Virus record (IMG/VR): IMGVR_UViG_3300045988_115457
Reading direction: 5' to 3' (one strand)
Source of the DNA: a virus
DNA length: 60,731 nt
Shown: positions 1-60,731 of the stretch, one piece after another
How the letters are laid out: each line of letters begins with the position of its first letter
Position numbering within the stretch: the stretch's first letter is position 1
Position numbers and translations under genes: made by a program
The notes under the pieces: generated by a model
What the model was told of the DNA's origin: nothing
Seen by the model: the letters and a program-made list of their open reading frames with translations, nothing else
The model's database searches: none

Positions 1-55
1 TTTTACAGCGAAAGCCTTTCTTATACATCTGTTTCCATGTCAAATTAGTTCCGTC
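1..55. repeat. 55-bp terminal direct repeat, identical to 60677..60731 (assembly overlap of a circular or permuted genome)
   Basis: Bases 1-55 (ttttacagcgaaagcc...ttagttccgtc) recur exactly as the last 55 bases of the window. Confidence 0.95.
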
Positions 56-154
56 CAACCAGTGCCTGACGCAATCTCTTCGGTAATATTTTTGAGTATT
101 CATCACAAGTGTACCATTTGGGTAGGTTATCATGTACATTATATCTTCACGCAT
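1..154 (-). CDS. small hypothetical protein whose ORF crosses the circular junction (5' part; continues at 60676..60645)
   Basis: ATG at 154..152, MREDIMYMITYPNGTLVMNTQKYYRRDCVRHWLDGTNLTWKQMYKKGFRCKK..., reading off position 1 and continuing in frame at the window end to a TAA at 60645-60647 (about 61 aa). Confidence 0.4.
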   Translation of the reverse strand, partial: MREDIMYMITYPNGTLVMNTQKYYRRDCVRHWLDGTNLTWKQMYKKGFRCK

Positions 155-176
155 ATTAGCTCCTTTCTTTCTTGTT

Positions 177-938
177 TTACTCTAATTGTTTATCGAAAAT
201 CTTAATACATTCAAATAAATATTTTGCCACTGTTGGATTTACCGCATTGCCGATACTTCCAACTCTGTGTGACCAATCGAAAACCCCATCATCATTTCTA
301 ACAGTGCTATGCGCTGGGATTTCAAGAATCCTTTTTGCGCAAGTATATCCAACACTCGTATCTGATGTCCACTCTTTAAATATCGAGTTAAAGCGTCCAT
401 CGTTGCAAATGTCGCCTTGTAATCCGATTTTGTCGGAGTAGGCAATAAGATAAAGTCTTTCCCTTTTGTGCGGGTATCCAAAAGCGTAGTTTGATATACA
501 TTGCCATTCCGCATTATACCCGATTTTGGAAAGGTCGCATAGGACTTGTTCGAGACCGGAAATAGTGAGAGCTGGCGAATTTTCAACGACGACGTATTTA
601 GGTCTAACTTCCCATATAACTCGGTACATCTCACTCCACAACCCCGAGCGCTTTCCTTTAATACCTTCACGTTTTCCGGCAACACTGATGTCTTGACACG
701 GAAATCCTCCACTAATGATGTCCACATATCGGAGTCCGGTTGCTTTTGTAATATCTGTGAATCTTTCTGCATGAGGAAATCTTGATTTTAATATTTCACC
801 TTGAAATTTTTCTATCTCACAATTCCACAAAGTGTCAATACCTGCCATTTCAGCCCCTAATTCAAAGCCGCCAATGCCGCTAAACAGAGAGCCATGTGTT
901 AGTTTACTTTGCTTCATATCTTTATTTGTTTTTCGCAA
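177..938 (-). CDS. dcm: DNA (cytosine-5)-methyltransferase
   Basis: C5-MTase motifs in order: FSGIGG (I), GFPCQDIS (IV), VVVENSP (VI), KRERLYLIAY (VIII), GNAVNP (X). Alternative start MKQSK at 917. Confidence 0.9.
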   Translation of the reverse strand: MRKTNKDMKQSKLTHGSLFSGIGGFELGAEMAGIDTLWNCEIEKFQGEILKSRFPHAERFTDITKATGLRYVDIISGGFPCQDISVAGKREGIKGKRSGLWSEMYRVIWEVRPKYVVVENSPALTISGLEQVLCDLSKIGYNAEWQCISNYAFGYPHKRERLYLIAYSDKIGLQGDICNDGRFNSIFKEWTSDTSVGYTCAKRILEIPAHSTVRNDDGVFDWSHRVGSIGNAVNPTVAKYLFECIKIFDKQLE

Positions 939-1068
939 ATCCTTGATAATTCTTCAAGAACTTGCAAGGTTTAATTAATATTATCCATCAGGTGGTTCGC
1001 TATCGCATACACCACCAGGTAAAATAAGATGTTCACTCCTAGGAGAAGGAGGATGTTTAAGAGTATTC

Positions 1069-1734
1069 TCATCTGCGGGAAGATCCTTTCAATTCGATTA
1101 CATTAAACATTTCATTAATGCGATCAGCGATATATGCACCATATCGATCCTGAATCTCTTCTATAGAAAGATTGGTCGTTATATGAGTTTTACACTCGTA
1201 TCTCAATTCATATCGACATTGAAGAATATACTGCATAACATTCAACTCCGTACCAAAATGCTTAGAAGGAACGGGCTCCCTTCCTAATTCATCAAAACAG
1301 ATCGTCCTAGGGATTCCACCATTGTAAGTATACAGTTCCAAATAATCCCGTCCTTTCATGGAGAACCCAGTGGCAACATAAGAGGCGGAATCAATTCTGA
1401 ATCCTCCAATGGGATAATCCCCGGCATCACGTCCTCCAATAAACCATAAGTATTTATTTAGAATTTGCATTATAGTTGATTTACCGGTCCCGTAATCTCC
1501 TGTTAGCAAAAGGCCTTTCCCAGCCCCCGAATCACCTTCTGCATAGAGAAATATATCATTCATTATCTTTCTAAAAGCCCCTTCAACTTTAAATCCCGGA
1601 CAAACAAAGCGGCAGCATTCAGCAAACACTTCCGCTCGTCTCTTCTTGTCATTTATCGATGTTGTAGGTGGCAGTTGTGCGGATAACAGCTTTCCTATCG
1701 GAATCGGAGTTACCGGCCTTATCCTTGTTTCCAT
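1069..1734 (-). CDS. DnaC/IstB-like AAA+ ATPase (helicase loader)
   Basis: Walker A GDYGTGKST, Walker B ICFDELG. Sits directly downstream of the replication-initiator-like gene. Its N-terminus overlaps that gene by 86 nt. Confidence 0.75.
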   Translation of the reverse strand: METRIRPVTPIPIGKLLSAQLPPTTSINDKKRRAEVFAECCRFVCPGFKVEGAFRKIMNDIFLYAEGDSGAGKGLLLTGDYGTGKSTIMQILNKYLWFIGGRDAGDYPIGGFRIDSASYVATGFSMKGRDYLELYTYNGGIPRTICFDELGREPVPSKHFGTELNVMQYILQCRYELRYECKTHITTNLSIEEIQDRYGAYIADRINEMFNVIELKGSSRR

Positions 1735-2410
1735 ACTTTTTTTCTGTTTGATAATTATTTCTTTCCCATGTTCTCACTGCTGCTTTCCAGTCTTTCATTT
1801 TAGAGCGGCCAACCATCCATCCGTTAGAAGTGTAATGATCCATCCATCTTTGCGGATCAACATCATTTTTTCTCTCCATGCAATACGCAGAAACTTCTTC
1901 AAAAGAAGGAGGAACAAATTGTTTATTTTTTGAGGTTTCCCCTATATTATCTTTTAGTTTAGTTTCTATTTTAGTTTTATATATATAGTCTGGCGCATTG
2001 GTTGGCTGATTGGTTCCCATATTGGTTGGCAGATTGGCTGGCGCATCTACTGTCTCTTGGGCTGGCTTATCTACCGGAATATTTCCGGTAGTTGAGGGTG
2101 AATTTGAATTTTCAAAAGCTTTCTCAAAAGAATATAAACCTACAATCCTTTTGCTTTTACCAGACTTGTAATAAATCAACCCGGCATTAATTAGAGATAA
2201 CCTGGCACGGACTAAAGTTTTCTCGTCTATATTAAGAGCACAGCAGAGTTCGATATTCGAGCAACTGAAAACGTCCTCCCAACCCTCGCTGTTACAAACG
2301 GCAACTAATTCGTGGAATAGTGCCTGTTCGGTAGCGGTAAGCCGATTACGTCTTCGTGCTTTTCTCATTTTCTCTGTCAATGTATATCCGTCCATAAATT
2401 TAATACGCAT
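1649..2410 (-). CDS. phage replication initiation protein (DnaD-like / winged-helix N-terminus)
   Basis: N-terminal wHTH-like segment (LTATEQALFHELVAVCNSEGW...LVRARLSLINAGLIYY) and a C-terminal FVPPSFEEVSAYC...WMDHYTSNGW module typical of phage replication proteins. Start taken at MRIKF (2410). Confidence 0.55.
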   Translation of the reverse strand: MRIKFMDGYTLTEKMRKARRRNRLTATEQALFHELVAVCNSEGWEDVFSCSNIELCCALNIDEKTLVRARLSLINAGLIYYKSGKSKRIVGLYSFEKAFENSNSPSTTGNIPVDKPAQETVDAPANLPTNMGTNQPTNAPDYIYKTKIETKLKDNIGETSKNKQFVPPSFEEVSAYCMERKNDVDPQRWMDHYTSNGWMVGRSKMKDWKAAVRTWERNNYQTEKKYGNKDKAGNSDSDRKAVIRTTATYNIDK

Positions 2411-2567
2411 GAATACAGTTTCTTTTGCTGTCGGCAACAAACCGACGGTTGAAGAAACTACAATAAACTACTCGTGGATTACCTTTCTCGGTTGGAATTA
2501 TTTGCCCGTTGTTGCATTTTGCACAGGTGTCCGGGCGGATAATATGCTTGTCGGATTTCTTTTTCAT
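2400..2567 (-). CDS. small Cys-containing hypothetical protein (55 aa, below the ORF-track cutoff)
   Basis: My own translation: MKKKSDKHIIRPDTCAKCNNGQIIPTEKGNPRVVYCSFFNRRFVADSKRNCIHAY. It fills an otherwise empty gap, and its stop overlaps the next gene's ATG. Confidence 0.3.
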   Translation of the reverse strand: MKKKSDKHIIRPDTCAKCNNGQIIPTEKGNPRVVYCSFFNRRFVADSKRNCIHAY

Positions 2568-2573
2568 ATATTT

Positions 2574-2975
2574 TCATTTTAAATAATCTGTTACTTCAGC
2601 TATAAACTCCTCCAAAGAACGGCAGACAACATATTTATTCCCTACAGATTCAACCGCTTTCTGCCATTCCTTTTGTATAGGCTTTTGGTATTCACCCGGT
2701 CTTTTCATCTCTATACATAAAGCACCATAGAAACGATTACTTTTAAGCAAGATCAAATCTGAAACCCCAGCAAGCATACCCTCTTCCTTCATATAGGCAC
2801 CGTTTCTTGCACTTCTCCTTGCTGCGTTGGGTATGGCAAATAGAATGTTTTTTAACTGGGGATATTGGAAGCGAAACCATTGAATACAAGATGCTTGTAT
2901 CTGATGTTCCTCACCTTTCGGCTTTTTGCGGATGTTCTTTCCGCAATACTGGGCTTTCATTTCTTCGAATGTCAT
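2574..2975 (-). CDS. VRR-NUC domain nuclease
   Basis: PD-(D/E)xK-type core GVSDLILL...ALCIEMKRPG in a 133-aa protein. ATGA overlap with the downstream gene. Confidence 0.8.
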   Translation of the reverse strand: MTFEEMKAQYCGKNIRKKPKGEEHQIQASCIQWFRFQYPQLKNILFAIPNAARRSARNGAYMKEEGMLAGVSDLILLKSNRFYGALCIEMKRPGEYQKPIQKEWQKAVESVGNKYVVCRSLEEFIAEVTDYLK

Positions 2976-3250
2976 GGCAATTTTGATTTTATTTCATTGA
3001 GAAGCGTTTCGTTACTCGTATAATATCCAACACCTGCTATATCACACAGGAATCTTCTTAAATCTTCCGGAGAGTTGAAATTTACAGGTTGATCTCCAAA
3101 AGCTACTACACGATTTCCTTTTCTATAAACTCTATGTCCCCGCTTCTCAACTTCTTTAATTAGCTCATCGTCGTCACACTCTTCAAGAATTTCATCAACG
3201 TAATCGTCAAGGTCTACTTCAACCTCTGTCATTATTTCTACGGTTCTCAT
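2972..3250 (-). CDS. hypothetical protein (acidic N-terminus)
   Basis: 92-aa ORF translationally coupled to its neighbours. No recognisable motif. Confidence 0.6.
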   Translation of the reverse strand: MRTVEIMTEVEVDLDDYVDEILEECDDDELIKEVEKRGHRVYRKGNRVVAFGDQPVNFNSPEDLRRFLCDIAGVGYYTSNETLLNEIKSKLP

Positions 3251-3387
3251 AATTTCTTTGAAGTTTCTTTCTAGTTTTACGAATCATATCTTCATCTCTC
3301 GAATTATATCCCCTAATGAGGATTTCTGACGTTTTCAAGCACCGGACTATCGTCTGGTATTCTTGTTTGGTGATTGTTATTTTCATG

Positions 3388-3538
3388 TGGTGATGGCAGG
3401 ATTCGAACCTGCATGATAGGAGTTATTTTTGCTGTTACATTTAAAACAGCCATGCCCGTTTATTTTTACAACCTTAGCCTAGGGTTAACCTATCTATAAA
3501 CATGTCACTTTAGCGTCTACTAATTTCGCCACATCACC
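3388..3538 (-). ncRNA. tRNA-like RNA A (151 nt): class-II tRNA frame with a 100-nt insert in place of the anticodon arm
   Basis: Minus strand: GGTGATG-TG-GCGAAATTAGTAGACGC...[100 nt]...GCAGG-TTCGAAT-CCTGC-CATCACC-A-CCA. Acceptor pairs 7/7, T loop is canonical, CCA is encoded. I found no 5-bp stem with a 7-nt loop. Confidence 0.55.
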
Positions 3539-3775
3539 ATGTTCGCCCGCCAATCTTCACAGACAGGCAGGCTGGGGTAAAAAGGTTAACAAAGCTATCT
3601 TAACAGCTCACTCTTGCGGATTATAGCTCTACCGGTTACAATAGTATCTTCCGTATTGTGAGACAATGTACTTTGTTTAATGCCTATCTGATCTTCGGAC
3701 AAATGCCGGAAGATACCCGTTACCGAACTGAAATAATAGTTCCGCTTTTCGAAGATCAGGTAGACATGGATTACT
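3539..3775 (-). promoter_or_regulatory. structured non-coding leader upstream of tRNA-like A
   Basis: 237 nt without an ORF. Two perfect 10-bp helices (3688-3697/3750-3759 and 3644-3653/3707-3716), all built on ATCTTC/GAAGAT, plus the shared box GTCTGTGAAGAT (3553-3564, minus strand). Confidence 0.35.
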
Positions 3776-4003
3776 TTAGTTTTTCACATTATTTTCACCA
3801 AACTTATGTTCTTGGCACCAGTTTGATTTCCCGATCTTGAAACCACCAATACCACAACGTAGATTCTTCTCACGCTCCCAATAACTCCCAGGTATGATAG
3901 CGGGTTCTTTCACTATTTCACTTGTAAAGTGAAGACAATTGCTACAGCATGGGCATTTCTTCTGAAACCCTTGCTTTTCTCTGTTTTCTGACTGTTTACT
4001 CAT
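3776..4003 (-). CDS. small Cys-rich (zinc-ribbon-like) protein
   Basis: 75 aa with CPCCSNC near the N-terminus and later C...C residues. Confidence 0.5.
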   Translation of the reverse strand: MSKQSENREKQGFQKKCPCCSNCLHFTSEIVKEPAIIPGSYWEREKNLRCGIGGFKIGKSNWCQEHKFGENNVKN

Positions 4004-4050
4004 TTTGCTTTATTTTTATCTCAAAACTTCCAAATAACAGCTATTTGGAA

Positions 4051-4488
4051 TCAAATGTAATTTTTGTTTCTTTGGACCTCTATCTCCATTAATTGCAATA
4101 GTCGATCTTCGTCGGGACTAGGAAGATATATTCCTGCTTCCCCAGAACTCCAGTTTCTAAAACGAGTAATTGCGTTACTCATTTCTTCTGTATCTAGTTC
4201 AGCGGAACTGCGTAGAACTTTGATGTTACCCAAATACTTATCAGAAACTTCCTTTATGAATATGTCTTTATTGCATAGTATCTTAAAATACTTTTGCTTT
4301 ACATATTCTAAGGTATTGCCTGTCTCACAGGCAAAATACCCTAAAATGACATGCAAATACCGGTTTTGTTTGTCGGTGCGTATCGGCTTCTTTTCTATAA
4401 GTTCTACTATTTTCCCGTTTTTAACAAGCAAAGCGGAACGGGTTTTAAACTGTTCCGCCTGCAATGGATTAGATAGATCGTATAACAT
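4051..4488 (-). CDS. ninB: NinB/Orf-like recombination mediator
   Basis: RTDKQNRYLHVILGYF resembles lambda NinB RSLDQNRKLWACLGDV. Size and position in a recombination module fit. Confidence 0.5.
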   Translation of the reverse strand: MLYDLSNPLQAEQFKTRSALLVKNGKIVELIEKKPIRTDKQNRYLHVILGYFACETGNTLEYVKQKYFKILCNKDIFIKEVSDKYLGNIKVLRSSAELDTEEMSNAITRFRNWSSGEAGIYLPSPDEDRLLQLMEIEVQRNKNYI

Positions 4489-4490
4489 AT

Positions 4491-4802
4491 TTAAAATGGC
4501 AAATCATCTGCAGGAGAAACACAGGGAGCTGAATCAACCTGTTCCATACTTGGAGCACTTGGTTGTGGATTATAAGTTTGCAAATCACCCAAGAAATAAT
4601 TTACCCCATCTTTCCTTTCTTCCTTCTTAGGGGAACAGGAGACATAGTGCGTGTAAGTGTTACTTCCAAATGTAGCAGGTTCTTTACGCTCACCTATCCA
4701 TATATTTAGGTAAATACGCTCTTTACCATCTTTACACATTACCTTTTTCATCTGCTCACGGGGAATTTCCGAAAGGCAGATACTACCAAATAAGCTACTC
4801 AT
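4491..4802 (-). CDS. putative single-stranded DNA-binding protein
   Basis: 103 aa ending in the SSB-type acidic tip ...PADDLPF. Lies between the NinB-like and Rad52-like genes. Confidence 0.4.
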   Translation of the reverse strand: MSSLFGSICLSEIPREQMKKVMCKDGKERIYLNIWIGERKEPATFGSNTYTHYVSCSPKKEERKDGVNYFLGDLQTYNPQPSAPSMEQVDSAPCVSPADDLPF

Positions 4803-4806
4803 ATTA

Positions 4807-5286
4807 TTACTTTTTAAATGTTATACTATACGATGTTGTACTTTGTTTAGATGGAGGATTTAAGGTAAAAACCTCTCCACTATCTTCATCAATTTCCGCT
4901 TTAGGTTTTGAAATTGCTTTTAAATATTCCTCCCTTTCTTTACATTGCTGTTCTATATATTCCCTTTGTTTAATAAGACGATTATAAACTGGATCGTTGC
5001 AAACGGAATAATCATATTTTATACCTGTTTCTTTTAATTGCAAAATAGCACCATTATAGCATGGACGCTCTCCTTTCCCATACTTCTCACATTCTATTAT
5101 AACAGCATCTTTTATTTCTCCACTTTTTAAAAATGCATTAATTGTTTCTGATAGACTTTTCATTTGTATAACCGCATCAATCGGATTTATATCACCATCA
5201 ATAACTTTGGAAATAAAAGCATTAGCCATTTTTTTTTGTTCCGTCTTGGAAGATGGAATTCTGTTGATTATTAGATCATTACTCAT
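4807..5286 (-). CDS. hypothetical protein
   Basis: 159-aa ORF with a 4-nt overlap with the upstream annealase gene. Confidence 0.65.
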   Translation of the reverse strand: MSNDLIINRIPSSKTEQKKMANAFISKVIDGDINPIDAVIQMKSLSETINAFLKSGEIKDAVIIECEKYGKGERPCYNGAILQLKETGIKYDYSVCNDPVYNRLIKQREYIEQQCKEREEYLKAISKPKAEIDEDSGEVFTLNPPSKQSTTSYSITFKK

Positions 5287-5951
5287 TGTAGATTATTATT
5301 TACTTTATATTGGTAATAATTTTCTGAAATCTTATTTATATCATCATTTGTACATCTATAATTCTTTTCTATCAAATTAATTATAGAAAAACGTTGTTTA
5401 TTTTCTCTTGCAAAAGATTCGTTCTTATAAATCCATTTCATCAAATCTTCTCTTCCAAGAAGAGATGCGTTTAAAACTTTACGATTATCATTTTCTGTTT
5501 GTGGTTTATTATATTTGGTAGAATCATTGTCCCAATACACATCAGCTGCCATACCCAAAGCCTTACAAGAAACAGATATGGCGTCAGTTAAAGCCATTTT
5601 ATAACATTCGTCTGACGTATATGCACCATTCTTTTCATTGGCAACAAATGAAGCTCCTCCAACCCCCTGTATTCCTTCGCTCCACTCTCCATTATATTTG
5701 ACGAAAAGGTTGATATGCACAAAACTTGATATTTCTCCATTTGCACCATGTTCATTCCACATTCTTATAATTTCATAACGCCAACCAAATCCACAAGGTC
5801 CAAACTGTTCTGTTAGAGTTTTAATTCTCCACATAGGATTGATATCTGTCTTTCCTTTTAAACGACCTGCTGAAATTGTTTTTTTAGCATTGTCTGGAAC
5901 TTGCCTTATCTTATCGTAAAGTTCAAGACAATTATCATTCCATTCTTTCAT
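5283..5951 (-). CDS. Rad52/Sak-family single-strand annealing protein
   Basis: DINPMWRIKTLTEQFGPCGFGW and DAISVSCKALGMAADVYW resemble phage Rad52-like recombinases. Confidence 0.65.
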   Translation of the reverse strand: MKEWNDNCLELYDKIRQVPDNAKKTISAGRLKGKTDINPMWRIKTLTEQFGPCGFGWRYEIIRMWNEHGANGEISSFVHINLFVKYNGEWSEGIQGVGGASFVANEKNGAYTSDECYKMALTDAISVSCKALGMAADVYWDNDSTKYNKPQTENDNRKVLNASLLGREDLMKWIYKNESFARENKQRFSIINLIEKNYRCTNDDINKISENYYQYKVNNNLQ

Positions 5952-6017
5952 ATCTTATATTATTTAAAGTGGTTTAAATTGCTCCCGGAGTGCCGATCAA
6001 AGCAAACCGGGATTAAG

Positions 6018-6695
6018 TTAAGATAGTCTGCGGATAATATCACCGCCATACGAATTTTTAGTCAGTTCTATAAACTCATAGACGGTAAACCTATCATTAT
6101 CTACATCTATACCTTTATCCGTGCAAAAAGCTTCTCTTCCAGCCTTGCAACTCCCAGTGAGTACATGATGCCATATAAACAAGTCTTTAGCAGAATACTT
6201 TTTAGAAAAGTCAGAGAAATGTTCTTTAAACTTAAGGATCCTTTCCTCTTCTGTACTATCATCATAAAGCTTTTCTTGCAAAGATTCAAATGCCTCATGT
6301 AGAGTATTACCATGAGAAAATTGATTATTCTCTTTTACTATAAAACAGGGAGTAAGAGATAAGTCAGAATGAAGGATAAAACCTTTTGCGATATTACCTT
6401 TTACATTTGTGATAATAGTAGGTATATTATCTACTACATAAATAGGATTTCCATTTATGGATTTTACGCCATAGCCAGAGCCATAGCCAGAGCCAGAGCC
6501 ATAGCCAGAGCCATCGCCATAGCCATAGCCAGAGCCATCGCCAGAGCCAGAGCCAGAGCCATAGCCAGAGCCAGAGCCATAGCCATAGCCAGAGCCATAG
6601 CCAGAGCCAGAGCCATAGCCAGAGCCATAGCCAGAGCCATCGCCAGAGCCAATATTTAGAAACTGTTTTATTCTATCTTCCATTACCTTGCCCAT
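6018..6695 (-). CDS. protein with an N-terminal [G/S]Y[G/S] low-complexity region and a globular C-terminal domain
   Basis: Residues ~17-76 are GSGDGSGYGSGYGSGSGYGSGYGYGSGSGYG..., followed by a ~150-aa non-repetitive domain. Confidence 0.75.
   Translation of the reverse strand: MGKVMEDRIKQFLNIGSGDGSGYGSGYGSGSGYGSGYGYGSGSGYGSGSGSGDGSGYGYGDGSGYGSGSGYGSGYGVKSINGNPIYVVDNIPTIITNVKGNIAKGFILHSDLSLTPCFIVKENNQFSHGNTLHEAFESLQEKLYDDSTEEERILKFKEHFSDFSKKYSAKDLFIWHHVLTGSCKAGREAFCTDKGIDVDNDRFTVYEFIELTKNSYGGDIIRRLS
6468..6650. repeat. hexanucleotide tandem repeat (GCCAGA/GCCATA units) encoding the Gly-Ser-Tyr tract
   Basis: About 180 bp of gccatagccagagcc... units. All three alternative frames give periodic pseudo-ORFs. 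Confidence 0.9.
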
Positions 6696-6964
6696 ACCAG
6701 TACACTTTCAATAGATTTTACAGCTTTATCCGAACACGGGATAATTTCAATCACATCCAGAATCTCTATCTCTGGAACCGTAACTGTGAATTTGCATTCA
6801 GATGGGGTAGTCGTACCATTAACTGCTAATTGAGATATACTAGCAGCACCATCCCAATACCACAATCTACGACAATTTGCGAGCTTAACCTCACTACCAT
6901 TTCTTTCTACTAACTCTCCGAAAAATACACCGGAACGATCTCCTCTTACAATTACTTTTTTCAT
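6683..6964 (-). CDS. hypothetical protein
   Basis: 93-aa ORF. Its stop region overlaps the start of the downstream gene. Confidence 0.65.
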   Translation of the reverse strand: MKKVIVRGDRSGVFFGELVERNGSEVKLANCRRLWYWDGAASISQLAVNGTTTPSECKFTVTVPEIEILDVIEIIPCSDKAVKSIESVLVWAR

Positions 6965-6994
6965 AACTATATATATTATTAAAGTGGTTAATCG

Positions 6995-7030
6995 AAATAA
7001 ATAAAGCGCCTATCCTCACGAACCGACGCT
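6995..7030 (-). terminator. conserved terminator-like module (copy 1): closing GC pairs, CGGTTCGTGAGGATAG loop, U tract
   Basis: Minus strand AGCG-TCGGTTCGTGAGGATAGG-CGCT-TTATTTATTT. Same core at 54890-54924 with covarying closing pairs (GGC/GCC). Confidence 0.35.
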
Positions 7031-7181
7031 TCCAAAATCGTATTTAAACGACAAAATTTTGTTCCTAGATACCGAATCAACGGACACTAGGATAGTATAG
7101 AACATGTAAAACTCAAATACAGAGGCTTGCACTCTACGGACTCCTTTAAATCCGGCATTGGGTTAATTAATAAATGAATGG

Positions 7182-7463
7182 TTATTTACGATTCTTTAAA
7201 ATCTCCAAAACCTTTTTCTTGTCAATCATTATTGTACGGCCTTCTTGAATTATAGCTTTGTCTATTTTACCACTCAATTTGAGATTTTTAGCTTTACAAA
7301 TAGAGCAGTCTAATAAAGAAGCGAGTCCTTTATATCCATATACATACTCTTCCTCTTCAACTATTTGGGGCTTTGGAACTAAGCTTTCAAATAATTTTTT
7401 AAATTCTCCAACTGTTAATTTAAACAGAGGGGTATCATCCAATATTCTTTCTACTCCAATCAT
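7182..7463 (-). CDS. putative helix-turn-helix DNA-binding protein
   Basis: YGYKGLASLLDCSICKAKNLKLSGKIDKAIIQEGRTIMIDKKK resembles excisionase/MerR-type HTH proteins of Bacteroidales elements. Confidence 0.4.
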   Translation of the reverse strand: MIGVERILDDTPLFKLTVGEFKKLFESLVPKPQIVEEEEYVYGYKGLASLLDCSICKAKNLKLSGKIDKAIIQEGRTIMIDKKKVLEILKNRK

Positions 7464-7465
7464 TG

Positions 7466-7825
7466 TTAAATCCTCCTTACTCTTACAATGGTTTCTATTC
7501 TGGTTCTTCTTCCCCTCCTTATATCACCTTGTTCATGTAAAAGCGAGAAGGAAAATATACCAATAAACACCCAAGCGGCATACGCACGAACTACAGGTGA
7601 AAAATCAAAAGAAAACTCTATACCAGAAAGTCTTTCATAAAATTTACGGCACAGCTCACGGCCGTTTTTAACTCGAAGAATTTGAAAAGCTTTCTGTAAC
7701 TGATTATTAATAGTGCTAGATGCTCTACACTTTATTTCAGCAATTTCTTCTTTCTCCAGTCCTGAAATGTACATTTGAGTAGTAAGTTCACACTCTGGAG
7801 TAAGTTCAGTCAATATTCTTTGCAT
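7466..7825 (-). CDS. LuxR/sigma-70 region-4-like HTH regulator with a hydrophobic C-terminal segment
   Basis: LTTQMYISGLEKEEIAEIKCRASSTINNQLQKAFQIL is an HTH_LuxR-like pattern. C-terminal AAWVFIGIFSFSLL. Confidence 0.5.
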   Translation of the reverse strand: MQRILTELTPECELTTQMYISGLEKEEIAEIKCRASSTINNQLQKAFQILRVKNGRELCRKFYERLSGIEFSFDFSPVVRAYAAWVFIGIFSFSLLHEQGDIRRGRRTRIETIVRVRRI

Positions 7826-7843
7826 AACCGTTAAACTTTAAAA

Positions 7844-8086
7844 TTACTTCAATCGAATAATAGAAGTATATCCCGGATGCTCTGTTTTTGAAACCCGGAA
7901 CATCAGATCCATGTTGGCTTTTAATTTATTGACCAGCCTGGCTTCCCGATTTCGCCTAACAGCTTCCGCTTTAATACCGGTGTGCCGTGATTCGTCAAAA
8001 GGCACTTTATAAATATCTCCCACTTTCATCATATCGAATAACTTAGTTGTTCGATATTTTTCGTCAACTATAATTTCTTTTTCCAT
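7844..8086 (-). CDS. hypothetical protein
   Basis: 80-aa ORF in operon context. Confidence 0.55.
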   Translation of the reverse strand: MEKEIIVDEKYRTTKLFDMMKVGDIYKVPFDESRHTGIKAEAVRRNREARLVNKLKANMDLMFRVSKTEHPGYTSIIRLK

Positions 8087-8110
8087 AATATTTTTATTTA
8101 TATTTATTTG

Positions 8111-8179
8111 TGGACAATAAAGGAATCGAACCTTTTTCTCACCCGTGCGAGTGCGTTCTAACCATTAAACTAATTGCCC
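8111..8179 (-). ncRNA. tRNA-like RNA C (69 nt): canonical acceptor, D and T arms, but the anticodon arm is a 5-bp stem capped by a 4-nt loop
   Basis: GGGCAAT-TA-GTTT-AATGGTTA-GAAC-G-CACTC-GCAC-GGGTG-AGAA-AAAGG-TTCGATT-CCTTT-ATTGTCC-A. It is 3 nt short of a tRNA exactly where the anticodon would be. Confidence 0.55.
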
Positions 8180-8266
8180 GTTTGCCTGTATCACGTCAGA
8201 TACAGGACTTAATCGACACGAATTTTCACACATAAAACAGCTATTCTCCCGAACCGCATACCTATA

Positions 8267-8428
8267 TCACTTTTCTCTCTTTAGTCTTTTTTGGTGCTTT
8301 TCCATATATATGGAACATAATGCAAATACAGCAAACGAAAGCCAGAAGACAATATTCATTTCGTTTGCAAGCAATATTGTTAATGCGAACGATATTGCCC
8401 AAATTGCTAATAGTGGAGTACGTTTCAT
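8267..8428 (-). CDS. small membrane protein (53 aa)
   Basis: MKRTPLLAIWAISFALTILLANEMNIVFWLSFAVFALCSIYMEKHQKRLKREK: two hydrophobic helices and a basic tail. Start chosen to avoid tRNA-like B. Confidence 0.4.
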   Translation of the reverse strand: MKRTPLLAIWAISFALTILLANEMNIVFWLSFAVFALCSIYMEKHQKRLKREK

Positions 8429-8453
8429 AAGATTAATTATTTGATTATTATTG

Positions 8454-8558
8454 TGGATAAGCCCGGGGTCGAACCGGGAATGGTACATGTTCTAATTTTA
8501 AGGAGTATCGCACTCACACTTCCCTTGTTTCAGCGTCTACCAATTCCGCCACTTATCC
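8454..8558 (-). ncRNA. tRNA-like RNA B (105 nt): class-II tRNA frame with a 54-nt non-canonical middle
   Basis: GGATAAG-TG-GCGGAATTGGTAGACGC...[54 nt]...CCCGG-TTCGACC-CCGGG-CTTATCC-A. Acceptor pairs 7/7. D arm is near-identical to bacterial tRNA-Leu. No recognisable anticodon stem-loop. Confidence 0.55.
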
Positions 8559-8647
8559 TTATTAAAAAGTGCACTATCTTCACAGACCGTACACTATACA
8601 ACACAAACACAAAATAAAAATTACAAAACAAAAATTTGTCTATGGAA

Positions 8648-9043
8648 TTATTTTTCAATATTGATTTTTACACCATTGATTATCCCCAAATGCCTTAAAT
8701 ACACTTCATCTGGATAGACATATCTTTCATCACCGCCATGTATCCTAATGGTATGGGAACCGTCTATATGAATGTCCGTTCTAGCATATCCTGACGCAAA
8801 CTTTTCGCCAACAAATACAAGTCTTTCAATATGAGTAAATGCATCTGAAACGCAAACAATATGGCACCCATCTGTACGAATAAGGTGTTTGTACTCTGGG
8901 AAAATCCTTTCCTTACATTCTTCAAGTTCTCGTACAATATCAACATCACCACCAAATCTTCGACCTTTATGAATCGGTTCTGATAACTCATAAAATCTTT
9001 GATATTTGGTAGTTTCTACCAATTTGGCTATAATTTCTTTCAT
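8648..9043 (-). CDS. hypothetical protein
   Basis: 131-aa ORF. Confidence 0.65.
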   Translation of the reverse strand: MKEIIAKLVETTKYQRFYELSEPIHKGRRFGGDVDIVRELEECKERIFPEYKHLIRTDGCHIVCVSDAFTHIERLVFVGEKFASGYARTDIHIDGSHTIRIHGGDERYVYPDEVYLRHLGIINGVKINIEK

Positions 9044-9412
9044 TTTTATAAATTTAAAGTGGTTGTGTCCTACCCGATTCTCGCTATCGGCTGCCGTTCA
9101 ATCCGTCAGTAGGGCTATATTGTAATCAGCGTACGGACGCCTAACCCCGTTTTCTTACTGATAAAGACGATGTTTTTCAGACTGATTTTTTTTCGATATA
9201 TTACTTACTCACGTTGCTTCCTTCCGCTCATATCATCGCTGGTTGGCTATTACGCTATACTCCGCATCGGCTATACTGCTTATCTGCGCAGGCTACTTTA
9301 ACGTGCCCTGAACACGGCTTCATTTTTGAGGGTTAAGCCTCCCATCCCGAATTAGGATTCATCGGTTTACCGTTGTGCTCCGAAAGCGTTTCGCTCGCTT
9401 CTTTCGTAGATT
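9044..9412 (-). other. 369-bp non-coding, relatively GC-rich region (structured RNA or replication origin candidate)
   Basis: No ORF in any frame. Local helices (e.g. CGAAAG.../...CTTTCG, CCGAT-AGCGAGA-ATCGG), three GGCTA(T)(T)AC direct repeats (9244-9300) and a T8/A-T tract (9186-9210). Confidence 0.3.
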
Positions 9413-9598
9413 CTAACCTAACAGAGCTTCGTATTCACTTATCAAATTGAAAAGGTAATTCATAATCCATTTCTTTGGCTTATTAAAAGCGGTCAATAAC
9501 TGAACGGTCTTTTCATCTCTCTTCTCCAGATCCTTCACGTATTGATGAAGGAAAGCCAATTTCTCATTAATCTGTTCTGTACTCATAATTACCTCCAA
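9413..9598 (-). CDS. hypothetical protein
   Basis: 61-aa ORF overlapping the upstream ORF by 10 nt. Confidence 0.5.
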   Translation of the reverse strand: MEVIMSTEQINEKLAFLHQYVKDLEKRDEKTVQLLTAFNKPKKWIMNYLFNLISEYEALLG

Positions 9599-9858
9599 GA
9601 GCTATCATAGTTAGTATATTTATCGGCAAAGAACACCTTCAATACATTTCCTTTGTTTGCATTGAACACAGGTTTGAAAGACTTCTTTTCCTCTTCAATC
9701 TCTCTGTATTCTTTTTGCTGTCTTTTTGCCAAGAACCAAGCCTGTTTCAATGCTTCACTCAAAGAGATACGACGATACGCTTTCAAAACATGAGCGTGTT
9801 TCATTATCTCACTGTTATTGAATTTTCCGGTTTCTGTCAAAAATGTAAATGCGTTCAT
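9589..9858 (-). CDS. hypothetical protein
   Basis: 89-aa ORF. Confidence 0.55.
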   Translation of the reverse strand: MNAFTFLTETGKFNNSEIMKHAHVLKAYRRISLSEALKQAWFLAKRQQKEYREIEEEKKSFKPVFNANKGNVLKVFFADKYTNYDSSWR

Positions 9859-10045
9859 AATCGTATCTTTTTAATTTTAATATAAATGTACTATTGCGAA
9901 TCATTTCAAAGTTGCGTATCTTTGTAACGTTTCGATGATGCAAATATACTGATTTATTTTCAGCAATCAAGAGTTTTACTGAATTTATTTCAGCACAAAA
10001 CATTATTTAACTATTAGATCGGACTATACATTATTATATATAACT

Positions 10046-10381
10046 ATGGACTTGAAAGACTTTGTCAGCGAAACACTGAAAGAGATAATTGCAGGTGTTA
10101 AGGAGGCGCAAGAATACGCAAAAGAACATGGAGCGGTAATTAACCCTACTAAGTTTGGGGTTGTCGCACCAAAAGCCATAATGAATAAAGATAACGATGA
10201 AGTTACGTCCATACAGCGCATTGACTTCTCATTATCATTGCAGCAATCTTATGCAGCTGACGGGAAGGTAAGCATAGGAGTCCTCGATATAGGAAAAGTA
10301 GAAGGAAAATACGAAAATATTAAAGAAAACAGAGTAAATTTCAGCGTTTTAATTACACTCCCATGTGGCGATACCCATTAG
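10046..10381 (+). CDS. stand-alone small protein, possibly trypco2-like (conflict-system adaptor fold)
   Basis: N-terminal helix LKDFVSETLKEIIAGVKEAQEYAKE, then beta-rich IQRIDFSLSLQ...DGKVSIGVLDIGKVEGKYENIKENRVNFSVLITLP. The pattern matches my recollection of the trypco2 family. Opposite strand to its neighbours. Confidence 0.35.
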   Translation: MDLKDFVSETLKEIIAGVKEAQEYAKEHGAVINPTKFGVVAPKAIMNKDNDEVTSIQRIDFSLSLQQSYAADGKVSIGVLDIGKVEGKYENIKENRVNFSVLITLPCGDTH

Positions 10382-10559
10382 GAAGTGCATTGGCATTGAA
10401 CTTCCCGTTTTTGATATAATTAGAAAGTTCTTCTGAAATTCGTATGGCTGTTTCTGCTTCTGTATTGTTCCCGACAAGATTGCTATTCAAAACCATTAGA
10501 AGTATTCTTTTCCTTCTTCTTTGAGCGATGCGATTCTTGAAAATAGAAAATAGTTTCAT
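10353..10559 (-). CDS. first small ORF of the early leftward operon (68 aa, basic)
   Basis: MKLFSIFKNRIAQRRRKRILL... Start chosen at an internal Met. Overlaps the 3' end of the convergent plus-strand gene. Confidence 0.35.
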   Translation of the reverse strand: MKLFSIFKNRIAQRRRKRILLMVLNSNLVGNNTEAETAIRISEELSNYIKNGKFNANALPNGYRHMGV

Positions 10560-10752
10560 AACAATAAAAATAAAGCGACCAACTCCAAAGTTGCGGTTGG
10601 AAAGGTCTAATAAAACGAAATACCGCAATATATAGTTATTAAAATAAAAATATCCGCAATAGGTTGCAGCTACTACGGATACCATATATTAAACCTCTTG
10701 TGAGGAAAGTTTAACCACTTTGTCTCTGTAACATCTGCAACTTGTTACGATG

Positions 10753-10787
10753 CAAAGATACAGAAATAAATTCAGTATGACAACAAA
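10753..10787 (-). promoter_or_regulatory. candidate early (leftward) promoter, Bacteroides -33/-7 type, overlapping the repressor start codon
   Basis: Minus strand TTTG (10787-10784), 23 nt, then TATCTTTG (10760-10753). Flanked by TTGCGG/CCGCAA/CTGCAA half-site repeats at 10586-10745. Confidence 0.35.
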
Positions 10788-11280
10788 AGATAGATTAATA
10801 ACATTTCTTGCATATATAAATATAAGTCAAGGAAAATTCGAAAAGGGGGTTGGTTTATCAACTGGTTTTGTTAATAATGTAGGAGACAGTATAAGAAAAT
10901 CTACTCTTGATAAAATCTCCTCTGTATATCCTGAATTAAATACAGCATGGCTACTCACAGGCGTTGGAAATATGATAAATGAAAATAAAAACAACGTAGG
11001 AAGAGACAACTATGGTGTGCAAGGAAACGGTTCTCAAAATATTTCAGGCAACATGGTCAACGTAACTATGCCCGAATCCGGTACACAAAAAATTATTAAG
11101 CCCACTGGAGAAGTTGAAATACAGCGACTAGACCCAAGCGACAAATCAAACTCGGGAGAGCTCGATAGGCTACAACAGCGTATTCAGGATTTAGAAAGAA
11201 TTATATCTGAAAAAGACGCTACAATAAAGTCTAAGGATGATTTAATATGTGTTTTAAAAGATATGCTCAATAGGCAGTAG
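10777..11280 (+). CDS. CI-like HTH repressor with a coiled-coil C-terminus
   Basis: MTTKDRLITFLAYINISQGKFEKGVGLSTGFVNN...WLLTGVGNM (XRE-type HTH typical of Bacteroidales prophage repressors). Same strand as, and upstream of, the integrase. Confidence 0.65.
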   Translation: MTTKDRLITFLAYINISQGKFEKGVGLSTGFVNNVGDSIRKSTLDKISSVYPELNTAWLLTGVGNMINENKNNVGRDNYGVQGNGSQNISGNMVNVTMPESGTQKIIKPTGEVEIQRLDPSDKSNSGELDRLQQRIQDLERIISEKDATIKSKDDLICVLKDMLNRQ

Positions 11281-11467
11281 TATATTAGGTTTAGGTTATG
11301 TTTTATTTGTAAAATAATAGAACAGGCAAATTACAAAAAAGTTGAAGAAAACCAATAGAGAAAGTAACAAATTATCGTAATTTAAACGCAATAAGCAACA
11401 ATAGAATACATTAATCAACAAAAATGCTATATATTAAAACTAACTGACGATATTTTATAGAAAAGCT

Positions 11468-12742
11468 ATGAATATAAAAAGAAACTGCATATTCCTTTTA
11501 GACAAAGAGAAAGACAAACTGGATGCAAAAATTCGCTACAGGATAAAGTGGGACGGAAATACGGTTGCATTTAACGTCGGGCATCGTATAGACATAGACA
11601 AATGGATACCAGATGCACAGCGATGCAAGAATAACACAACCCATGGAATCAAGAAAACGCATTCCTCTATTATTAATAGGGATATTCAAAAATATCAAGA
11701 TATATGCGATACAGTCTTTTTTTATTTCGAACAGCAAAACATATCTCCAAGTCCTGAAGAATTTAAGAATGAGTTTAACCAAAGGCTTGGCAAAAAAGTG
11801 AAGCCGGAACGGACTATTTTTGAATATCATATAGAGTTTATGATAGAACAAGGTCACGAAAGCCAATGGAGTGAATCCACATACAAAGAGCATAGAACAA
11901 TACAACGTAGACTGAAAGAGTTTGCTCCTAAATTAGAGTTTGAGGATTTAACCCAGAAAGGGCTTTCCAAATTTGTTGACTACCTGCAAACTATACAAGT
12001 CAATTCAAAGAAAAAGGGATTAAAGAATTCTAGTATAAGAAAGAACTTAGACAATTTAAAGTGGTTTCTCCGGTGGGCTACCAATAAAGGATATAACAAA
12101 GAAATGGCTTTTACGACCTTTCAGCCCAAATTGAAGGAGGTTAAGAATACGATCGTTTACCTTACATGGGAAGAATTGATGACGGTATATAATTTCAAGG
12201 CTCCTATAACTTGTTCTCACCTAGAAAAAGTGAAAGACGTATTTTGTTTCTGCTGTTTTACTTCATTGAGATATTCAGACGTTGCAAATCTTAAAAGGAC
12301 AAACGTATTTGAAGATCACATACAGGTAACGACTATCAAGACTTATGAGACATTAAGGATCGAATTAAACGACTATTCAAAAGCAATATTAGAGAAATAT
12401 AAAGACGAGACATACGAAGATAATTTAGCTCTCCCTGTTATATCTAACCAAAAGATGAATGATGGTCTTAAAGAGTTAGGAGAATTATGCGGCATAGATG
12501 AGCCTGTATCTATCACTTATTATAAAGGAGGGGAACGATATGATGAAACTTATAAGAAATACGAGCTTTTGACTACTCACTGCGGAAGAAGGACTTTTAT
12601 AAGCAATGCCATCATGTTAGGTATTTCCCCTGAAATTGTAATGAAATGGACTGGACATGAAGATTACCGAACGATGAAGCCATACATAGCCATCGCGGAC
12701 AAAGCTAAGAAAGATGCGATGGATTTATTCAATAAAAAATAG
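11468..12742 (+). CDS. int: tyrosine-type site-specific integrase (Bacteroides type)
   Basis: Catalytic residues in order: FTSLRYSD (R), HCGRRTF (HxxR), WTGHEDYRTMKPY (H...Y). 424 aa with a long N-terminal arm-binding region. Confidence 0.9.
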   Translation: MNIKRNCIFLLDKEKDKLDAKIRYRIKWDGNTVAFNVGHRIDIDKWIPDAQRCKNNTTHGIKKTHSSIINRDIQKYQDICDTVFFYFEQQNISPSPEEFKNEFNQRLGKKVKPERTIFEYHIEFMIEQGHESQWSESTYKEHRTIQRRLKEFAPKLEFEDLTQKGLSKFVDYLQTIQVNSKKKGLKNSSIRKNLDNLKWFLRWATNKGYNKEMAFTTFQPKLKEVKNTIVYLTWEELMTVYNFKAPITCSHLEKVKDVFCFCCFTSLRYSDVANLKRTNVFEDHIQVTTIKTYETLRIELNDYSKAILEKYKDETYEDNLALPVISNQKMNDGLKELGELCGIDEPVSITYYKGGERYDETYKKYELLTTHCGRRTFISNAIMLGISPEIVMKWTGHEDYRTMKPYIAIADKAKKDAMDLFNKK

Positions 12743-12967
12743 TCCCCAGCACAAAAAACGGGGACCAAATCAGGGACTTTTTAATTACCGATACTAGCCT
12801 ATAATATCTATAATATATTCATATAAGGCATATATAATCCCATAATAACTGGCATTTACTTTTACTACTTTACATTAGGCTTCTCGTACCCACTACCAAC
12901 AACTCTAAAAATCAACAAATTACAAAATAAGAGTACTAAAACAGGGACTAAAATACAAAAAGGCAGC
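12743..12967. other. probable attP region
   Basis: AT-rich, ORF-free 225 bp immediately 3' of int. Hairpin GTCCCC..GGGGAC (12742-12765). Direct repeats CAGGGACT at 12771-12778 and 12942-12949. The core cannot be defined without attB. Confidence 0.35.
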
Positions 12968-13219
12968 TTATTCGGCTGCCTTCTCTATTTTGTTTTTAAA
13001 CAATCTCAACTGGTCTACAGTCGGGTAAAACGTAGGGTTCTCCCAGTTCCTCGAAATCACCGCTATCATCGAATCAAGGTATTTTCCGCAATCGAGAATT
13101 TTGGCGCATTTATCCAGCTGGAATTCCCCGACCGGGTATCTCTTATTGTTGAGCGTTTCTTTAGCCCAAGTTAGCAACTCGTTTATTGAGTCGTAGTCGT
13201 ATTTCTTTTCTTCTGCCAT
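12968..13219 (-). CDS. hypothetical protein (83 aa)
   Basis: MAEEKKYDYDSINELLTWAKE... The hairpin GGCAGC-TTATTC-GGCTGCC overlaps its 3' end. Confidence 0.55.
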   Translation of the reverse strand: MAEEKKYDYDSINELLTWAKETLNNKRYPVGEFQLDKCAKILDCGKYLDSMIAVISRNWENPTFYPTVDQLRLFKNKIEKAAE

Positions 13220-13418
13220 AATGTTAGTTTTCGGCAAAGGTATAAAAAATCCCCGACTACATAGCCAGGGACAAACACAAAGATATAACCCTTGCAATAA
13301 TCGCAAGAGGAATCAGCCAGTACAACCACCTTTCTAGGCGTTCCATAGCATCACCAGCAGAAGCCGGCAGAAATCCGAGTGATACCGGTCGTCGGCCTGC
13401 TCAAGCAATATATCGAGC

Positions 13419-13577
13419 TTACTTCTTTGCATCTCTCATCATTTTACGTCTTTGTTGCCGGGTAAGTCCAACGTTCTTTGCAACTCCGGTCAGGATCGCT
13501 TTCTCATCATCGGACATCATGTCTACGACTTCCTTTTTAGATTTGCCGGACAATATGGCTTTCAATATCTTATGCAT
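13419..13577 (-). CDS. small basic hypothetical protein (52 aa, below the ORF-track cutoff)
   Basis: My own translation: MHKILKAILSGKSKKEVVDMMSDDEKAILTGVAKNVGLTRQQRRKMMRDAKK. Its ATG overlaps the upstream stop (ATGCATAA). Confidence 0.4.
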   Translation of the reverse strand: MHKILKAILSGKSKKEVVDMMSDDEKAILTGVAKNVGLTRQQRRKMMRDAKK

Positions 13578-14013
13578 GGCATTTACATTTTTTGGTAATC
13601 ATCTGTCTGTGTTCATTGCAATCACAAATGAACATCTGGACATCTTCGGTTAGCATCTGTGCGATGTCACCTGAAAGATATGCTATCTCTTCGCCCCAGG
13701 GATTGATCCGGAAAGCTTTAGCGATATGTGCTTCCAGGTGCTTTCTTTCATGGTCGAAAGAATTAAGGAATTCAGAAGGTGAAGAGGTAAGCCCTACGAC
13801 CATGACTGTTTCCCTCCTGCCATAGTTTGAGTAAGTCAGCCCTGTATCCAGCTTACAGGCATTCAAATTCTGGTAGGATTCAAGGAGAATATCTTCCGGA
13901 CAATCAATGCTTTCGAGTGCGTCCATTATTATATCTGTCCAATAGCAGGTTACAGCATAGAATATATGAACCACCCAATCGTATTTTCGTATATGTATTC
14001 TCCTTGTAATCAT
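13570..14013 (-). CDS. putative zinc metallopeptidase-like protein (HExxH)
   Basis: FDHERKHLEAH contains HExxH, preceded by a hydrophobic strand VMVVGLTSS. C-terminal CDCNEH...KCKCH cluster. Confidence 0.4.
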   Translation of the reverse strand: MITRRIHIRKYDWVVHIFYAVTCYWTDIIMDALESIDCPEDILLESYQNLNACKLDTGLTYSNYGRRETVMVVGLTSSPSEFLNSFDHERKHLEAHIAKAFRINPWGEEIAYLSGDIAQMLTEDVQMFICDCNEHRQMITKKCKCHA

Positions 14014-14014
14014 T

Positions 14015-14440
14015 TTATAACATGTCTTCCCAGATTATGGGAGTGTCGCTACCGATCGTATCGGCATAATACCGGCTGAATGTTTTTCCTTCCGGTGCAT
14101 CTTCATCATCAATGTAATCCCTGACAAACATAGCAAGATACTGCTGGTTGGGAATTGAGGACCCGAAGTAATCCGCAATAGCCATATTGCAGACATACAC
14201 AGCATCATACCCTTTGTCTTTTTTCAGTTCGATATTGAACTGCTTCAACAGCGCATCCAGTTTTTCCTTTGTATAGGTAGAAATTTTTGCGCCATTCCTG
14301 TCCCTCATATTAGACACGGCGAACTCGCACATTTTTTTAGAAAAGTGCCAGCCATAGTTTGAGAGATATTCTTTCATTCCCTCCGGCAAGCGTTCATAGA
14401 CATCCATTCGGCTCATATATATAGTTTTTATTGTATTCAA
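14015..14440 (-). CDS. hypothetical protein
   Basis: 141-aa ORF, tightly packed. Confidence 0.65.
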   Translation of the reverse strand: MNTIKTIYMSRMDVYERLPEGMKEYLSNYGWHFSKKMCEFAVSNMRDRNGAKISTYTKEKLDALLKQFNIELKKDKGYDAVYVCNMAIADYFGSSIPNQQYLAMFVRDYIDDEDAPEGKTFSRYYADTIGSDTPIIWEDML

Positions 14441-14473
14441 CTTAAAGAAGGGGAACAGTGTCCCCTTCGTGGA

Positions 14474-14728
14474 TTATCTCCGGTATCTGGAATAAGGACC
14501 GGTTCCTCTGACACCACGTCTTTCACCATATCCACCATCTCCGTAACCACCGTCTCCGTAGTCTCCCATGCGACCGTCGTTATAACGTTCGCCATATCCG
14601 CCACGCATTTCACTCATGGCCTTTTCATAGCCATCACGACAACCTTCTTTATATGCACGCTCAACTTCACGTTCCATATCTTCGTTGTCACCAAAGCTCC
14701 GGCCTTCGCCGATTACTCTCCATCCCAT
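14474..14728 (-). CDS. Gly/Tyr/Arg-rich small protein
   Basis: The C-terminal half is RGGYGERYNDGRMGDYGDGGYGDGGYGERRGVRGTGPYSRYRR. Confidence 0.55.
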   Translation of the reverse strand: MGWRVIGEGRSFGDNEDMEREVERAYKEGCRDGYEKAMSEMRGGYGERYNDGRMGDYGDGGYGDGGYGERRGVRGTGPYSRYRR

Positions 14729-14729
14729 C

Positions 14730-15260
14730 TTATTTATCTTTTTTTACGTTGTTAGTACTACTGCTCATTGACTGCATAAAGAGCGTCTTTATGTCTTCCA
14801 GTGTCGGCATATCTTTCTTTAATTGATAGATTTCATTCTGAAGATCTGTAATCTTTTTCTCCTGTGCCTTACTTTGGGCTACGCCTGGATCAATCTGCTC
14901 AAGGATGGATTCACACGCTGTAATAGTATTACGGTGTTTGTCCACATTCTGAATCGCATCAAGGCTTTTTCTATAAATACCTTCAACCACCGTTTTCAAT
15001 GAACTTTGAGAACAGGATACAGTCATCCCGGCATGTGTGGCAACATCGGACATATAAGGAATACCCTTAAATATCTGATTATTTCCATTTACCTGGACCG
15101 TCATATCAACAACCTGGAACATAGGATTAAATTGCTGTCCCGGTTGTGGTTGCGGTGTATAAGGGAGGCTCATTTCAGAGAGAACGCCCTGAAAGTATAC
15201 CGGTATATTGGTAGAATCTACTATATGCACTAACGCACCTTTATTTAAATCTTTGAACAT
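14730..15260 (-). CDS. hypothetical protein with a C-terminal coiled coil
   Basis: 176-aa ORF. KITDLQNEIYQLKKDMPTLEDIK heptad-like segment. Confidence 0.65.
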   Translation of the reverse strand: MFKDLNKGALVHIVDSTNIPVYFQGVLSEMSLPYTPQPQPGQQFNPMFQVVDMTVQVNGNNQIFKGIPYMSDVATHAGMTVSCSQSSLKTVVEGIYRKSLDAIQNVDKHRNTITACESILEQIDPGVAQSKAQEKKITDLQNEIYQLKKDMPTLEDIKTLFMQSMSSSTNNVKKDK

Positions 15261-15309
15261 AATTACTTCTCTTTTGAGAAAGCAGGGGAATCTCCCCTAC
15301 TTTCAGTTT

Positions 15310-15726
15310 TTACTTGCTTTTTGCGGCACTCTCCGAAGCTGCAGAAGCAGCAGTCGGCGACGCTTTATATCCTCCACTTACAAGGAATACCTCGTTTGTA
15401 TACTTGTTATAATGGATTTCATAGATTCCTGTACCTGACAGATTTTCAACCAGCAAAGGTTTGTTATCATAAGTCATTACAGGTCTTGTATCACCATTGG
15501 TCCCAAGAAGTATTGGTAAAGTACCGGTTGTACCGGCCGGAATTGACTGGCGAAGATTGACATAAAATCCGCCAACATAATCCCGGTTACGGAAGGCATG
15601 GTTAGGAAGTTCAAGAACTACATTTTCCGTACCAACCGTTACGCCTACCGTCGGAAGGGTATTGCTATTGTTCCTTCCGAGTGTCGGGAAAAAGAAAGGG
15701 AAACCTGTAAAAAAGTTAGGCCACAT
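15310..15726 (-). CDS. hypothetical protein (aromatic N-terminus, beta-rich body)
   Basis: MWPNFFTGFPFFFPTLGRNN... 138 aa. Confidence 0.6.
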   Translation of the reverse strand: MWPNFFTGFPFFFPTLGRNNSNTLPTVGVTVGTENVVLELPNHAFRNRDYVGGFYVNLRQSIPAGTTGTLPILLGTNGDTRPVMTYDNKPLLVENLSGTGIYEIHYNKYTNEVFLVSGGYKASPTAASAASESAAKSK

Positions 15727-15746
15727 AATTACCTCCTTTCTTACTT

Positions 15747-16730
15747 TTAACCCCAGTAGTTGTTACAACCGCATCCGCTACGTCCATTGAAAACAGTATC
15801 ACCCGCATAAGCTCCGAAAGCGGCAGCACGTGCTATTTCCGGATTAAACGCCTGCAATTGAGGATAAGGAACAGCAACAGTCGGAGGCATCTTACACTTG
15901 ATTGCGTCAACTTCGCTTTGCAAGTTGTTAAGAGCACCGGCGATAGGAGCTGTATTTGCCTGGATTGTCGCAGAGATGTAAGCGTTTTGGTTGGCCTGTG
16001 AAATCTGTCCTTTAAGAGCCAGGTTTTCAGCAGTCAGGCGATCCATCTTGTCAGCTTGATACAATGACTGGAAGTCATTCAGCTTGTTCAGGATTGCTTG
16101 AGTATTTGCCAGGTTACCGTCACGCAGATTCATTGTGTTTTGAGTCATTGTGTTGGTAAGGATATTCATATCCTGACAATTCTGCAGACGAGTTTCCGCA
16201 CCCTGTCTTTCGATAGCCGTACGAACATCGCAGCAGCAGCTTGCAATCTGTTGGCCAATTGACGCCCCCATGCTCTGAACGGAGTTAATAATCTGTTGTG
16301 AAGACATACCGATCTGACCACCGATCTTGTCGATTGCACCCTGCACATTACACAATGCGCCTTGTAACTGTTGAGTAGAACAGTTCAAAGAACTAGCCAA
16401 TTGGTTGATGGCAGTCCCGTTACCTTGAATAGCTGACATAAGCAGTTCACGTCCGGCGTCATTATTCAATTCTGAAGGAAGTCCGCCGCCGTTACGGTTG
16501 TTGCCAAATCCATTTCCACCCCACAACCAGAACAATACAATAATCCACAACCACCAACAGCCACCGCCGCCCCAAGCATCCTGATTTTTGTTTCCATTCA
16601 TCAGAGCTGCCACGAGGTTAGGATCAAGCCCATTTCCCTTCATCATTCCGGGAATCATAGCGAGGATTGAGTTTAGTCCACCACCAGAGGCTCCAGCTTC
16701 AGGAGTGAACACGAAAGTTTTATCACTCAT
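15747..16730 (-). CDS. membrane-anchored Gln/Asn-rich coiled-coil protein with a Trp-rich TM segment and Cys-rich termini
   Basis: WGGGGCWWLWIIVLFWLWGGNGFGNNRNGGG, then long Q/N-rich heptad-like repeats with SCCCD and an ending ...GRSGCGCNNYWG. Confidence 0.7.
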   Translation of the reverse strand: MSDKTFVFTPEAGASGGGLNSILAMIPGMMKGNGLDPNLVAALMNGNKNQDAWGGGGCWWLWIIVLFWLWGGNGFGNNRNGGGLPSELNNDAGRELLMSAIQGNGTAINQLASSLNCSTQQLQGALCNVQGAIDKIGGQIGMSSQQIINSVQSMGASIGQQIASCCCDVRTAIERQGAETRLQNCQDMNILTNTMTQNTMNLRDGNLANTQAILNKLNDFQSLYQADKMDRLTAENLALKGQISQANQNAYISATIQANTAPIAGALNNLQSEVDAIKCKMPPTVAVPYPQLQAFNPEIARAAAFGAYAGDTVFNGRSGCGCNNYWG

Positions 16731-16800
16731 ATTTCTTATATTTTGTTATGACGGTCAATATTAACCGCATCACAAAAGTATATAATAGACGCATCCTAAG

Positions 16801-17097
16801 TCAGCACTCATTTTCAAGCAATTTGCGAATATTTTGCAGATATATTGCAATCATTTTGTTTGTATTTTTACGGCTCTCAAAAGTGGATATAAGATAGCGT
16901 ATACTGGCAGATGTCTTATGAAGTAGAGCGGCTATCTGTTCAGGATATAGACCGTATTCAGTAAGGAAGAATACTACGATAGAGCGGGCATCGACAACCT
17001 CGGTCACTTTGCTTGATGAAAGGATTAGTTCAGTAGAAACTTCTGTTTCTTTTCCTACAAGATTCAATATTTCGGCAAAAATCTCGGACTTACACAT
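16801..17097 (-). CDS. DnaA C-terminal-domain-like HTH protein
   Basis: VVDARSIVVFFLTEYGLYPEQIAALLHKTSASIRYLISTFESRK resembles the DnaA domain IV pattern (ARQIAMYL...HTTVLHA). Confidence 0.4.
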   Translation of the reverse strand: MCKSEIFAEILNLVGKETEVSTELILSSSKVTEVVDARSIVVFFLTEYGLYPEQIAALLHKTSASIRYLISTFESRKNTNKMIAIYLQNIRKLLENEC

Positions 17098-17232
17098 GGT
17101 AATTAATTTTTTTGTTGTACTTTTGCCCTTGCCAATCAGTACATATACCAAAAGAACAAAAGCATACTTCGGAATGTTAAGGATATTATACCCCCTGACA
17201 CAACCGATGTATGCTTTGGTGTATTAAAGTAT

Positions 17233-17255
17233 TGATTGGCGTCAACTTTAATGTG
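17233..17255. repeat. repeat R1 (TGATTGGCGTCAACTTTAATGTG), inverted copy of R2 at 46267-46287
   Basis: Matches the reverse complement of 46267-46287 at 21/23 positions, the difference being a 2-nt TT indel. Both copies sit next to a G-rich hairpin. Confidence 0.7.
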
Positions 17256-17440
17256 TCGGGGGTTCTTTTTACTCTACCCCCAAAAGAGCTGCATTTGTTA
17301 ACGATAACCGGCCTTCTACTTTACCGGATAAACTTAGTGCTTAGTATTAATTAATGTATCATTTTGCCCTCCTTTCTTTATAAACCTTTTTCCAACGGAA
17401 ATTGTTATATAGGTGAAACTTAAACTTTTCATACCGGAAA

Positions 17441-17457
17441 CGGTCTGTGAAGATAGT
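17441..17457 (+). repeat. 17-mer CGGTCTGTGAAGATAGT, exact inverted copy of the box upstream of tRNA-like B (8573-8589)
   Basis: Exact 17/17 match to the reverse complement of 8573-8589. A 12-nt core GTCTGTGAAGAT also lies upstream of tRNA-like A (3553-3564). Confidence 0.8.
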
Positions 17458-17468
17458 TAGTCCGGTAA

Positions 17469-17921
17469 TTACCACATAAATAAGTTACAACTGACTCCAG
17501 CTCCTATGTACCAACCACCCGGATAACTATATCCTGCCTGTAAACCTAATCCCCAGCGTTTCTTTTTCGAAGTAACAGTATGATAAATATCATTCGTCAC
17601 TGTCTGAAATACAGTTCTTGGAAATATCTGCAAACTATCCAGTCTCGGACGATAGCCGGACACCCATGCACGGTAAAGGCTGTCTTCATAGTAAGCCTGT
17701 TCACGCTCGACTACCGCATCACCTATGTGCATGGTATCTGTCAGTTTGAGCGTCAGTAAGGGAGCCATAGGCGGAGATATGCTTAAGGAGCAAATCTTGA
17801 TAACCGTCTTTATCTTCGTCTCGGTCTTGATTTCTGGCGGGAGAGGCTCGTGCGGATTATAACGCATCCACACGATCACGCCAAGCAACAGGCAGACTAG
17901 TATCCAAGGGAGGGACTTCAT
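17469..17921 (-). CDS. membrane protein (signal-anchor N-terminus, Gly/aromatic beta-rich C-terminus)
   Basis: MKSLPWILVCLLLGVIVWM..., C-terminal WGLGLQAGYSYPGGWYIGAGVSCNLFMW. Confidence 0.55.
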   Translation of the reverse strand: MKSLPWILVCLLLGVIVWMRYNPHEPLPPEIKTETKIKTVIKICSLSISPPMAPLLTLKLTDTMHIGDAVVEREQAYYEDSLYRAWVSGYRPRLDSLQIFPRTVFQTVTNDIYHTVTSKKKRWGLGLQAGYSYPGGWYIGAGVSCNLFMW

Positions 17922-18196
17922 AGGATACTATCACTTGAAGCCCACTCCGGACCCGACAATAAAGTATTCAGTTCTTCGCCTTCGTATACCGGATAAGGGT
18001 AAACCGGCTCTTGCGGAGTCTCCTCTTCGTCCAGTAACGGCAAAGTCATGATACTTGGGAACAACATTTCATAGTGATCCAATTTCATAATCACCTGTGT
18101 ACCGTCAACGCTCTTTCTCGGAACCAAGTGCAGTTCATCGAGTACCTCCTGCGGTATCTCGTTCAAATTCGCTGTGGGAAATGTAATGTATTTCAT
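17918..18196 (-). CDS. hypothetical protein
   Basis: 92-aa ORF with a 4-nt overlap with the downstream gene. Confidence 0.6.
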   Translation of the reverse strand: MKYITFPTANLNEIPQEVLDELHLVPRKSVDGTQVIMKLDHYEMLFPSIMTLPLLDEEETPQEPVYPYPVYEGEELNTLLSGPEWASSDSIL

Positions 18197-18219
18197 AAGA
18201 TTTGTTTTAATTGTTTCAA

Positions 18220-19521
18220 TTATACATTATCTAATCCTATTAAAGACACCTCTTTAAAAGCATCTCCGTTATTACGAATGATCCAATCAATATATGTGTT
18301 TATTGCGTATGCGCAATATTGATAACCCATAGCAGAGCCATGAGAATTTAACACATATTGTCCCGACCAAGAAATTGGATAGTATGTATCCAGATCAATC
18401 AAATAAACATCTCCTTCATAGATAGCATTCATTGCTGAAACAAGACTTCTTATTGCAGTGGCATACTCTGCATAATAGGTTCCCAACGGTGTAACACAAA
18501 AGATTTTCGCTTTCGGTTGTACCGATTTTAGGCGTTGAATTATTCCCGCATAATAACCTATAAATGTTTCTGCATTATTATTGTAATCTGTTGAGTCAAT
18601 ATCCGTATCAACGCTACCTATGGAATATGACTGGCTTTTATCATTTACTCCTAATGCTATAATATAGCCTTGTTTTAAATGTTCCGATTGTTGAGCCAAT
18701 GACCAGCCGCCACCTCCTGGACCTCCTTCATAGGATTCATCTCTAACTACTCCTGCTTCTATCCATCCCTTTGTCGTTTGCCCGCCATTAGAAAAATTGT
18801 AACCATCTGCACCGATCATTTTGCAAAATCTTTGTCCCCAAGAGTAAGCGTACATATCTACATATCGATTATGTTCTCCATTAACGAAAATATCCATTTC
18901 CCCACTTGCATAGCTGTCTCCGATAATACCCCATGAATGAATTATCGAACCATAACCTGCGTCACGGATAATATTAGCTAATGGATTATCCTTTAAAGCT
19001 ATTAAGTGAGTGGATTCTTCAATATTATACTCGTTTTGGAATAGGATATTTAGCAAATCCTCTGTTAGTTTAGAACTTACGATTGAAAAACTTGATAATT
19101 GTTTAGCCTGGCATGATATTTCGATATAACAATCCTCATTGATGATACTGAAGTAATCCTGAACACCGTCTTTACCACGGACGAAAGTTGATATATAATT
19201 ACCTTCAGCATCCACTTTTGAGACAAGAGACACCAATGAAGATACATCAATTTGTTTACCCAATATTACAGTACCTTTAGGAACAAGTATAGGGTTAGTG
19301 TATAGATAACCGGAAAGCGCAAAAGTTCTACCATCGTAAAATCGATAATATCCTGAAGTAACACTTTCGGAATCAACAGAGACTGCATTGGGAATGGTTA
19401 ATGACTCAATTATATTTAGAGAATTACCTAATTTATCATTATTCCTATCGATAGACTGTGCATACTCAAGCCAAGCTTTTTCGGTAGTTCCGATTTCCTG
19501 TATCTTTTCTAAATTTTCCAT
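18220..19521 (-). CDS. tail-associated protein with a C-terminal SGNH/GDSL esterase domain
   Basis: SGNH blocks: GIIGDSYASGE (I), NGGQTTKGW (II), IALGVNDK (III), NSHGS (V-like). Follows the tail-fibre gene. Confidence 0.7.
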   Translation of the reverse strand: MENLEKIQEIGTTEKAWLEYAQSIDRNNDKLGNSLNIIESLTIPNAVSVDSESVTSGYYRFYDGRTFALSGYLYTNPILVPKGTVILGKQIDVSSLVSLVSKVDAEGNYISTFVRGKDGVQDYFSIINEDCYIEISCQAKQLSSFSIVSSKLTEDLLNILFQNEYNIEESTHLIALKDNPLANIIRDAGYGSIIHSWGIIGDSYASGEMDIFVNGEHNRYVDMYAYSWGQRFCKMIGADGYNFSNGGQTTKGWIEAGVVRDESYEGGPGGGGWSLAQQSEHLKQGYIIALGVNDKSQSYSIGSVDTDIDSTDYNNNAETFIGYYAGIIQRLKSVQPKAKIFCVTPLGTYYAEYATAIRSLVSAMNAIYEGDVYLIDLDTYYPISWSGQYVLNSHGSAMGYQYCAYAINTYIDWIIRNNGDAFKEVSLIGLDNV

Positions 19522-19522
19522 A

Positions 19523-22066
19523 TCATTCGTTTTTAATTAATGTTTCATTTGAAATTAAAGTTGAGTTGCTTAACATTGTCAAGTATTCAGGTGGTTGGTA
19601 GATTGTGATGTTTATCTTTTGAGGGAATTTGTCAGATAAAGTACCATTAAAAGCATAACCATAATCAGAATCTACGTAGTCATACGTTAACTCTACTCCA
19701 TTTACTTTAATAGAAGTCACTTCGTCGGCTGCTCCATTTGGTTTCACATAAATTCTAATACGTGTACTTATTGGATAATAACTGCCTAAACTTAAGTCAC
19801 GTTGACCTCCTTCATTAAAATAAGACGTTTTAGTTACCGTATAATCATTTACATTACTAGTGTATATTGGTCTCCATTCAACCATATCCGGATACAGCGT
19901 ACCCAGCTTGTGCTTCTTCAACTGACGCTCTATCAAGAACTCGGACATACTATAGGGGAAAGACATGAGAGAGTAGATAGCTCCATTGAAGAAACTACTA
20001 TAATTATCTCTATACGTTCCTAGCCAAAGAGTATCTCCGTCAATTCCTGTACCTGCATTTAAATCAACATCTCCACATTTATATTTGCTTTGATATAATA
20101 AAGTTCTTGTAGAATCATCTTTATTAAATGTAGTATATGCTCCAAAAGAATATGAGTGTTTAGCCATCCCATTTGTTTCCATTAAAACAAAAGCTCCCTG
20201 ATTAGCTATATAAGATTTAGAAATAAGAGCTTCTGCCCATGCTTGCTCTATACCACTAATTCTTTCGTAATCAGCAATAATAGTATAATCCTTGTAAATC
20301 GGCATCCCTGTCACCTTACCAAAGTCAGCTATACCATCAAGTAATAATCCTCCTTTATAACTAGGGATAAATGTAACCGTAAATTCAGTTATATCTTTTC
20401 TAGTAGCATAAGCAACACAATTTACTTTAGTATAATCATCCGATATATCAAAGTCATTGAATCCATAAATAAATACTTGCGTAGGAGTATTAGCAGGAAC
20501 ATTTGTTTCTTTTCTTACACTACCTTTTACACCATCTGCATCAGTATAATTTAAAGCGTTTCTCCAAACAATATCTTTATCTGTAATAATTGTTACTGGA
20601 TAAGACGTATCTGTTTTATTTACAGATTGTACAATCCAGTATCTATCTGCGTATTTAATAGATTTTACTTTATAACTAAACTCATTATAAATAGTTAATT
20701 CCTGTAATCCTTCATCAGGAACAATAAGATAATCTTTAATCGTTTCAAAAGGCTTTGCAGCAATACCACTACCACCTTTCCAAGCAATATTGTTCAACAG
20801 AATATCCCTACCATTGCCGGAATAGTCAATCAGCTTGTCGCCAAACTCTGCGTGGTTCTCGTTGGTGATCCCCTGCTTGATAGTATTACACAGTATATCA
20901 GGTTTAAGAGTTCTATCCAAGTTGAAGTAGGCGATTACTTGGTTGATTTGGTCGGTAGTCAGTACTTTATTAGCAATTACTGTCCAGTACCAAGCAATGG
21001 AACTTGTCCACCCATAAAATTCCTCACCTCCTCCTACTACGTTAAATTTAGAATATGAAATATCTGAATTAAGTTCACTCTCCGCAGATATTTTATCTTT
21101 ATCGCCTAAGATATTATTTATTAACTGTAAATTATAATTGTCTAAATTTAGACCATAACCACATATACAATCATCTGATTGCGTAATATTAAATACGCTA
21201 CAAGAATCACTATAAACCAAGCTATTAGCAATAACTCCTCCAACGTCTGTATTTTCACTTATAGTGTGATACATACTCATCACCGTAATCTCATTGCTTC
21301 CTCCCAGCATCTCCTGTACGGTCTTGGTGGAAGTAATCAGGTCGTCGATTCCGTCGGTTACGAAGGCGCCTTCGAACAGGGGAAGCATTTCGATAGTTAC
21401 TTCTTCATCTACTGCAAGAGTAGACAAATCAAACCAAATACCATAATACATACCATCTTTATTCATGCCAAGTTCATTAAGCTCTTCCTCTGTCATGTGT
21501 TTTAAAGAAATAGTAGCATCTTGGGCGGGATTTAAAGTAGTGCTCATAATTGTTCTTCCAAAGAACTGTCCGTCAGAAATAGCATTACCATATACATCCC
21601 ACATTATAATAACGGATTTGTTAGCTCTTACTTTAAATGGTATATCATCGGATTGGAATCCCTTTGTTTGAATATTTCTAAATCCCCAAAAGGTTTCTCC
21701 TCCCTTAGTTCTTAATGTAATACTATAGCCATTACGGGATATAATATCAATGGAATCACTTGAAAATAGCTCCCATTCAGTAGTATTATCAAACTTAGCA
21801 AACTCATAACCTCCATAACTGGACATTTTATCATAAGCTGCATTGCTAATCACAAACGGGTTGTCGGGGTCCACCAAGTTCTTGACAACAGCCCTGTCCG
21901 GATCGTCGTTGCTTTTACCGTAGCAGATGCAGACGGCTTTCAGGGAAGCTAAGACTTCCGGGTCGATGTAAGGACGGTCGGACGAAGCACGAGAAGGCTT
22001 ACCGATTCGGTTCAATCCGATCCGGTTAAGCCCTATTGTGTTTAATGAGACTCTATTAAGCATCAT
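19523..22066 (-). CDS. tail fibre / receptor-binding protein
   Basis: 847 aa, beta-rich, N-terminal LNRIGLNRIG repeat. Position in the distal tail region. No catalytic motif recognised. Confidence 0.6.
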   Translation of the reverse strand: MMLNRVSLNTIGLNRIGLNRIGKPSRASSDRPYIDPEVLASLKAVCICYGKSNDDPDRAVVKNLVDPDNPFVISNAAYDKMSSYGGYEFAKFDNTTEWELFSSDSIDIISRNGYSITLRTKGGETFWGFRNIQTKGFQSDDIPFKVRANKSVIIMWDVYGNAISDGQFFGRTIMSTTLNPAQDATISLKHMTEEELNELGMNKDGMYYGIWFDLSTLAVDEEVTIEMLPLFEGAFVTDGIDDLITSTKTVQEMLGGSNEITVMSMYHTISENTDVGGVIANSLVYSDSCSVFNITQSDDCICGYGLNLDNYNLQLINNILGDKDKISAESELNSDISYSKFNVVGGGEEFYGWTSSIAWYWTVIANKVLTTDQINQVIAYFNLDRTLKPDILCNTIKQGITNENHAEFGDKLIDYSGNGRDILLNNIAWKGGSGIAAKPFETIKDYLIVPDEGLQELTIYNEFSYKVKSIKYADRYWIVQSVNKTDTSYPVTIITDKDIVWRNALNYTDADGVKGSVRKETNVPANTPTQVFIYGFNDFDISDDYTKVNCVAYATRKDITEFTVTFIPSYKGGLLLDGIADFGKVTGMPIYKDYTIIADYERISGIEQAWAEALISKSYIANQGAFVLMETNGMAKHSYSFGAYTTFNKDDSTRTLLYQSKYKCGDVDLNAGTGIDGDTLWLGTYRDNYSSFFNGAIYSLMSFPYSMSEFLIERQLKKHKLGTLYPDMVEWRPIYTSNVNDYTVTKTSYFNEGGQRDLSLGSYYPISTRIRIYVKPNGAADEVTSIKVNGVELTYDYVDSDYGYAFNGTLSDKFPQKINITIYQPPEYLTMLSNSTLISNETLIKNE

Positions 22067-22386
22067 TCAGCCTCCGTTAAAATCCCACTTGTTACTTCTG
22101 TATAACTTTCGATACGAATTACCTTCGGATAAACCAAGGCGTCAAAATCGTAATCGAATATTTTCCCAGAGTCACTTTGGATATATCCCGGAAGAAATAC
22201 AGGGTCAAAACCTCGGCTTTCGGCTGTCCTCTCATCCATTGATTCTGTTTCACTACCGGTCTTCTGATAGATTCTGATTTCTGATCCGGCAACACGGTCT
22301 AAATGAATATTGAAATTGCTGTTGACAACAATTTCTGACGCATAAAGATCCTGACTCGTTATTTGGGTAAATTGTAAATCTGCCAT
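22063..22386 (-). CDS. hypothetical protein
   Basis: 107-aa ORF with a 4-nt overlap with the fibre gene. Confidence 0.6.
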   Translation of the reverse strand: MADLQFTQITSQDLYASEIVVNSNFNIHLDRVAGSEIRIYQKTGSETESMDERTAESRGFDPVFLPGYIQSDSGKIFDYDFDALVYPKVIRIESYTEVTSGILTEAE

Positions 22387-22397
22387 GATTGTTCCTC

Positions 22398-22904
22398 CTA
22401 TTTTTTTGCTGTTATTACTGTATTTCGTAAGAAATTCGGGTACTCTTCCCGCACATCAAAACAAGGACACGCCTTGATATATTCAGCCGGTTCTACTTCA
22501 CCTGAATCGTCTAGGTCGGGTGAAGTATCACGATGTCCGAGAAGCTCGATGATAGGATACTCTTTGCAAAGCTTGTCAATCAGTTGTCGCAAACTAGCCT
22601 TTTGAGCCGGAGTACGGGTGTCTGCCGGTTTACCGTTTGCATCCAGTCCGCCAACATAACAAATGCCGATCGAGTGCTTGTTATACGATTTACCGGAAAA
22701 TCCCTTTGTGTTACAATGTGCTCCGTCAACGGTGAGCGGTCTGCCCTCTTCGATCATTCCGTCCAGGTCGATTACATAATTATAACCAATCTGATTGAAT
22801 CCCCTTGCCCGGTGCATCCGGTCAATGTCCTTTGCTCGCAAGTCTTGCCCGGCACGTGTTGCCGAGCAGTGAATGATGATTGAGTCTATATCTTCTGTTT
22901 TCAT
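22398..22904 (-). CDS. N-acetylmuramoyl-L-alanine amidase (endolysin, Amidase_2/PGRP fold)
   Basis: IIIHCSAT...GYNYVIDLDG...AHCN...HSIGICYVGG...GHRD...CPCFD. Start taken at MKTEDID. Confidence 0.88.
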   Translation of the reverse strand: MKTEDIDSIIIHCSATRAGQDLRAKDIDRMHRARGFNQIGYNYVIDLDGMIEEGRPLTVDGAHCNTKGFSGKSYNKHSIGICYVGGLDANGKPADTRTPAQKASLRQLIDKLCKEYPIIELLGHRDTSPDLDDSGEVEPAEYIKACPCFDVREEYPNFLRNTVITAKK

Positions 22905-22915
22905 ATTCTTTCCTC

Positions 22916-23185
22916 CTATAATATCAATGTTAATACTCCCAACGCCAGACCCACGCAATCACAGATGATGTCTTTAATTGAAAATTCTGTTTTCTTGCAG
23001 TACTTATCGTACACTTCCTTCAGGATGAAGATTACGACGGTTATAATGATTGCTAACCATAGTGGCGTATATTTCGATAGCCACATTACCAGGTTCTGGC
23101 ACACTATAATGTGTGCCATTCCGTCTATTCCGATCTTGGATAGAAGCTTGCTGGCTAATGCGCTGATCTTATTTATCATATTCAT
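22916..23185 (-). CDS. membrane protein of the lysis cassette
   Basis: 89 aa with 2-3 hydrophobic helices, directly upstream of the amidase. Confidence 0.55.
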   Translation of the reverse strand: MNMINKISALASKLLSKIGIDGMAHIIVCQNLVMWLSKYTPLWLAIIITVVIFILKEVYDKYCKKTEFSIKDIICDCVGLALGVLTLIL

Positions 23186-23188
23186 TTT

Positions 23189-23305
23189 CTATTTTATTCT
23201 ACTATTCCCTGTTTTTTTACGTTTCTTGGGCTTGTTCACCGCAAATGCATAGAGTATGATAAAAAGCAAAAAGGGAAAAACATAAATAGCAGTGTATAAA
23301 TTCAT
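23189..23305 (-). CDS. small TM protein with a basic tail (38 aa, below the ORF-track cutoff)
   Basis: My own translation: MNLYTAIYVFPFLLFIILYAFAVNKPKKRKKTGNSRIK. Exactly fills the gap between two lysis-cassette genes. Confidence 0.4.
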   Translation of the reverse strand: MNLYTAIYVFPFLLFIILYAFAVNKPKKRKKTGNSRIK

Positions 23306-23307
23306 AC

Positions 23308-23769
23308 TTACTTCTCCTTTTCTATAATTTCCTTCACATCTTCCTTATCAACCTTAAACACCTTCTTACCAAACACGCCCAAAGCCCCGATAAGATTGAT
23401 GTTAATCCCCTTTGGCTTCAGTATATTCCCAACTATCGAGCATCCCTCTATGAAGCATACCAATAAGCAGGAATACACATCTATAGGATATTCATTGTGA
23501 CTTGCTACGCTAATCATACAAACCATGCAGACGAAAGCAAAGTAAGTGACCATCTTTCCCATAGTAGCACGGATTGCACGTGAGAATCTGACCTTTTCAC
23601 CCATTAGTATACTTTTTCTTACTCCGAATAGGAGATCGCAGAGAATTACAGCACATGAGACAATCAGCCATGGAATCATATTTTGCAATGATTCGGCAAC
23701 AAATGCAGTGGCTATTGCGGCAAATCCTCCGGTTGTGGTATGTACTATTGCTTCTTTCATAAGATACAA
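23308..23769 (-). CDS. holin (Phage_holin_4-like)
   Basis: Multi-TM. CDLLFGVRKSILMGEKVRFSRAIRATMGKM and FIEGCSIVGNI resemble the TcdE/holin-4 pattern. Confidence 0.6.
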   Translation of the reverse strand: MYLMKEAIVHTTTGGFAAIATAFVAESLQNMIPWLIVSCAVILCDLLFGVRKSILMGEKVRFSRAIRATMGKMVTYFAFVCMVCMISVASHNEYPIDVYSCLLVCFIEGCSIVGNILKPKGININLIGALGVFGKKVFKVDKEDVKEIIEKEK

Positions 23770-24257
23770 GTTAGATAAACGGTCAACAACGAAATTACCT
23801 CTATCCAGAACATCGGCTTTCTCTTTATGAAGTCAGAGATGAAATTGCCTGTCCAGTGCTTCTTCATGGAGATAACCATGTACGCAATGAATCCAGCCCA
23901 TAACAGCAACCAATACCAAGAATTGCAACCTACCCATATCTGGGAAAATATCAACGACATGGCAGCACCGATACAATGTGCGGTTTTCTGGCTTCCTTTG
24001 AAATTGGGAGACACACCTAATACAATCATCCCGATAACCGAAAGGAATACAAGAAACCGGCTGTTTTCCGTACTTGCTTCAAATGCTGCCGGGAGAAGAA
24101 ATGCACCGGAGCCGATCATGCACAAACCGAACCAGAACTTATGCGTCAGGGCATAGTAGGTATCACTGATAGAATACGGGATTTCCTTCATTTTCTTTAT
24201 CATTGCAAAAACGTAACCGGCAATGAGGATGAACGACATTAATACTAGTAGAATCAT
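23757..24257 (-). CDS. polytopic membrane protein
   Basis: 166 aa with about 5 hydrophobic helices. Confidence 0.6.
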   Translation of the reverse strand: MILLVLMSFILIAGYVFAMIKKMKEIPYSISDTYYALTHKFWFGLCMIGSGAFLLPAAFEASTENSRFLVFLSVIGMIVLGVSPNFKGSQKTAHCIGAAMSLIFSQIWVGCNSWYWLLLWAGFIAYMVISMKKHWTGNFISDFIKRKPMFWIEVISLLTVYLTCIL

Positions 24258-24284
24258 AGCTTTATCTGTTTATAGTTTATATAT

Positions 24285-24545
24285 TTATTCTTCTTGTGAT
24301 AGAGCATTGCTGACAGCTATTCGATCAATGACACGAGTAAATAACTGCGCATACTTTTTTAGAGATTTAGCTTGTTCAGGGGATATATCAACTTCTCCTT
24401 TCCGGTATATATCTTGAGCAAGATTAAATTCTCCAAGATCACCTGTATTTTGATAAATCGCATTTCCGAATGCTTTAGATACATCGACGGTACTCTTGTT
24501 CCCTTCGAGATCGGTTAATTCTATTTTTCGAAAGTCTATTTTCAT
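24285..24545 (-). CDS. hypothetical protein
   Basis: 86-aa ORF with a 4-nt overlap with the giant tail gene. Confidence 0.6.
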   Translation of the reverse strand: MKIDFRKIELTDLEGNKSTVDVSKAFGNAIYQNTGDLGEFNLAQDIYRKGEVDISPEQAKSLKKYAQLFTRVIDRIAVSNALSQEE

Positions 24546-27500
24546 AATTGTTGCATAACGTGTAAATTAACTACTCTATTTAAGTTGACAACAGTATCGG
24601 TAACTTCTGCTGTTATAAATATTAGAAAGTTCCAAGGTTGAATGGTTACAGTAGCACTACTTTGATAAGTCACCAAGACTCTTTTGGCATAATTAGAATT
24701 ATTCACTACAGTCAACATTTTACGCCTAGGAGAATCGCAAACATATAATACATAATTTCCATCTCCTTCCAGGAATATACAATCAATAGGCTGTCCCGAT
24801 TGTGCGTATTTATGATCTACTGTGTCTGTTCCATAATTATATATGTGAGCAAAAAAATTAGCGGTTGCATTCCAATAAAATGAAAGATAAGTCATCGTTC
24901 GATGTCCAAATTCGCCACGACACCATAGGTCAGAAGCGTAAAATCTCCATGAGCGACTCTCATCGTAGTTATACCCTTGTTGGTATAAATCACCACCAAA
25001 CCATGTACTTGCGAAATCTAAACTTAAAGATGCTGGCGGATTAACATCTGGGTTATTAGGGTCTGGGTCTGGTGAACCAAAAGATATTGATCCAACTTCT
25101 ACCCCTGCCGAATTATTTGCCGTTAGTTTCTTAAATGACCCAATCGCACCTTTAAGGTGGGTTACTTGAAGAGTATCAACATCAATAAACTCCGTCTTTA
25201 TCTTGCCAGCTTCTATGAAAGTCTTTCCGCCTACGTTTATTCCACCGGTTTCTGGAAGAGATATTTTACCGTCAGATGTTAGCTCGACACCTGTTACATT
25301 ATGCTTAATAGAGCCTTCGGTCATTATCCAGCCCTTCGTTTTATCTAAGTTTCCAACAAATATTCCGGAAGAACCGAGAACATCAATCGTCGCATTTTGA
25401 GCAAGAAGGACGTTTGTTGCTATGTTCTCGAACTCGCTGAACTCTTCCCACTTCGTTGAGTCAAAAGAAGTTGTAGACGTATGCGTGATCTTACAAAGTT
25501 TGTTCTGACCGTCATAGATTACTGTATCTATGAATGTCTCATTGTTATAATACTCGGTGTTTTCTTTCCATACTCCACGGGGACGGAGCATTGCACCGGG
25601 TAACCCTGTTTTTCCTTGGCTTCCAGTGATGCAAGCCGGATCGCTTTCCCATGTCGAACCATTCGTATAAGTTACCTTTGTTTTAGTCCATAGGTACTTA
25701 CCATCCTCCCATGTTGGAGACGTGGTAGACCATGCTCCGCCTTCCAATGATGAAGAAGAGATTGACAGGTAAAACAAAACATCAACGGCACTTATCCCTA
25801 CGCCATCGTTTCCGCTTGGTCCCTTTCCACCTGTTACACATACCGGATCTGTCTCTGTATATGTATTGTTAGTGTAGGTGATAACTACACGTGTCCAGAT
25901 GTATTTGCCGTCTTGCCATGCCGGAACAGAAGTCTGCCACGATCCACCGGTAGGCGTGCTGTATGATGTAGACAGGTAATATTGTTCGGCAACACTCTTG
26001 ACTCCGATCCCAGTTTCACCCGTGGAACCGGTAGAGCAGATAGGGTTAGTGGTTGTTGATGTGCTGTCTGTATATGTTATTACTGATCTAGTCCAAATAT
26101 ATTTCCCATTTTCCCATGCCGGAGGCGTTGTGCTCCAAGAACCACCAACCAAAGAATTAGAAGAAGTAGACAGATAATACTCTTCGACAATGCTTAATAT
26201 TCCCCTACCATTATCCCCTGTACTACCCTTACCTCCGGTGATACAAGCGGGATTGGTTTCAATAGACGAACCATCTGTATATACCACTTTAGTTTTGCTC
26301 CAAATGTATTTCCCATCTACCCAAGTTGGTGAGTTTGTAGACCATGAACCACCGGAAAGGGAGGTTGAAGAACTGGATAGGTAATAAAGGACATCAACGC
26401 TCTGTACGCCTTTACCGTCTTTTCCATCCTGTCCATCTTGCCCATCTTCCCCTTTAATCTTTGACCAAGTATAATCAGAGAATACACTACTATCTGCCTG
26501 TATAAAATCTACGTATACACCCATGTATACACCGGGGGTCTCACCATTATTAGCAGTGAAAGTTTTTCCGTCATCAGAGTATTTGATGTGAAGGTAGCTG
26601 GTTTGTCCATTTTCTCCGTTTGTGCCAGGAATACCATCATTTCCTTCAAAGCGTGCCCATGTATATTTAGAAGGGTCGTTACTGCTTGCTTGGACAAAGT
26701 CAACATAAGTACCAATATACTTATTAGGAGTATCGGTCATTTGAGAAGCAGTCGGATTTTCTACAGGCGAATACTTAATATGGAAATAAGATGTCTTACC
26801 ATCAACGCCATCTTTCCCGGGTATACCTTGTGAGCCAGGTTTCCCATCTTCCCCTTTAGAAATAACCTTCAACCAGTCAGTAGAAGAATCTGACGGCTCC
26901 TGCGTAGTCGTAGATTCAATGCAAATCCATGTGCTGCCATTGTGGGTTACTTCGTCATAATACCAATACGTCCCCGCTTTCCATTCACCTTTGAAAGCCG
27001 GAACCGGTACTTCCGTCACACCATCATTTGAAATCTGTTTGATCGTACCGGTCATGTAGATTCTGTTAAGATATGCACTATACCCGGTCATATCTATTCC
27101 AAACAGTTTCAGGTTAGACAAGTCTCCCAACTGCATGGCAATCATATCCTTTGTGATCTCCCAGTTGTTTACACCTTTAAGGAAACGGATATAATTCTGC
27201 GTGGAATAGCTGGACTTCTGGCGTTCCGCATTGGTGAAGTTACCGTAGCAAACAAAGTGCATAGCCTTTTGAGGATGGTAAGTATATCCGCTGCGGAGAA
27301 CGTATTTAAAAGAACCATTATCCAGCTTTTCGGTGATCCGGAAATAGGTTGTCTGAAAGCCTGTGTCATTGTTAAAGTTAGCCTTGCAAATATCATCCAC
27401 TTCAACAGCTGCAACCTCGCCCGGTTCAAGCTTCAGGTAAACGATGCTGTTCTCTTCGTCCACTGATTCGATTATACCGCCTCCGGGTGCGTTCCATTCC

Positions 27501-30310
27501 TCACCCGTGATAACTGATACCCGGTTATATCGCAATTCCGGCACTTCAAGGAAATCACGTAGGCGCAACGATTTCGCATCTATATCACCGGTTGGCGTTA
27601 TCAGCCAGCCAAGTAACTTTTCAGCATAATCAACAGAAGATATATTGCCGGAGAAAGCGGCATTATTGGCTGTAAGCTTATCAAGCACCTTTACAATATT
27701 GCTGCTCAATTCTGTTGCAGTTATCGTGTCCGTTACAATACCTTTGGTAACGTTAATGCCGTTCAGGAATGAAATAAGCCCTAGGGCTGTGTCATCTTTC
27801 GTCTTACTTATAGCATAAGCTATAATCTCCTGAAGCACTCTCTTTGCAGAGAATACGTTTCTGTCAGACGGGATTGTCTTGTCATTAACCCCAATAACAT
27901 ACACACTCGTTCCACCGCCTCCAACAGCAGAACCGGAATAGGTTTGTCCCTTGTAAGTAAGGGAATCAAGCTTGCTCTCTATCTCACCGATACGGGAATA
28001 TGAGGCAGTTTCACCGACTGTATAAACTGGGTGATCGTAAGGAATATCCAGCGGCCACTCGAAACCGATTATTCTTGATTGTCTGCCTTCCGGGAAAAAT
28101 GCCTTATTTATCAGGTTGACTTTAGCCCCGACTTCGTATGTACGAATATTACCCTTATTGTAGATAAAATCAGCATCCATCTCACAATCGTAGGTGGACG
28201 GGTCAATCATGGATTTCTTTACGTACTCCTTTGCCTTTTTGAGTAGATCCTGCTCTGCGTCCGGCGATATCTGTTCGGAGATGTATGCGGGATCAAAGCC
28301 GTAAAGGATATATGTGTCTGCGGGGACTTCTTCACCGTCCTCCATGTGTGCGGTTTGCGGATAAAGAACATCATCCGGGAGAAAGCGACCGTAATCCTCA
28401 TTGCGGACAATTTCGAAGGTTGTTCCGGTGTTATCGCTTTCTACAATATTGATAGCAAAGTCCATCCCGGCAAGCTTGCCAGTCTGGAATATCATGTGAA
28501 GTTCCTCACCATCCAGCCTGAAATCTTCTGTAAAGTTCTTCAGTCCCGTATCTTTGAAATTGTAGATCCGATATTCCTTATCGTTATCGTCTACCTTATT
28601 ATCGTAGCTGATGCTGGATATTGTACCCTTGTATTGCGGATATTCATCCTCAAATATAACAATCTCTTCGATTGCCTCCTCTTCCGGCATTTCCACGTTA
28701 TTCGGATCATCGTAATTTTCATCTCCAATGTTGATACGTTCACCGGTCGGGCTGTATTTATAAGCGTCTACATAAGAAATACCCTCCGGAAGCATAAGGC
28801 GTTTCTGAACAACTCCGTTAAGGGTCATTTCCTTGTCATCCTTACTGAAGTAGTTATCGGGGACTTTACCGCTTATGATGTTGTTAATGGTGTACCGATT
28901 ACCTGAAGAGGCGGTTACACCTTCCGGTAGTTGGATAACGTTTGCTGCGTCACCGGTTAAAAGGTCGGGATTGTAAACAGCAGCAAACGTCTGTCCGGCA
29001 TTTGCACCGGAAAGGAATGTTACGGAAGTCGTTGCAGAAGAACCGCCATACACGTTAATATCGTATGTTACATACGCCTGGAAAGTCGATAACAGCTCGG
29101 AAGAAGCTGGAGCTGGTACGTGAACGTATACCCTTACTTTTAAATCAGAACTGTTTTTGTCGATAACCAACGTGTCGGAAACCTGTATTTTAGACACAAT
29201 CTCATATTGTTGATTTTGGGCTAATGAAACGGTCTGATTACCAATAATCACCTCTTTTGATTCCCCGGAAACATTATAGATATATGACGCCTTCAATATA
29301 TAATCTCCTGCCGGGAGCAAAGCACGGTTCCCTATTTGCGGGACGGCTGTTGATATATTGATTGAAATTCCTTCCGAAACAACTTTATAAGAACCACCCT
29401 TGGCTGATGAAGCTAAAGCTTTGTCAAGTGTCCATTCTGTATAAGAGGGAGTAAAAGGTCCGCTGCCTTCGTTGCTACTAGCGGTATAGTCTTCCTTATA
29501 TGTAACTCGTGACGGAAAGTAGCTTATTTTGAGCGGTCTTGACGTATCGGATATATTACGTCCATCAACTTCTTTAACGTCGAATATCAATTCTTTCCGG
29601 TAACTGGAAGGAATGTTGCGGGTGGAACCGAAAGCGTAGATACGGGTCGCATAAGTGGTCTGGCTGTCGCTGCGTGTCATGCTGTTGACATTCACATTTT
29701 CTGTGTCTGTCAAGTCACCGGCTTTGAAATCAACAGGTGAGCTGTATTCACAACGTCCGAGATGAATAACATGCTCTGTTATCCACCATTCACACTCCCA
29801 AGTCTCCGCCATCTGTGTGAGAGCGTCGATCAGATTTACGTTATCGTAGGAAACGAGCTTGGAAGTGTTTTCTACTGTGCTGTCAATGTCCCAAGTAAAA
29901 TCCAGATCCCTGAATTTATAGCCAAGAGCTTTCAGGTTATCCAGAAAAACATTTAAATGCGTGTCAAGGGTAGCGGTAAGATTCCATGCTGCTTCGCGTC
30001 CGGTGGTTTCCGGTGTATAGAAAAACTTCTTGTTCTTCCATTTCCAGTAATAAGCATCAAGGCGGAGTTCGTAGTCGTATGCACCTGTCGTTGTATTGTA
30101 GGTAGGCTTATACAGGTCTACAAGCTCGAATATTCCCAACTCATTGTCTACGTAGTCACCTAGTTTGAAATAAACCGGATTGGAAAGGCTAAATGGCAAA
30201 GTGATATAATCTTCCTGCATCAAAAGGAAGTGTCTTTTCGAACCCTCATTGATAGTAGTCGAAAAGCGAATGTTGCCGGATATGTCTTTGATGTCTACTA
30301 ATTCTGCCAT
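24542..30310 (-). CDS. giant tail / host-specificity protein (1922 aa) with collagen-like triplets and tandem beta-domains
   Basis: Uninterrupted 5.8-kb ORF after the tape measure and Dit-like gene. GKPGSQGIPGKDGVDGK-type G-X-Y runs. Four ~62-aa repeats (..GGSWST..P.W.DGKYIW....V.YT..). Confidence 0.85.
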   Translation of the reverse strand: MAELVDIKDISGNIRFSTTINEGSKRHFLLMQEDYITLPFSLSNPVYFKLGDYVDNELGIFELVDLYKPTYNTTTGAYDYELRLDAYYWKWKNKKFFYTPETTGREAAWNLTATLDTHLNVFLDNLKALGYKFRDLDFTWDIDSTVENTSKLVSYDNVNLIDALTQMAETWECEWWITEHVIHLGRCEYSSPVDFKAGDLTDTENVNVNSMTRSDSQTTYATRIYAFGSTRNIPSSYRKELIFDVKEVDGRNISDTSRPLKISYFPSRVTYKEDYTASSNEGSGPFTPSYTEWTLDKALASSAKGGSYKVVSEGISINISTAVPQIGNRALLPAGDYILKASYIYNVSGESKEVIIGNQTVSLAQNQQYEIVSKIQVSDTLVIDKNSSDLKVRVYVHVPAPASSELLSTFQAYVTYDINVYGGSSATTSVTFLSGANAGQTFAAVYNPDLLTGDAANVIQLPEGVTASSGNRYTINNIISGKVPDNYFSKDDKEMTLNGVVQKRLMLPEGISYVDAYKYSPTGERINIGDENYDDPNNVEMPEEEAIEEIVIFEDEYPQYKGTISSISYDNKVDDNDKEYRIYNFKDTGLKNFTEDFRLDGEELHMIFQTGKLAGMDFAINIVESDNTGTTFEIVRNEDYGRFLPDDVLYPQTAHMEDGEEVPADTYILYGFDPAYISEQISPDAEQDLLKKAKEYVKKSMIDPSTYDCEMDADFIYNKGNIRTYEVGAKVNLINKAFFPEGRQSRIIGFEWPLDIPYDHPVYTVGETASYSRIGEIESKLDSLTYKGQTYSGSAVGGGGTSVYVIGVNDKTIPSDRNVFSAKRVLQEIIAYAISKTKDDTALGLISFLNGINVTKGIVTDTITATELSSNIVKVLDKLTANNAAFSGNISSVDYAEKLLGWLITPTGDIDAKSLRLRDFLEVPELRYNRVSVITGEEWNAPGGGIIESVDEENSIVYLKLEPGEVAAVEVDDICKANFNNDTGFQTTYFRITEKLDNGSFKYVLRSGYTYHPQKAMHFVCYGNFTNAERQKSSYSTQNYIRFLKGVNNWEITKDMIAMQLGDLSNLKLFGIDMTGYSAYLNRIYMTGTIKQISNDGVTEVPVPAFKGEWKAGTYWYYDEVTHNGSTWICIESTTTQEPSDSSTDWLKVISKGEDGKPGSQGIPGKDGVDGKTSYFHIKYSPVENPTASQMTDTPNKYIGTYVDFVQASSNDPSKYTWARFEGNDGIPGTNGENGQTSYLHIKYSDDGKTFTANNGETPGVYMGVYVDFIQADSSVFSDYTWSKIKGEDGQDGQDGKDGKGVQSVDVLYYLSSSSTSLSGGSWSTNSPTWVDGKYIWSKTKVVYTDGSSIETNPACITGGKGSTGDNGRGILSIVEEYYLSTSSNSLVGGSWSTTPPAWENGKYIWTRSVITYTDSTSTTTNPICSTGSTGETGIGVKSVAEQYYLSTSYSTPTGGSWQTSVPAWQDGKYIWTRVVITYTNNTYTETDPVCVTGGKGPSGNDGVGISAVDVLFYLSISSSSLEGGAWSTTSPTWEDGKYLWTKTKVTYTNGSTWESDPACITGSQGKTGLPGAMLRPRGVWKENTEYYNNETFIDTVIYDGQNKLCKITHTSTTSFDSTKWEEFSEFENIATNVLLAQNATIDVLGSSGIFVGNLDKTKGWIMTEGSIKHNVTGVELTSDGKISLPETGGINVGGKTFIEAGKIKTEFIDVDTLQVTHLKGAIGSFKKLTANNSAGVEVGSISFGSPDPDPNNPDVNPPASLSLDFASTWFGGDLYQQGYNYDESRSWRFYASDLWCRGEFGHRTMTYLSFYWNATANFFAHIYNYGTDTVDHKYAQSGQPIDCIFLEGDGNYVLYVCDSPRRKMLTVVNNSNYAKRVLVTYQSSATVTIQPWNFLIFITAEVTDTVVNLNRVVNLHVMQQL
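25590..26870 (-). repeat. in-frame tandem domain repeats separated by collagen-like linkers inside the 1922-aa gene
   Basis: Two SY(F/L)HIKYS...Y(T/W)W modules, then four YYLS(T)S..L.GG.WST..P.W.DGKYIWT... modules, each bounded by G-X-Y triplets. Confidence 0.8.
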
Positions 30311-30364
30311 ATCACAAAGTTCGCAGATAGAAACGTCAAAACATAAAATCCGGCAATTCTATAA

Positions 30365-30386
30365 ACCACAATTTGCCTATTGTGGT
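30365..30386. repeat. palindromic hairpin family copy 1 (ACCACAAT-N6-ATTGTGGT)
   Basis: Perfect 8-bp arms in the gap between the Dit-like and giant tail genes. Related copies at 40283, 47768 and 53233. Confidence 0.75.
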
Positions 30387-30390
30387 AATT

Positions 30391-30804
30391 TTACTCTCTA
30401 TTACCCGGATTTGGCTCGTTAAGCTTTACCGAAATCTTTGAAAACGTCCTTGCCGTATTGAAACCGAAAGACTGTGAACGGGTGTAATATAGATGATAAA
30501 CCTCCTCTCCTAAGGCGGGAACCTTGACAGTAAATTCCCCTTTTGTAATCTCATTCAGAAATGCCTTATACTTGGTGATGTAGTCAGACGGAGAACTTCC
30601 TTGTAGGGTAAAGGTTAGTGTTAGATCCCGTTCGTCAATCTTCCGATTGGCTATAATTATTTTCTTTCCGTCCTGTAAACGGGATTTATTCTCTATAACT
30701 TCTTTCATTGGAAACGGAGCGTAGATAGCTTCAATGAACCCATCTCCCATTCTCACGCCCCACGTTGCGAAAGCGTCTTTATTGTTAATTAATAAGTCGA
30801 CCAT
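30391..30804 (-). CDS. distal tail protein-like (by position)
   Basis: 137-aa ORF immediately after the tape measure gene. Confidence 0.4.
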   Translation of the reverse strand: MVDLLINNKDAFATWGVRMGDGFIEAIYAPFPMKEVIENKSRLQDGKKIIIANRKIDERDLTLTFTLQGSSPSDYITKYKAFLNEITKGEFTVKVPALGEEVYHLYYTRSQSFGFNTARTFSKISVKLNEPNPGNRE

Positions 30805-30807
30805 ATA

Positions 30808-33800
30808 TTATAATTTTGATGTATTTCGTTTAACTTCAGCAATATCCGTCTCAATATTCTTCAATGACTTGTTCATGCTTGTTGTATCATCATGAATACC
30901 AGTCAACTCTTCATAAGAAAGCCGTAACAAATCCCGTGTCTCACTAGCAATATCTTTTATCCCTGTGGTATTGGCAATAATAGGCAGCATATCCGCTCTC
31001 AATTCAAGAATAGACATCGTTTGTAGCTGATTCTGATTCTTGATTTCTTCTCCGGCAATTTGCAAAGCAGTGAAACGTCCGTTAAGTTCGTCGATTGAAT
31101 CCTGTGACGCAGTGGCAAAGCCTTTCTTTGAAGCTTCTTGGGATGAAGAAGAAGAACCACCAACAATGGCATCAATATTCTTCGCTTCTTCTGTAGCAGC
31201 TCTTATAATATCATTCCAATCTTTTCTAAGGTCGCTTATCTCTTCTGCTGTTAAATCAAGTTTTCCGTTTTCGTCACTATCAGCCAAAAGGGTATATTTT
31301 TTATAAAATTCTTGTGCTTTACCTCTTAGTTGATCTATTACAAACGATTGCAACAAAGCGTTGCGCATTATCTCTTCAAAATCTTCTCCAAAGTCGGCAA
31401 TTCCTCTTTTCCCACCTTTTAGTCCTTCCAGTATTGCTTCTTCGAGACCTTGTGAAGTCGTTTGAAATAAATCCTCGTTTAGAGTCTCTTCTAGCTCCTT
31501 GGTCTGGTCGTTGAACTCTACAAATTTGTCAATAGCTTGTTGCAGCCATTCTGGTAACTTAGACCAGATGTCGGCATTGCTTTTCATCGCCCAAATCGCT
31601 TCTTCAGATATAAGTTTATTTTCTAAATCATATCCTCCATTAGCTTGTATAAAATCAAAAATTTCTTTAGCTTGCGGACCTCCAAAGGCGTATTCGGTCA
31701 TAGCGTGAGAAAATTTACCATAATTGAAAAGTTGTGCAAGTCCGAAAGTTGTATAATCAACATCACCAACAGGCATAGATTTAACTATGTCTTTGTATGC
31801 CTTCTCTCTGGCTTTTTCAAGTGTTGTTAATGATTGGGTAGCTGTTGCAAAATAATCATTCCCTGCGGCTTCTTTGAGCAACTCCAGATAACGTTCTACT
31901 TGATAATTGATAGAATCCCAATATCCTTCCTGTCTACGTTGATATTCAATATTTCTTTCTTGTTCTGCTTTTGTAGAATCAAAGGCATTCATTACAGTAC
32001 CCACTAACGTAGTTATGATCCCAACAATTCCGCTAATGCCTTTCACTGTGTCACCGGCGGACTTTTCACCAGTTTTGCCGAATACTTCAAATGCTGTGAT
32101 GCCGTCATTTATAATATCTACCGCTTTTTGGATGCCTTCTCCCAGTTCATCGGAAAAAGTAGTTCCAAGAGAAGATAGAGAAGCCCCTAATGTTGAAATA
32201 TTACTCTTTATAGATTCGCTAGCTTGTTCCACATTACTCCATGAAGTAAAGGCTCCCTGTTTATCCCCTTTCTTTATTGCTTTCTGATACTTTTCATATT
32301 CTTCTTTCAATGTCTTGAAAGGGTTGCGAGCTACAAGGTTTTGGCGAGCACTATTAATGGTATCCATCATAGCTTTCATATCTGTAGCTGACAAGTTTGT
32401 AGACTTGACAAGTTGTTCAGCATCAGATAATAATTTTTCAAGTGTATCTGTAGGTAATGCATCAACGTCTCCCATTAACATTTTCCAAATGCCAGAATCT
32501 TCGATTTCGCTTTTTGAGATAGAATCTATAGTTTTCTTACGCTGTTTTTCTAGTTCTTTTAATGCATCTTCATATTGTTTCTTTTCAGAATCGCTTTTAG
32601 CTTTTACTAATCCGTCCCTAAGTTTCTTTTCATCGTCTTGATACTGCTTCTCTATAGCTATGCGTTGAGCTGAATAATCACGATATTTATCTAGTATAGA
32701 ATTTAATTCCTTACTTACATCGGCTATATCTTTCTCTCTTTTATTTTCAGCATTAGTATAACGAGCGGAAATTTCAACAGACTGCTCCGAAGTCAACTTT
32801 CCACCCTGTCTTTCACTCAAATCTTTTTCTTGCTTTTTGATGGCGTCAAGTTCCTTTTGATAATCAAGATCAATCTGTTTCAGCTTTTTCTCTGTGCCCT
32901 CTTCCATAAGGTCGATTTCAGCCTGCTGATTTTGGCGACGGAGAGACAAAAGATCTTCGTTTAGTTTCTCCTGCTCTTTCTTTCGTTTTTCAGCCTCTTT
33001 TTCGGCCATCTTCTGTTCTTTAGAGGAATCCCCATAAACTTTTAACTGTTTTTCTGCTTCAGCCTTATCTTTTACAGCCTTTTTATATGAATCCACAACA
33101 GCCCTATCTATACCCAACCCATAAAGATCTTTTTTTGAATTTTTCGATGCTTCATCCAAAACTTTTTTTTGTTCAGATGTTATTTGTTTCAATGCATTAT
33201 CGGCTATCTCAACCTGTTGTTGCCAATAATCATAGGTTCCTTCTTTAGGTTGAGGGAATAAATCTAAAGTAGAAATATGATTTTCTATAACAGCCATATT
33301 TTCATCATACTTCTTAACCGTATTTATAGCATCTACATAGACTTTCTTTTCTTTATTCCAATTATCAACAGCATTTAAATACCTAACTCTTGCAGATGAT
33401 AAAACCTGCGAAGACGTTTGTCCTTTATCATATTCTCTCTGTACTCGTTCATATTCTCTCTGCGCAACTGACATTTCAAGACCGGCATCATATAAAGTTT
33501 TCTTTTGATTTAACCGTTTTATTTCTTCGTCTTCTCTTTTGATAGACATATCAGCTAATGTGTCTTCATATTTTCGTGCAATTGCACTATTGCGAATTTC
33601 TTTAGTTAATTCCTTGTAAGCTTTATTTAATTTATCTATACTTACTTTTTCGCCCTCCAGTATATCACTATGAGTCTTATAATTTTTAACCCACTCACGA
33701 ACAGCCGCATTCCTCTCTGTAGTGGAAAGAGTTACATTTTTTAATTTGTTATACAGAATATCAAGTTGAGTTTGCTCTTTGGCTATGCTAGACCATGCGG

Positions 33801-34878
33801 ACTTTCTAGCCAATGCCATTTCTTGTTCGGCTGAAAGCAAATCAAGGGTGACATCTCTTGCTTTTCCTAAACTTCCAATCCATTTAATTACATCTTTCCC
33901 GTATACAGAAAGCAAAGTCAGCCCAACAACAAGAGCGGTCTGCCAACTTAAAATAGATCTTGTAAGCTGTTGCCATACGGGAGCAACAGCCTTGACATCT
34001 TTATTTCCTGCTTTTAATTCTGCCTTGAAATTTGCATATTCTTTTCTAACTTTTGCTATTTCATCAACTAATATCGGAAGGTTATTTGATATTGCAAGAA
34101 AAAAAGTATTTGCATTTACAGCTAGTGAAGGAAGTTCACGGGCTACCTGTTGCACTGAATTACCGAGTCCATTCCATGCACTTGCATAATTACCTACATT
34201 TCTCTGAAATCTTCCAGAAGCTTGCTCTGCTGCATTTAATTCCTTTTGAACGTTCGATATTTGGGTTAGCAATGCTTTTCCGGCATCTCCTCCCCTTCTT
34301 ACCCGTCCAAGATCATCGTAATCCTTTATCAAAAGAATTAATTGCTTTCTTAATGCCGTAATACTACCTTCTTCTGCATTACTTTGAATTATCTGATCTT
34401 TTTGTGCTTTAATCGTTTTTCTGACAGCTTCTTCCTCTACCAGCCTTTGAGCAGCTAATTGTTGAATCTGGCGAATTTTTGCTGTACCAGTATCTCCTAC
34501 TTTCTCTTCATCAGAAAGCGCACTAAAATCTTTCTTTAATTGCTTTATCTGCCTATCTGCCTCCTTAACTGATTCTGTATTGGCGATAATCCATTTATTA
34601 GTAGACTGCAAAGCAGAAGTTTCTTCTTTTACTCTTTTAACCGTACTACTAGAAGAATCAATATCGTATTTTATCTTCTGTAATTTTGCATAGCTGTCTT
34701 TATATTCAGATAGTTTCTTTGTTGCTCTATCTATTTCACTTTCTAACTGTTTTATTGCCGCATCGCTATTGGGTACACTTGCAATCTCAATAAGAGATTT
34801 TTTTAATTTATCTATCTCCTGACGCAGTTTGACTATATTTTTAAGGTCAATATCTGCATTAAATTTCATTCCTGCCAT
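30808..34878 (-). CDS. tail tape measure protein
   Basis: 1356 aa, highly alpha-helical/coiled-coil, with an internal hydrophobic block. Follows the chaperone genes. Confidence 0.88.
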   Translation of the reverse strand: MAGMKFNADIDLKNIVKLRQEIDKLKKSLIEIASVPNSDAAIKQLESEIDRATKKLSEYKDSYAKLQKIKYDIDSSSSTVKRVKEETSALQSTNKWIIANTESVKEADRQIKQLKKDFSALSDEEKVGDTGTAKIRQIQQLAAQRLVEEEAVRKTIKAQKDQIIQSNAEEGSITALRKQLILLIKDYDDLGRVRRGGDAGKALLTQISNVQKELNAAEQASGRFQRNVGNYASAWNGLGNSVQQVARELPSLAVNANTFFLAISNNLPILVDEIAKVRKEYANFKAELKAGNKDVKAVAPVWQQLTRSILSWQTALVVGLTLLSVYGKDVIKWIGSLGKARDVTLDLLSAEQEMALARKSAWSSIAKEQTQLDILYNKLKNVTLSTTERNAAVREWVKNYKTHSDILEGEKVSIDKLNKAYKELTKEIRNSAIARKYEDTLADMSIKREDEEIKRLNQKKTLYDAGLEMSVAQREYERVQREYDKGQTSSQVLSSARVRYLNAVDNWNKEKKVYVDAINTVKKYDENMAVIENHISTLDLFPQPKEGTYDYWQQQVEIADNALKQITSEQKKVLDEASKNSKKDLYGLGIDRAVVDSYKKAVKDKAEAEKQLKVYGDSSKEQKMAEKEAEKRKKEQEKLNEDLLSLRRQNQQAEIDLMEEGTEKKLKQIDLDYQKELDAIKKQEKDLSERQGGKLTSEQSVEISARYTNAENKREKDIADVSKELNSILDKYRDYSAQRIAIEKQYQDDEKKLRDGLVKAKSDSEKKQYEDALKELEKQRKKTIDSISKSEIEDSGIWKMLMGDVDALPTDTLEKLLSDAEQLVKSTNLSATDMKAMMDTINSARQNLVARNPFKTLKEEYEKYQKAIKKGDKQGAFTSWSNVEQASESIKSNISTLGASLSSLGTTFSDELGEGIQKAVDIINDGITAFEVFGKTGEKSAGDTVKGISGIVGIITTLVGTVMNAFDSTKAEQERNIEYQRRQEGYWDSINYQVERYLELLKEAAGNDYFATATQSLTTLEKAREKAYKDIVKSMPVGDVDYTTFGLAQLFNYGKFSHAMTEYAFGGPQAKEIFDFIQANGGYDLENKLISEEAIWAMKSNADIWSKLPEWLQQAIDKFVEFNDQTKELEETLNEDLFQTTSQGLEEAILEGLKGGKRGIADFGEDFEEIMRNALLQSFVIDQLRGKAQEFYKKYTLLADSDENGKLDLTAEEISDLRKDWNDIIRAATEEAKNIDAIVGGSSSSSQEASKKGFATASQDSIDELNGRFTALQIAGEEIKNQNQLQTMSILELRADMLPIIANTTGIKDIASETRDLLRLSYEELTGIHDDTTSMNKSLKNIETDIAEVKRNTSKL

Positions 34879-35306
34879 GTGATTTTTACATTATCGTTAC
34901 CAAATGACTGTTTTAATTCTTTATCTAAAGTTAGGCTTGCCGAATCCAGAACATCAAAACCTTTACTAGACACAAAACTTGCATATTCCATTCCATCCGC
35001 CACAACAACACCGTCTTTAGGCTTACTTCCAAAGATCAGCATTGCCTCTGTCCTGTTCTTCGCCAGTGAATGTTCTCCATCGGCAGGGATATAGAGGTCT
35101 ACAATCTTTCCATCCCTGACAATAGCAGCACCGGGAGCATTGCGAAGGTTCCAAGTATGGTTTTGATAGGCTTTCTTATTACTAACATTGCGTTCCTTCT
35201 GCATATAGACGGCTCTTTGAGCTGCTTCTTTCATCAATTCGGTAGCATTCTCATTTACTTCTTCGACGAATTCATCAAGACCGGACAAATCCACTGTTAC
35301 TTTCAT
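34866..35306 (-). CDS. HK97 gp10-like tail component
   Basis: QNHTWNLRNAPGAAIV...MEYASFVSSKGFDV resembles the gp10-family pattern (TGNLRRSI...YAPYVE). Confidence 0.4.
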   Translation of the reverse strand: MKVTVDLSGLDEFVEEVNENATELMKEAAQRAVYMQKERNVSNKKAYQNHTWNLRNAPGAAIVRDGKIVDLYIPADGEHSLAKNRTEAMLIFGSKPKDGVVVADGMEYASFVSSKGFDVLDSASLTLDKELKQSFGNDNVKITWQE

Positions 35307-35494
35307 TATTCATCAAACTTAACTTTTCCTTTAAAGAAATCCTCATCCGATACTTCTGTTAGTACCTCCCCATCATATACGGTATGTAACTTATCTTTTT
35401 GCATAATAACCAAATTGCGATATGGTATTTTATAAACTACTTCATCATAAGAGAGATGAAGATTTTCCATGAACGACGCAATTTGTCCTAACAT
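35306..35494 (-). CDS. tail assembly chaperone, T segment (probably expressed as a G-T fusion by -1 frameshift)
   Basis: Its frame is -1 relative to the upstream G gene and stays open upstream through the slippery site at 35566-35572. Confidence 0.55.
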   Translation of the reverse strand: MLGQIASFMENLHLSYDEVVYKIPYRNLVIMQKDKLHTVYDGEVLTEVSDEDFFKGKVKFDE

Positions 35495-35505
35495 ACAATC
35501 ATTCC

Positions 35506-35889
35506 CTATAACTTCTGTTTTGCTGTCAGATTTGCTACGTTCTTTGCTAAATCCAACAGCATTGTAAAATTTTCTACAGAGATCAGGGAATAAGCTGCCG
35601 TAAGCCCATATAACACTTCTTCTAACGTCCCGTTTGACAACTCTTGTTCAAGGCTATCATTCCCTTCAATAAACCAAGAAAGTGCACGAGAAGCGACGGA
35701 AATGTCCTTTAACGAAGAAATGACGCCCGCAATATCCTTATTATCTTCCAGAACAGCAAGATAAGCCGAAGCACCGGCTATTTTATGGATAGTAGGCGGG
35801 TTTACACGGTACATTTTCCCATTTACAATTATAGGAATGAAATCTTTTCCTGTGATAGCTTCAGATACAAGTATAGCGGCTTTATTCAT
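35506..35889 (-). CDS. tail assembly chaperone G
   Basis: 127 aa (start MNKAAIL), between the major tail protein and the tape measure. Confidence 0.55.
   Translation of the reverse strand: MNKAAILVSEAITGKDFIPIIVNGKMYRVNPPTIHKIAGASAYLAVLEDNKDIAGVISSLKDISVASRALSWFIEGNDSLEQELSNGTLEEVLYGLTAAYSLISVENFTMLLDLAKNVANLTAKQKL
35566..35572 (-). promoter_or_regulatory. candidate -1 programmed frameshift heptamer A_AAU_UUU
   Basis: In the G frame: GTA GAA AAT TTT ACA. It fits X_XXY_YYZ. The -1 frame is open from here into the T ORF. Confidence 0.5.
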
Positions 35890-35890
35890 A

Positions 35891-36076
35891 TTATTTCTTT
35901 TGTAGTTTTTCAATCTGCTTATATATAAGATTCGCACCTTCTATATCATGACACACGCAAGAGTGATTTGGATCAGAACATAATTTTATCAATAAGTCTC
36001 CAACAAATCTTTTATACTCATCTATCTGTCTTTGCATATTAGCAATTTCAGAAATATCTTTTCTTTTAAACAGCAT
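35891..36076 (-). CDS. hypothetical protein
   Basis: 61-aa ORF. Its stop abuts the chaperone G start (TAATATG). Confidence 0.45.
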   Translation of the reverse strand: MLFKRKDISEIANMQRQIDEYKRFVGDLLIKLCSDPNHSCVCHDIEGANLIYKQIEKLQKK

Positions 36077-36287
36077 AATACTTAAACTTTAAAAGGGAAT
36101 GGTTAGAATAAAATCCTTCCATCCCCTCACCACTTTACAATATAGATAATGTCTCTGATGGTTGCGTCCCATCTTCTCCTGAAGAGTCATAGTTTACAGT
36201 ACTCCCAGCGTTCACCCGCCTTGATCTAGCTGAATAACTATTTATAGAAGGCGATTCAGAAGAAGCAAGAGCTACCTTTTCATCAGT

Positions 36288-36812
36288 TCATGCAGCGTCC
36301 ACCTTTTCGCCATCGAACAGATAATCGCTCTTAACGCCAGTGTTAGGATTTTCCATAGCCACCGCTGTTACACCCAGACCGATATTCTTTTCTACCGCAT
36401 TACCTTTTGCGATAACCGCAGCATTGGTAAATACAATGTAGTTGCCTGTTTTTGTCTGGCCTACGATTGCCTTATTTACAATTCCCGGAGTGTCAGAAGA
36501 AGCCCATCCAGCATCAGTATCAATCTTTTCACCACCTTCCAATTCGACCTTGTCATCAAAGGAGAAAACTCCCATAGTGAAAGCGATTGTTTTAGCTCCT
36601 TTTTGAGTAACATCACGATAGTAGATACTACCATTCAACTCATTAATGTAGTCGGTATAGGTTGGATCATCCTCTGTATACGCCCAAGTATCTTGATGGG
36701 AGTTCTCAACTTCCGTGGCAGTTCCTAACCATGTCTTAAGAGAGGTTTTAGTGACAGCGGCAGTTATAACATCACCGTACCAAATCTTTTTAATTCCAAT
36801 AAACGGTTTCAT
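36288..36812 (-). CDS. major tail protein
   Basis: 174 aa, beta-rich, in the canonical position between the head-tail genes and the chaperones. Confidence 0.65.
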   Translation of the reverse strand: MKPFIGIKKIWYGDVITAAVTKTSLKTWLGTATEVENSHQDTWAYTEDDPTYTDYINELNGSIYYRDVTQKGAKTIAFTMGVFSFDDKVELEGGEKIDTDAGWASSDTPGIVNKAIVGQTKTGNYIVFTNAAVIAKGNAVEKNIGLGVTAVAMENPNTGVKSDYLFDGEKVDAA

Positions 36813-36818
36813 ATCTTT

Positions 36819-37223
36819 TCAATTTACGTTTAGAGTTTCAAATAATAATTTCACATTTACATAGTAACAACATAATTCTTTGTCTTCTTCTATTCCGATA
36901 CTTTCAGAAGAGTAACTATACCAGGAGCCGTCATATTGGGAAACAACATCATCTTTAAAAAACTTCTTTGCTTTCCGTTCCAGCTCATTCAAGCGAATCA
37001 GGCTTGCTTTTTCAGACCTTGTTACAGGAATGCAGAAGTTTACTTCAACATATCCTTTTTCCCAGTAAGCATCCGGTTGTTGAGTTTTGGGGTAGATTAC
37101 AATTCTCTCGGTCTTTACTTTACCTTCAGGGATATTTCCCCGTTGATACATTTCAGAGATTCCAAAAGACTTGCAATCTTTAAAAATAATATTCGCTATG
37201 TCCGTCGTTACAATCATACCCAA
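36819..37223 (-). CDS. tail completion / tail terminator-like protein (by position)
   Basis: 134-aa ORF in the head-tail joining block. Confidence 0.45.
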   Translation of the reverse strand: MGMIVTTDIANIIFKDCKSFGISEMYQRGNIPEGKVKTERIVIYPKTQQPDAYWEKGYVEVNFCIPVTRSEKASLIRLNELERKAKKFFKDDVVSQYDGSWYSYSSESIGIEEDKELCCYYVNVKLLFETLNVN

Positions 37224-37549
37224 ATATCACATCTACCCTTAAACTCCTCCGAATAGCATTCGGCATTCTTCTTCACATCTCCCTCTCCTACAGTATTTCC
37301 TTCAGCGTCCAGACACCTGATATGAGATCCTAAAACAATCTTTTTACCCTCATAAACCACATGGTAATTATACACCCAGCGTTCACCATTGACAGAGACT
37401 TCCTTTTGTTGGGAGTTGTCATGGCAGAAGCAATCTGTTACATCTTGCCAAGACTCTCCACCGGTTCCCGGTATTGGTCGGTTATACTCGTCGTTTTCTT
37501 CCAGAGTAATAACCTGTATTTGCAATTTATGTGGAGCAGTTTCTAGCAT
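37214..37549 (-). CDS. head closure / head-tail adaptor-like protein (by position)
   Basis: 111-aa ORF overlapping the downstream gene by 10 nt. Confidence 0.45.
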   Translation of the reverse strand: MLETAPHKLQIQVITLEENDEYNRPIPGTGGESWQDVTDCFCHDNSQQKEVSVNGERWVYNYHVVYEGKKIVLGSHIRCLDAEGNTVGEGDVKKNAECYSEEFKGRCDIWV

Positions 37550-37550
37550 A

Positions 37551-37880
37551 TTACCAAAATGTTACTTTAGGTTTATCTATGTTCAGTTCGTCCTTCAGTC
37601 CATACTTATTACATAAAAAAGAATAATAGGACTTTATACCAGAAATATCCCAAGAAAGGGACTTTGAATGACCGTTTTCTGATACCGATTTAGAAGTAGC
37701 TCTAAGCAATAAGGAGGGAATAAATCTTGCTATAGCAACAGAGATGGACTGCAAATTATCTTCAGTCATTTCCCCGTCAGGGTCAACCCCGGAAGAAAGA
37801 TTAATCTCTACCAAGTCAGCCTCCGACAATGATATGCCGAAGGACTGAAACTTTTGCTTTATGTAGTCACTAATTATCAT
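37551..37880 (-). CDS. head-tail connector-like protein (by position)
   Basis: 109-aa ORF directly after the MCP. Confidence 0.45.
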   Translation of the reverse strand: MIISDYIKQKFQSFGISLSEADLVEINLSSGVDPDGEMTEDNLQSISVAIARFIPSLLLRATSKSVSENGHSKSLSWDISGIKSYYSFLCNKYGLKDELNIDKPKVTFW

Positions 37881-37882
37881 AC

Positions 37883-38962
37883 TTACGCATTCATCGTGTC
37901 CAGGTCAAGAATTACAATCTTGTTTGGAGATGTAAATTCTGGAATCCATTCAGCTCCATATTCCATGAAGCGGCCTTCATCCGTACGTATGTTGGAAATA
38001 TACATACCACCTTCTGAACGGGTGTAAGTCTTTCCCGGAACCGGATCGGTAATTTCATACGGAGTATGCCAACGCATCTTTCCCTGCTTAGGAGTGGTAA
38101 ACAAAGAAATACGGTTGTCTTTGAATACCTGTTTGAAAGTTCCGTCTGACAATTCCACCAAATCTTCGTTGATTACGATAGGTGGCAAGCCCAATCCTCT
38201 AAAGATAGTGGTCGCCATCTCACTGGACATAAGCCCGGCAGACAGTTGGACTTCTTTAGAATCAAAGCTTTGTTTGTAGAATTCCCCGAAGTCTTTTGAG
38301 CCAATAATGCTATTGATAAAAGTTTTTCGGGACATTTCCATAGAAACGAACATGCCGAACTTGGTACGTAATTCAACCGTTTTCTCCATAAGATAACGAA
38401 CAAAGTTTAGTTTGTCTGCAACTTGCGGAGTGATACGATGAACCGGCAACTCCATTTCAAGCAATTCGATTCCTTGCGGATTATCGTCTACTTTTACGGA
38501 TGCTTTACCATCAGAACGAAGGTCACCGTCCACAATATCCATACGTTTGTGTGGAGCAAGCAATACTTGACGCATATCATCTACAATATAGTTGATAATA
38601 TCGTCCAGTGCGGCCCGTTGATCTGGTGTCTTCGCCTGATTAAACTTATTGATTAGTTCTTGAAGCATATCGAGTCTATCGTTGTCCATCTGGTATCTAT
38701 CCCCCATATAGGCAACTTCGCCATATCCGGAACCCAGAGATTTACGCTCTCTTAACGGCTTGTTAGAGTTACGGTCAATTACAGAACCGGCAACAACACC
38801 CGTTACTGTTCCCAAATATGTTTTGAACACACGGGATTTCGTTTCCTCAAAATCGAGGTGCTTTTTCCAAAAGATTTGATCCAGCCTTAGAGCCTGCACA
38901 CGGTCGATAACCGCTTTCACCACTCCCGGATCATTCAGTAATGTTTGAATAGTCAAATACAT
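37883..38962 (-). CDS. major capsid protein
   Basis: 359 aa, downstream of the scaffold and a decoration-like gene. The N-terminal pattern resembles lambda gpE-like capsid proteins. Confidence 0.8.
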   Translation of the reverse strand: MYLTIQTLLNDPGVVKAVIDRVQALRLDQIFWKKHLDFEETKSRVFKTYLGTVTGVVAGSVIDRNSNKPLRERKSLGSGYGEVAYMGDRYQMDNDRLDMLQELINKFNQAKTPDQRAALDDIINYIVDDMRQVLLAPHKRMDIVDGDLRSDGKASVKVDDNPQGIELLEMELPVHRITPQVADKLNFVRYLMEKTVELRTKFGMFVSMEMSRKTFINSIIGSKDFGEFYKQSFDSKEVQLSAGLMSSEMATTIFRGLGLPPIVINEDLVELSDGTFKQVFKDNRISLFTTPKQGKMRWHTPYEITDPVPGKTYTRSEGGMYISNIRTDEGRFMEYGAEWIPEFTSPNKIVILDLDTMNA

Positions 38963-38976
38963 AGTTCCTCCTTTCT

Positions 38977-39567
38977 TTAATAAGTGAACATGAATCTGTC
39001 ACCCAAAGTCTCCTTATCCTTATCGGAGATAGGAACAATGAGTCTTGTCGGTCTGATCTCGTACGCTTGGCCTATAGCGCCAACAGTTGCACCCGCTTCT
39101 ACTTTAGTCCATGCATAATTCAAAGCCGTAGCTGTTGCTTTTGCCGTTTTACCGGCTGCGGCAGTAGCTTCAAACAATACCGCATCCTTTTCTGCGGCAA
39201 GCGTTGGCGAGGCGGCCAGAGTAACGGTATCATATTCCGCATTACTTTTGTCGATAGCTTCAATTGTACCGCCATTTGTACCGTTACCAATATGCATACC
39301 GACGTACGCAAGAGAATTTTTCTTGATCTTCAACGAAGTAGAACCGGCAGTGATCTTCTCGGCTACTTCAACGTTCAAAACAGCTTTTGCCGTTCGTTTC
39401 ACAAAATCAAGAACCAAAGGAGTAAGAGGCGGGATCTGCGCAATCCCTGTCAAATTCGAAATATCCAGATTGAAGCCACCGGAATATCTATAAACCGTCT
39501 CAAAACGGCACATTTCCGGCATTTGCTTCTCAATCGGACTTAAATCATACTTAAAACCTGCTGGCAT
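38977..39567 (-). CDS. capsid-associated (decoration-like) protein
   Basis: 196 aa, Ala/Thr-rich, between the scaffold and the MCP. Confidence 0.4.
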   Translation of the reverse strand: MPAGFKYDLSPIEKQMPEMCRFETVYRYSGGFNLDISNLTGIAQIPPLTPLVLDFVKRTAKAVLNVEVAEKITAGSTSLKIKKNSLAYVGMHIGNGTNGGTIEAIDKSNAEYDTVTLAASPTLAAEKDAVLFEATAAAGKTAKATATALNYAWTKVEAGATVGAIGQAYEIRPTRLIVPISDKDKETLGDRFMFTY

Positions 39568-39569
39568 AA

Positions 39570-40199
39570 TTAATCCTGTTTAGAGTTTTTAATTTCTTCA
39601 GTTCCCTTGTTTATCAGGGTGGCAATGTCATTTGAATTGTTCTGCTCATTGCTTCCCGATTCGGGAGTTCTCACATCTTGAAATCCTGCGTTGGCAAACG
39701 TCTGCTTTGCATCCTTGAAATAGTTATCCAAGTTTGCATCTTCGGGAATGCTCAACATAGGAACAAGGTTTTCGGGAATACCATATTCCTTTGCTTTTCC
39801 CATGATTTGCTCTTGGCGAGTGGCCTGCGCCTTCTCTGTTTCAAATTGAGTAAGCTTGTCAGAAAGAGGTTTAACGGCTGCATTCACTGCGTTCGCAATG
39901 ATGGTCGCTATATCATCTTTCTTTTCTTCCGGCTTCGGATTTGGGTTAGGATTGGGATTCTCGATTTTATTTTTCAATTCGTCCAATTGTTTCTGTAGAC
40001 CCGATTTTTCGTTTCTAACAGTATCAATGTCTCCTTGAAAAGCCTTCAAAAGTCCTTCGACCCCACTAATAGCAGTTTCTATTTGACTTTCTTCAGTTAC
40101 GGTTTTAGACAAGTAGTCAGCCACCCCGTCAAACGCTTTATCACCAAACCCAAAGGTTTTATACTTCGTTTTTAGTGCTACTAAGATTTTTTCTTTCAT
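39570..40199 (-). CDS. scaffolding protein
   Basis: Start at MKEKILV. Helical/charged, with an NPNPNPNPKPEEKK linker. Immediately upstream of the capsid genes. Confidence 0.6.
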   Translation of the reverse strand: MKEKILVALKTKYKTFGFGDKAFDGVADYLSKTVTEESQIETAISGVEGLLKAFQGDIDTVRNEKSGLQKQLDELKNKIENPNPNPNPKPEEKKDDIATIIANAVNAAVKPLSDKLTQFETEKAQATRQEQIMGKAKEYGIPENLVPMLSIPEDANLDNYFKDAKQTFANAGFQDVRTPESGSNEQNNSNDIATLINKGTEEIKNSKQD

Positions 40200-40282
40200 A
40201 CTGTATGAATTAGTTTTGATTTTCAACAGCATAAAGTTACACTCAAAGAAGAAAGCTATAAAATAATTACATGAGGGATAAA

Positions 40283-40302
40283 CCACAATTGGGCAATTGT
40301 GG
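40283..40302. repeat. palindromic hairpin family copy 2 (CCACAAT-TGGGCA-ATTGTGG)
   Basis: About 80 nt upstream of the scaffold start, at the inner edge of the accessory island. Confidence 0.75.
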
Positions 40303-40461
40303 GAAATTAGTTGTTTCACACCTTAAATAAATGCTCTTCTTTGTGCTATTTGCCGTTCTAATAGACAGAGAATACAAGGTAATGAAGTTAGTGCTATTGG
40401 TGAGAGAAAAGATGATGCTGAAGCTGCTAATCTTATAAATATTGCTAAAAAGTGAGGTGTT

Positions 40462-40501
40462 GGATGTTGTTTGATGTTGTTTTAACACTGTTGATGTTGT
40501 T
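40462..40501 (+). repeat. three helically phased direct repeats (G/T)GATGTTGTT
   Basis: Copies at 40462-71, 40472-81 and 40492-501 (offsets 10 and 20 bp), just upstream of a promoter-like box. Confidence 0.7.
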
Positions 40502-40526
40502 GTTATTGATAAAGTTACTACCTTTG
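40496..40526 (+). promoter_or_regulatory. candidate Bacteroides-type promoter for the plus-strand cassette
   Basis: GTTG (40496-99), 19 nt, then TACCTTTG (40519-26). Followed by a perfect 10-bp hairpin GTAACGCATC-TTT-GATGCGTTAC (40536-58). Confidence 0.4.
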
Positions 40527-40630
40527 CAATACAAAGTAACGCATCTTTGATGCGTTACGAACAAAGATATAACTAATTCTGTTAGTGATAATAAAAGTAA
40601 CACTGATGGCAATACTAAAACCAAACTATT

Positions 40631-40828
40631 ATGATACATACTAATCCTAATCCCAAGATGACAGTTATTGAGGTAGAAAACTTCCGCAATAACCTTAGAA
40701 GGTGTGTATCGGGTAAGATTACACGCCAAGAGAAAAAGAAAATAGAAGTTAGAACTCAAAGAATGAATAGTGTCGCTAAAAGAATTATAGCTAATAATGG
40801 CGGAAAAAGCCCAATTCTCGGATATTGA
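40631..40828 (+). CDS. small basic hypothetical protein
   Basis: 65-aa ORF, first in the plus-strand cassette. Confidence 0.45.
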   Translation: MIHTNPNPKMTVIEVENFRNNLRRCVSGKITRQEKKKIEVRTQRMNSVAKRIIANNGGKSPILGY

Positions 40829-40860
40829 TATTTCAATAAATAAATTTTAATGCTACATTT

Positions 40861-41001
40861 ATGAAGTCCAATAATTCCAATACAAAAACGCTTCCTAAAA
40901 AGGTTTTAAATAAATCTTCGAATAAGGTAGTATTCAAAAGAGTTACTATCAAGGAACATAAGGCATACAGAATACCTGTATATGATTATCTTATACCGTA
41001 A
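40861..41001 (+). CDS. small basic hypothetical protein (46 aa, below the ORF-track cutoff)
   Basis: My own translation: MKSNNSNTKTLPKKVLNKSSNKVVFKRVTIKEHKAYRIPVYDYLIP. TAATG overlap with the next gene. Confidence 0.4.
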   Translation: MKSNNSNTKTLPKKVLNKSSNKVVFKRVTIKEHKAYRIPVYDYLIP

Positions 41002-41528
41002 TGAAAATTCTTCCACCTTTTTACGGTTCTGAATTTATTATGTGTAAACCTTCCACATCTGAAGGTATGATTAGGATTGATCTATGGCGCTTTAAATCAA
41101 TGAAAAGCGGAAAGATATATCTTGTAGATGTAGAAGTATATGAGAATAATGTGTACGCTATTAAATTCTATCTTAAATCACAAGCTCATTTGAATAATAG
41201 ATACAGTTTTCAAACAAATGATTTTGAGCCAAGAAGGATAGTTATGAGCTGTATATATATAATGCGACATTACTTTGAAAGTGATAATAATTCATCTTTT
41301 GCATTTATAGGTGCTAATAACATTGGAGAAGATAAAAGTTGCACCAAACGTTTTCGCTTTTACCGTACAATGGTCAACACCTATTTTGGTACAGAAACTT
41401 TTGAACATCGAACTGACGAAAGAAATAGTGCCTATTTACTTTTAAGAAAAACATCTTTACAAAGCGGAAATATTAAAACGGCAGACATAGAATCCTTCTT
41501 TAGAAATATATACATTCTTAACACATAA
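41001..41528 (+). CDS. hypothetical protein
   Basis: 175-aa ORF followed by a clear terminator. Confidence 0.65.
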   Translation: MKILPPFYGSEFIMCKPSTSEGMIRIDLWRFKSMKSGKIYLVDVEVYENNVYAIKFYLKSQAHLNNRYSFQTNDFEPRRIVMSCIYIMRHYFESDNNSSFAFIGANNIGEDKSCTKRFRFYRTMVNTYFGTETFEHRTDERNSAYLLLRKTSLQSGNIKTADIESFFRNIYILNT

Positions 41529-41533
41529 ATAAA

Positions 41534-41558
41534 GCGGAGTAACCTCCGCTTTTCTTTT
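41534..41558 (+). terminator. rho-independent terminator
   Basis: GCGGAG-TAAC-CTCCGC followed by TTTTCTTTTG. A second hairpin GCCCT-CTTGCGA-AGGGC (41559-75) faces the convergent gene. Confidence 0.65.
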
Positions 41559-41587
41559 GCCCTCTTGCGAAGGGCGGGAATGAAATC

Positions 41588-42004
41588 CTATTTTATAATA
41601 ACGGCTATTCCAGAAGCAACCCACGCCCTGTTCCTTGCGTTATAAGTCGTTTTAAAATCAATCAATCCATTCGCTCCCATTTTCTTTGCTTCGGAGACTA
41701 TTTTATCCATCATCCTTTTGCTAGATGGAGCATACTCATTATTCGTTTTTCCTGTATATCCTTCGTATGGGACAATTAGCCGTAGATTTTCGGCTGTTTC
41801 GCCTTTTCTCAACTTGCCAACAGTAAATACCACTTCTATATTAGATATTGGCTGGTAATTGAACCCTGTCACTGTAGGGCTAATGGTGAAACCATCTTTG
41901 GTGTATTCTCTGTAGTCAACAACATATACGGATTCGGTATACATGTCTTTAGTGCATCCGGATAGAACTAATATTATTATGATCGGATATAGGATATTTT
42001 TCAT
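41588..42004 (-). CDS. lipoprotein
   Basis: Signal peptide with lipobox ILVLSGC. Confidence 0.7.
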   Translation of the reverse strand: MKNILYPIIIILVLSGCTKDMYTESVYVVDYREYTKDGFTISPTVTGFNYQPISNIEVVFTVGKLRKGETAENLRLIVPYEGYTGKTNNEYAPSSKRMMDKIVSEAKKMGANGLIDFKTTYNARNRAWVASGIAVIIK

Positions 42005-42008
42005 GATT

Positions 42009-42893
42009 CTATTGTGTTATTTGGTTAGGGGTGATGAGCTCGCCTGTGTTCTTGTCTAATTCAAAATTTAAGACCTCTTTTTCTTCCGTTATATACGTGA
42101 TATTTATAGTAACAAGAATGGTATTATTCGGGGAATAGGAAGCATCCCAACTATTTATGACAAACTCATTATTATTAATATCACACATGTATTGCCAAAT
42201 ATAATGGGAAGAATTGCGAATATCATACCAACCGATCCTCAAAGGATCTTTAGTATGAATGCCCTCCCCTCCACTTACATCTATTACATGATACAAATCT
42301 AAAACTCTGCCATAATGAATATGTTTGCTTATAAGATTTAATTCATTATCATACACATGTCCTTCTGAAGCGGTTGCTTCTGGATATGCGGAATAGTTTT
42401 CAGATACATGTATACTATTATCAAACCAAAATGCCATATCCGTAGGCAAATGGGAACGAGTATTCAATGTTACTGTATGAACCTTACCATTCTCATAAGA
42501 ATATAGTTTTCTAATTCCCCAAAAACTCAAAATATCAGATTCATCTCTTAAATCAGCCAATAGATAGTATGTATTTTCATATTGAAGAATACTAAAAATT
42601 CGAACATACGAAGCGATAATATCTTTTTTATTTCCATATCCAAAATCTATATACAGCTTAGTCCCTTTTCCTATTCCTTCGGACACTTCAAAAAGGAATT
42701 TATTATCTTTACTAACCTTTATGGTGTAGCTTTCTTCGTTAAAATCAATATTACAGATAAAGCCATTGACTAAAAATACATTATTATCACCGGATTCCGT
42801 GTTTTCCTCATTATTTTGCTCTGGAACAGGATCACTTCCTTCGCTGCATCCAATAAGAAACAGCAAGGCAAATATTAGAAATACTTTATTCAT
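42009..42893 (-). CDS. lipoprotein
   Basis: Signal peptide with lipobox FLIGC. Confidence 0.7.
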   Translation of the reverse strand: MNKVFLIFALLFLIGCSEGSDPVPEQNNEENTESGDNNVFLVNGFICNIDFNEESYTIKVSKDNKFLFEVSEGIGKGTKLYIDFGYGNKKDIIASYVRIFSILQYENTYYLLADLRDESDILSFWGIRKLYSYENGKVHTVTLNTRSHLPTDMAFWFDNSIHVSENYSAYPEATASEGHVYDNELNLISKHIHYGRVLDLYHVIDVSGGEGIHTKDPLRIGWYDIRNSSHYIWQYMCDINNNEFVINSWDASYSPNNTILVTINITYITEEKEVLNFELDKNTGELITPNQITQ

Positions 42894-43050
42894 ATTTTGT
42901 GTGTATTATGGTTGTACGGAGGCAAAATAACATACAAATGCACACAAATGCAAATATTTCCTTACCTTTCTTTGGTTTTAGGTGATTTTTCTAGCATTAA
43001 ATAAAAAGCCCCACTATTTGGCGGGGCGAATATTATAATTAGAACTGATA

Positions 43051-43284
43051 CTACATTGTAGGTTTCTGTTTGGTTATTGAACCAAAATTATCAATTATTT
43101 CTATATCAGAAGGAGTTACGGATGTTTCATTAATATTGATTGAATCTTCTGATTTATTCGGAGAAATTGCTTTCCTTATCTTCTTCACATCATTGGTCAT
43201 TCCCCATAACTTGAAAAATAGAATAATTTGTAATATTCCGAATACGATGATTACGATAGATACAAATAGTGTGATACCTTCCAT
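43051..43284 (-). CDS. small single-pass membrane protein
   Basis: MEGITLFVSIVIIVFGILQIILFFKLWG... Confidence 0.55.
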   Translation of the reverse strand: MEGITLFVSIVIIVFGILQIILFFKLWGMTNDVKKIRKAISPNKSEDSININETSVTPSDIEIIDNFGSITKQKPTM

Positions 43285-43312
43285 GATATATTTATTTTTA
43301 ATCAGTTATTTG

Positions 43313-44278
43313 TCATAGTTCTTCTTTCTCCTTTTTACTTGGAAGATTTAGGTATTCAAAAGCTAATTCATCAACTTCCTTTCTCCGTTCGTTGACTCCG
43401 TTTAAAATATATCTAAAAGATGATATATAATTATCATCTATAAATTCCTTGATAATATCTTCTTCATATATGTTCTGAATATCAGTTTCATCTTCATATT
43501 TCCAATACATTTCTACCGAAAAAGGGACCTTGACATCATCACTGCTTAAATTTCTCCCATCTATTCTTATTTTATCAACTTCAATATTTACATCATAATC
43601 CCTTAAGACCGTTTCGACATCCATGCCAGCCAATTTATTTTCATCTTTATAATTAGCCTCCCAATATCTTACAACAGGTTGAGAAAAAGGAGAAGTAGAT
43701 AAGCACCACGATTTATCCAATATAGACAAATAACTATCATATTCATTCTTCCCTTCTTTTTTATAAATTTTGGGTTCTATTGAATAGCCAAATCTTAATT
43801 GCTCTACCTTGCTTTTTAAAGGAATCAGTTTAAAGCCAATATTAACCTCATCAACCCCTCCAAATGAATAATACTTGGTTGATATACTAGCTAATTCAAT
43901 TTTTACATATTGGTCTAAAGAATTATCTTGCTTAGCTTTTCTCCAGTATCTCGATATTGAATCCGCTTTAGAAGAATAAGTTTTATATTTATTATTCCAT
44001 TCGCTAGAAAGCTGTTTTTCTAATTTATCATCATGATATGTATATGAACTATAAGCCCTTCTTAATGTCAAGTTAGCATATTTAGCCCTCTTCGTATCAG
44101 TATCTAATGTGTTTTTGTTTATTGCCTGAATATGTTCATAAAACATTCCAAAAAGTGAATCTTTTTTTATTTCTTCATCAAGTTCTTTTAATGACAATGA
44201 CTCAAAAACTGATTTATTTAAATTATCAACACAACTGTAAAACAGTATCAAAGGTAGTAAATATAAAATATTTTTCAT
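43313..44278 (-). CDS. lipoprotein (321 aa from the internal start)
   Basis: MKNILYLLPLILFYSC lipobox at the internal Met. The upstream part of the listed ORF is low-quality and overlaps the divergent gene. Confidence 0.6.
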   Translation of the reverse strand: MKNILYLLPLILFYSCVDNLNKSVFESLSLKELDEEIKKDSLFGMFYEHIQAINKNTLDTDTKRAKYANLTLRRAYSSYTYHDDKLEKQLSSEWNNKYKTYSSKADSISRYWRKAKQDNSLDQYVKIELASISTKYYSFGGVDEVNIGFKLIPLKSKVEQLRFGYSIEPKIYKKEGKNEYDSYLSILDKSWCLSTSPFSQPVVRYWEANYKDENKLAGMDVETVLRDYDVNIEVDKIRIDGRNLSSDDVKVPFSVEMYWKYEDETDIQNIYEEDIIKEFIDDNYISSFRYILNGVNERRKEVDELAFEYLNLPSKKEKEEL

Positions 44279-44648
44279 ATCTGTGTGTGTTATGTTATAC
44301 AATGATAAAATAAAAGACAACTGTTCATAAATCCAAATAAATCCACATATATCTTCATTCACCACGTAAAAAAGTTGTTTTTTCTTGCTTTTTTCAAAAA
44401 TAGTTTGTATGTTTGCGGCGTTCAACATATATAAATCGACTGTGCGGGCGGAGCTTGCATTAATCATGCGGGCATTTTTTATGCTTGTATTTAAAATATT
44501 GAGGTATATTGTACCCCCGTGTGGAACTGTAATGGAACCACAGCATAGTCGATATGTGTTGAACAGCGGGAAAGGCAATATACCTTTTTTATTTATTGTT
44601 ATGTTCAACAATATCGACAATCATCATCGAACGAATAATAGTAGTTTG

Positions 44649-45389
44649 ATGGCGACGTTAATCCACGATACGGATAGAATGAGTTCGCTTGAAATTGCGG
44701 AACTCACAGGAAAACAGCACGCACATATTATGCGTGATATTCGTTCTCTTTTAGCGCAAGGAGTATCACAATCCAATTTTGGATTGTCATCCTACAAGCA
44801 ACCACAGCCAAGAGGAGGATATAAAGAACTCCCCTGTTTCGAACTCACCAAGAAAGGCTGTCTGATCCTCGCCTCTGGTTACGACGCAGTGCTCCGTGAG
44901 AAGATTATTGATCGCTGGGAACAACTCGAACTAGAGAAGCGCAAACCTCAAACTCCCCAAACCTACCTCGAAGCCCTAAAAGCCCTAGTATCATCGGAAG
45001 AGGAAAAGCAACGGTTAGCACTGGAGAAGCAACAACTGGAACAGCAAAACGCCAAACTCCAGCCAAAGGCAGCCTTTGCCGACGCAGCCTTCGCCACCGA
45101 CGATAAGGTAGACATAGGAATGTCCGCCAAGATCCTGAAACTCGGATTCGGGCGAAACACTCTATTCGACAAGCTAAGGAAAGCAGGCGTATTCTTCGCC
45201 AACCGAAACGAGCCCAAACAGCGGTTTATTGATGCCGGATACTTCGAGATGAAAGAGAAGTTCATCGAGCGCAACAACCATCCGGGGTTTGTCGTAACCA
45301 AAGTGCTAGTTACCCAAAAGGGATTGGCTTATCTGAACCACCTGTTTGGAGGAAATCCTTCTGATGGGAAGCTAGCTAGGATAGTATAA
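44649..45389 (+). CDS. Rha-family regulatory protein with a KilA-C/ANT C-terminal domain (antirepressor)
   Basis: MSSLEIAELTGKQHAHIMRDIRSL (Rha N-terminus), coiled coil, then DIGMSAKILKLGFGRNTLFDKLRKAGV. Confidence 0.78.
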   Translation: MATLIHDTDRMSSLEIAELTGKQHAHIMRDIRSLLAQGVSQSNFGLSSYKQPQPRGGYKELPCFELTKKGCLILASGYDAVLREKIIDRWEQLELEKRKPQTPQTYLEALKALVSSEEEKQRLALEKQQLEQQNAKLQPKAAFADAAFATDDKVDIGMSAKILKLGFGRNTLFDKLRKAGVFFANRNEPKQRFIDAGYFEMKEKFIERNNHPGFVVTKVLVTQKGLAYLNHLFGGNPSDGKLARIV

Positions 45390-45599
45390 CATCCCCCTTC
45401 CCTAATTCATAATTTACAGCAGTCCGTTTCAATGCCGGACAGCCACAACTATATCAAAAATATACGAATATGCCAGAAATTACAATCATTGTATTATGCC
45501 TGCTTGCCGGATATAAGATGTTCGGCAATGATAACGACAGGTTTTTCATGTGCTAAGCAAGAGCGACACGATAGTATCAACACATTAAATAAAATCATT

Positions 45600-46241
45600 A
45601 TGGAAACAAGAAGTTTGGAATTATGGTCTACCGATAGGATTGATTTGGTAGAAGCGAAAAACGGTCAAGCCGTGACCTCTTCTTTGGTGGTTGCGGATTA
45701 CTTCCACAAAGAACATGGTAAAGTCTTAAGGGCTATAAATCAGTTAGAATGTAGCATAAATTTCAGACAAGCCAATTTTGGCTTATCTGACTATACAAAG
45801 AAAAATGGGAATGTAAGCAAAACATATCCCATGTACTACATGACCCGTGACGGCTTCACCTTCCTCGCCATGGGTTTCACCGGAAAGGTAGCCGCCCAGT
45901 TCAAGGAAGCCTACATCAACGCCTTCAACGAAATGGAAGAGAAGCTCCGATCCGAGCGTTGCACCAAGTACGCAGAACGCATCGTCAGAAAACAGGTGAA
46001 GGAGTTCAACCAATCATTGCAAGAAACGCTCGCCAGCGGTCGCAAGAAGCACGGAAACACTTACGGTGGATTGATACCCTACGGAAAGGAAGAAGTTGCG
46101 TACAACCCGAAAGAAAGCATGGAATCGAATCTAAAGCGGATATTCGGTCAAGTACATGAGATGTGCAAGGATGGATTCTTGATGTCCGCACTCGCTGTCG
46201 AGACAAACAAGATGATGCTGGATTTGATAAACAAGAAATAG
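45600..46241 (+). CDS. Rha-family phage regulatory protein
   Basis: TSSLVVADYFHKEHGKVLRAINQLE...YYMTRDGFTFLAMGFTGKVAAQFKEAYINAF. Confidence 0.75.
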   Translation: METRSLELWSTDRIDLVEAKNGQAVTSSLVVADYFHKEHGKVLRAINQLECSINFRQANFGLSDYTKKNGNVSKTYPMYYMTRDGFTFLAMGFTGKVAAQFKEAYINAFNEMEEKLRSERCTKYAERIVRKQVKEFNQSLQETLASGRKKHGNTYGGLIPYGKEEVAYNPKESMESNLKRIFGQVHEMCKDGFLMSALAVETNKMMLDLINKK

Positions 46242-46266
46242 AGTTGTGTTAGGGGCTTCGGACCGG

Positions 46267-46287
46267 CACATTAGTTGACGCCAATCA
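46267..46287. repeat. repeat R2 (CACATTAGTTGACGCCAATCA), inverted copy of R1 at 17233-17255
   Basis: See R1. Lies in the 3' UTR between the Rha gene and its terminator. Confidence 0.7.
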
Positions 46288-46292
46288 GCAGG

Positions 46293-46325
46293 AAAGGGTA
46301 GCCTTAGGGCTGCCCTTTCTTTATT
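46293..46325 (+). terminator. rho-independent terminator
   Basis: AAAGGGTAGCC-TTAG-GGCTGCCCTTT followed by CTTTATT. Confidence 0.7.
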
Positions 46326-46344
46326 GCATTATGGTAAATTGAGA

Positions 46345-46593
46345 TTAAACCTTTGATAGCATTTCTGTCAGATAATTATTTAATTTCCTAGCTGATTCAA
46401 TAGAAATATGATCTGTTTTCCCATCCATTTTAATACCTAAAGTTAAAAGCCCGTCATAGGTTTTATAAAAGGCTATCTCCATAAAAGGGACTCCTATGAT
46501 GTGAGAGATAATACACGAGTTTCTCTCTGATTCAATTTCTAAGATTTCATTTTCTTCAAGAAGTGCAAGTGGCTTCTCCATTGCTTTTTCCAT
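46345..46593 (-). CDS. hypothetical protein
   Basis: 82-aa ORF coupled to the upstream Bro gene. Confidence 0.6.
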   Translation of the reverse strand: MEKAMEKPLALLEENEILEIESERNSCIISHIIGVPFMEIAFYKTYDGLLTLGIKMDGKTDHISIESARKLNNYLTEMLSKV

Positions 46594-46594
46594 A

Positions 46595-47479
46595 TTACGC
46601 TGCTATTTTAGAATTGTAGAACTCAATAATAAACTTTTTCCCTATTTCCGTCCAATACATGTGCTGTCTTGTCTTAATCTCTCCTGTGCTACTCCTGTAT
46701 GGATATGGGCGGTGCACTGTATACCCTTTGTTTCTGTATTTAGAATAGAGATAATACACTCTACTTTCCTTATACTGTATTCCCCATTGGCAAAGAAGCT
46801 TATTCAACTTGATGTCGGAAATTCCCAAACAAGCCGCTATCATATTTACGGTAAGATATCCTGTACTTGATAATGTCTTGTCATAATAGTCTACTTTTGG
46901 TGCAGCTTGGTTTATTTTCTTTTCTTGTAGTTCTATAATTGCTTGTTGTTGCTCGCTTTGGGCTTCAAGTTGCTTTAATCTTTCTTCTCTCTTTGCCAAA
47001 GTGGCTTGCGCAAGCAATAAGGCTCGTGCCATTATTTCTTCGGGAGTATCATCCTGTTTGGTGGCTATATATCCTCCAGTAGTGCGTATTTCACGCAAGA
47101 TTTGTTTTATACCCTTCTTAAACTGCTTAGCTATTGGCTTGCGAGATTGCATCAATACTTCATACAAACCATCCTCTGTGAGAAAGTTACATTCTCTTCT
47201 TTGACCTGATACAAACAATGTTTGGGTCAGCTTTTCATCTTCATCAACCGTTCTCACCATAGTTGATACATCTGAATGCTCAATCCATTCTGCCACATCC
47301 TTAGCAAGGAACAAGGGAGATTCAGATGAACCATATACATTGATCTCATGCCCTAAAAAATTGGATTTACAAATAAGACTTAGACTTGCATCATCCCCTT
47401 TCACATCATTTGATATAAAAAGACTATTGCTGATAGGAATAATTTCACTATCTTTGTCTCTGTAATTTAATGCTTTCAT
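46595..47479 (-). CDS. Bro-N / KilA-C antirepressor
   Basis: FLGHEINVYGSSESPLFLAKDVAEWIEHSD (Bro-N), coiled coil, then VDYYDKTLSSTGYLTVNMIAACLGISDIKLNKLLCQWGIQY (KilA-C). Confidence 0.8.
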   Translation of the reverse strand: MKALNYRDKDSEIIPISNSLFISNDVKGDDASLSLICKSNFLGHEINVYGSSESPLFLAKDVAEWIEHSDVSTMVRTVDEDEKLTQTLFVSGQRRECNFLTEDGLYEVLMQSRKPIAKQFKKGIKQILREIRTTGGYIATKQDDTPEEIMARALLLAQATLAKREERLKQLEAQSEQQQAIIELQEKKINQAAPKVDYYDKTLSSTGYLTVNMIAACLGISDIKLNKLLCQWGIQYKESRVYYLYSKYRNKGYTVHRPYPYRSSTGEIKTRQHMYWTEIGKKFIIEFYNSKIAA

Positions 47480-47509
47480 ATCATTGCATAAAATTAAAAG
47501 TAAATAAAT

Positions 47510-47548
47510 ATCCCCATCAGCGGCTCGGACACTTCCGCTTTTGGGGAT
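47510..47548. terminator. long GC-rich hairpin with T/A-rich flanks on both sides (bidirectional terminator candidate)
   Basis: ATCCCCA..AGCGG-[11 nt]-CCGCT..TGGGGAT, 12 bp in two segments. Confidence 0.5.
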
Positions 47549-47566
47549 TTTAATTTGTCCGATTTT

Positions 47567-47611
47567 GTAGCAAGCAAGGATTCGAACCTCTCACGCCTTA
47601 CCGACTTGCTG
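47567..47611 (-). ncRNA. tRNA-like element D: acceptor stem plus T arm only (minihelix or tRNA 3' remnant)
   Basis: CAGCAAG-TCGGTAAGGCGTG-AGAGG-TTCGAAT-CCTTG-CTTGCTA-C. T loop is canonical, acceptor pairs 6/7, T stem is weak (3 WC + 1 GU). No D or anticodon arm. Confidence 0.4.
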
Positions 47612-47767
47612 AACCTGCCACGCCTGGCATATAAAAAAGCGCCAAAGGCAAGCTCCTCACTTCTCACCGATGGCGTTATATCTTTCAGCCGTGAGGATAG
47701 CCGTATTATTTTCCATGCACAAATTTATTTCATATCCAATTATAAGCCTAAAATTTTCACTTCCGGA

Positions 47768-47793
47768 AAACCACAATTCGCTTATTGTGGTTT
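47768..47793. repeat. palindromic hairpin family copy 3 (AAACCACAAT-TCGCTT-ATTGTGGTTT)
   Basis: Perfect 10-bp arms about 120 nt downstream of the portal stop. Confidence 0.75.
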
Positions 47794-47910
47794 ATTTGTC
47801 TTTTGAGCTAAAATCGAACTATACATTAAAAAGACTGCAACGATTTACTATTTTGTTCCATTTTTCCTATACTTTTTGTATAACCCCCGTAATTTTTCTA
47901 ACCACACACC

Positions 47911-49398
47911 CTAAACATTGTCCTTTTTGACTGATTCAGAAGATTCATTCTTTTCTTCCTCCTCAATCTCTTTCAGGACTTCATCGACCCTTTCGGCATT
48001 ACCGGCAAACAAAATCCCCTCTCTCCGTGACCATACTTTACCATTTATTGCACTAACTGCCGTTGTTACCCGTTCGTCAATGTCATCAATCATATACGGA
48101 ACCAAATCCACATCAATATCAATAGTCTGGGACGCCTTGTCAAATTCGGATGGGTTAATATCCGCCAAAGCTGATACCAAGAAGTTTACCCTCCGTTGAA
48201 AAAACTCTCCAATTACTTCCGCATGATTAGATACCGCCATGTGCGCACCCATAAAAATATACCTGAACGCTTTCCCTGAAATGGCATTTCCAAGACCTTT
48301 CAATTCTTGCGGTGATATACGTGGGGTATTCGTCAGGTCGTATGCCCTGTTAGTAAGCCCTTCGAGTTCCAATTTAACCGTATCAGGAACCTGATTCCAG
48401 GTCAGATATTGAGCGTTCGCTTTATCTCCAGTCAATTGTATGATTCTGTTTCGTTTCTTCCCTGTAAAGCCTGACACGTCCCCAAAGAGCATTAAATACG
48501 GGAAGAAGTGGTAGTCTATACAATCGGCATAGCTTGATAATATCTTCTCTATGCGTACACGTATAGTCTTTATCTTATGGCAGTAGGTCTCCGGGCGATA
48601 GCCATATAAAACAGGGAGCTTTTTAAACCCATGCCTGAAAGACTTCTCCTCTACCGCTTCCCACCCATTAGTATTTTCCCACTGGTAAACATGGGTAGCG
48701 GTAACAGTTTGAAAGCATACTATTTCTACATCGTCCAGGTCTTTCTTTTTATATTCACGTGAGAAGGCGACCAAATCTCCGGCATCATCAAAGAAAGGAT
48801 AAAGTTTATCTCCCCTGAATGGCGACCATATTACGCTACGAAGCTTATTTTGCGGTCTTACACTTCCCCCGAAAACCTTCTGTATTTTATTCCAGAATTT
48901 AGTCCAGAACGAATCATCTTTGACTGCATACCAGTATTCGGCACATTCCTGTTCAGAAAGCCAGGAACGAACTATGCGTTTATTCTGGTATTTTATTTTA
49001 TTCTTCTTCAGTACTTGTTGGATAGCATAAAATAGCCCTTTTTCATCTTCATTGGACGGAGCGCAATCCATCTTAGGCTCAACCCCTACTGTAAACGCTG
49101 TTTGAATATTGGTTATATCTTGCTCCAGCGGGATAGATATACGGTTACACGGCTCTGTACGTTTTTTAGCTGGGATAGTAGTGCTTTGACCGGTACTATC
49201 ATTCCATTCTTCCCCTTCCTTCTCTTCAACAACTTCGATGTCCGGGTATTTTTCTTTATCCACAATGATTTCATGCAAATCAGCATTCCAATCCTTCCAG
49301 TTTTCACCGGTATTGGGTTCCTCCGTTTTACGCCCTTTCTTCAAATATTCGATCTTCTGATCTACATCTTCTAATGCTAAAATCTCTTCTAATGTCAT
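47911..49398 (-). CDS. portal protein
   Basis: 495 aa immediately downstream of TerL. Acidic C-terminal tail. Confidence 0.8.
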   Translation of the reverse strand: MTLEEILALEDVDQKIEYLKKGRKTEEPNTGENWKDWNADLHEIIVDKEKYPDIEVVEEKEGEEWNDSTGQSTTIPAKKRTEPCNRISIPLEQDITNIQTAFTVGVEPKMDCAPSNEDEKGLFYAIQQVLKKNKIKYQNKRIVRSWLSEQECAEYWYAVKDDSFWTKFWNKIQKVFGGSVRPQNKLRSVIWSPFRGDKLYPFFDDAGDLVAFSREYKKKDLDDVEIVCFQTVTATHVYQWENTNGWEAVEEKSFRHGFKKLPVLYGYRPETYCHKIKTIRVRIEKILSSYADCIDYHFFPYLMLFGDVSGFTGKKRNRIIQLTGDKANAQYLTWNQVPDTVKLELEGLTNRAYDLTNTPRISPQELKGLGNAISGKAFRYIFMGAHMAVSNHAEVIGEFFQRRVNFLVSALADINPSEFDKASQTIDIDVDLVPYMIDDIDERVTTAVSAINGKVWSRREGILFAGNAERVDEVLKEIEEEEKNESSESVKKDNV

Positions 49399-49410
49399 AT
49401 TGATATATTT

Positions 49411-50679
49411 TTAACGTCCAAAAATCCCCGAATAATCTTTAGGTTTCTGAATTTTACCAAGAAGCTCACCCAATACATAATAACGGGCTGCATCGATAGC
49501 GTGGTTATCATGATCTTCCGGTTCATTTATATAGTTCCCATCTTTATCTTTAGCCCACACATATTTCCGTAGTTCTTTCTGAAGATTGTATGAACGTTTA
49601 GTTACAAAAATCTCCATGGTCTTCATTTTGTCTATACCTGCGTTAATAGAACCCGCTCCCTTTTCGACAGGATATATTTTTATCCCTCCATTGTGTATTT
49701 CTTGAATCAACCGTGGGTCAGCACTATCGGCTATAACCTTCAATCCCCATGGACGAAGCGTTTTAATGATGTCAGAGGAAAGAAGCCCGGTCCGGTAATC
49801 CACTTCATCCAAATACAGAGCATTATCAATAATTCCGCAACGAATAGAGGCGGACGGGTCATGAGTATACCCGAAATCTTGCCCAAAAGCAACCTTTTTG
49901 CACCAAATCGGGAACTCATCAACAATGCCCCATTTTTTGAATACAGCACCTTCTGCCACGTCAGCCCATCGTCCGATAACCACATGAGCATATTTATCCG
50001 GATCATTTACTTTCATATCCTCCACCTCTTTCAGAAACTCCGGTGAAAGATTCTCCAAATTATCAAAATAGGTGGTGTGAATATGAAGTACATTCGGATG
50101 GGTAGAAACCTGAACTTGCACACCGTCAATCTCTACGAGCTTGTGAGTATTCTCGATGTACTTTTTATAAATGAAGTGATTAGAGTCGCAGGGGTTCATT
50201 ATGATGATAATCCGGTTCTGAATCCCTTTCTTACGGATAGAGAGCATTATTTTATCGAACTCTTCTTCATTCGTCCATTCTTCCGCTTCATCGCAGACGA
50301 AAGTTGTGATACCCTGAATAGATTTCAGCTTTGCCGTCTGATTACCGGAAGAAGTCTTGATGCCTCGGAACATGATACGGCTATTAGTCATTTTATTGAC
50401 TATATCCGTCTTGGTAGTCTTGAAATACTTAGTTGTTCCATCTAGCTCTATCTTCTCCATCATTTCCGGGATGATAGACATACCAGCGGAAACCATCGTG
50501 TAACGGGTATAAAGAATCTGATGTACTATCTTCTCTACGGGAGTCATTTCAAAGGTCAACCGTTCGATGAAGGTGGAAGTGTTAAACGATTTTCCACTGC
50601 CACGACCGCCGGTGATAAGAATAATGAATTTTTCCTTATCCTCATATAACGGGTAATATATTTTTTGAGGTACGATCAT
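49411..50679 (-). CDS. terL: terminase large subunit
   Basis: Walker A TGGRGSGKS, Walker B FVCDEAEEW, C-terminal nuclease-type acidic residues. 422 aa. Confidence 0.92.
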   Translation of the reverse strand: MIVPQKIYYPLYEDKEKFIILITGGRGSGKSFNTSTFIERLTFEMTPVEKIVHQILYTRYTMVSAGMSIIPEMMEKIELDGTTKYFKTTKTDIVNKMTNSRIMFRGIKTSSGNQTAKLKSIQGITTFVCDEAEEWTNEEEFDKIMLSIRKKGIQNRIIIIMNPCDSNHFIYKKYIENTHKLVEIDGVQVQVSTHPNVLHIHTTYFDNLENLSPEFLKEVEDMKVNDPDKYAHVVIGRWADVAEGAVFKKWGIVDEFPIWCKKVAFGQDFGYTHDPSASIRCGIIDNALYLDEVDYRTGLLSSDIIKTLRPWGLKVIADSADPRLIQEIHNGGIKIYPVEKGAGSINAGIDKMKTMEIFVTKRSYNLQKELRKYVWAKDKDGNYINEPEDHDNHAIDAARYYVLGELLGKIQKPKDYSGIFGR

Positions 50680-51143
50680 TTCACTTTGTCTTTAATCCAA
50701 GAATCAATACTGATACCGTGGTCTATATTGGTAGGTATATCGGCATCTTCAGGCTTTGTCTCTTGCATAGGCTTTCCCCATAGCTTTTCGGTCAGTTCCT
50801 TTAACGTAGCGATAGAACCCTTACCGGAATCTTTATATAATGCTCTGCAAATATTAATGACCCACATGGGGGTATCGTCTTTCTCTATAATATCCTCAAC
50901 CTCTTTTTTGGTACATTGCATAACATACACTACAACCTCCTTCCATTCGTCATAGGATATATTATAGGCTTTTTTTGCAATAGTATATAGCTTAGGCTTC
51001 CGGCCTCTGTTTGGAGGCTGGTTTTCGCTTGTGAAACGGCGCCCCTTTCCTTTTATTCGTTCATAATCACCAGATGCCATTTTTGCTCGTTTTTTGCTCG
51101 TTTTCCCGCTATTTTTCCGATTTATAATTAAGATTTTCTCCAA
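50676..51143 (-). CDS. terS: terminase small subunit
   Basis: Basic N-terminus KGRRFTSENQPPNRGRKPK. ATGA overlap with terL. Alternative start MASGDY. Confidence 0.6.
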   Translation of the reverse strand: MEKILIINRKNSGKTSKKRAKMASGDYERIKGKGRRFTSENQPPNRGRKPKLYTIAKKAYNISYDEWKEVVVYVMQCTKKEVEDIIEKDDTPMWVINICRALYKDSGKGSIATLKELTEKLWGKPMQETKPEDADIPTNIDHGISIDSWIKDKVK

Positions 51144-51496
51144 TCAATTCCACGTTTAGCAAGAGCTCTTCTTGCTGCTTTTACAGACTCGTTCTCTGAT
51201 CTTCCTTTAGCTGCTTTTAATAACTGTTCCACGATGCTAGGTTCCCTGATTTTTCCAGAACGAACTAGCATATTATATTCAGCTCTAAGTTCTGTTCTTC
51301 GGTTCTGATATTCTACATCTTTACGATTCTGCCTAGCAAGGATAGCTTGACCGGCTCTATTTCGATAGTTGCCTTTCGCTAAAGCAACGTCTCCAAATCC
51401 TTGACGTCCATAGCCTTTTGAGGCCAAATACTCTTCTTCGGCCATTACTTTAGTTCGGGTATTGCTATTTCTTATTCCACCGCTAGTCTTTGCCAT
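51128..51496 (-). CDS. basic small protein, MAKTSGGIR paralog 3 (122 aa)
   Basis: The N-terminus MAKTSGGIRN is shared with two upstream paralogs. Arg/Lys-rich. Confidence 0.7.
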   Translation of the reverse strand: MAKTSGGIRNSNTRTKVMAEEEYLASKGYGRQGFGDVALAKGNYRNRAGQAILARQNRKDVEYQNRRTELRAEYNMLVRSGKIREPSIVEQLLKAAKGRSENESVKAARRALAKRGIDWRKS

Positions 51497-51498
51497 AA

Positions 51499-51800
51499 TT
51501 ACCTTCTCTTTCTTCTCAAGATATATTCATTAGTTTGATAACGCCCATTTGGTGCCATCGGATTCATTCTTCTTCCACTTTCTACAGCACTTGAAACACG
51601 ACCTACAGCTTTGAAAAATCTTTGAGGACTAACGCCTGTATTATGAGTATAGGATTGTATTCTTGCAATTTGAGCATTTACTTCATTGCGACTTTTCATT
51701 CTTATATTTCCAGTCCGTGTTCCTCCAAAAGAAGCACCAGGTCTAGTTCTACGGGTAGCTTTTACACTGCCCCCCTAATTCCTCCTGATGTCTTTGCCAT
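51499..51800 (-). CDS. MAKTSGGIR paralog 2, split at a G6 run (needs a -1 shift or 1-nt correction; otherwise a 12-aa peptide plus a 66-aa ORF)
   Basis: The ATG at 51800 gives MAKTSGGIRGAV*. The -1 frame opens exactly inside GGGGGG (51770-51775) and continues GSVKATRRTRPGASFGGTRTGNIRMKSRNEV...RRKRR. Confidence 0.5.
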
Positions 51801-52036
51801 TATTTCTTCCTCCTTCGTTTTAAGGTACTCCCCGATAATGTTGGATTAAGCATCAATACTTCAACTGGATAACCGGTATTTCTCGATAGATTATCCATAA
51901 CTGTCCTAGTTGCTTTATATATTCTATCCCGATTAGCATTCCCATAAGTCCTAATTAAGCGGTGCATTACTTTCTTTGCATCTACTCCGCTTCTGATTCT
52001 ATCACGTCCTCTAATCCCTCCACTTGTTTTAGCCAT
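51800..52036 (-). CDS. basic small protein, MAKTSGGIR paralog 1 (78 aa)
   Basis: Start at the internal Met, which avoids overlap with the ParB-like gene. MAKTSGGIRGRDRIRSG...KRRRKK. TAATG overlap with paralog 2. Confidence 0.65.
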   Translation of the reverse strand: MAKTSGGIRGRDRIRSGVDAKKVMHRLIRTYGNANRDRIYKATRTVMDNLSRNTGYPVEVLMLNPTLSGSTLKRRRKK

Positions 52037-52037
52037 T

Positions 52038-53132
52038 TCAATCTCCTTTCTTAACTCTGTTAGCCATAAACTGTTCGACATATATAATGCTGTTTTGCAC
52101 GCATATATCTTTTATTTTATCTCCACCACCGTAAACTATCATATTAGGAATATCCTTTCCTGATATTTCACGGGCAATCTGTATTTCTTCCTTTAAATAC
52201 TCCTGCCTGTCAGAATATCCACGGGTCGCAAAAGCGTTATACCCGTCAGGAATACCTAAACGATTCCACTTTTGAAACTTCTTTGCCACATTCAAATCAG
52301 CCCACACCTTCACACCGCATTCCTGCCAATAGCGGGAAATCCACCTCTTTTTGTATATCTGATGTAATCCGTAGGCAACAGGGGTTGTATCGAACAAGGA
52401 CAAGTTTGGCTCTATGACGGCCTCACATCCGCTATTAAGAACAGTTGTCGGGTCTTTCCATATTGCTTCAAACCGGTAATCCTCTACATAAAAATGATAG
52501 GTAGATATTCCCTTCTTCTGCCTGGTATCAGCGCCCCATGCTGATAAAGGAATTACAAGACCGCTTACTGGCTGTTCGTCCGCCCTTAAATTAGGAATGT
52601 CAAAATCATTATTGCTGTCATATATCCTGTCACCAAGCATCATATCGTAGAAATCAGCCTTTTCTATATCCTCTTCGCTTTCTTCTTCCTGTTGTTCCTC
52701 TGAACTACGCTCTGAAGACTTTTGTTCCGGCTCGTGCCACACCTCAAATCCCCAATCATCAAGCTCTTTGCTATCCCACTCATTGGCAATCATATCCCAG
52801 TCTGTCTCTCCGAATGGATTATTGTCTTGAATAAGCATTTGACGAAGCTTTTCTACTGGCATATCTTCCGGTAAAATACAGCATGGCACTTCTTTCCATC
52901 CTAAATGCCTGTAAGCATGCAAACGCATATTTCCCCCAATTACAATGTATCCACCGTTATATGGGTAAACAAGAATATCCCTTGCTTCTGTCATTTCGGG
53001 AAGCTCTTTTATTGATTTACAAAGCTTACGAAATCTTTCTCCTTTGATAAGTCTAGGATTCTTCGGTAATCCCGCTATTTGCCCATCATTGGGATACACT
53101 TTAGATATTACTATGTTTTCTCTTTTTATCAT
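52038..53132 (-). CDS. ParB N-terminal (nuclease-like) domain protein with a DUF4417-like C-terminal domain
   Basis: ParB/Srx box YIVIGGNMRLHAYRHLG. The C-terminal ISTYHFYVEDYRFEAIWKDP pattern resembles DUF4417. Confidence 0.65.
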   Translation of the reverse strand: MIKRENIVISKVYPNDGQIAGLPKNPRLIKGERFRKLCKSIKELPEMTEARDILVYPYNGGYIVIGGNMRLHAYRHLGWKEVPCCILPEDMPVEKLRQMLIQDNNPFGETDWDMIANEWDSKELDDWGFEVWHEPEQKSSERSSEEQQEEESEEDIEKADFYDMMLGDRIYDSNNDFDIPNLRADEQPVSGLVIPLSAWGADTRQKKGISTYHFYVEDYRFEAIWKDPTTVLNSGCEAVIEPNLSLFDTTPVAYGLHQIYKKRWISRYWQECGVKVWADLNVAKKFQKWNRLGIPDGYNAFATRGYSDRQEYLKEEIQIAREISGKDIPNMIVYGGGDKIKDICVQNSIIYVEQFMANRVKKGD

Positions 53133-53563
53133 ACCTTATCTATTATACCATTGTCTTTCAACCGAGATACAATTCCAGTGTAAATATACTCTATATCCTT
53201 CCGAAAGTCCTTATAATTATTGTAGAGAACAACCACAGTTTCGATATTGTGGGAAATAAATGTTTTATCGCTGATATTTACCGATTCGGCAATCTTATCC
53301 CGAAGTCCTTTTGGCATTCTTCCACCGGCCAATACACTGGGAGCATAAAGGAAAAGAATGATAAATATAAACTTCTTTCTGATATGAACGCTATCCTTAT
53401 TTCCCGGACAATCCCTAAAGTCTTGTATTTCGCAAAACCATTTATATATAGATGGAATATAATCCAGATCTGACATAATAGGAGCAGATAATTCAGACTC
53501 TCTTTCCGACAATCTGGATTTCTGCTCTCTGATAGATTTTAACTCTGATATTTCTGAAAACAT
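53129..53563 (-). CDS. hypothetical protein
   Basis: 144-aa ORF. Contains hairpin family copy 4. Confidence 0.65.
   Translation of the reverse strand: MFSEISELKSIREQKSRLSERESELSAPIMSDLDYIPSIYKWFCEIQDFRDCPGNKDSVHIRKKFIFIILFLYAPSVLAGGRMPKGLRDKIAESVNISDKTFISHNIETVVVLYNNYKDFRKDIEYIYTGIVSRLKDNGIIDKV
53233..53252. repeat. palindromic hairpin family copy 4 (CCACAGT-TTCGAT-ATTGTGG), inside a CDS
   Basis: 7-bp arms with one G-T pair. Same 7-6-7 geometry and GGGAAA right flank as copy 2. Confidence 0.55.
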
Positions 53564-53802
53564 AGTACGATTATTTAAAAGTAAATAGTATATTTGTACT
53601 ATGAATTAGGGAAGGGCGTCTATCTGGTGGTTCGGGTGACGCTCTTTTACTTTGTGTTCTTTCCCCATATTTTCGCATTATACAGGGAATAAGCCCATAA
53701 CTTTATCTCTTCGCTGGTGTCCAGGAATTCCACTTTCATGGCTTCCTTCATACATTACGCCAGTAGGTTGCTGTCTTCTTGGTTCATAATCTGTTTTACA
53801 TT

Positions 53803-53841
53803 AAAAAAACTTCCCCAAATATCAAAAAGACATTTGGGGAA
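53803..53841 (-). terminator. rho-independent terminator
   Basis: Minus strand TTCCCCAAAT-[11 nt]-ATTTGGGGAA followed by GTTTTTTTAA. Confidence 0.7.
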
Positions 53842-53851
53842 TTAATCTGAT

Positions 53852-54625
53852 TTAGCTTGCACTATCCATAACGCTTCGTTCAATCAAAGGAAGTATATCA
53901 GCTACCTTTAACTTTTCATAAAGGAATATTCTTCCTCTTTGAGTCCATTCGGTATTTAGTACAGTGTCCGGACGACCATCCTTATGAGTAATATTAACTG
54001 TCTTGCTATGAACATACCCTTTTGAGACATAAGGAGCATACAATATCCATTGACCGTTTACCTTATGTTGAATCTTTAAATCTGATAACACTTTGTTAAA
54101 AGCCTTGGCAGACATTCCATAGTCCTGTGCAATTTGCGTAGTTGTTACTGTTCCTCTACTAGATAAAATAACTTCAAGATAATCGGTTTTCTTCTTCATC
54201 TCGATAATCTCTGTGCTCATACAGGATATTTGCTTTTGCTGCTCTTCAATTTGAAGTTGCTGTTGTGCCGCTAACATTAGGGCTTCACTAAAAGAAGAAG
54301 GGACTTGATATGCAGGAGTGGCTTTACCTGTTTCTAAGGCATCCCAACGAAGAACTAACTTTGCCCTTGTCTCATCATTAAATTTTGCTGCGACATACAT
54401 ACATTCTTTGTAGTCAAGTTCATAGCATGGTGTTTCTCTAAATCCGCCATTAGGCATTTCAACATTTTTTGATGTAAGCGGAAATTTCCGCCCACATAAC
54501 TTTTCCCATGCAGGCTCCATTTTTCTAATGGATTCCAAAACATCTTTATGATTTCTACCTGCAAGTTCTGCTATTTCAAGAGAACTCATAGTCTTTTTAT
54601 TACTTAGTATTAAATTGTTCATCAC
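53852..54625 (-). CDS. Rha-family regulatory protein with a KilA-C-like C-terminus (antirepressor)
   Basis: MSSLEIAELAGRNHKDVLESIRKME...TTTQIAQDYGMSAKAFNKVLSDLKIQHKVNGQWILYAPYVSKGY. Confidence 0.78.
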   Translation of the reverse strand: MMNNLILSNKKTMSSLEIAELAGRNHKDVLESIRKMEPAWEKLCGRKFPLTSKNVEMPNGGFRETPCYELDYKECMYVAAKFNDETRAKLVLRWDALETGKATPAYQVPSSFSEALMLAAQQQLQIEEQQKQISCMSTEIIEMKKKTDYLEVILSSRGTVTTTQIAQDYGMSAKAFNKVLSDLKIQHKVNGQWILYAPYVSKGYVHSKTVNITHKDGRPDTVLNTEWTQRGRIFLYEKLKVADILPLIERSVMDSAS

Positions 54626-54633
54626 CTTACGTT

Positions 54634-54870
54634 TTAAATATTAGATAATAGGAACTCCATACAATCCTTATGTGGATCGTCGGAATGATAATTGTTGCAG
54701 AACTCTGCAAACTCATTGAGAAGGTTATGGGACAATATAAAGAAGTAAGCCTCATTCTTGGCATTCTTCTCTTTTTCAAATTTACGATAAGATACACGCT
54801 TTCGTGGTGCGGACGTAGATGTAGGATTTACTGTACTTCGATCCTTCTCTAATTTCATTGGACTTGGCAT
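54634..54870 (-). CDS. hypothetical protein
   Basis: 78-aa ORF. Confidence 0.55.
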   Translation of the reverse strand: MPSPMKLEKDRSTVNPTSTSAPRKRVSYRKFEKEKNAKNEAYFFILSHNLLNEFAEFCNNYHSDDPHKDCMEFLLSNI

Positions 54871-54889
54871 GTTATGAAATTTGAGTTAT

Positions 54890-54971
54890 TAAAAATAAGA
54901 AAGGCTATCGCCTCACGAACCGCCAAGTCCAAGTTATTACATAATTGTAGTAACCCATGTGAGTGATAGCC
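54890..54971 (-). terminator. terminator-like leader hairpin with a conserved loop module (copy 2)
   Basis: Minus strand GGCTATC-A-CTCAC-[42 nt]-GTGAG-GC-GATAGCC followed by CTTTCTTATTTTT, about 20 nt before the next start codon. Contains CGGTTCGTGAGGCGATAG. Confidence 0.4.
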
Positions 54972-55060
54972 CCTATATCTTTGCAATATAAACGCAATGC
55001 ATAGCCACAAAAATAGCTACTACAAATTATGTCTAATACATGAACTTGGCGTGTTCACCG

Positions 55061-55091
55061 CAAAGATACACTCAAATTTCAAAATACCAAA
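55061..55091 (-). promoter_or_regulatory. candidate Bacteroides-type promoter
   Basis: Minus strand TTTG (55091-88), 19 nt, then TATCTTTG (55068-61). Confidence 0.4.
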
Positions 55092-55109
55092 CAATTTATA
55101 GGTTCATAA

Positions 55110-55436
55110 TCATTTTAAAGGATCAATCATTTGTTCTCTGTCTTCCATTTTTCTTTTAAGATAACTGTATTCCTGTTCAATACATTTACTTATCTTTTCT
55201 ACATCTTCGTAACGTTCGGCTTTTATCAGATCTCTTTTAAAGCTTTCAAGCTGATTGATGTATACGATGTCATTACGATCAGTTACGTGCTGAATATAAC
55301 TTTTGATGTCATTCAGCTTGCCCTCCATGCGTCTGTGCCATTTACCTATCAAAATTACAATGATGGCAACGGTTGTGACATTGAGGATGAATAATGCAAT
55401 TTTAAGTATTAATTCTGCTACTTCGCTTATTGGCAT
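55110..55436 (-). CDS. single-pass membrane protein
   Basis: MPISEVAELILKIALFILNVTTVAIIVILIGKW..., then a coiled-coil segment. Confidence 0.55.
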   Translation of the reverse strand: MPISEVAELILKIALFILNVTTVAIIVILIGKWHRRMEGKLNDIKSYIQHVTDRNDIVYINQLESFKRDLIKAERYEDVEKISKCIEQEYSYLKRKMEDREQMIDPLK

Positions 55437-55449
55437 GGCTATTCCTCCC

Positions 55450-56103
55450 TTAGTCAAATAACACAAACTCGTAAGCAAATACAAACGGATTACTTTCCCA
55501 TGCGCCTTTGCCGGAAACTTTATCTATCAAGTAGGCAAAAGCTTCTTGGGCTACGTTCGTTGACAAGTAAGATCCGTTTACATGTGGGGTATGATATATT
55601 TTTTGTCCAAGAAAAGTTGACGCATGAATAATTCCCTCTTTCAAGCAATCTTCATCGCTAATGTCCTGTAGGCGTTCAACCTTGATCCCGGTAATTTTGA
55701 TATGGTGGGGCATTAGGTCGGCTTTCACAAACATCTTGTTAGCCCATCCAGCTGCTCTGTCTCTGTGATAATGAATCCCATCCTGTACCCATGAATACTC
55801 TCCATTATATCCAATGTCTTTATAGCTTTGCGCAATGGCAACAACTTCGCCAACCTTGTACGGAGAAACAATTGTATCACAATAATAACCGTCTGATATT
55901 TTTTCTTTTATTCCAAAATAAACATTATCATCGCCTGTATTTATTTTATTTAAATCAGGTACTCTAACTATCACCATATCAGGACAGCTACACATCCAGT
56001 AATGTAGCTTCTTATCTGTTATTATTCTTCTCGTCATAGTCTTTCGACCGTCCAATACGGCTTGCGTTAAGCCGTATTTATCATTGAACATTATTTTCTT
56101 CAT
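55450..56103 (-). CDS. ASCH/PUA-like fold protein
   Basis: N-terminal FNDKYGLTQAVLDGRKTMTRR matches the ASCH-type pattern (..ILSGKKTQTRR). Confidence 0.45.
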   Translation of the reverse strand: MKKIMFNDKYGLTQAVLDGRKTMTRRIITDKKLHYWMCSCPDMVIVRVPDLNKINTGDDNVYFGIKEKISDGYYCDTIVSPYKVGEVVAIAQSYKDIGYNGEYSWVQDGIHYHRDRAAGWANKMFVKADLMPHHIKITGIKVERLQDISDEDCLKEGIIHASTFLGQKIYHTPHVNGSYLSTNVAQEAFAYLIDKVSGKGAWESNPFVFAYEFVLFD

Positions 56104-56105
56104 GA

Positions 56106-56516
56106 TTATTCCTCCTTGATTAAATCTGGGTTATCGTAGATATTTCCAATCACGATAGTATCATCCATTTTTGTAAGATCAGATTGCCCGAAATAGAATA
56201 AATTTCGACCATTAGAAAGTTGAAAACTACAATTACGATATAGGATAATAGCTGTATATTCTTCTGGATTAAAACCAAATGTAATAGTGTGAAGAATATC
56301 CCCTTCGTAAATTTCCTTACCGTCCTTATCAAGCAATCCGGTGAATTGACCTACGGTTTCTGAATAAACTTCATACAGACCGATGATTTTTCCTCTTTCT
56401 ATATCATTTAGATTCGGAATAACAGCGTATCTATTCTCTTCAATCTTAATAAGGGAGCCAAGCAGCCATCCATCACTGTATATGCTTTTTCCTCTGAATT
56501 TTATTGTACGATTCAT
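56106..56516 (-). CDS. YopX-family protein
   Basis: KFRGK...VGQFTGLLDKDGKEIYEGDIL...VIGNIYDNPDLI. Confidence 0.8.
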   Translation of the reverse strand: MNRTIKFRGKSIYSDGWLLGSLIKIEENRYAVIPNLNDIERGKIIGLYEVYSETVGQFTGLLDKDGKEIYEGDILHTITFGFNPEEYTAIILYRNCSFQLSNGRNLFYFGQSDLTKMDDTIVIGNIYDNPDLIKEE

Positions 56517-56719
56517 TTTATTCCTCCTTTTTTTAATTCTTCACAATGCAACTTATAAGCATATGCAAACATCTTCAAAGTAACAGGATCAAAGTGAAAA
56601 TCTGCTTGTTTGCCATCTACTACAACAGAAACACATAAATCTCCATCACAAAAATCAATATATGCCATAGCATCGTCATTCCCTCTGATAGAAAAGGTCT
56701 GTGTCTGTATACTATCCAT
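56513..56719 (-). CDS. hypothetical protein
   Basis: 68-aa ORF with 4- and 8-nt overlaps with its neighbours. Confidence 0.55.
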   Translation of the reverse strand: MDSIQTQTFSIRGNDDAMAYIDFCDGDLCVSVVVDGKQADFHFDPVTLKMFAYAYKLHCEELKKGGIK

Positions 56720-57155
56720 GACTCACCTCCTTTTCTTTAAAGTGTTCTATTAGCTCTTCTACGGTAGCCTTGTGATAATGATTATCTCGTGCACAATCAT
56801 CGTCATTGGATTTACAAAAAATCCATTCTCCTATTTCAGCATAAACTGTTGCTTCTCCATTGTCCGATCTATCCCAATGATTTACATCGCAAATAAACCA
56901 TTGATTTTCGTTTGTATCATCCCTCAATGCGGCTATTGCCAAGAAAAGTTCTTCGTTAGTTCCGCAATCAATAGAACGAGATAGTTCTTCCAAATACCCT
57001 AAAGGTATGTTTAAGTAATATCCTTTATTTACAAATAGATAATTCCCTCTATCATCGTCAATACATTCAGGATGCATATAATATCCCAACTCCTCCAACT
57101 TCTTCCGAAGCTCCGGTGTATTGCGTCTAATAAACGCTGCTGTTGTAAATCCCAT
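56712..57155 (-). CDS. hypothetical protein
   Basis: 147-aa ORF. Confidence 0.65.
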   Translation of the reverse strand: MGFTTAAFIRRNTPELRKKLEELGYYMHPECIDDDRGNYLFVNKGYYLNIPLGYLEELSRSIDCGTNEELFLAIAALRDDTNENQWFICDVNHWDRSDNGEATVYAEIGEWIFCKSNDDDCARDNHYHKATVEELIEHFKEKEVSHG

Positions 57156-57176
57156 AGTTATTCGTTTTTAAGGCGT

Positions 57177-57488
57177 TTAAATACTTAACAATCCAATTCT
57201 CTTCAATTTCTTTCTAAAATTCTTTTCATTCAAGGCTTGGTCGTAATAACAATCAGGCTCTATAACCGTTTCAGACTTGGTTACAGGAAGCCCATTCAAA
57301 GCAATAGAAACCTTGTGTATAATAGAAGCTCTCTTGATTTCCCCTGTTTTTCGATTAAAAGAGAATAAGATATGCCCCGGATTCCTCTTAATCTTATTTA
57401 CCAATTTATATTCTGTTTGCTGCTTTTGCAGATATTCTATCTGTTCCATAGAAAGATTATCTTTTGTTAGAATAGGTACTATATCCAT
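57177..57488 (-). CDS. hypothetical protein
   Basis: 103-aa ORF. Confidence 0.6.
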   Translation of the reverse strand: MDIVPILTKDNLSMEQIEYLQKQQTEYKLVNKIKRNPGHILFSFNRKTGEIKRASIIHKVSIALNGLPVTKSETVIEPDCYYDQALNEKNFRKKLKRIGLLSI

Positions 57489-57492
57489 TTAG

Positions 57493-57687
57493 TTAGTACT
57501 CCTTCTTTACCAATTCAACTTCTGTCGGCTCTTCATCTTTCCATTTTACTTCGGGAAATAGTGCAGGATCAAGCCTAATCCAATCAAATCTATGTTTTGT
57601 TGGTTGCCAAAATTCACCATCAGCAGCCTTTACGGGTCGTTCTGTGAAAAGTAACAAATCACCGTCTTTGTCTCTTGCTATATACAT
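57493..57687 (-). CDS. hypothetical protein
   Basis: 64-aa ORF. Confidence 0.55.
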   Translation of the reverse strand: MYIARDKDGDLLLFTERPVKAADGEFWQPTKHRFDWIRLDPALFPEVKWKDEEPTEVELVKKEY

Positions 57688-57689
57688 AT

Positions 57690-57893
57690 TCAGTCTCCCT
57701 TCTTCTTTAAGTCATTAATTGCAATATCCCTAATACTTCTAGTGTCAAATCCGTTATAAGTCAACGTTCCTCCATAAAACTCAATAGTGTCTCCTTTAAC
57801 AGTGATAATCGTTCCGCCTTTTAAACGACCAGCCATATCATCTTTGCAAGATAATAGCATGGTTATCATAAGTATAATTAATATAAATCTCAT
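57690..57893 (-). CDS. small lipoprotein
   Basis: MRFILIILMITMLLSC lipobox. Confidence 0.55.
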   Translation of the reverse strand: MRFILIILMITMLLSCKDDMAGRLKGGTIITVKGDTIEFYGGTLTYNGFDTRSIRDIAINDLKKKGD

Positions 57894-57896
57894 TAG

Positions 57897-58253
57897 TCAA
57901 TCTCCTTTCTCTTTAATCCGTTCTAGTACATCTCTGTTTGCTTCAAGTATTTCATCGAAAGATGGGATTGGCATCCATGCAAGTATTTTATTAGAGCCAA
58001 ATTTCCAATCTTTTTCGTCCAAATAGGTATTTTGTTGGATTTGTATTTCTCCCTTATGCTCATAAAGAACTAAAACTTTTTCTAAATAGTCCGGCAACCG
58101 TTCCTCAATACTTATCCACGGGGATTGCTTTGCGTACCATTCTGCACCAGCGATAAAATCATCCTGTGTTTCTCTATACAAAATTCCTCTGTCAGTAGGA
58201 TCATATAGATCGTCAGCGTATTTTCTTGCTGCTTCTTCTAATGTCTGTTTCAT
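57897..58253 (-). CDS. DUF551-domain protein
   Basis: WISIEERLPD...VLVLYE...WMPIP pattern. Confidence 0.65.
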   Translation of the reverse strand: MKQTLEEAARKYADDLYDPTDRGILYRETQDDFIAGAEWYAKQSPWISIEERLPDYLEKVLVLYEHKGEIQIQQNTYLDEKDWKFGSNKILAWMPIPSFDEILEANRDVLERIKEKGD

Positions 58254-58340
58254 AATTTATTTGTTGTAAGTTCCTCTAATATTTTATTTCTCCTGATAAT
58301 ACCATACGATAATGCGGAAGGGATTGCCATTCTTGAATAG

Positions 58341-58901
58341 CTATTGCCACCTTGTGACTGTTGAAAAATCACAAGGAGAATTAAATTCATTAGTCAATAT
58401 ATACACAGCCTTGTATTCGTTTCTCAAAGTATCACCATGGAATACGATACCGGATATTCCCCTGATAGCTAGATTAAATAAAAGGAAAGGTACTGTTTTG
58501 TCTGACAACTCACCACATACTATCAAATGGTCGTTAGGTTTATAATCCAGAAAGCTAATACTATTCCGGTGATTGTACCAATTCGAGATAAGCATTCCGC
58601 CTGTTCCGGCTGTTGGCTCATAGGTCACTCCGGTATCAGAACCTAATAATTTAGAAACCAAAGCTGAAAGACTTTTAGGAGTAAAATCCTGCTTGTTATT
58701 CTTTCGGTCGGCATGTTCATCTTCAAAGTATTCATGGAACCAATCATAACTGACATCGCATTTGAAATAATCCAAAAAGTCTTTGAATACCTTAATTCGT
58801 TCTTTTTTCTCTCCAAATAAAAGATTCATTATCCGTTCCGGTGCCTGATAACTGTCTGTTATACTCAACATTTCGTTTATATCAGATAATATATTTTTCA
58901 T
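58341..58901 (-). CDS. truncated N6-adenine DNA methylase-like protein (HsdM-type N-terminal half, no NPPF/Y motif)
   Basis: QDFTPKSL (xxFTP), motif I YEPTAGTGGML, NLAIRGISGIVFHGDTL. Where motif IV is expected it reads ILTNEFNSP, and the ORF stops 15 codons later (TAG). Confidence 0.6.
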   Translation of the reverse strand: MKNILSDINEMLSITDSYQAPERIMNLLFGEKKERIKVFKDFLDYFKCDVSYDWFHEYFEDEHADRKNNKQDFTPKSLSALVSKLLGSDTGVTYEPTAGTGGMLISNWYNHRNSISFLDYKPNDHLIVCGELSDKTVPFLLFNLAIRGISGIVFHGDTLRNEYKAVYILTNEFNSPCDFSTVTRWQ

Positions 58902-59901
58902 GGGCTAATTTAACTTCATCATTAGTTGACTGTGCATAAATAGTAGTCGTTTGAATGCTTTCATGACCTAACATTTTTTGCACTTGTTCAATAGGCATTC
59001 CACGTTTCAAAGCAGTAGTAGCGGCTGTCCTCCTGAATCTATGAGGATGAACATTAGGTATACCAGCCTTTTTCCCAAGATTCCGTAACATGATTTCTAC
59101 GGCTCCCTTTGATATACGAGAAAGCTGTTTCGTATCTTTTATCTGCGAACACATACCCTCATAATCCGACAAGAACAAAGCTTCCAAAGTGTCTGTCCGA
59201 GAATTAATATATTCCTGTAGAGCTATTTTACATCGAGCGGACAAGTATACAGTGCGATATTTTCTGCCCTTCCCTAATACATCCACTTGACCGTTTACCC
59301 AATCAACATCAGCCCGATTGACATTCGTCATTTCAGAAACACGACAACCGGTGGAAAAAAGAAACTCTATTATAGCTCTGTTTCTTTTATTTTTAGTCAT
59401 TGCCCTAAGATTCTCCATATCATCCTCACTCAAAGGCTTCTTTAATTTCTTCACTTGCCTTACACCTTTAATCCGAAGAATCGGATTCCTTTCAATTATA
59501 CCCTCCTCTGTACACCAAGTAAAAAAACTACTTAAAGTCCTACGGATATTATTCAATGTGTTGTCACTGCATTTATTTATCTTCTTGTAAGCTAAATACA
59601 CACGAATATCATCTGTTACGATCTCTTTTATATGCTTCCCAACTTGAAGGATAAAGGCTCTCAATATGACACGGTAATAGTCCAAGGAACTTTGGCACAA
59701 TCCTTCGACGGCTTTAGCTATGAAGAATTTACTAATAATCTGCGAATCGGAGTTATCATAGACCACAACCGATGTTTCCTTTTCTGTTATATCATAATTC
59801 CTTAAGCAAAATGATATAGAATCGATCACTGTAGGAATTTCCTCATTAGGAATTTTGCCAAATAAGGTATCACGTATTTCACTCAATATGTACTCTTTCA
59901 T
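58882..59901 (-). CDS. XerC/D-like tyrosine recombinase (second recombinase)
   Basis: STGCRVSE (R), GKGRK (K), HPHRFRRT (HxxR), LGHESIQTTTIY (H...Y). Overlaps the methylase-like gene by 20 nt. Confidence 0.9.
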   Translation of the reverse strand: MKEYILSEIRDTLFGKIPNEEIPTVIDSISFCLRNYDITEKETSVVVYDNSDSQIISKFFIAKAVEGLCQSSLDYYRVILRAFILQVGKHIKEIVTDDIRVYLAYKKINKCSDNTLNNIRRTLSSFFTWCTEEGIIERNPILRIKGVRQVKKLKKPLSEDDMENLRAMTKNKRNRAIIEFLFSTGCRVSEMTNVNRADVDWVNGQVDVLGKGRKYRTVYLSARCKIALQEYINSRTDTLEALFLSDYEGMCSQIKDTKQLSRISKGAVEIMLRNLGKKAGIPNVHPHRFRRTAATTALKRGMPIEQVQKMLGHESIQTTTIYAQSTNDEVKLAHEKYII

Positions 59902-60278
59902 ATATTTATCAAATCAAGCCATTCATTATCATTTTCCCAAAACCATTGATAACCTCCGGCACTCTTTCTTTTACCAGAGCAACAACTACGAATATTGCGG
60001 CTACATATTCCTGTTTTCCGACCTGCATCATTAGAAGATGGATAAATAGCAAATAATTGCCTGTCTTTTATTGCGACTACTTGCTTTGCATTACTTCCTG
60101 CAATATTAGGATTACCCTTTCTGCCTAATTCCAATCCTCTAAGCATCTTCCTTTTCTTACGACCATCTATATAGTCAGACCATTTTTTCCCCTTATTAAA
60201 GGGAGTGTGCCCTTTTAAAAACCTACCATTTACAAGGTTTCTGGTAGGGCGTTCTATGGGTATATATAATTCACTCAT
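59898..60278 (-). CDS. NUMOD1/IENR-like DNA-binding protein
   Basis: SNDAGRKTGICSRNIRSCCSGKRKSAGGYQWFWEN matches the ...ISKCCRGKRKTAGGYKW... module of homing-endonuclease DNA-binding domains. No nuclease motif seen. Confidence 0.5.
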   Translation of the reverse strand: MSELYIPIERPTRNLVNGRFLKGHTPFNKGKKWSDYIDGRKKRKMLRGLELGRKGNPNIAGSNAKQVVAIKDRQLFAIYPSSNDAGRKTGICSRNIRSCCSGKRKSAGGYQWFWENDNEWLDLINI

Positions 60279-60531
60279 CTTTATTTATCTTGAATATTTC
60301 TTTATTATTCTTGATGGTTTTATACACACATTGATACAAAGCCCACGCACAGAAGCCGAAAAGCGGTATATCAGCGAATATAAAACGCCATATATTGAAT
60401 CCGAATCTGCCGTAAATGGCTAATATCGTACAAACAATCCCTAATAAACCAAGAGCTAATATATGTAGCCAGCCACCGCTATTTATCCATTTGTATATTG
60501 GTTCAGCGATGTATTTGTTATAGATATTCAT
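60271..60531 (-). CDS. membrane protein
   Basis: 86 aa with two or three hydrophobic helices. Confidence 0.55.
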   Translation of the reverse strand: MNIYNKYIAEPIYKWINSGGWLHILALGLLGIVCTILAIYGRFGFNIWRFIFADIPLFGFCAWALYQCVYKTIKNNKEIFKINKDE

Positions 60532-60644
60532 ATTTGATTAATTTTATTTTCTAAAACCCATACCCACACTTATCTTCCAGATGGGCTACTGTAGAGGTAA
60601 AGGCGTAATGGTATTCACTGTATTTGCTCATATTTAAATTGTTA

Positions 60645-60731
60645 TTAGTCAATTATTTCAAATGTAACTTTCACTTTTTTACAGCGAAAGCCTTTCTTAT
60701 ACATCTGTTTCCATGTCAAATTAGTTCCGTC
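60645..60731 (-). CDS. 3' part of the junction-spanning small ORF (see 1..154)
   Basis: ...GFRCKKVKVTFEIID, stop TAA at 60645-60647. Confidence 0.4.
   Translation of the reverse strand, partial: DGTNLTWKQMYKKGFRCKKVKVTFEIID
60677..60731. repeat. second copy of the 55-bp terminal overlap
   Basis: Identical to 1..55. Confidence 0.95.

Follow-up and report, generated by a model that had tools for sequence, protein, structure and literature searches.

A tRNA-framed, probably non-decoding RNA gene of a Bacteroides temperate phage belongs to a hypervariable family of RNA cassettes

The locus described here lies on the minus strand of a 60,731-nt viral sequence (IMG/VR record IMGVR_UViG_3300045988_115457; the whole stretch is referred to below as the window) whose carrier is a temperate Bacteroides/Phocaeicola siphophage. 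Positions 3388-3538(-) hold a tRNA-framed RNA of 151 nt, element A, which runs from G1 to the equivalent of discriminator A73 (Table 1). Specifically, the 5′ end reads GGTGATG-TG-GCGAAATTAGTAGACGC and the 3′ end GCAGG-TTCGAAT-CCTGC-CATCACC-A, with exactly 100 nt (RNA positions 27-126) between the D arm and the T arm. The Rfam tRNA model (RF00005) matches the element end to end at 3388-3538(-) with 35.3 bits (E=0.0011 for the window; gathering score, 29), placing the acceptor, D and T arms in cloverleaf register, and its alignment skips the anticodon arm (model positions 27-43). A sequence-only reading of this DNA had reported a minus-strand frame with 7/7 acceptor pairing, a T arm and a 100-nt interval, all of which can be read directly. 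The encoded CCA that it also reported is absent: CATCACC is followed by A-CATG, and the apparent CCA corresponds to C71-C72-A73.

With respect to the D arm, the GG described in that reading is found in the loops of most relatives, whereas the window copy, AAATTAGTAGA, has AG. The arm carried by the relatives, GCGGAATTGGTAGACGC, is identical to the D arm of E. coli tRNA-Leu(CAG), and the window copy differs from it by G13A and G18A. The elbow nucleotides include G19 and, within the T loop TTCGAAT, U54, C56 and A58; the T loops of relatives alternate between TTCGAAT and TGCAAGT, and both forms keep the latter three. The 7+5-bp coaxial stack of acceptor and T stems, together with the intact T loop, gives element A the geometry of a processing substrate. 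It is not the only tRNA-like feature of the window. ARAGORN calls just one gene, at 8110-8179 and with a 2-nt 'anticodon', and the Rfam tRNA model finds this gene and element A; a 105-nt tRNA-like element at 8454-8558(-) and a minihelix-like element near 47568-47611(-) make the earlier tally of four aberrant tRNA-likes and no canonical tRNA broadly right.

Table 1. Features of element A and its upstream region, in 5′ to 3′ order on the minus strand (window coordinates)
Feature	Coordinates	Strand	Remarks
Putative promoter box TAGCTTTG	3590..3597	-	Exact TAnnTTTG match (Bacteroides -7 consensus); from sequence only
Leader hairpin GCCTGCC[TGTCTGTGAAGATT]GGCGGGC	3545..3572	-	Conserved 13-14-nt loop (G)GTCTGTGAAGAT(A), variable stem
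Spacer GAACAT, leader hairpin to G1	3539..3544	-	T at -1; putative RNase P 5′ leader
Acceptor 5′ strand GGTGATG	3532..3538	-	Pairs 7/7 with CATCACC at 3389-3395
D arm GCG-AAATTAGTAGA-CGC	3513..3529	-	Read from sequence; relatives carry GCGGAATTGGTAGACGC
Anticodon-arm substitute TAAA/TTTA	3497..3512	-	4 A-U pairs, 8-nt loop GTGACATG; invariant in 7 variants
GATAGG, 5′ strand of base helix of expanded variable arm	3489..3494	-	Pairs with CCTATC at 3415-3420; invariant
Cargo hairpin 1, AACC/GGTT (+U.G)	3470..3486	-	9-nt loop CTAGGCTAA; 2 pairs with compensatory changes
GGGCATG, 3′ strand of long-range helix P1	3451..3457	-	Partner CATGTTT at 3498-3504; predicted
Cargo hairpin 2, GCTGTT/AACAGC	3431..3450	-	8-nt loop TTAAATGT; A-rich strand follows (3421-3430)
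T arm GCAGG-TTCGAAT-CCTGC	3396..3412	-	Sequence, Rfam match, pair counts
Acceptor 3′ strand CATCACC + discriminator A (3388)	3388..3395	-	CATG next; no encoded CCA

In terms of decoding, a 5-bp stem with a 7-nt loop (U33, anticodon, purine 37) is absent from the anticodon region, as had been noted previously, and the sole hairpin there has four A-U pairs (TAAA/TTTA) and the 8-nt loop GUGACAUG. Element A would be unable to decode. The outer pair of this substitute hairpin is broken in one metagenome variant (L347), and the hairpin partly overlaps an alternative helix, P1. The remaining insert had been drawn as GATAGG/CCTATC around two hairpins, and this arrangement stands, with GCTGTT/AACAGC as described and with hairpin 1 redrawn as AACC/GGTT plus a U.G pair. 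The GATAGG and CCTATC strands enclose unrelated interiors in relatives of 118, 145, 186, 209 and 220 nt, where the helix forms in constrained MFE folds. Hairpin 1 changes from A-U to G-C and from C-G to A-U among variants and conserves GCTAA in its loop, while the changes in hairpin 2 are all from G-C to G-U and are compatible with RNA pairing only; hairpin 2 and its GCAAAAA-tail are common to element A and a 167-nt type.

Helix P1, which pairs RNA positions 35-41 with 82-88, is predicted by both the single-sequence MFE fold and RNAalifold, the latter preferring it as a competing long-range helix, and it is nearly invariant, with one break in L218. Because P1 crosses the GATAGG/CCTATC helix, these predictions make a pseudoknot of the two possible in the cargo. 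At the position analogous to P1, the 167-nt type has a 7-bp helix, AAGATGT/ACATCTT, that does not vary among six variants. The single-sequence fold of element A is not unusually stable (z = -1.55), and the invariance of the anticodon-substitute hairpin and the GATAGG/CCTATC helix puts both beyond the reach of covariation.

Element A is a real, conserved and probably non-decoding RNA gene, and it stands beyond chance because its variants keep all helices with compensatory changes. Specifically, across a shallow alignment of seven A-type variants from other phage and metagenome contigs (94% identity), 99.6% of 245 pair cells are standard pairs, and compensatory changes occur at four pairs, two in the acceptor stem and two in cargo hairpin 1. 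Slid-partner controls gave 35-57% paired cells and 0-1 compensatory pairs. The acceptor stem differs from the relatives' GGTGGTA/TACCACC by two compensatory double changes and also shows U-A to U-G. The acceptor and T pairings, on whose conservation in homologues the sequence-only reading had staked its case, are thus kept in the seven variants; a metagenome scan for further A-type variants contributed one new variant only, L347.

The boundaries of the unit are equally sharp. A-type similarity always starts at G1 and stops at N73, whatever surrounds the unit. Four unrelated contexts are represented: the leader hairpin precedes the unit in the window and L215; an ORF stop immediately precedes it in L207, L218, L211 and L221; it forms tandem arrays spaced by 4-5 nt in L209, L210, L214 and L220; and it is followed by three different trailers. 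As conservation ends at these nucleotides in all four contexts, including the arrays with their 4-5-nt spacers, we infer excision at G1 and N73. The covarying frame and a conserved unit that ends at mature-tRNA ends fit the earlier proposals of a 'tRNA mimic' and an 'RNase P/Z processing signal'. In many relatives the unit is followed, after about 50 nt, by a GC hairpin and T-run that constitute its own terminator.

With respect to the upstream region, TAnnTTTG is the -7 box of Bacteroides sigma-ABfr promoters, and most related loci have such a box upstream of the leader hairpin at an equal distance. Three copies of the leader hairpin are present in the window (3553, 8576 and 17444), and more than 120 viral loci contain it; its loop is invariant, and its stems differ yet stay paired, often by strand-specific G.U pairs. 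The spacer before GG is also conserved in relatives, as R-AACAT, AAAAT or AATAT. The leader hairpin precedes ORFs as well, often followed by a T-run, and leads straight into ORFs in L309 and L250. A scan for sigma-70 promoters and terminators was uninformative on the element A strand.

Element A is one member of a large, hypervariable and apparently undescribed family of interchangeable tRNA-framed RNA cassettes, and it has the closed acceptor/T frame, the non-anticodon insert and the conserved expression slot by which the family is defined. More than 100 IMG/VR viral loci carry tRNA-framed elements, 67-255 nt long, and near-identical phages hold unrelated tRNA-framed RNAs of 98-189 nt in the element A slot. 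Specifically, L020, L037 and L096 are 97-100% identical to the window in the leader and 90-99% identical in the downstream 400 nt, and contain an unrelated 189- or 114-nt element; the leader and downstream sequences of L062, L072 and L022 likewise match the window, over ~160-170 aligned downstream nt, around elements of 98, 153 and 144 nt. A second slot (8454-8594 in the window) is equally variable among phages. Cassettes and frames are also reassorted: a 104-nt cassette is found behind both leader types, and three different acceptor/T frames carry the 167-nt cargo, which shows compensatory changes of its own. Some family members carry the insert in the anticodon stem. The sequence-only reading, made from a single DNA, missed what we consider the main point, namely this cassette-like, hypervariable family with its shared promoter-proximal leader hairpin.

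Bacteroides and Phocaeicola genomes appear to carry tRNA-framed elements too. Scanning genome contigs with the leader pattern returned 80 hits, most of them chance matches in unrelated taxa; the genuine-looking hits came from Bacteroides, Phocaeicola and Bacteroidaceae only, and a framed element was confirmed only in L197, a 219-nt relative located in the prophage of B. salyersiae DSM 18765. In the cultured phage BS-TP2, a phage of B. salyersiae BG8, unannotated copies occupy the syntenic NinB-NinG slot, with an element at about 19.56-19.67 kb of PQ571275.1; this phage has been reported in 33.5% of 930 viromes (PMC12694917). 'Empty' slots, in which the leader and AACAT are joined directly to the trailer, were sought as a pointer to mobile insertion, and the viral-contig scan returned just 4 hits, all attributable to chance. 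The flanking genes do not vary together with the cassette, since the flanks remain 90-100% identical across cassette types. Pfam and PHROGs searches identified no RNA-modifying, ligase, RT or SmpB-like gene among 40 window ORFs. In the literature we found no description of a tRNA-framed cassette family, although overlap with unnamed candidates of a viral structured-RNA survey is possible; the BS-TP2 and BV01 papers describe no tRNA-like RNA.

As to function, we judge, with slight rather than firm preference, that element A is probably a stand-alone ncRNA excised by RNase P and RNase Z, with a tRNA shell for processing and stability and with the cargo as effector. The shell would be derived from tRNA-Leu and would comprise the 7-bp acceptor stem, Leu-type D arm, canonical T arm and elbow; the anticodon arm would have been reduced to a non-anticodon hairpin and the variable arm expanded to a folded cargo of ~80 nt, consisting of two hairpins in a closing helix and possibly pseudoknotted. 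Transcription from its own TAnnTTTG promoter would proceed through the conserved leader hairpin, after which RNase P would cut before G1, RNase Z or exonucleases would cut after N73, and CCA would be added. By analogy with the engineered 'tRNA scaffold', the shell may serve processing, folding and nuclease resistance, and putative charging by LeuRS may be allowed. The cargo would be the functional part, acting in trans on a factor not encoded adjacent to it, and element A would be one allele of a hypervariable cassette slot whose cargos and frames are shuffled among phages. Since this evolutionary pattern is typical of genes in phage-host or phage-phage conflict, we favor an effector aimed at the host or at competitors, for instance a decoy or aptamer that binds protein. 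It is conservation and evolutionary pattern that suggest an effector cargo, and recombination at the conserved sequences of the D and T arms could also produce hypervariability in the absence of diversifying selection.

An alternative would place the function at the aminoacyl end, with a LeuRS-charged RNA acting through tmRNA-like binding of EF-Tu and the ribosome, through donation or sequestration of Leu for aa-tRNA-dependent enzymes, or through synthetase titration. LeuRS, AlaRS and SerRS ignore the anticodon, and the frames across the family are mainly Leu-like or combine G3:U70 with A73, the AlaRS identity set; among GG-starting frames, 12 of 40 have G.U at 3:70, compared with 0-3 at other stem positions. 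The window element at 8111-8179 is one of the family members with G3:U70. Element A itself retains the T-loop and elbow nucleotides and part of the LeuRS identity elements (D arm, A73), its relatives have a D arm identical to that of bacterial tRNA-Leu, and the discriminator of the A-type variants is A in 5/7 and G in 2/7. The identity elements kept in parts of the family fit a charged mimic at least as well as they fit our preferred reading. We nonetheless consider such a mimic unlikely, as the discriminator varies between A, G and T among near-identical copies, 3:70 switches between A-U, G-U and G-C within single types (the 144- and 82-nt types), and G18 is A in the window copy. Moreover, there is no conserved tag ORF (its ATG is ATA in L218), no tmRNA is reported by ARAGORN -m or Rfam, and this model would leave unexplained why the cargo has structure, and why it is conserved within a type and hypervariable from one type to another.

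We are similarly doubtful that element A is a decoy or sponge for host defenses or toxins that target tRNAs (for example anticodon nucleases, acceptor-end-modifying toxins or class-II-tRNA-specific enzymes). On that view the tRNA shell would be the bait, made uncleavable by its abnormal anticodon region. Bait for an anticodon nuclease should display the target anticodon loop, and element A displays none; large cargos that are conserved within types and show compensatory changes would also be needless for simple bait. Phage tRNAs that evade tRNA-targeting defenses have been documented (PMC10264068). The hypervariable early-region location would suit anti-defense genes, and this phage and its relatives have several abnormal tRNA-likes (with 'anticodons' of 2 nt and 4 nt) and hardly any canonical tRNAs. 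Against this, we know of no tRNA-targeting system in the hosts considered here.

Considerably less probable is a role in cis alone, whereby the tRNA shape would serve solely for cleavage of the early transcript by RNase P and RNase Z, which would detach the leader from the downstream mRNA or define the mRNA 5′ end, and the excised RNA would be functionless. Such punctuation has precedents in tRNA-mRNA co-transcripts and in mitochondria, element A lies between the promoter-proximal leader and downstream early genes on the shared strand, and an ATG directly follows the discriminator. The 55-aa ORF that starts at this ATG is, however, broken by an indel in L096, and many relatives have their own terminator or form a pure tRNA-like array. 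A minimal tRNA-like would suffice for cutting, yet the cargo is conserved and covarying.

A DNA-level feature (a recombination or integration site) or a decaying tRNA pseudogene is very improbable. Integrases commonly target tRNA genes, two of them are encoded in the window, and cassettes are clearly exchanged by recombination; element A is nonetheless far from both integrase genes, and its strand-specific G.U-compatible and compensatory changes point to selection on the RNA fold. Decay, against which the sequence-only reading had already argued, is at odds with helices that are intact in every variant.

The weakest alternative, an interrupted or intron-containing gene spliced to a decoding tRNA, which the earlier reading had listed, can draw on the tRNA-like ends, on the group I introns hosted by tRNA-Leu genes in some bacteria and on a forced ARAGORN model (-ps80) of tRNA-Lys(ttt) with a 60-nt intron, but we give it next to no weight: at default stringency, ARAGORN -i makes no call on element A; in the forced model only three of the five anticodon-stem pairs form, the intron falls at 32/33 instead of 37/38, the 'variable loop' consists of 26 unpaired nt and the conserved cargo hairpin 2 is split; a group I intron would be far larger than 100 nt; no Intron_gpI or ribozyme match was obtained with Rfam (E<=5, positions 1-12000), nor any intron core in longer relatives with inserts of up to ~200 nt (E<=0.1); relatives with other cargos have no reconstructable anticodon arm either; and bacteria, to which the hosts belong, to our knowledge lack the archaeal splicing endonuclease.

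Other known RNA classes were considered for the element and its relatives. The Rfam search that had been proposed returned the tRNA match and no tmRNA, group I or ribozyme match (E<=5, 1-12000), and no known RNA family was matched by the cargos in the same search or among 13 related loci (E<=0.1). The only Rfam signal on relatives was a sub-threshold tmRNA-end match in the 98-nt type (28.1 bits versus a gathering score of 47); a tmRNA hit in L015 belongs to an unrelated phage, in which the DNA pattern used to collect relatives had matched by chance within a coding region. Identity with tmRNA was rejected for element A: all seven A-type variants have U3:A70 and not G3:U70, there is no conserved resume codon, tag ORF or stop (the short frame varies), and neither a tmRNA-clan hit at E<=5 nor an ARAGORN -m call was obtained. 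A cis-antisense immunity RNA was rejected as well, since complementary matches in the window are at most 12 nt long and AT-rich (with the own locus excluded, there are 10 complementary 11-mers, where uniform base composition predicts ~4) and a change of cassette leaves the downstream sequence unaltered.

Comparison with known systems further defines the element. It shares with class II tRNA-Leu (RF00005) an acceptor stem of 7 bp, U8, the Leu-type D arm, the T loop TTCGAAT, A as discriminator and a long extra arm that emerges immediately before the T stem; unlike tRNA-Leu, it has no usable anticodon, and its variable arm is branched and ~80 nt long as opposed to ~13-15 nt. It resembles tmRNA (RF00023 and relatives) in the acceptor/T domain that closes a large, possibly pseudoknotted insert without an anticodon, and in the G3:U70 of some family members, and differs from it by U3:A70, a true D stem and a length of 151 nt versus ~350 nt. 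A man-made counterpart is the engineered 'tRNA scaffold' for recombinant RNA reportedly due to Ponchon and Dardel, where a structured RNA is likewise grafted into a tRNA body, trimmed by tRNA-processing enzymes and protected by the tRNA fold, as we propose for element A. That scaffold replaces the anticodon stem-loop, whereas element A is natural, bears its graft mainly in the variable arm and belongs to a family whose cargos are evolutionarily shuffled.

Among natural RNAs, P1/P7 C4 and P4 CI are temperate-phage immunity RNAs processed by RNase P. Like element A, they are small RNAs of temperate phages located upstream of early or antirepressor genes, with variable loops that differ between related phages and a leader transcript cut (presumably so for element A) by the tRNA 5′-processing enzyme. 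They are, however, antisense RNAs with targets in the same operon, while element A has no complement longer than 12 nt in the window, and they do not possess the full tRNA D/T elbow present in element A. Phage T4 stable RNAs C/D and the TMERs of gammaherpesvirus-68 are tRNA-like non-coding RNAs, and in TMERs, as we propose for element A, the tRNA part is a processing handle for an attached functional RNA, although the cargo hairpins follow the tRNA and are embedded within it in element A. The YrlA/Y RNAs are bacterial tRNA-like non-coding RNAs (PMC4201824). YrlA, T4 RNAs C/D and TMERs are all tRNA-shaped, non-decoding and, as element A probably is, handled by tRNA enzymes; in YrlA, by contrast, the tRNA-like module lies inside the RNA, whose two ends make up a Ro-binding stem. 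Rfam gave no Y RNA, T4 RNA C/D or TMER match on element A, and we know of no RNA of the YrlA, T4 C/D or TMER type that forms a hypervariable cassette family.

Non-decoding tRNA-likes are known as isolated cases, and here the tRNA shape appears to be a general chassis for structured RNAs. The phages with tRNA-framed cassettes are among the most prevalent in the human gut, and standard annotation is blind to these genes: ARAGORN misses them, and BS-TP2 has none annotated. Even as a processing handle with a stable ncRNA, cassette boundaries precise to a single nucleotide and the shuffling of frames and cargos represent an unusual mode of RNA gene evolution. Since one slot holds different cargos, natural 'swap' experiments are ready at hand. 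If the cargos are effectors, they would constitute a new reservoir of RNA-based phage-host modules, along with naturally optimized RNA-expression scaffolds for Bacteroides. More tentatively, and as a conjecture that we would put forward rather than defend, these phages may practice a natural 'tRNA-scaffold display', in which dozens of unrelated folded cargos are carried on tRNA shells that the host's RNase P, RNase Z and CCA-adding enzyme trim and stabilize, move between frames and between a few conserved promoter/leader slots by precise cassette exchange, and act as effectors (aptamers or decoys) against host defense or competing phages. If true, this would be an RNA counterpart of hypervariable anti-defense protein loci and a new class of phage accessory genes.

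Overall, element A, a tRNA-like RNA of 151 nt, has the frame of a tRNA around an interior that is not one. On reading the sequence, all seven acceptor pairs form (7/7), the T loop is canonical, and there is a tRNA-Leu-type D arm; the version seen in relatives, GCGGAATTGGTAGACGC, matches the E. coli tRNA-Leu D arm exactly. The Rfam tRNA model matches element A end to end at 35.3 bits (gathering score 29; E = 0.0011 for the whole window), an alignment that works only with the anticodon arm skipped and 73+24 nt treated as insertions, and ARAGORN run on the window makes no call at this site. The 100-nt interior is as the sequence-only reading had drawn it, with a 4-bp A-U hairpin bearing an 8-nt loop, GTGACATG, followed by a GATAGG/CCTATC helix around two hairpins. 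Two details of that reading need correction, as the CCA it took to be encoded is absent (CATCACC continues A-CATG) and the D loop of the window copy has AG instead of the GG it had claimed. The single-sequence fold is unexceptional (z = -1.55), and the case for element A consequently rests on comparative evidence.

Homologues of 148-151 nt were recovered by scanning IMG/VR contigs with a DNA pattern whose anchors were the D arm and the beginning of the cargo, the folded interior that replaces the anticodon and variable region; one further variant came from a metagenome scan. In the alignment of these A-type RNAs (seven distinct sequences, 94% identity), 99.6% of 245 pair cells hold standard pairs. 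Compensatory double changes were observed at four pairs, specifically 5:68 and 7:66 of the acceptor and two positions in cargo hairpin 1, and the remaining changes in the acceptor, hairpin 2 and T arm are all switches from G-C or A-U to G-U, which maintain RNA pairing on the minus strand alone. In a control that shifted the 3′ partners by 1-3 columns, pairing fell to 35-57% and 0-1 compensatory pairs remained.

Covariation offers no test of the anticodon-substitute hairpin or of the GATAGG/CCTATC helix, as neither varies among the A-type variants. As an alternative, RNAalifold proposes a long-range helix joining positions 35-41 with 82-88. In relatives of 118, 145, 186, 209 and 220 nt, the GATAGG/CCTATC strands surround wholly different interiors, and the helix is present in constrained folds of all five lengths. 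The 167-nt type carries a 7-bp helix, AAGATGT/ACATCTT, at the place analogous to 35-41/82-88, unvarying among its six variants. Given this retention, the analogous helix of the 167-nt type, and the fact that the two helices cross with an A-rich strand at the position of pseudoknot loop 3, a cargo pseudoknot in which both helices form together is plausible but unproven.

With respect to the extent of the unit, A-type RNAs were found behind a leader hairpin (the window and L215), right after an ORF stop codon without a leader (L207, L218, L211, L221), in tandem arrays of tRNA-like genes with 4-5 nt spacers (L209, L210, L214, L220), and before at least three unrelated 3′ trailers. In all four flanking contexts similarity begins at G1, the first nucleotide of the framed RNA, and ends at the discriminator, N73. 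By these boundaries, the functional unit has exactly the extent of a mature tRNA. Transcription would begin at the TAnnTTTG promoter, this being the Bacteroides -7 consensus. Because similarity spans exactly G1 to the discriminator, RNase P would then cut the 5′ end, RNase Z or exonucleases would make the 3′ end, and CCA would be added to the excised RNA, which the tRNA fold would stabilize. Many relatives in the wider family have ~50 nt after the unit and then a GC hairpin and T-run, as expected of a stand-alone transcription unit.

The window represents a temperate siphophage or prophage, and its products include two tyrosine integrases, a large terminase, an SPP1-type portal, DNA methylases and Rha/KilAC/Bro antirepressors. 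Element A shares its orientation with the recombination/replication module in which it lies.

Features of the window around element A and its other structured elements
Feature	Position	Strand	Description
Genes upstream of element A			exonuclease, NinB/Orf homologue
Promoter box	3590-3597	(-)	TAGCTTTG, exact Bacteroides -7 box, 5′ of element A
Leader hairpin	3545-3572	(-)	GCCTGCC-TGTCTGTGAAGATT-GGCGGGC, 5′ of element A
Spacer	directly 5′ of element A	(-)	GAACAT; sequence reading
Element A	3538 to 3388	(-)	GGTGATG-TG-GCG-AAATTAGTAGA-CGC, 100 nt, GCAGG-TTCGAAT-CCTGC-CATCACC-A; sequence reading
55-aa ORF	3219-3386	(-)	ATG directly after element A discriminator
Genes downstream of element A			Holliday-junction-resolvase-like gene, O-like initiator, DnaC-like loader
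tRNA-like gene	8111-8179	(-)	51.1 bits; 6-nt 'anticodon' loop; ARAGORN anticodon 'ca'
Element C	8454-8558	(-)	105-nt tRNA-Leu-like frame GGATAAG...CTTATCC-A, 54-nt cargo
Element C leader	8569-8594	(-)	GTGTAC-GGTCTGTGAAGATA-GTGCAC plus T-run
DUF2693-FD RNA motif (RF02926)	9067-9115	(-)	70.9 bits; ~500 nt upstream of element C
Third hairpin copy	17433-17470	(+)	GGTCTGTGAAGATA loop; no tRNA-like after it
Minihelix-like element	~47568-47611	(-)	acceptor-like stem cAGCAAG/CTTGCTa + T arm with GGTTCGAATCC

Neither ARAGORN nor Rfam makes a call on element C, and the early-region stretch around it and the RF02926 motif holds three or four ncRNA genes. The tRNA-like gene carries the alanine identity set G3:U70 plus A73, and similar genes with 2-nt or 4-nt 'anticodons' (tc, tgcg, tgtg) recur in related phages. 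The minihelix-like element is without a D or anticodon arm and sits between antirepressor and portal genes. The 55-aa ORF is probably non-coding, as an indel breaks the frame in the homologous stretch of L096; two hairpins in it are conserved, ACCAGAC...GTCCGGT and ATCCTC...GGGGAT.

The leader hairpin forms a structured RNA motif of its own, distinct from the framed RNAs and more general. Its loop, (G)GTCTGTGAAGAT(A), of 13-14 nt, is invariant while the stems differ yet stay paired, and the many G.U pairs in these stems point to a hairpin at the RNA level on that strand. Three copies lie in the window (at 3553, 8576 and 17444), where by our calculation ~0.03 exact 11-mer matches are expected by chance, and more than 120 viral loci carry it, promoter-proximal to framed RNAs and ORFs alike. 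It also precedes ordinary ORFs, often with a T-run following, and leaders running directly into ORFs exist (L309, L250); the viral-contig scan found no leader joined straight to a trailer without a framed RNA, and the hairpin has no Rfam match. A nut/put-like antitermination or processing role is a lead only. The hairpin frequently resembles an intrinsic terminator. The third copy, located just past the stop codon of an ORF on the minus strand, precedes ...ACCA-CATAAATAAG, which resembles a cassette 3′ end plus trailer; this copy is kept in at least eight related contigs (L235, L252, L256, L267, L286, L291 and L299 among them).

Comparison of loci shows that element A belongs to a hypervariable family in which both cassettes and cargo are shuffled. 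At least 120 stretches of IMG/VR matched the leader loop followed by AACATGG; in ~100 of these matches listed, the GG opens a closed acceptor/T-arm frame, and the framed RNAs among the matches listed span 68 to 255 nt in total length, with at least 49 distinct sequences. Heuristic scanning across 2.3 Mb of related viral loci gave 81 distinct framed elements, which fall into 43 sequence clusters, and ARAGORN called only 53 tRNAs on the same 2.3 Mb, 19 of the 53 with 2-nt or 4-nt 'anticodons'. L020, L037 and L096 match the window with 97-100% identity in the 60-nt leader and 90-99% identity over the 400 nt downstream, but their slot holds a framed RNA of 189 or 114 nt unrelated to element A; L062, L072 and L022 show the same pattern across ~160-170 nt of aligned downstream sequence, and their RNAs measure 98, 153 and 144 nt. 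The contents of the element C slot swap likewise, with other framed RNAs in L037, L070, L211, L096 and L268. A 104-nt GGAGAAG cassette occurs behind both leader types (L003 and L224), the 167-nt cargo rides on three different acceptor/T frames with compensatory changes of its own, and A-type cargo is framed by GGTGATG/CATCACC in the window and GGTGGTA/TACCACC elsewhere. Flank comparison of the loci found no neighbouring gene co-varying with the cassette.

Most cassettes have CA(T) on both sides (AACAT / GG ... N73 / CAT). The type-2 trailer (CATAAATGTGAGCCACACATAAATGG...; L001, L002, L004, L005 and others) contains a direct repeat, CATAAATG, flanking ...TGAGCCA, which looks like a remnant 3′ end of a previous cassette after serial replacement. 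On otherwise identical frames (L002, L003, L004, L005, L215 and others) the T loop is either TTCGAAT or TGCAAGT/TGCAAAT, the variant keeping U54, C56 and A58 and replacing U55, the pseudouridine-55 site, with G; a D-loop G18-to-A change accompanies it in some copies, not all. The 131-132-nt type (L053, L237, L270, L284) has a class-I tRNA-Ala-like frame, with G3:U70 in some copies, and an extended anticodon stem that bears a D-arm-like segment as well as a second T-arm-like hairpin (GGGAGTTCGATTCTCTC), an arrangement suggestive of a 'double-elbow' RNA.

Genuine-looking genome matches came from Bacteroides ovatus, B. salyersiae DSM 18765, Bacteroides spp. and Phocaeicola, the framed element being confirmed among these only for B. 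salyersiae (L197). The nearest cultured phage is Bacteroides phage BS-TP2 (74% identity over portal and terminase genes), whose GenBank record (PQ571275.1, L359) has no RNA gene annotated. It contains at least three framed elements, at ~13.70-13.81, ~19.56-19.67 and ~30.19-30.27 kb, one of them syntenic with element A in the gap between the NinB-side genes (DUF2303) and NinG/Rap. This syntenic copy is preceded by a different hairpin, GCCCG-GAAAGA-CGGGC, which resembles lambda boxB. Another follows a variant leader loop, CGTCCGTGAGGATA. BS-TP2 was detected in 33.5% of 930 gut viromes, in a paper mentioning neither tRNA nor ncRNA (PMC12694917).

Three main rivals bear on function. Element A could be an aminoacylated mimic, in keeping with family frames that are Leu-like or have G3:U70 plus A73 and with G.U at 3:70 in 12 of 40 frames (0-3 at other stem positions), but the discriminator and 3:70 differ inside single types. 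It could also be a decoy against tRNA-targeting defences. The stand-alone units, the tandem arrays and the unconserved downstream 55-aa 'ORF' all weaken the case for a punctuation signal that acts purely in cis.

We reject decoding tRNA, intron-bearing tRNA, tmRNA and pseudogene as readings of element A; the anticodon arm, intron core and tag ORF that would define the first three are absent. With introns allowed at default stringency, ARAGORN finds nothing on element A, and when forced (-ps80) it returns a 'tRNA-Lys' whose anticodon stem forms 3 of 5 pairs, with an intron of 60 nt placed at 32/33 and a variable loop of 26 unpaired nt, a model that cuts through conserved hairpin 2. Rfam yields no intron, ribozyme or tmRNA match on element A at E≤5, and none on relatives with inserts up to ~200 nt at E≤0.1. 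A tmRNA is further contradicted by U-A at 3:70 and by reading frames that are not conserved among A-type variants, and a decaying pseudogene by helices that are all intact across them. Element A also differs from antisense immunity RNAs, with no antisense target in the phage longer than 12 nt.

Taken together, we lean modestly towards a model in which the tRNA shell would serve as a chassis for processing and stability and the cargo as a trans-acting effector whose target would be a factor of the host or of a competitor. A role like that of conflict genes is favoured because the evolutionary pattern of the cassettes matches theirs. In its working, element A is closest to the engineered tRNA scaffold, of which it would be like a natural version, and it resembles RNase-P-processed phage RNAs (P1 C4, P4 CI, T4 RNAs C/D) and herpesvirus TMERs. 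Our literature search found no account of the family, which may partly overlap unnamed 'tRNA-like' candidates from IMG/VR listed in a 2023 survey (PMC10690425). Element A itself is a kind of tRNA-like ncRNA, and the cassette system, taken as a whole, may realistically represent a new class of phage accessory gene.

Follow-up and report, generated by a model that had tools for sequence, protein, structure and literature searches.

RNase P, RNase Z, the CCA-adding enzyme, EF-Tu and AlaRS all recognise a tRNA through its acceptor/T-arm half. The tRNA-like RNAs mascRNA, from the MALAT1 transcript, and its counterpart in MEN-beta have a poorly conserved anticodon loop, are cut by RNase P and RNase Z and receive CCA, and the new 3' end of the upstream MALAT1 RNA is protected by an adjacent structure. 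In plant RNA viruses, the tRNA-like structures of TYMV, BMV and TMV are substrates of the CCA-adding enzyme, aminoacyl-tRNA synthetases and RNase P in vitro, while species 1 and 2 of phage T4 (rnaC and rnaD) are small stable RNAs that are co-transcribed with tRNAs and matured by tRNA-processing enzymes. The use of tRNAs as punctuation is known to us from mitochondria and from MALAT1, and we know of no systematic cassette system of this kind in phages. In plant mitochondria the t-elements are non-canonical tRNA-like sequences with a conserved T arm (GGTTCRANYCC) whose ends coincide with mRNA ends; they direct cleavage of mRNAs by RNase P and RNase Z, and the excised pieces gain non-templated C/A (PMC1920247).

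We report here on element C, which is located in a viral DNA of 60,731 nt (IMG/VR record IMGVR_UViG_3300045988_115457; the whole stretch analysed is referred to as the window). Element C is a complete tRNA body without an anticodon triplet, far beyond what chance would give, and it is one of many tRNA-like cassettes that do not decode and lie in the early operons of temperate Bacteroidales-type phages. We place it as a kind of tRNA-like processing element or tRNA mimic, in a form of which, as for the hairpin 1 motif of the same cassettes, a literature search found no published description.

The window looks like the genome of a temperate siphovirus-type phage, with genes for terminase, SPP1-type portal, holin and amidase, and also antirepressors, two integrases and a repressor-like gene. 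A DUF2693-FD RNA, DUF3853, a Phage_int_SAM_5 integrase and the single GenBank phage match, a Bacteroides phage, suggest that its host belongs to the Bacteroidales. Element C is positioned on the coding strand of a leftward early operon between two small ORFs, its start being 88 nt past the stop codon of one (53 aa) and its end 24 nt ahead of the ATG of the other (80 aa; Table 1). Pfam and PHROGs scans of the ORFs near C and of most larger ORFs, outside two 10-ORF batches (with the two largest ORFs, of 1922 and 1356 aa) and many of the small ones, detected no aaRS-like, Fem/MprF-like, L/F-transferase, RNA ligase, CCA-adding or SmpB-like protein; many of the ORFs covered had no family match. That C might be an attP remnant was rejected, as it has its two acceptor strands, its variants differ in their T arms and the tyrosine integrase gene (11468-12742) is more than 3 kb away. 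An Rfam match to mir-1175 at 4842-4888 is a false positive inside an ORF.

Table 1. Position of element C, its parts and surrounding features in the window.
Feature	Position	Strand	Basis or remark
Element A, aberrant tRNA-like	3388-3538	-	Rfam 35.3 bits; ~97 nt in place of anticodon arm
Downstream 80-aa ORF (MEKEIIVD...), no family match	7844..8086	-	Homologues in L011 (83%) and L012 (43%)
C74 and ~24-nt AU-rich leader; predicted 5' end of downstream mRNA after a cut at the discriminator	8087..8110	-	
Element C, tRNA-like RNA, 69 nt	8111..8179	-	Sequence, ARAGORN, Rfam, 18-variant covariation, MFE fold
C, discriminator A73	8111	-	
C, acceptor 3' strand	8112-8118	-	U70 = 8114
C, T arm	8119-8135	-	
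C, variable region	8136-8139	-	
C, anticodon-arm stem	8149-8153 / 8140-8144	-	5 bp
C, anticodon-arm loop GCAC, 4 nt	8145-8148	-	
C, D arm	8155-8170	-	
C, acceptor 5' strand	8173-8179	-	G3 = 8177
Predicted RNase P junction	C-1 (8180) / G+1 (8179)	-	
Linker CAAAC directly 5' of G1	8180..8184	-	Same linker before C, D, E and F types
Hairpin 2, 8-bp stem (CCUGUAUC/GAUACAGG), 6-nt loop	8185..8206	-	Covariation among 13 variants
Hairpin 1 variant copy GC-GG-UUC-GGGA-GAA-UA-GC, 3-bp inner stem and GNRA tetraloop	8240..8257	-	Motif match
Upstream 53-aa ORF (MKRTPLLAIWAIS..., hydrophobic), between elements B and C	8267..8428	-	
Element B, aberrant tRNA-like	8454-8558	-	tRNA-Leu-like D arm
Repressor-like gene	10750-11280	+	
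Tyrosine integrase	11468-12742	+	
Second integrase	58882-59901	-	

The minus strand of 8111-8179 reads GGGCAAT-TA-GTTT-AATGGTTA-GAAC-G-CACTC-GCAC-GGGTG-AGAA-AAAGG-TTCGATT-CCTTT-ATTGTCC-A (69 nt), which is identical to the parse in a first-pass annotation of this DNA. That annotation had described canonical acceptor, D and T arms together with an anticodon arm of 5 bp and 4 nt, 3 nt short exactly at the anticodon; all four helices are present, with 98.7% of cells paired in the alignment of C variants compared with 40-50% when the partners are slid, and the short arm is kept in 18 of 18 variants. It had also seen the G-U pair of the acceptor stem, but missed both its position at 3:70, where it makes up an alanine set together with A73, and the membership of C in a cassette. 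A cloverleaf with a tetraloop-capped 5-bp anticodon stem, a fold it had proposed to check, is the minimum free energy (MFE) structure of C and of three diverged variants folded alone. With flanks (161 nt, of which 90 nt are 5' flank) the MFE structure is not the cloverleaf and z = -0.17, and hence thermodynamics alone is weak evidence for C.

The Rfam tRNA model (RF00005) aligns with C from end to end (8179..8111; 51.1 bits, gathering score 29, E = 4.7e-8 for the window), having 9 nt at the tip of the anticodon arm where C has 6. ARAGORN reports 8110-8179 on the minus strand as the sole 'tRNA' of the window and calls it 'tRNA-???' with a 2-nt 'anticodon (ca)'. The features needed for maturation are intact, i.e. 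a 7-bp acceptor stem on a 5-bp T stem, a canonical T loop (TTCGATT), a D loop (AATGGTTA) with GG (G18G19) and A73; 3' of C only C74 is encoded and CCA is not. C has neither the 7-nt anticodon loop with U33 nor the 3-nt anticodon and purine 37 of a canonical tRNA, and since the three anticodon nucleotides are absent it cannot read codons.

We identified 18 distinct variants of C in approximately 75 locus records from IMG/VR and metagenomes, largely of the human gut (an exact 31-nt search for C matched five IMG/VR contigs). The search patterns were anchored in the upstream linker or in the 5' half only and never in the anticodon arm, and all 18 variants have the 14-nt arm (5 bp plus 4 nt), the exact architecture that the first-pass annotation had suggested looking for in related phages. 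Homologues with a normal loop, which it had named as the observation that would count against its proposal, did not appear: no phage homologue found has a 7-nt loop. Its claim that C does not decode gains support from the loop itself, which reads GCAC, TCAC, TCAT, GTAT or GTAC; such drift of the letters between close relatives argues against a decoding role. The anticodon stem has a compensatory C-G to U-A exchange in seven of the 18 variants, and the covariation score of the C alignment was reached by none of 500 shuffles. Outside these records, the 5'-anchored C pattern gave 13 matches in representative bacterial genomes, all of them chance matches in unrelated taxa lacking a tRNA-like fold, and no host or prophage copy of C was identified in these genomes. 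Neither a BLAST search of GenBank phages with C plus flanks and with a diverged C variant nor a search of E. coli genomes gave a match.

C is embedded in a recurrent architecture, present around tRNA-like elements in dozens of contigs: a GNRA-capped hairpin 1, a spacer of 25-35 nt, hairpin 2, CAAAC, the tRNA-like element, C74, an AU-rich leader and ATG. Hairpin 2 is 100% paired in 13 variants with two compensatory pairs, and its covariation score was reached by 0 of 500 shuffles. The hairpin 1 copy near C starts 10 nt past the stop codon of the 53-aa ORF, and upstream of element B hairpin 1 has a variable outer stem below the conserved top ACGG-UCU-GYGA-AGA-UAGU (3-bp inner stem, GNRA tetraloop); among the copies the inner stem is UCU/AGA or UUC/GAA and the loop GUGA, GCGA or GGGA. 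A relaxed motif, GKTYYGNGARRATW, has four matches in the window (0.18 expected). A fifth, divergent copy was read by eye at 3545-3572. The 18-nt core of hairpin 1 occurs in at least 120 IMG/VR contigs and its commonest context is antisense to the flanking genes; in other phages genuine tRNAs (Glu-UUC, Leu-UAA) follow it. Every tRNA-like element that we list is followed by C, an AU-rich leader and ATG, the distance to the ATG being approximately 23-27 nt in many cassettes and ranging overall from 1 nt (slot A, the slot of element A) to 14-27 nt, and the ORFs downstream of the cassettes are unrelated to one another. We also considered the ends of Logan contigs as processing sites; two contigs start at 8458, in the 3' strand of B, which is best explained as an assembly break at a variable cassette.

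Scanning the collected loci (approximately 2 Mb) for a perfect 5-bp T stem, a TTCRANY loop and a perfect 7-bp acceptor stem gave 166 unique elements, 50 of which are standard tRNAs; the non-standard set analysed comprises 64 elements of at most 135 nt without an embedded standard tRNA. At least seven body types can be told apart among the non-standard elements. One is C itself; D (80-83 nt), E (72 nt) and F (62-63 nt) each lack a normal D/anticodon region, and the others are G (98 nt), B1 (82 nt, with a 16-nt 'anticodon' loop) and Leu-like bodies (98-151 nt, with large inserts). A second and unrelated family with a 5-bp stem and tetraloop (L047/L130) has the acceptor strand GCCGGGA, U73 and no G3·U70, and a tRNA-Ser-like gene with an 8-nt loop is present in L048. 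Different bodies are swapped within the same slot between conserved flanks, and all that they have in common is the acceptor/T-arm half, with A73 and a C at position 74. Specifically, L011, with an 80-aa protein 83% identical to that of the window, has an F-type element where the window has C, and L012 (43% identical) has no element in this place. Rfam MIR matches in L011 were rejected, since they correspond to a GGCTAT-type tandem repeat. Slot A keeps the order 'CCA-c-ATG' even where one tRNA-like body has been exchanged for another.

The acceptor-stem G-U pair is the feature that links C to several of these bodies. A G·U at 3:70 is present in 37 of the 64 unique non-standard elements (59%), compared with 3-5% at each of the other six acceptor positions; the count refers to unique sequences and not to independent lineages, and two of the collecting patterns forced G3 while none constrained position 70. 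Only two of the 50 standard tRNAs have it, both of them B1-type elements that ARAGORN calls tRNA-Arg. G3·U70 is found in families C, D, E, F, G and B1 and is kept in three different flank contexts, while pairs 4:69 to 7:66 vary freely with compensation, and A73 is invariant in the G3·U70 families. Among the C variants, 17 of 18 have G·U at 3:70 and 17 of 18 have G2-C71. G3-C70 replaces the pair in one C variant (L172) and one E variant (L121), and the B1 family alternates between G3·U70 and A3-U70. Single phages, e.g. L144, L111 and L042, carry two or three different G3·U70 elements.

In bacteria the identity of tRNA-Ala is set by A73, G2-C71, G3·U70, G4-C69 and G20 with no anticodon triplet, and that of tRNA-Val by A73, G3-C70 and U4-A69, no core element being listed, together with A35 and C36 of the anticodon (PMC9976931). 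Leu identity depends on A73 and tertiary elements, and Ser identity on G73, C72, G2-C71 and R4-Y69 in the acceptor stem, C11-G24, a large variable arm and G30-C40 in the anticodon stem; for neither is there an anticodon-triplet determinant (PMC9976931). C lacks the minor Ala determinants G4-C69 and G20, its 4:69 pair being invariably C4-G69 and its position 20 a U. When the 5' half of C (GGGCAGTTAGTTCA..GGTTAGAACGC) was used as a pattern in metagenomes, it retrieved C-type elements, a few chance matches that are not tRNAs and otherwise only tRNA-Val genes, with anticodons UAC, GAC and CAC and all with G3-C70. On this ground C looks like a tRNA-Val-type body that would have lost its anticodon triplet and undergone a C70-to-U change, and these two changes would thereby have removed Val identity and conferred Ala identity. 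Most of the other aberrant families are Leu- or Ser-like, i.e. they resemble tRNAs whose bacterial identity sets lack an anticodon-triplet determinant, which fits the idea that charging matters.

Taken together, we propose that C serves as punctuation in the transcript, that host RNase P and RNase Z cut it out and that its product does not decode and is probably a substrate of AlaRS, and we give this combined reading about an even chance. For its two parts, which are not mutually exclusive, we lean modestly towards excision from the transcript, and regard alanylation as evenly balanced between being right and being wrong. The position in an operon, the conserved flanks and the interchange with real tRNAs point to a role in cis as a processing signal, and this genomic context strengthens the plausible recognition of C by RNase P, RNase Z and the CCA-adding enzyme. 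According to the model, C would be co-transcribed with its neighbours in the leftward early operon, and host RNase P would cut between C-1 (8180) and G+1 (8179), so that the upstream RNA would end five nucleotides after the 8-bp hairpin 2, which would then form the 3' end of this fragment. RNase Z, or an equivalent activity, would cut at or just past A73 (8111) and free the 80-aa ORF with an AU-rich leader of approximately 24 nt, expected to suit translation in Bacteroidetes, which to our knowledge does not rely on Shine-Dalgarno pairing. In slot A, 'CCA-c-ATG' implies that cleavage at the discriminator would give a near-leaderless mRNA, as in mitochondrial punctuation. The released 69-mer would gain CCA and would probably be alanylated by host AlaRS, because G1-C72, G2-C71, G3·U70 and A73 are present and AlaRS ignores the anticodon. 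Neither part suffices alone: punctuation does not explain G3·U70, nor why C has kept a covarying D arm and anticodon stem, and alanylation does not explain why single phages have two or three different G3·U70 elements. Also speaking against the model are the A3-U70 pairs of B1, the G3-C70 of L172 and L121, C4-G69 and U20 in C, the lack of an encoded CCA, the U73 tetraloop family of L047/L130 and the antisense orientation of hairpin 1 in its commonest context.

Of the other explanations, the main rival takes C to be a trans-acting, charged, non-decoding alanine acceptor, such that the RNA product is the point and processing merely its biogenesis; alanyl-C might then act off decoding through capture of AlaRS or EF-Tu, through a tag-less, tmRNA-like action on the ribosome or as an alanine donor to a transferase. 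The specific conservation of G3·U70, A73 and G2-C71 across unrelated bodies speaks for it, as do the apparent identity switch on a tRNA-Val-like scaffold, the preponderance of Leu/Ser-like bodies without anticodon-triplet determinants among the other aberrant elements and the full L-shape and full-length anticodon stem kept in C. It is weakened by the presence of several Ala-type elements per phage, the tolerance of A3-U70 in B1, the missing minor determinants and the L047/L130 family, which has the same design without the alanine pair; moreover, no partner enzyme was recognised in the window among the ORFs covered by Pfam/PHROGs, and C keeps an anticodon stem, unlike the SmpB-dependent tRNA-like domain. 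We treat it as a tentative alternative that is rather less likely to be right than wrong. Equally tentative is its extension to the whole set, by which gut Bacteroidales phages may encode chargeable non-decoding RNAs, with alanine identity installed or retained on an anticodon-deleted Val-like body and with Leu-like sister families. If C instead stayed on the mRNA as a 5'-UTR structure in cis, recruiting or positioning a ribosome or regulator for the downstream ORF, the conserved AU-rich leader and the constant spacing to the ATG in many cassettes (approximately 23-27 nt) would be accounted for; this is very improbable, given that the same kinds of element are found 1 nt (slot A) to 14-27 nt from the ATG, that the downstream ORFs are unrelated and that real tRNAs are found in equivalent places.

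A decoy or sponge for tRNA-targeting defences or toxins (anticodon nucleases, toxins that modify the acceptor end or tRNA-binding sensors) would have an intact, conserved tRNA body and lie in an early operon, as C does, and the highly mosaic cassettes are typical of accessory or counter-defence loci. However, no defence or anti-defence gene is linked to C, and neither G3·U70 nor the fixed place ahead of ORFs is accounted for; the version with anticodon nucleases found no support in this analysis, and the nucleases of this type known to us read the anticodon loop, the very part missing from C. We judge the decoy improbable. Reading C as a decaying tRNA pseudogene, or as a normal tRNA gene with a 3-nt assembly or sequencing deletion, draws on its resemblance to a tRNA and on nothing further, and is scarcely credible considering that the same 14-nt arm recurs in approximately 75 locus records from many independent assemblies, that the stem has compensatory changes and that no relative has a 7-nt loop. 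The 'anticodon (ca)' printed by ARAGORN could be taken to mean that C decodes with an unconventional loop, e.g. a 6-nt loop with a doublet anticodon, but the 'anticodon' becomes ca, ta or gt among close relatives and, because the loop letters differ in this way, no fixed codon can be read; no case of productive decoding through an anticodon loop of 4 to 6 nt is known to us, and this possibility is likewise extremely slight.

If the proposed model of excision and alanylation is correct, temperate gut phages have their early polycistronic RNAs cut at 'disarmed' tRNAs, which serve them as modular punctuation, and a simple set of sequence features would be at hand for annotating many of the 'tRNA-???' calls in viromes. 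The alanine pair kept on anticodon-less bodies raises the question of whether there are viral aminoacyl-RNAs that never enter decoding, and what purpose they serve; were C used in its alanylated form, it would have a function off the genetic code. Finally, the GNRA-capped hairpin 1, which lies ahead of tRNAs, tRNA mimics and ORFs in at least 120 viral contigs, is in our view a separate regulatory element.

Comparing C with known systems, its 5' and 3' ends form an acceptor stem and not a Ro-binding stem, which sets it apart from the YrlA module, and the Rfam families of bacterial Y RNA (YrlA) gave no match in the window. With T4 rnaC and rnaD there is no sequence relationship; these are not borne on cassettes ahead of ORFs and have no reported alanine identity. 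The TYMV, BMV and TMV structures are viral tRNA mimics like C, but they stand at the 3' end of RNA genomes, form their acceptor with a pseudoknot and have the identity of Val, Tyr or His; that of TYMV also includes an anticodon mimic. Closer in its acceptor end is the tRNA-like domain of tmRNA, an anticodon-less alanine acceptor with G3·U70, A73, acceptor stem and T arm that is charged by AlaRS; C likewise has G3·U70 and A73, and the D, E and F types resemble this domain also in lacking a normal D/anticodon region. Unlike tmRNA, however, C has no mRNA-like domain, tag ORF or pseudoknots and has an anticodon stem where SmpB would sit. ARAGORN detected no tmRNA in the window, and a permuted-tmRNA Rfam match spanning B to C (20.9 bits versus 47, E = 0.79) was rejected as chance.

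Compared with canonical tRNAs, C thus combines a 5' half that matches metagenomic tRNA-Val genes with an acceptor end that has Ala determinants: it differs from tRNA-Val in its 4-nt anticodon loop and in having G3·U70 instead of G3-C70, and from the listed determinants of bacterial tRNA-Ala in having C4-G69 and U20 instead of G4-C69 and G20. With hairpin 2 upstream, its arrangement resembles that of MALAT1 and mascRNA, although mascRNA is eukaryotic, nuclear and not aminoacylated and has no sequence relationship to C. Like the class of t-elements and mascRNA, C does not decode, has a tRNA-like fold in which acceptor and T arm are conserved, and is situated on the coding strand between mRNA segments. 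Slot A of this phage group is similar to animal mitochondria in that near-leaderless mRNAs are predicted. The closest documented analogue of C is the t-elements, as both are tRNA-likes within longer transcripts beside ORFs; in contrast to these, C is encoded by a phage with a bacterial host, is preceded by two conserved hairpins, and has a full L-shape, an alanine set and a cleavage that is predicted.

The tRNA-like elements lie in cassettes with a hairpin whose conserved top, ACGG-UCU-GYGA-AGA-UAGU, is capped by a GNRA tetraloop; its outer stem is variable and covarying, and its inner stem is either UCU/AGA or UUC/GAA. This hairpin is present on at least 120 IMG/VR contigs (L013-L132), where genuine tRNAs, tRNA mimics and ORFs are all found 3' of it. 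Rfam has no entry for the hairpin and we found no published mention of it. The commonest context is that of the plus-strand copy in the window (see table), which is antisense to the genes on either side and takes up the entire 35-nt intergenic gap, with the next start codon adjoining its stem. Candidate roles for the hairpin are those of a nut/boxB-like site, a signal for processing, a terminator and a site acting at the DNA level.

Coordinates of the features in the window and in related loci
Feature	Source	Position	Strand	Remark
GNRA hairpin	Window	3545-3572	-	
GNRA hairpin	Window	7005-7030	-	
GNRA hairpin	Window	8240-8257	-	
GNRA hairpin	Window	8569-8594	-	
GNRA hairpin	Window	17434-17468	+	
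Element A	Window	3388-3538	-	tRNA-Leu-like body; D arm GCGAAATTAGTAGACGC
Element B	Window	8454-8558	-	tRNA-Leu-like body; D arm GCGGAATTGGTAGACGC
DUF2693-FD RNA	Window	9067-9115	-	Rfam RF02926, 70.9 bits
Tyrosine integrase gene	Window	11468-12742	+	one of two
Tyrosine integrase gene	Window	58882-59901	-	other of two
tRNA-Ser-like gene	L048	3277-3364	-	8-nt anticodon loop (TTGTTTTG)
'Double' tRNA-like element	L031	4708-4839	-	
'Double' tRNA-like element	L047	1712-1846		
Second tRNA-like family	L047	3297-3368		C-like design
Second tRNA-like family	L130	870-941		C-like design

In the aberrant elements A and B the anticodon arm is replaced by 40-100 nt of other sequence, and both have an intact T arm and A73. 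The 3' end of A runs, as CCA-c-ATG, directly into a 55-aa ORF at its start codon. In relatives the flanks are the same and the tRNA-like bodies are exchanged. The DUF2693-FD RNA, also carried by locus L012, is followed 23 nt downstream by a 131-aa ORF (8648-9043) without match in Pfam or PHROGs.

Besides its integrase genes, the window has two antirepressor-type genes (Rha/KilAC) and one Bro-N/KilAC gene. The 80-aa protein encoded downstream of C is also encoded by an ENA scaffold of 60,729 nt, which suggests that the phage genome in the window is complete or nearly so.

Other loci have further aberrant tRNA-like genes. The normal counterpart of the tRNA-Ser-like gene is a tRNA-Ser(GCU) in L014, and in the 'double' elements (131-134 nt) the D arm and the T arm each occur twice within a single acceptor stem. 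Rfam matches to plant microRNAs at L011 4667-4935 were rejected as spurious, being produced by a long tandem repeat of GGCTAT/GGCGAT-type hexamers at this position. The second family, found in L047 and L130, has a 5-bp anticodon stem (CATGT/ACATG) closed by a 4-nt loop (TTCT or TTCC), the acceptor strand GCCGGGA and discriminator U73, and lacks G3·U70; it shares with the 69-nt element C the design of a 5-bp anticodon stem with a 4-nt loop, but the two families are unrelated.

Follow-up and report, generated by a model that had tools for sequence, protein, structure and literature searches.

The window analysed here is a stretch of 60,731 nucleotides of viral DNA (IMG/VR virus record IMGVR_UViG_3300045988_115457), in which a set of small genes, P1 to P3, lies between a gene encoding a ParB_N/DUF4417 fusion protein and the small terminase subunit gene terS (Table 1), as the initial annotation had placed them. 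The 144-aa gene that opens the unit also accompanies DUF4417 in related loci, at 38–100% identity. No terminator is predicted between this gene and the large terminase gene terL, so the small genes are probably co-transcribed with the packaging genes. The TAATG coupling earlier ascribed to the genes as a group holds for P1 and P2, but the junction between the DUF4417 gene and P1 reads TGAAATG and that between P2 and P3 reads TAATTATG.

Table 1. Features of the tagged-gene locus and its flanks in the window.
Feature	Position	Strand	Remarks
Terminator-like hairpin	53811–53841		just upstream of the 144-aa gene
144-aa gene (phrog_38368)	53129–53563	-	first gene of the unit; 4-nt overlap with the DUF4417 gene start
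ParB/Srx-CTPase-fold N-domain + DUF4417 fusion, 364 aa	52038–53132	-	Pfam DUF4417 6e-41, weak ParB_N; phrog_940 'nuclease'
P1, intact 78-aa cassette	51800–52036	-	tag + GRDR... body; tag codons 52010–52036; ends KRRRKK
P2 5' fragment	51762–51800	-	MAKTSGGIRGAV then stop; tag codons 51774–51800; stop 51762–51764
G6 homopolymer right after the P2 tag	51770–51775	-	C6 on the + strand; in-frame allele is G7
P2 body, 90 aa	51499–51771	-	GSVKATRRTRPG...RRKRR; -1 frame; undamaged
P3, intact 122-aa cassette	51128–51496	-	helical body; tag codons 51470–51496
terS-like gene	50676–51080	-	phrog_15125/DUF5681 type
Terminase large subunit (terL)	49411–50679	-	Pfam Terminase_3 + Terminase_3C
SPP1-type portal	47911–49398	-	Pfam SPP1_portal

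The three genes start with the same nonapeptide. A degenerate back-translation of MAKTSGGIR matches exactly three sites in the window, all on the minus strand and at the starts of the three genes (52036, 51800, and 51496), with no match in 100 shuffled sequences. Each copy is encoded differently: for P1/P2/P3, the codons are Ala GCT/GCA/GCA, Lys AAA/AAG/AAG, Ser AGT/TCA/AGC, Ile ATT/ATT/ATA, and Arg AGA/AGG/AGA, all five sets agreeing with those first listed, and seven of the nine tag codons vary among the copies. The high basicity that had been described is borne out by isoelectric points of 11.7 for P1, 12.0 for frame-corrected P2, and 10.7 for P3, and the C-termini are as reported, KRRRKK closing P1 and RRKRR closing the P2 body. 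Beyond the tag, BLASTP detects no similarity of one body to another. The initial annotation had called the genes paralogues, a label that we drop because the nine-residue tag is all they have in common; with unrelated bodies, true paralogy of P1 to P3 is ruled out.

P2 had been read as one gene (51800–51499), yet at 302 nt that span is no multiple of three, and its frame is broken at a G6 tract. As encoded, the product is MAKTSGGIRGAV, halting after 12 codons at the tract, which is the sole G/C run of at least six in the 60.7-kb window. The frameshift, at what proves to be a hypervariable poly-G tract, had been missed in the earlier description. Three other samples of this phage, assembled independently, carry the identical G6 allele, and we therefore reject misassembly of this contig as the source of the frameshift. 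Metagenomes in which this phage occurs are SRR30514976, ERR14021484, and ERZ28563866. In three loci (L163–165) the tract is G7 and P2 is intact at 100 aa, and P2 of the present phage is predicted to be switched off, carrying G6 where G7 is needed. Across 48 loci, which are assembled consensus sequences and may include some contigs fetched from two collections, the tract is in frame in 30 (28 G7, 2 G10) and out of frame in 18 (8 G6, 7 G8, 3 G9). The flanks of the tract are near-identical across loci, some being identical around G7/G8/G9 or G7–G10. The body reading frame is undamaged in every complete locus, all 18 OFF alleles keeping a 90- or 94-aa body, and frameshifts are rare in the neighbouring DUF4417 and terL genes. 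Length variation from G6 to G10 with an intact body is, as far as these consensus sequences allow it to be read, the pattern of a phase-variable switch; the tract may act as a hypermutable contingency switch, changing which of the cassettes is made. Like the contingency loci of Neisseria, Campylobacter, and Haemophilus, P2 has a G tract at the 5' end of its coding sequence, where length differences of 1–4 nt shift the frame, and its downstream reading frame stays whole among near-identical genomes. Unlike those bacterial loci, the P2 tract lies in an accessory gene of a Bacteroides virus, and its switching is putative.

A search for the prefix in other phages revealed that the tag recurs widely: MAKT[SA]GG[IVL]R begins 95 distinct proteins, whose bodies fall into 16 families without BLASTP similarity to one another. 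It is present in 51 viral contigs and 49 metagenome stretches, with a chance expectation for the viral collection, by our own estimate, of about 1. A scan of genome contigs returned mostly chance matches, the true ones being confined to three Bacteroidales MAGs. The 95 unique proteins carry 50 distinct DNA versions of an almost invariant peptide, which draw on four Ala codons, six Ser codons (both AGY and TCN), four Gly codons, and six Arg codons (AGR and CGN). This massive synonymous variation around a near-invariant peptide supports the earlier proposal that the peptide, not the DNA, is under selection, and the codon diversity rules out a DNA-level repeat. Comparison across these loci thus marks the tag as a modular element under selection at the peptide level, carried by otherwise unrelated proteins.

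The tagged proteins are 66–216 aa long, with one body each, and all bodies are basic (pI 9.7–12) and follow the tag through a Gly/Ser/Arg linker. In an AF2 model of P3, residues 1–12 are disordered, the tag has a pLDDT below 50, and the body is helical. Tagged genes form arrays of one to four; in almost all cases the array begins immediately 3' of a ParB-CTPase/DUF4417 gene and is followed by terS. The DUF4417 genes heading these arrays are 42–99% identical to that of the window, and the tag is retained where DUF4417 has diverged to 47% identity. Variants of the tag track the DUF4417 lineage (MSKASGGVR, MGRNS[SG]G.., and MANRK[AV][AV]GVR). Tags at the C-terminus also occur: Bacteroides phages that encode a PAPS-reductase and a ParB_N-only protein have ...G[LM]S[NG]G there, and a Lactobacillus phage has ...GS[TF]GS[KR]GG. 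Among carriers of the N-terminal tag are Bacteroides phage Versailles (ON453897), whose tagged protein is a zincin peptidase (WAK79146.1), and prophages such as the one in the Bacteroides finegoldii strain that encodes P0008. An exception to the adjacency is one locus (L025, the same as L175) in which a tagged zincin peptidase lies beside a portal-like gene, with no DUF4417 detected nearby. We found no prior description of the tag in the literature, including that on DUF4417, Salyersviridae/BV01, and phage Versailles, and no published virion proteomics of any tag-bearing phage. The tag looks like an undescribed sorting tag of gut Bacteroides phages.

The constant neighbour of these arrays is the ParB/DUF4417 protein, of which we found about 5,000 homologues; tagged genes sit 3' of its gene in nearly every related locus. 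Its AF2 model has a pLDDT of 76, and in Foldseek the N-domain matches structures of ParB-CDP/CTPgS, Noc, KorB, and sulfiredoxin (E 2e-6 to 1e-3). For the DUF4417 part, Foldseek returned no informative solved structure, only a marginal CutC-like match that we do not trust, and a PDB sequence search with the whole protein gave weak ParB matches only. This protein is the candidate reader, or hub, of the tag.

Several of the bodies can be assigned to known families of phage effector. Profile searches with the P3 domain gave 557 matches, many of them inside polyvalent proteins of 2–6 kaa, where it adjoins InPase and always comes after it; these giants also carry MuF_C, PBECR1, ART-PolyVal, Kinase-PolyVal, LPD38, LPD23, and MPTase-PolyVal with ArdcN. 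The P3 body also occurs without the N-terminal tag in DUF4417-less phages. Conversely, the tag was found neither at the start of giant polyvalent proteins nor ahead of the P3 domain within them, and phmmer gave no convincing match of the other 15 body families to 150 P3-domain proteins. A Foldseek search with the P3 model returned no PDB structure and, in BFVD, a single uncharacterised homologue. Among the other bodies, the one designated G is PF18451 CdiA_C, a CdiA-CT-type tRNase; an ADP-ribosyltransferase body, borne by a lineage-specific tag variant, reaches 45 bits, the cut-off being 23.4; the body at L069 is LPD3 (30 bits against a cut-off of 27); and a HExxH (zincin) peptidase body is assigned from weak matches. 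Pfam and PHROG scans gave nothing significant for P1, corrected P2, or P3. Proteins identical or near-identical to P1 are encoded in about 10 viral contigs, and the P1 and P2 bodies had no tblastn match in deposited phages. With no homologues detectable outside this phage group, P1 and P2 are effectors by association only. On the family matches, the tagged bodies are solo versions of phage effector modules. Iyer et al. (2017) predicted that polyvalent modules, including solo forms beside structural genes, are packaged, injected, and active early in invasion (PMC5512222). The initial annotation had proposed that the tagged proteins are capsid-targeted or DNA-associated cargo, and this idea is genuinely strengthened by the P3 domain, ADP-ribosyltransferase, tRNase, peptidase, and LPD3 bodies, which belong to the repertoire predicted to be packaged and injected (PMC5512222).

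The head genes allow the tag to be followed independently of the capsid. In L040, DUF4417 is 97% identical and the tags are the same, yet the portal is 24% and the scaffold 25% identical to those of the window. In L078 and BS-TP2, terL is 84–94% and the portal 63–66% identical, and there is neither DUF4417 nor an N-terminal tag. In L116, where terL is 98% and the portal 99.6% identical, DUF4417 is truncated, the terS N-domain is swapped, and there are no tagged genes. These comparisons indicate that the tag travels with the DUF4417/terS-N module and not with the head genes. PHROG and Pfam detected no prohead protease or MuF domain among the head-module reading frames from portal to major capsid protein, Phage_Mu_F was not found in the tagged proteins, and downstream of the tag the sequence is rich in G, S, and R and lacks an LxE motif. 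Because the tag is independent of portal and terL lineage, T4-style capsid-core targeting is not the best fit. The analogy first drawn with the T4 capsid-targeting sequence (CTS) therefore stands for the architecture, a short N-terminal peptide on unrelated small basic proteins, but is weakened in that the tag follows DUF4417/terS-N and no prohead protease was detected.

We propose that P1 to P3 are cassettes of a tagged effector array, whose modules are docked by a partner from the DUF4417 module and most probably co-injected, a reading to which we give about an even chance. Each cassette would consist of a nine-residue disordered address peptide, a short Gly/Ser/Arg linker, and an unrelated basic single-domain body. 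We read the tag as an address peptide that docks effectors to a module partner because it follows the DUF4417/terS-N module rather than the head genes. The peptide would be read by another product of the same mobile module, the likeliest being the ParB-CTPase/DUF4417 protein immediately upstream, possibly with the terS N-domain. By gathering the modules, this partner could form a non-covalent equivalent of a polyvalent protein, whose parts may work jointly during or close to delivery of the genome, most probably through virion incorporation and co-injection. Both the identity of the reader and incorporation into the virion are inferred. A partner that acted in the cytoplasm would not entail virion delivery.

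Direct targeting to the capsid is the alternative closest to the original suggestion: the tag would bind inside the procapsid, to scaffold, major capsid protein, or portal, without the ParB/DUF4417 protein and might be cleaved after GGIR. The design of the proteins, in which a flexible linker joins variable basic cargo to a short peptide at one end, suits such targeting, as do the tagged genes opening the packaging and head gene block and the tagged gene of L025/L175 that adjoins a portal-like gene with no DUF4417 detected nearby. The GG[IVL]R core, built of small, aliphatic, and basic residues, may also resemble encapsulin loading peptides such as GSL[KR] and GIRK. The cargo types, moreover, match effectors known to be packaged in heads, T4 Alt and MuF toxins among them (PMC5512222). 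Against this, an identical tag accompanies head modules with the low portal and scaffold identities of L040, near-identical terL and portal genes occur tagless or with a different C-terminal tag, neither a prohead protease nor a MuF domain was detected, and the tag has no sequence likeness to the T4 CTS, so we consider direct targeting unlikely. Alternatively, the tag may mark clients of the DUF4417 protein, which would bind, modify, activate, or neutralise the tagged proteins in the infected cell without their ever being packaged, for example by loading them onto phage DNA near pac in an NTP-dependent manner or by restraining a toxic ADP-ribosyltransferase or tRNase. The strict DUF4417 adjacency and the covariation of the tag with DUF4417 lineage would be expected of such clients, and L116 indicates that head assembly treats the tagged genes as accessory; ParB-fold proteins are NTP-dependent hubs, and sulfiredoxin, which shares their fold, has a protein substrate (bioRxiv 10.1101/2025.10.10.680097). 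A purely cytoplasmic role is, however, at odds with a body repertoire that is that of delivery-phase effectors (PMC5512222), and the position in the terS/terL operon suggests late expression, which would be odd for host-takeover enzymes unless they are stored for use in the next cell. The G-G-[IVL]-R core also has no obvious modifiable residue, and the variant MANRKVVGVR lacks Ser and Thr altogether. We regard a role confined to the infected cell as quite improbable.

Two further explanations invoke protein stability and the nucleic acid. A peptide that is exposed, N-terminal, and disordered in the model could be a degron or a protease site after Arg9, giving a common short lifetime or a common activation step to small proteins whose tRNase, ADP-ribosyltransferase, and peptidase bodies are potentially toxic. 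Such a stability signal leaves the strict link to DUF4417 and the lineage-specific C-terminal tags unexplained, and the tag is not known to match a ClpX or Lon N-terminal motif; we consider such a signal very improbable. The function could also lie in the nucleic acid, with the purine-rich end of the preceding gene and the first 27 nt serving as a recombination linker that lets cassettes shuffle, or as a cue to start or couple translation, and the peptide itself functionless. Cassettes clearly shuffle at the tag boundary, an SD-like AGGAGG lies within the RRRKK codons, and the ATG is closely spaced from the preceding stop. The 50 DNA versions of an almost invariant peptide, with both Ser and both Arg codon families in use, the differences at most of the tag codons among the window copies, and the survival of the tag through DUF4417 divergence make a nucleic-acid element scarcely credible.

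The proposed docking of tagged effectors has counterparts in several known systems. As in T4 IPI, IPII, IPIII, and Alt, a peptide of about 10 residues is common to the N-termini of unrelated, small, basic, fast-evolving proteins, and with the T4 internal proteins the arrays share hyperplastic loci, ADP-ribosyltransferase cargo, and presumed delivery with the DNA for counter-defence. The T4 CTS binds the scaffolding core, and the cargo-loading peptide of encapsulins binds the HK97-fold shell. In contrast to the T4 CTS, the present tag has no LxE-type cleavage motif, is accompanied by no detected prohead protease or scaffolding core genes, and follows the ParB/DUF4417 gene instead of head genes. 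Encapsulin cargo peptides likewise combine a short terminal peptide and flexible linker with diverse cargo, but they are mostly C-terminal and contact the shell directly, whereas the tag recurs across different types of capsid gene, which argues against a receptor specific to one capsid lineage. Polyvalent proteins and MuF toxins have the same module repertoire, terminase/portal neighbourhood, ParB-superfamily domain, and rapid shuffling (PMC5512222). Polyvalent proteins, however, join 2–15 effector domains in one polypeptide, while tagged modules are separate single-domain proteins; tagged proteins share a nine-residue tag in place of fusion to MuF; and the ParB domain is fused here to DUF4417 and did not score as DdrB-like. 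In the Dar system of phage P1 (DarA, DarB, DdrA, and DdrB), accessory anti-restriction proteins inside the head are loaded in a hierarchy, and one of them, DdrB, contains a ParB-like domain (PMC5512222). This sets a precedent for ParB-family members among packaged cargo, but Dar proteins are large, their targeting regions are not a common short tag, and homology with them was not detected. The MIX (T6SS) and LXG (T7SS) effectors similarly couple a conserved N-terminal marker to interchangeable C-terminal effectors, with arrays and arms-race evolution; those markers are domains of at least 100 residues serving secretion systems, unlike a nine-residue tag in a phage packaging neighbourhood.

More tentatively, and as a possibility we would not rate as probable, the arrays may exemplify a general, unrecognised system of tailed phages in which lineage-specific N- or C-terminal tags address a ParB-family hub beside terS that loads single-domain effectors for co-injection, with a poly-G switch varying the cargo between generations. 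If true, such a system would let phages combine effectors programmably and without covalent fusion, as an alternative to polyvalent proteins. The P3 body itself defines a new domain of polyvalent proteins. Should the tag prove to be a delivery address, nine residues would suffice to load arbitrary proteins into or alongside the particles of temperate Bacteroides phages, which would offer a simple engineering handle for bringing proteins into dominant gut bacteria. The tag would also show how ADP-ribosyltransferases, tRNases, and peptidases are brought to bear at invasion by phages that have neither MuF nor giant polyvalent proteins, and would give a first functional lead for DUF4417, which is widespread, enriched in phages, and partnered with the ParB-CTPase fold. 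The poly-G tract, in turn, would add a contingency switch to the routes by which gut phages diversify.

Three genes in the window begin with the nonapeptide MAKTSGGIR, as the initial annotation had proposed: its degenerate back-translation matched exactly three sites, the start codons of P1, P2 and P3, compared with none in 100 shuffles. The tag codons listed as differing between the three copies were correct, and a search for the prefix in other phages recovered the same DNA pattern in 51 viral contigs and 49 metagenome stretches; in the genome collection, true matches occurred in 3 Bacteroidales MAGs only and the remainder were due to chance. With two mismatches allowed, we gathered 95 distinct tagged proteins with 50 different tag DNA sequences, which draw on all Ala codons, all Gly codons, six codons for Ser (from both of its families) and six for Arg, yet encode a nearly invariant peptide, MAKT[SA]GG[IVL]R. 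The peptide rather than the DNA is thus conserved, and this codon diversity excludes an element acting as DNA or RNA. Simple paralogy of the genes is ruled out by the same pattern and by the bodies behind the tag, which fall into 16 families with no BLASTP similarity between them. A Gly/Ser/Arg-rich stretch follows the tag, the bodies are all basic (pI 9.7-12), and the AF2 model of P3 shows a disordered N-terminus (residues 1-12) and a helical body. Judged from sequence, the tag is a modular element acting at the peptide level.

Coordinates of features in the window, of P3-type domains within larger proteins, and of loci with shared C-terminal peptides
Feature	Position	Strand	Remarks
144-aa gene	53563-53129	-	first in gene order
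ParB_N/DUF4417 gene	53132-52038	-	364 aa
P1	52036-51800	-	78 aa, pI 11.7, intact
P2	start at 51800	-	frame broken
P3	51496-51128	-	122 aa, pI 10.7, intact
terS	51080-50676	-	
terL	50679-49411	-	
SPP1-type portal	49398-47911	-	
Ant/Bro-N antirepressor-like gene	46595-47479		accessory, in head module
Two Ant/Rha-like genes	44385-46241	+	accessory, in head module
Two or three ORFs with lipoprotein-type signal peptides	41588-42004, 42009-42893, probably also within 43313-44620		accessory, in head module
P3 domain, P0272	1580-1691		residues
P3 domain, P0277	1619-1742		residues
P3 domain, P0281	1831-1938		residues
P3 domain, P0278	58-177		residues
C-terminal-peptide locus, L078	2109-4533		
C-terminal-peptide locus, L081	1597-4573		
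C-terminal-peptide locus, L076	3621-5508		Lactobacillus phage JNU_P7

Tagged genes occur in arrays of one to four which, at all loci with upstream sequence but one (contig L025 = L175), begin 1-25 nt past a ParB_N/DUF4417 gene and end before terS, a rule that extends across DUF4417 proteins 99% to 42% identical to that of the window. Tag sequence shifts from one DUF4417 lineage to another, giving MAKTSGE[IV]R, MSKASGGVR, MANRK[AV][AV]GVR and MGRNSGG.., the last including cultured Bacteroides phage Versailles. At the Versailles locus (L215, ON453897, 3450-5210), a DUF4417 'nuclease' precedes a tagged HExxH peptidase (WAK79146.1, MGRNSSGTRGG...), and this cultured phage could be an experimental system for virion proteomics. 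At two distant DUF4417 loci (L155, 4541-5965, and L156, 4541-6481; 50-53% identity), the 2-3 downstream genes have a different common N-terminal peptide, MANRK[AV][AV]GVR or MANRKPGRSRKTSGG, and the first encodes an ADP-ribosyltransferase (PF03496/PF01129) in each. A terminator-like hairpin lies between an Ant-like gene and the 144-aa gene in the window (53811-53841, - strand); no further terminator was predicted as far as terL, which suggests a single transcription unit running from the 144-aa gene through DUF4417 and the cassettes to the terminase genes. Directly upstream of the terS ATG is a tandem direct repeat (AACGAGCAAAA twice, 51081-51104), with an analogous repeat (AACGGCGAAAA twice) in contigs L145 and L153; its role may be regulatory or related to translation.

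The P1 and P2 bodies had no detectable relatives beyond this phage group. The P3 body is widespread: two Lactobacillus phages, LR1 and JNU_P7, encode it beside PAPS-reductase and ParB-like nuclease genes upstream of terS, and Bacteroides prophages that lack DUF4417 have it with no N-terminal tag. When 1.84 billion representative proteins were searched with a profile, 557 matches were returned, many of them internal domains of 2-6-kaa proteins that Pfam identifies as phage polyvalent proteins, with InPase, MuF_C, PBECR1, ART-PolyVal, Kinase-PolyVal, LPD38, LPD23 and MPTase-PolyVal+ArdcN. The P3 domain, about 110 residues long and lacking a Pfam model, was directly C-terminal to InPase in all four InPase-bearing proteins scanned, and looks like a new LPD-type domain. 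Other tagged bodies include a CdiA-CT tRNase domain (PF18451), LPD3 (above the Pfam threshold), an HExxH zincin peptidase (weak matches) and, in the MANRK lineage, an ADP-ribosyltransferase (PF03496, 45 bits). Such a module repertoire has been assigned to capsid-packaged proteins released on invasion, with solo forms adjoining structural genes (Iyer et al. 2017, PMC5512222). None of the giant polyvalent proteins begins with the tag.

Comparisons among related contigs separate the tag from the head genes. L004, L034 and L040 share identical tags and a 96-98% identical DUF4417 with the window, with portal and scaffold at 24% and 25% identity and a terL without detectable similarity; L078 and phage BS-TP2 (terL 84-94%, portal 63-66% identity) have neither DUF4417 nor the N-terminal tag. 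In L116 (3501-4967), where terL and portal are 98% and 99.6% identical to those of the window, DUF4417 breaks off at residue 290, there are no tagged genes and the terS N-domain is swapped for an HTH-type terS as in DUF4417-less phages; this contig is a natural recombinant that marks the module boundary. The tag is thus uncoupled from the head genes and the cassettes are accessory, and the reader of the tag most likely comes from the block spanning DUF4417 to the terS N-domain. Other accessory genes split the head module of the window between portal and scaffold (41588-47479).

The best-supported reading is that each cassette would be a solo effector module bearing a common address peptide, read by a partner from the same mobile block. 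The prime candidate would be the ParB-CTPase/DUF4417 protein, whose N-domain matches ParB-CDP/CTP clamps and sulfiredoxin; the ParB-CTPase fold fused to DUF4417 is enriched in phages (10.1101/2025.10.10.680097). The complex of tagged modules and reader would then be the non-covalent equivalent of a polyvalent protein, probably delivered together with the genome. Delivery is favored by the kinds of cargo, their basic charge and the lack of a predicted terminator between the cassettes and terL, and we infer that tagged proteins are incorporated in the virion. The initial annotation had likened the tag to the T4 capsid-targeting sequence: the effector-type bodies and common peptide fit this proposal, but the tag is uncoupled from the head genes, and neither a prohead protease nor a MuF domain was found in the head module of the window, so the T4 model is an analogy and family membership is not established. 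That interpretation is partly supported, and the underlying observation is real apart from a frameshift in P2.

P2 had been taken as an intact gene, though the 302 nt assigned to it are not divisible by three; as encoded, it reads MAKTSGGIRGAV and then stops, leaving its 90-aa body (GSVKATRR...RRKRR) in the -1 frame. The break falls at G6 (51775-51770, - strand), a tract whose variation the earlier reading missed; no other G/C homopolymer in the window reaches a length of 6. The same G6 allele is present in three independent assemblies of this phage, and a sister lineage has G7 with an intact 100-aa P2. Genes with B and D bodies run from the tag end ...ATT AGG straight into the G tract, and across 48 loci (51770-51775 in the window and its equivalent in L004-L051 and L160-L214) we counted G6 (n=8), G7 (n=28), G8 (n=7), G9 (n=3) and G10 (n=2), so that 30 loci keep the reading frame and 18 lose it. 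Tract length varies between contigs with identical flanks, the body of 90 or 94 aa is undamaged in all 18 out-of-frame alleles, the tract has been lost from three contigs (GGT AGC), frameshifts are rare in the neighboring DUF4417 and terL genes, and among the codons of this genome AGG and GGG are in the minority. This pattern is the signature of a predicted hypermutable contingency tract, and the tract in this Bacteroides phage gene resembles a phase-variable switch. Slippage by -1 on G6 would give exactly the G7 product, RGGSVK, so P2 may be expressed at a low level in this way. Occasional frameshifts at short homopolymers also occur in other cassettes (L145, about 3560-3580; L153, about 4577-4600) and in DUF4417 of L006/L020; the changes in those few contigs, A4 to A5 and G4 to G5, represent a background rate of errors or pseudogenes, and some cassettes decay.

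Terminal tags may extend beyond this group. In DUF4417-less phages with PAPS-reductase and ParB_N-only genes, the genes around ParB encode 3-4 small basic proteins, one with a P3-type body, that end in a common pentapeptide, G[LM]S[NG]G or GLI[SV]G, and Lactobacillus phage JNU_P7 has three annotated proteins with C-terminal GS[TF]GS[KR]GG; these peptides may be a counterpart of the N-terminal tag. Solo P3-domain proteins of other lineages frequently start with MGGRGSSS..., MGRGTS... or MAKSAGGGGR, and together with the C-terminal peptides these recurrent starts suggest that lineage-specific terminal tags are common on effector modules near ParB and terS. The literature yielded no match to the tag motif and, as far as we found, the tagged cassettes are undescribed; they are best classed among phage-delivered effector systems, as a variant of these.
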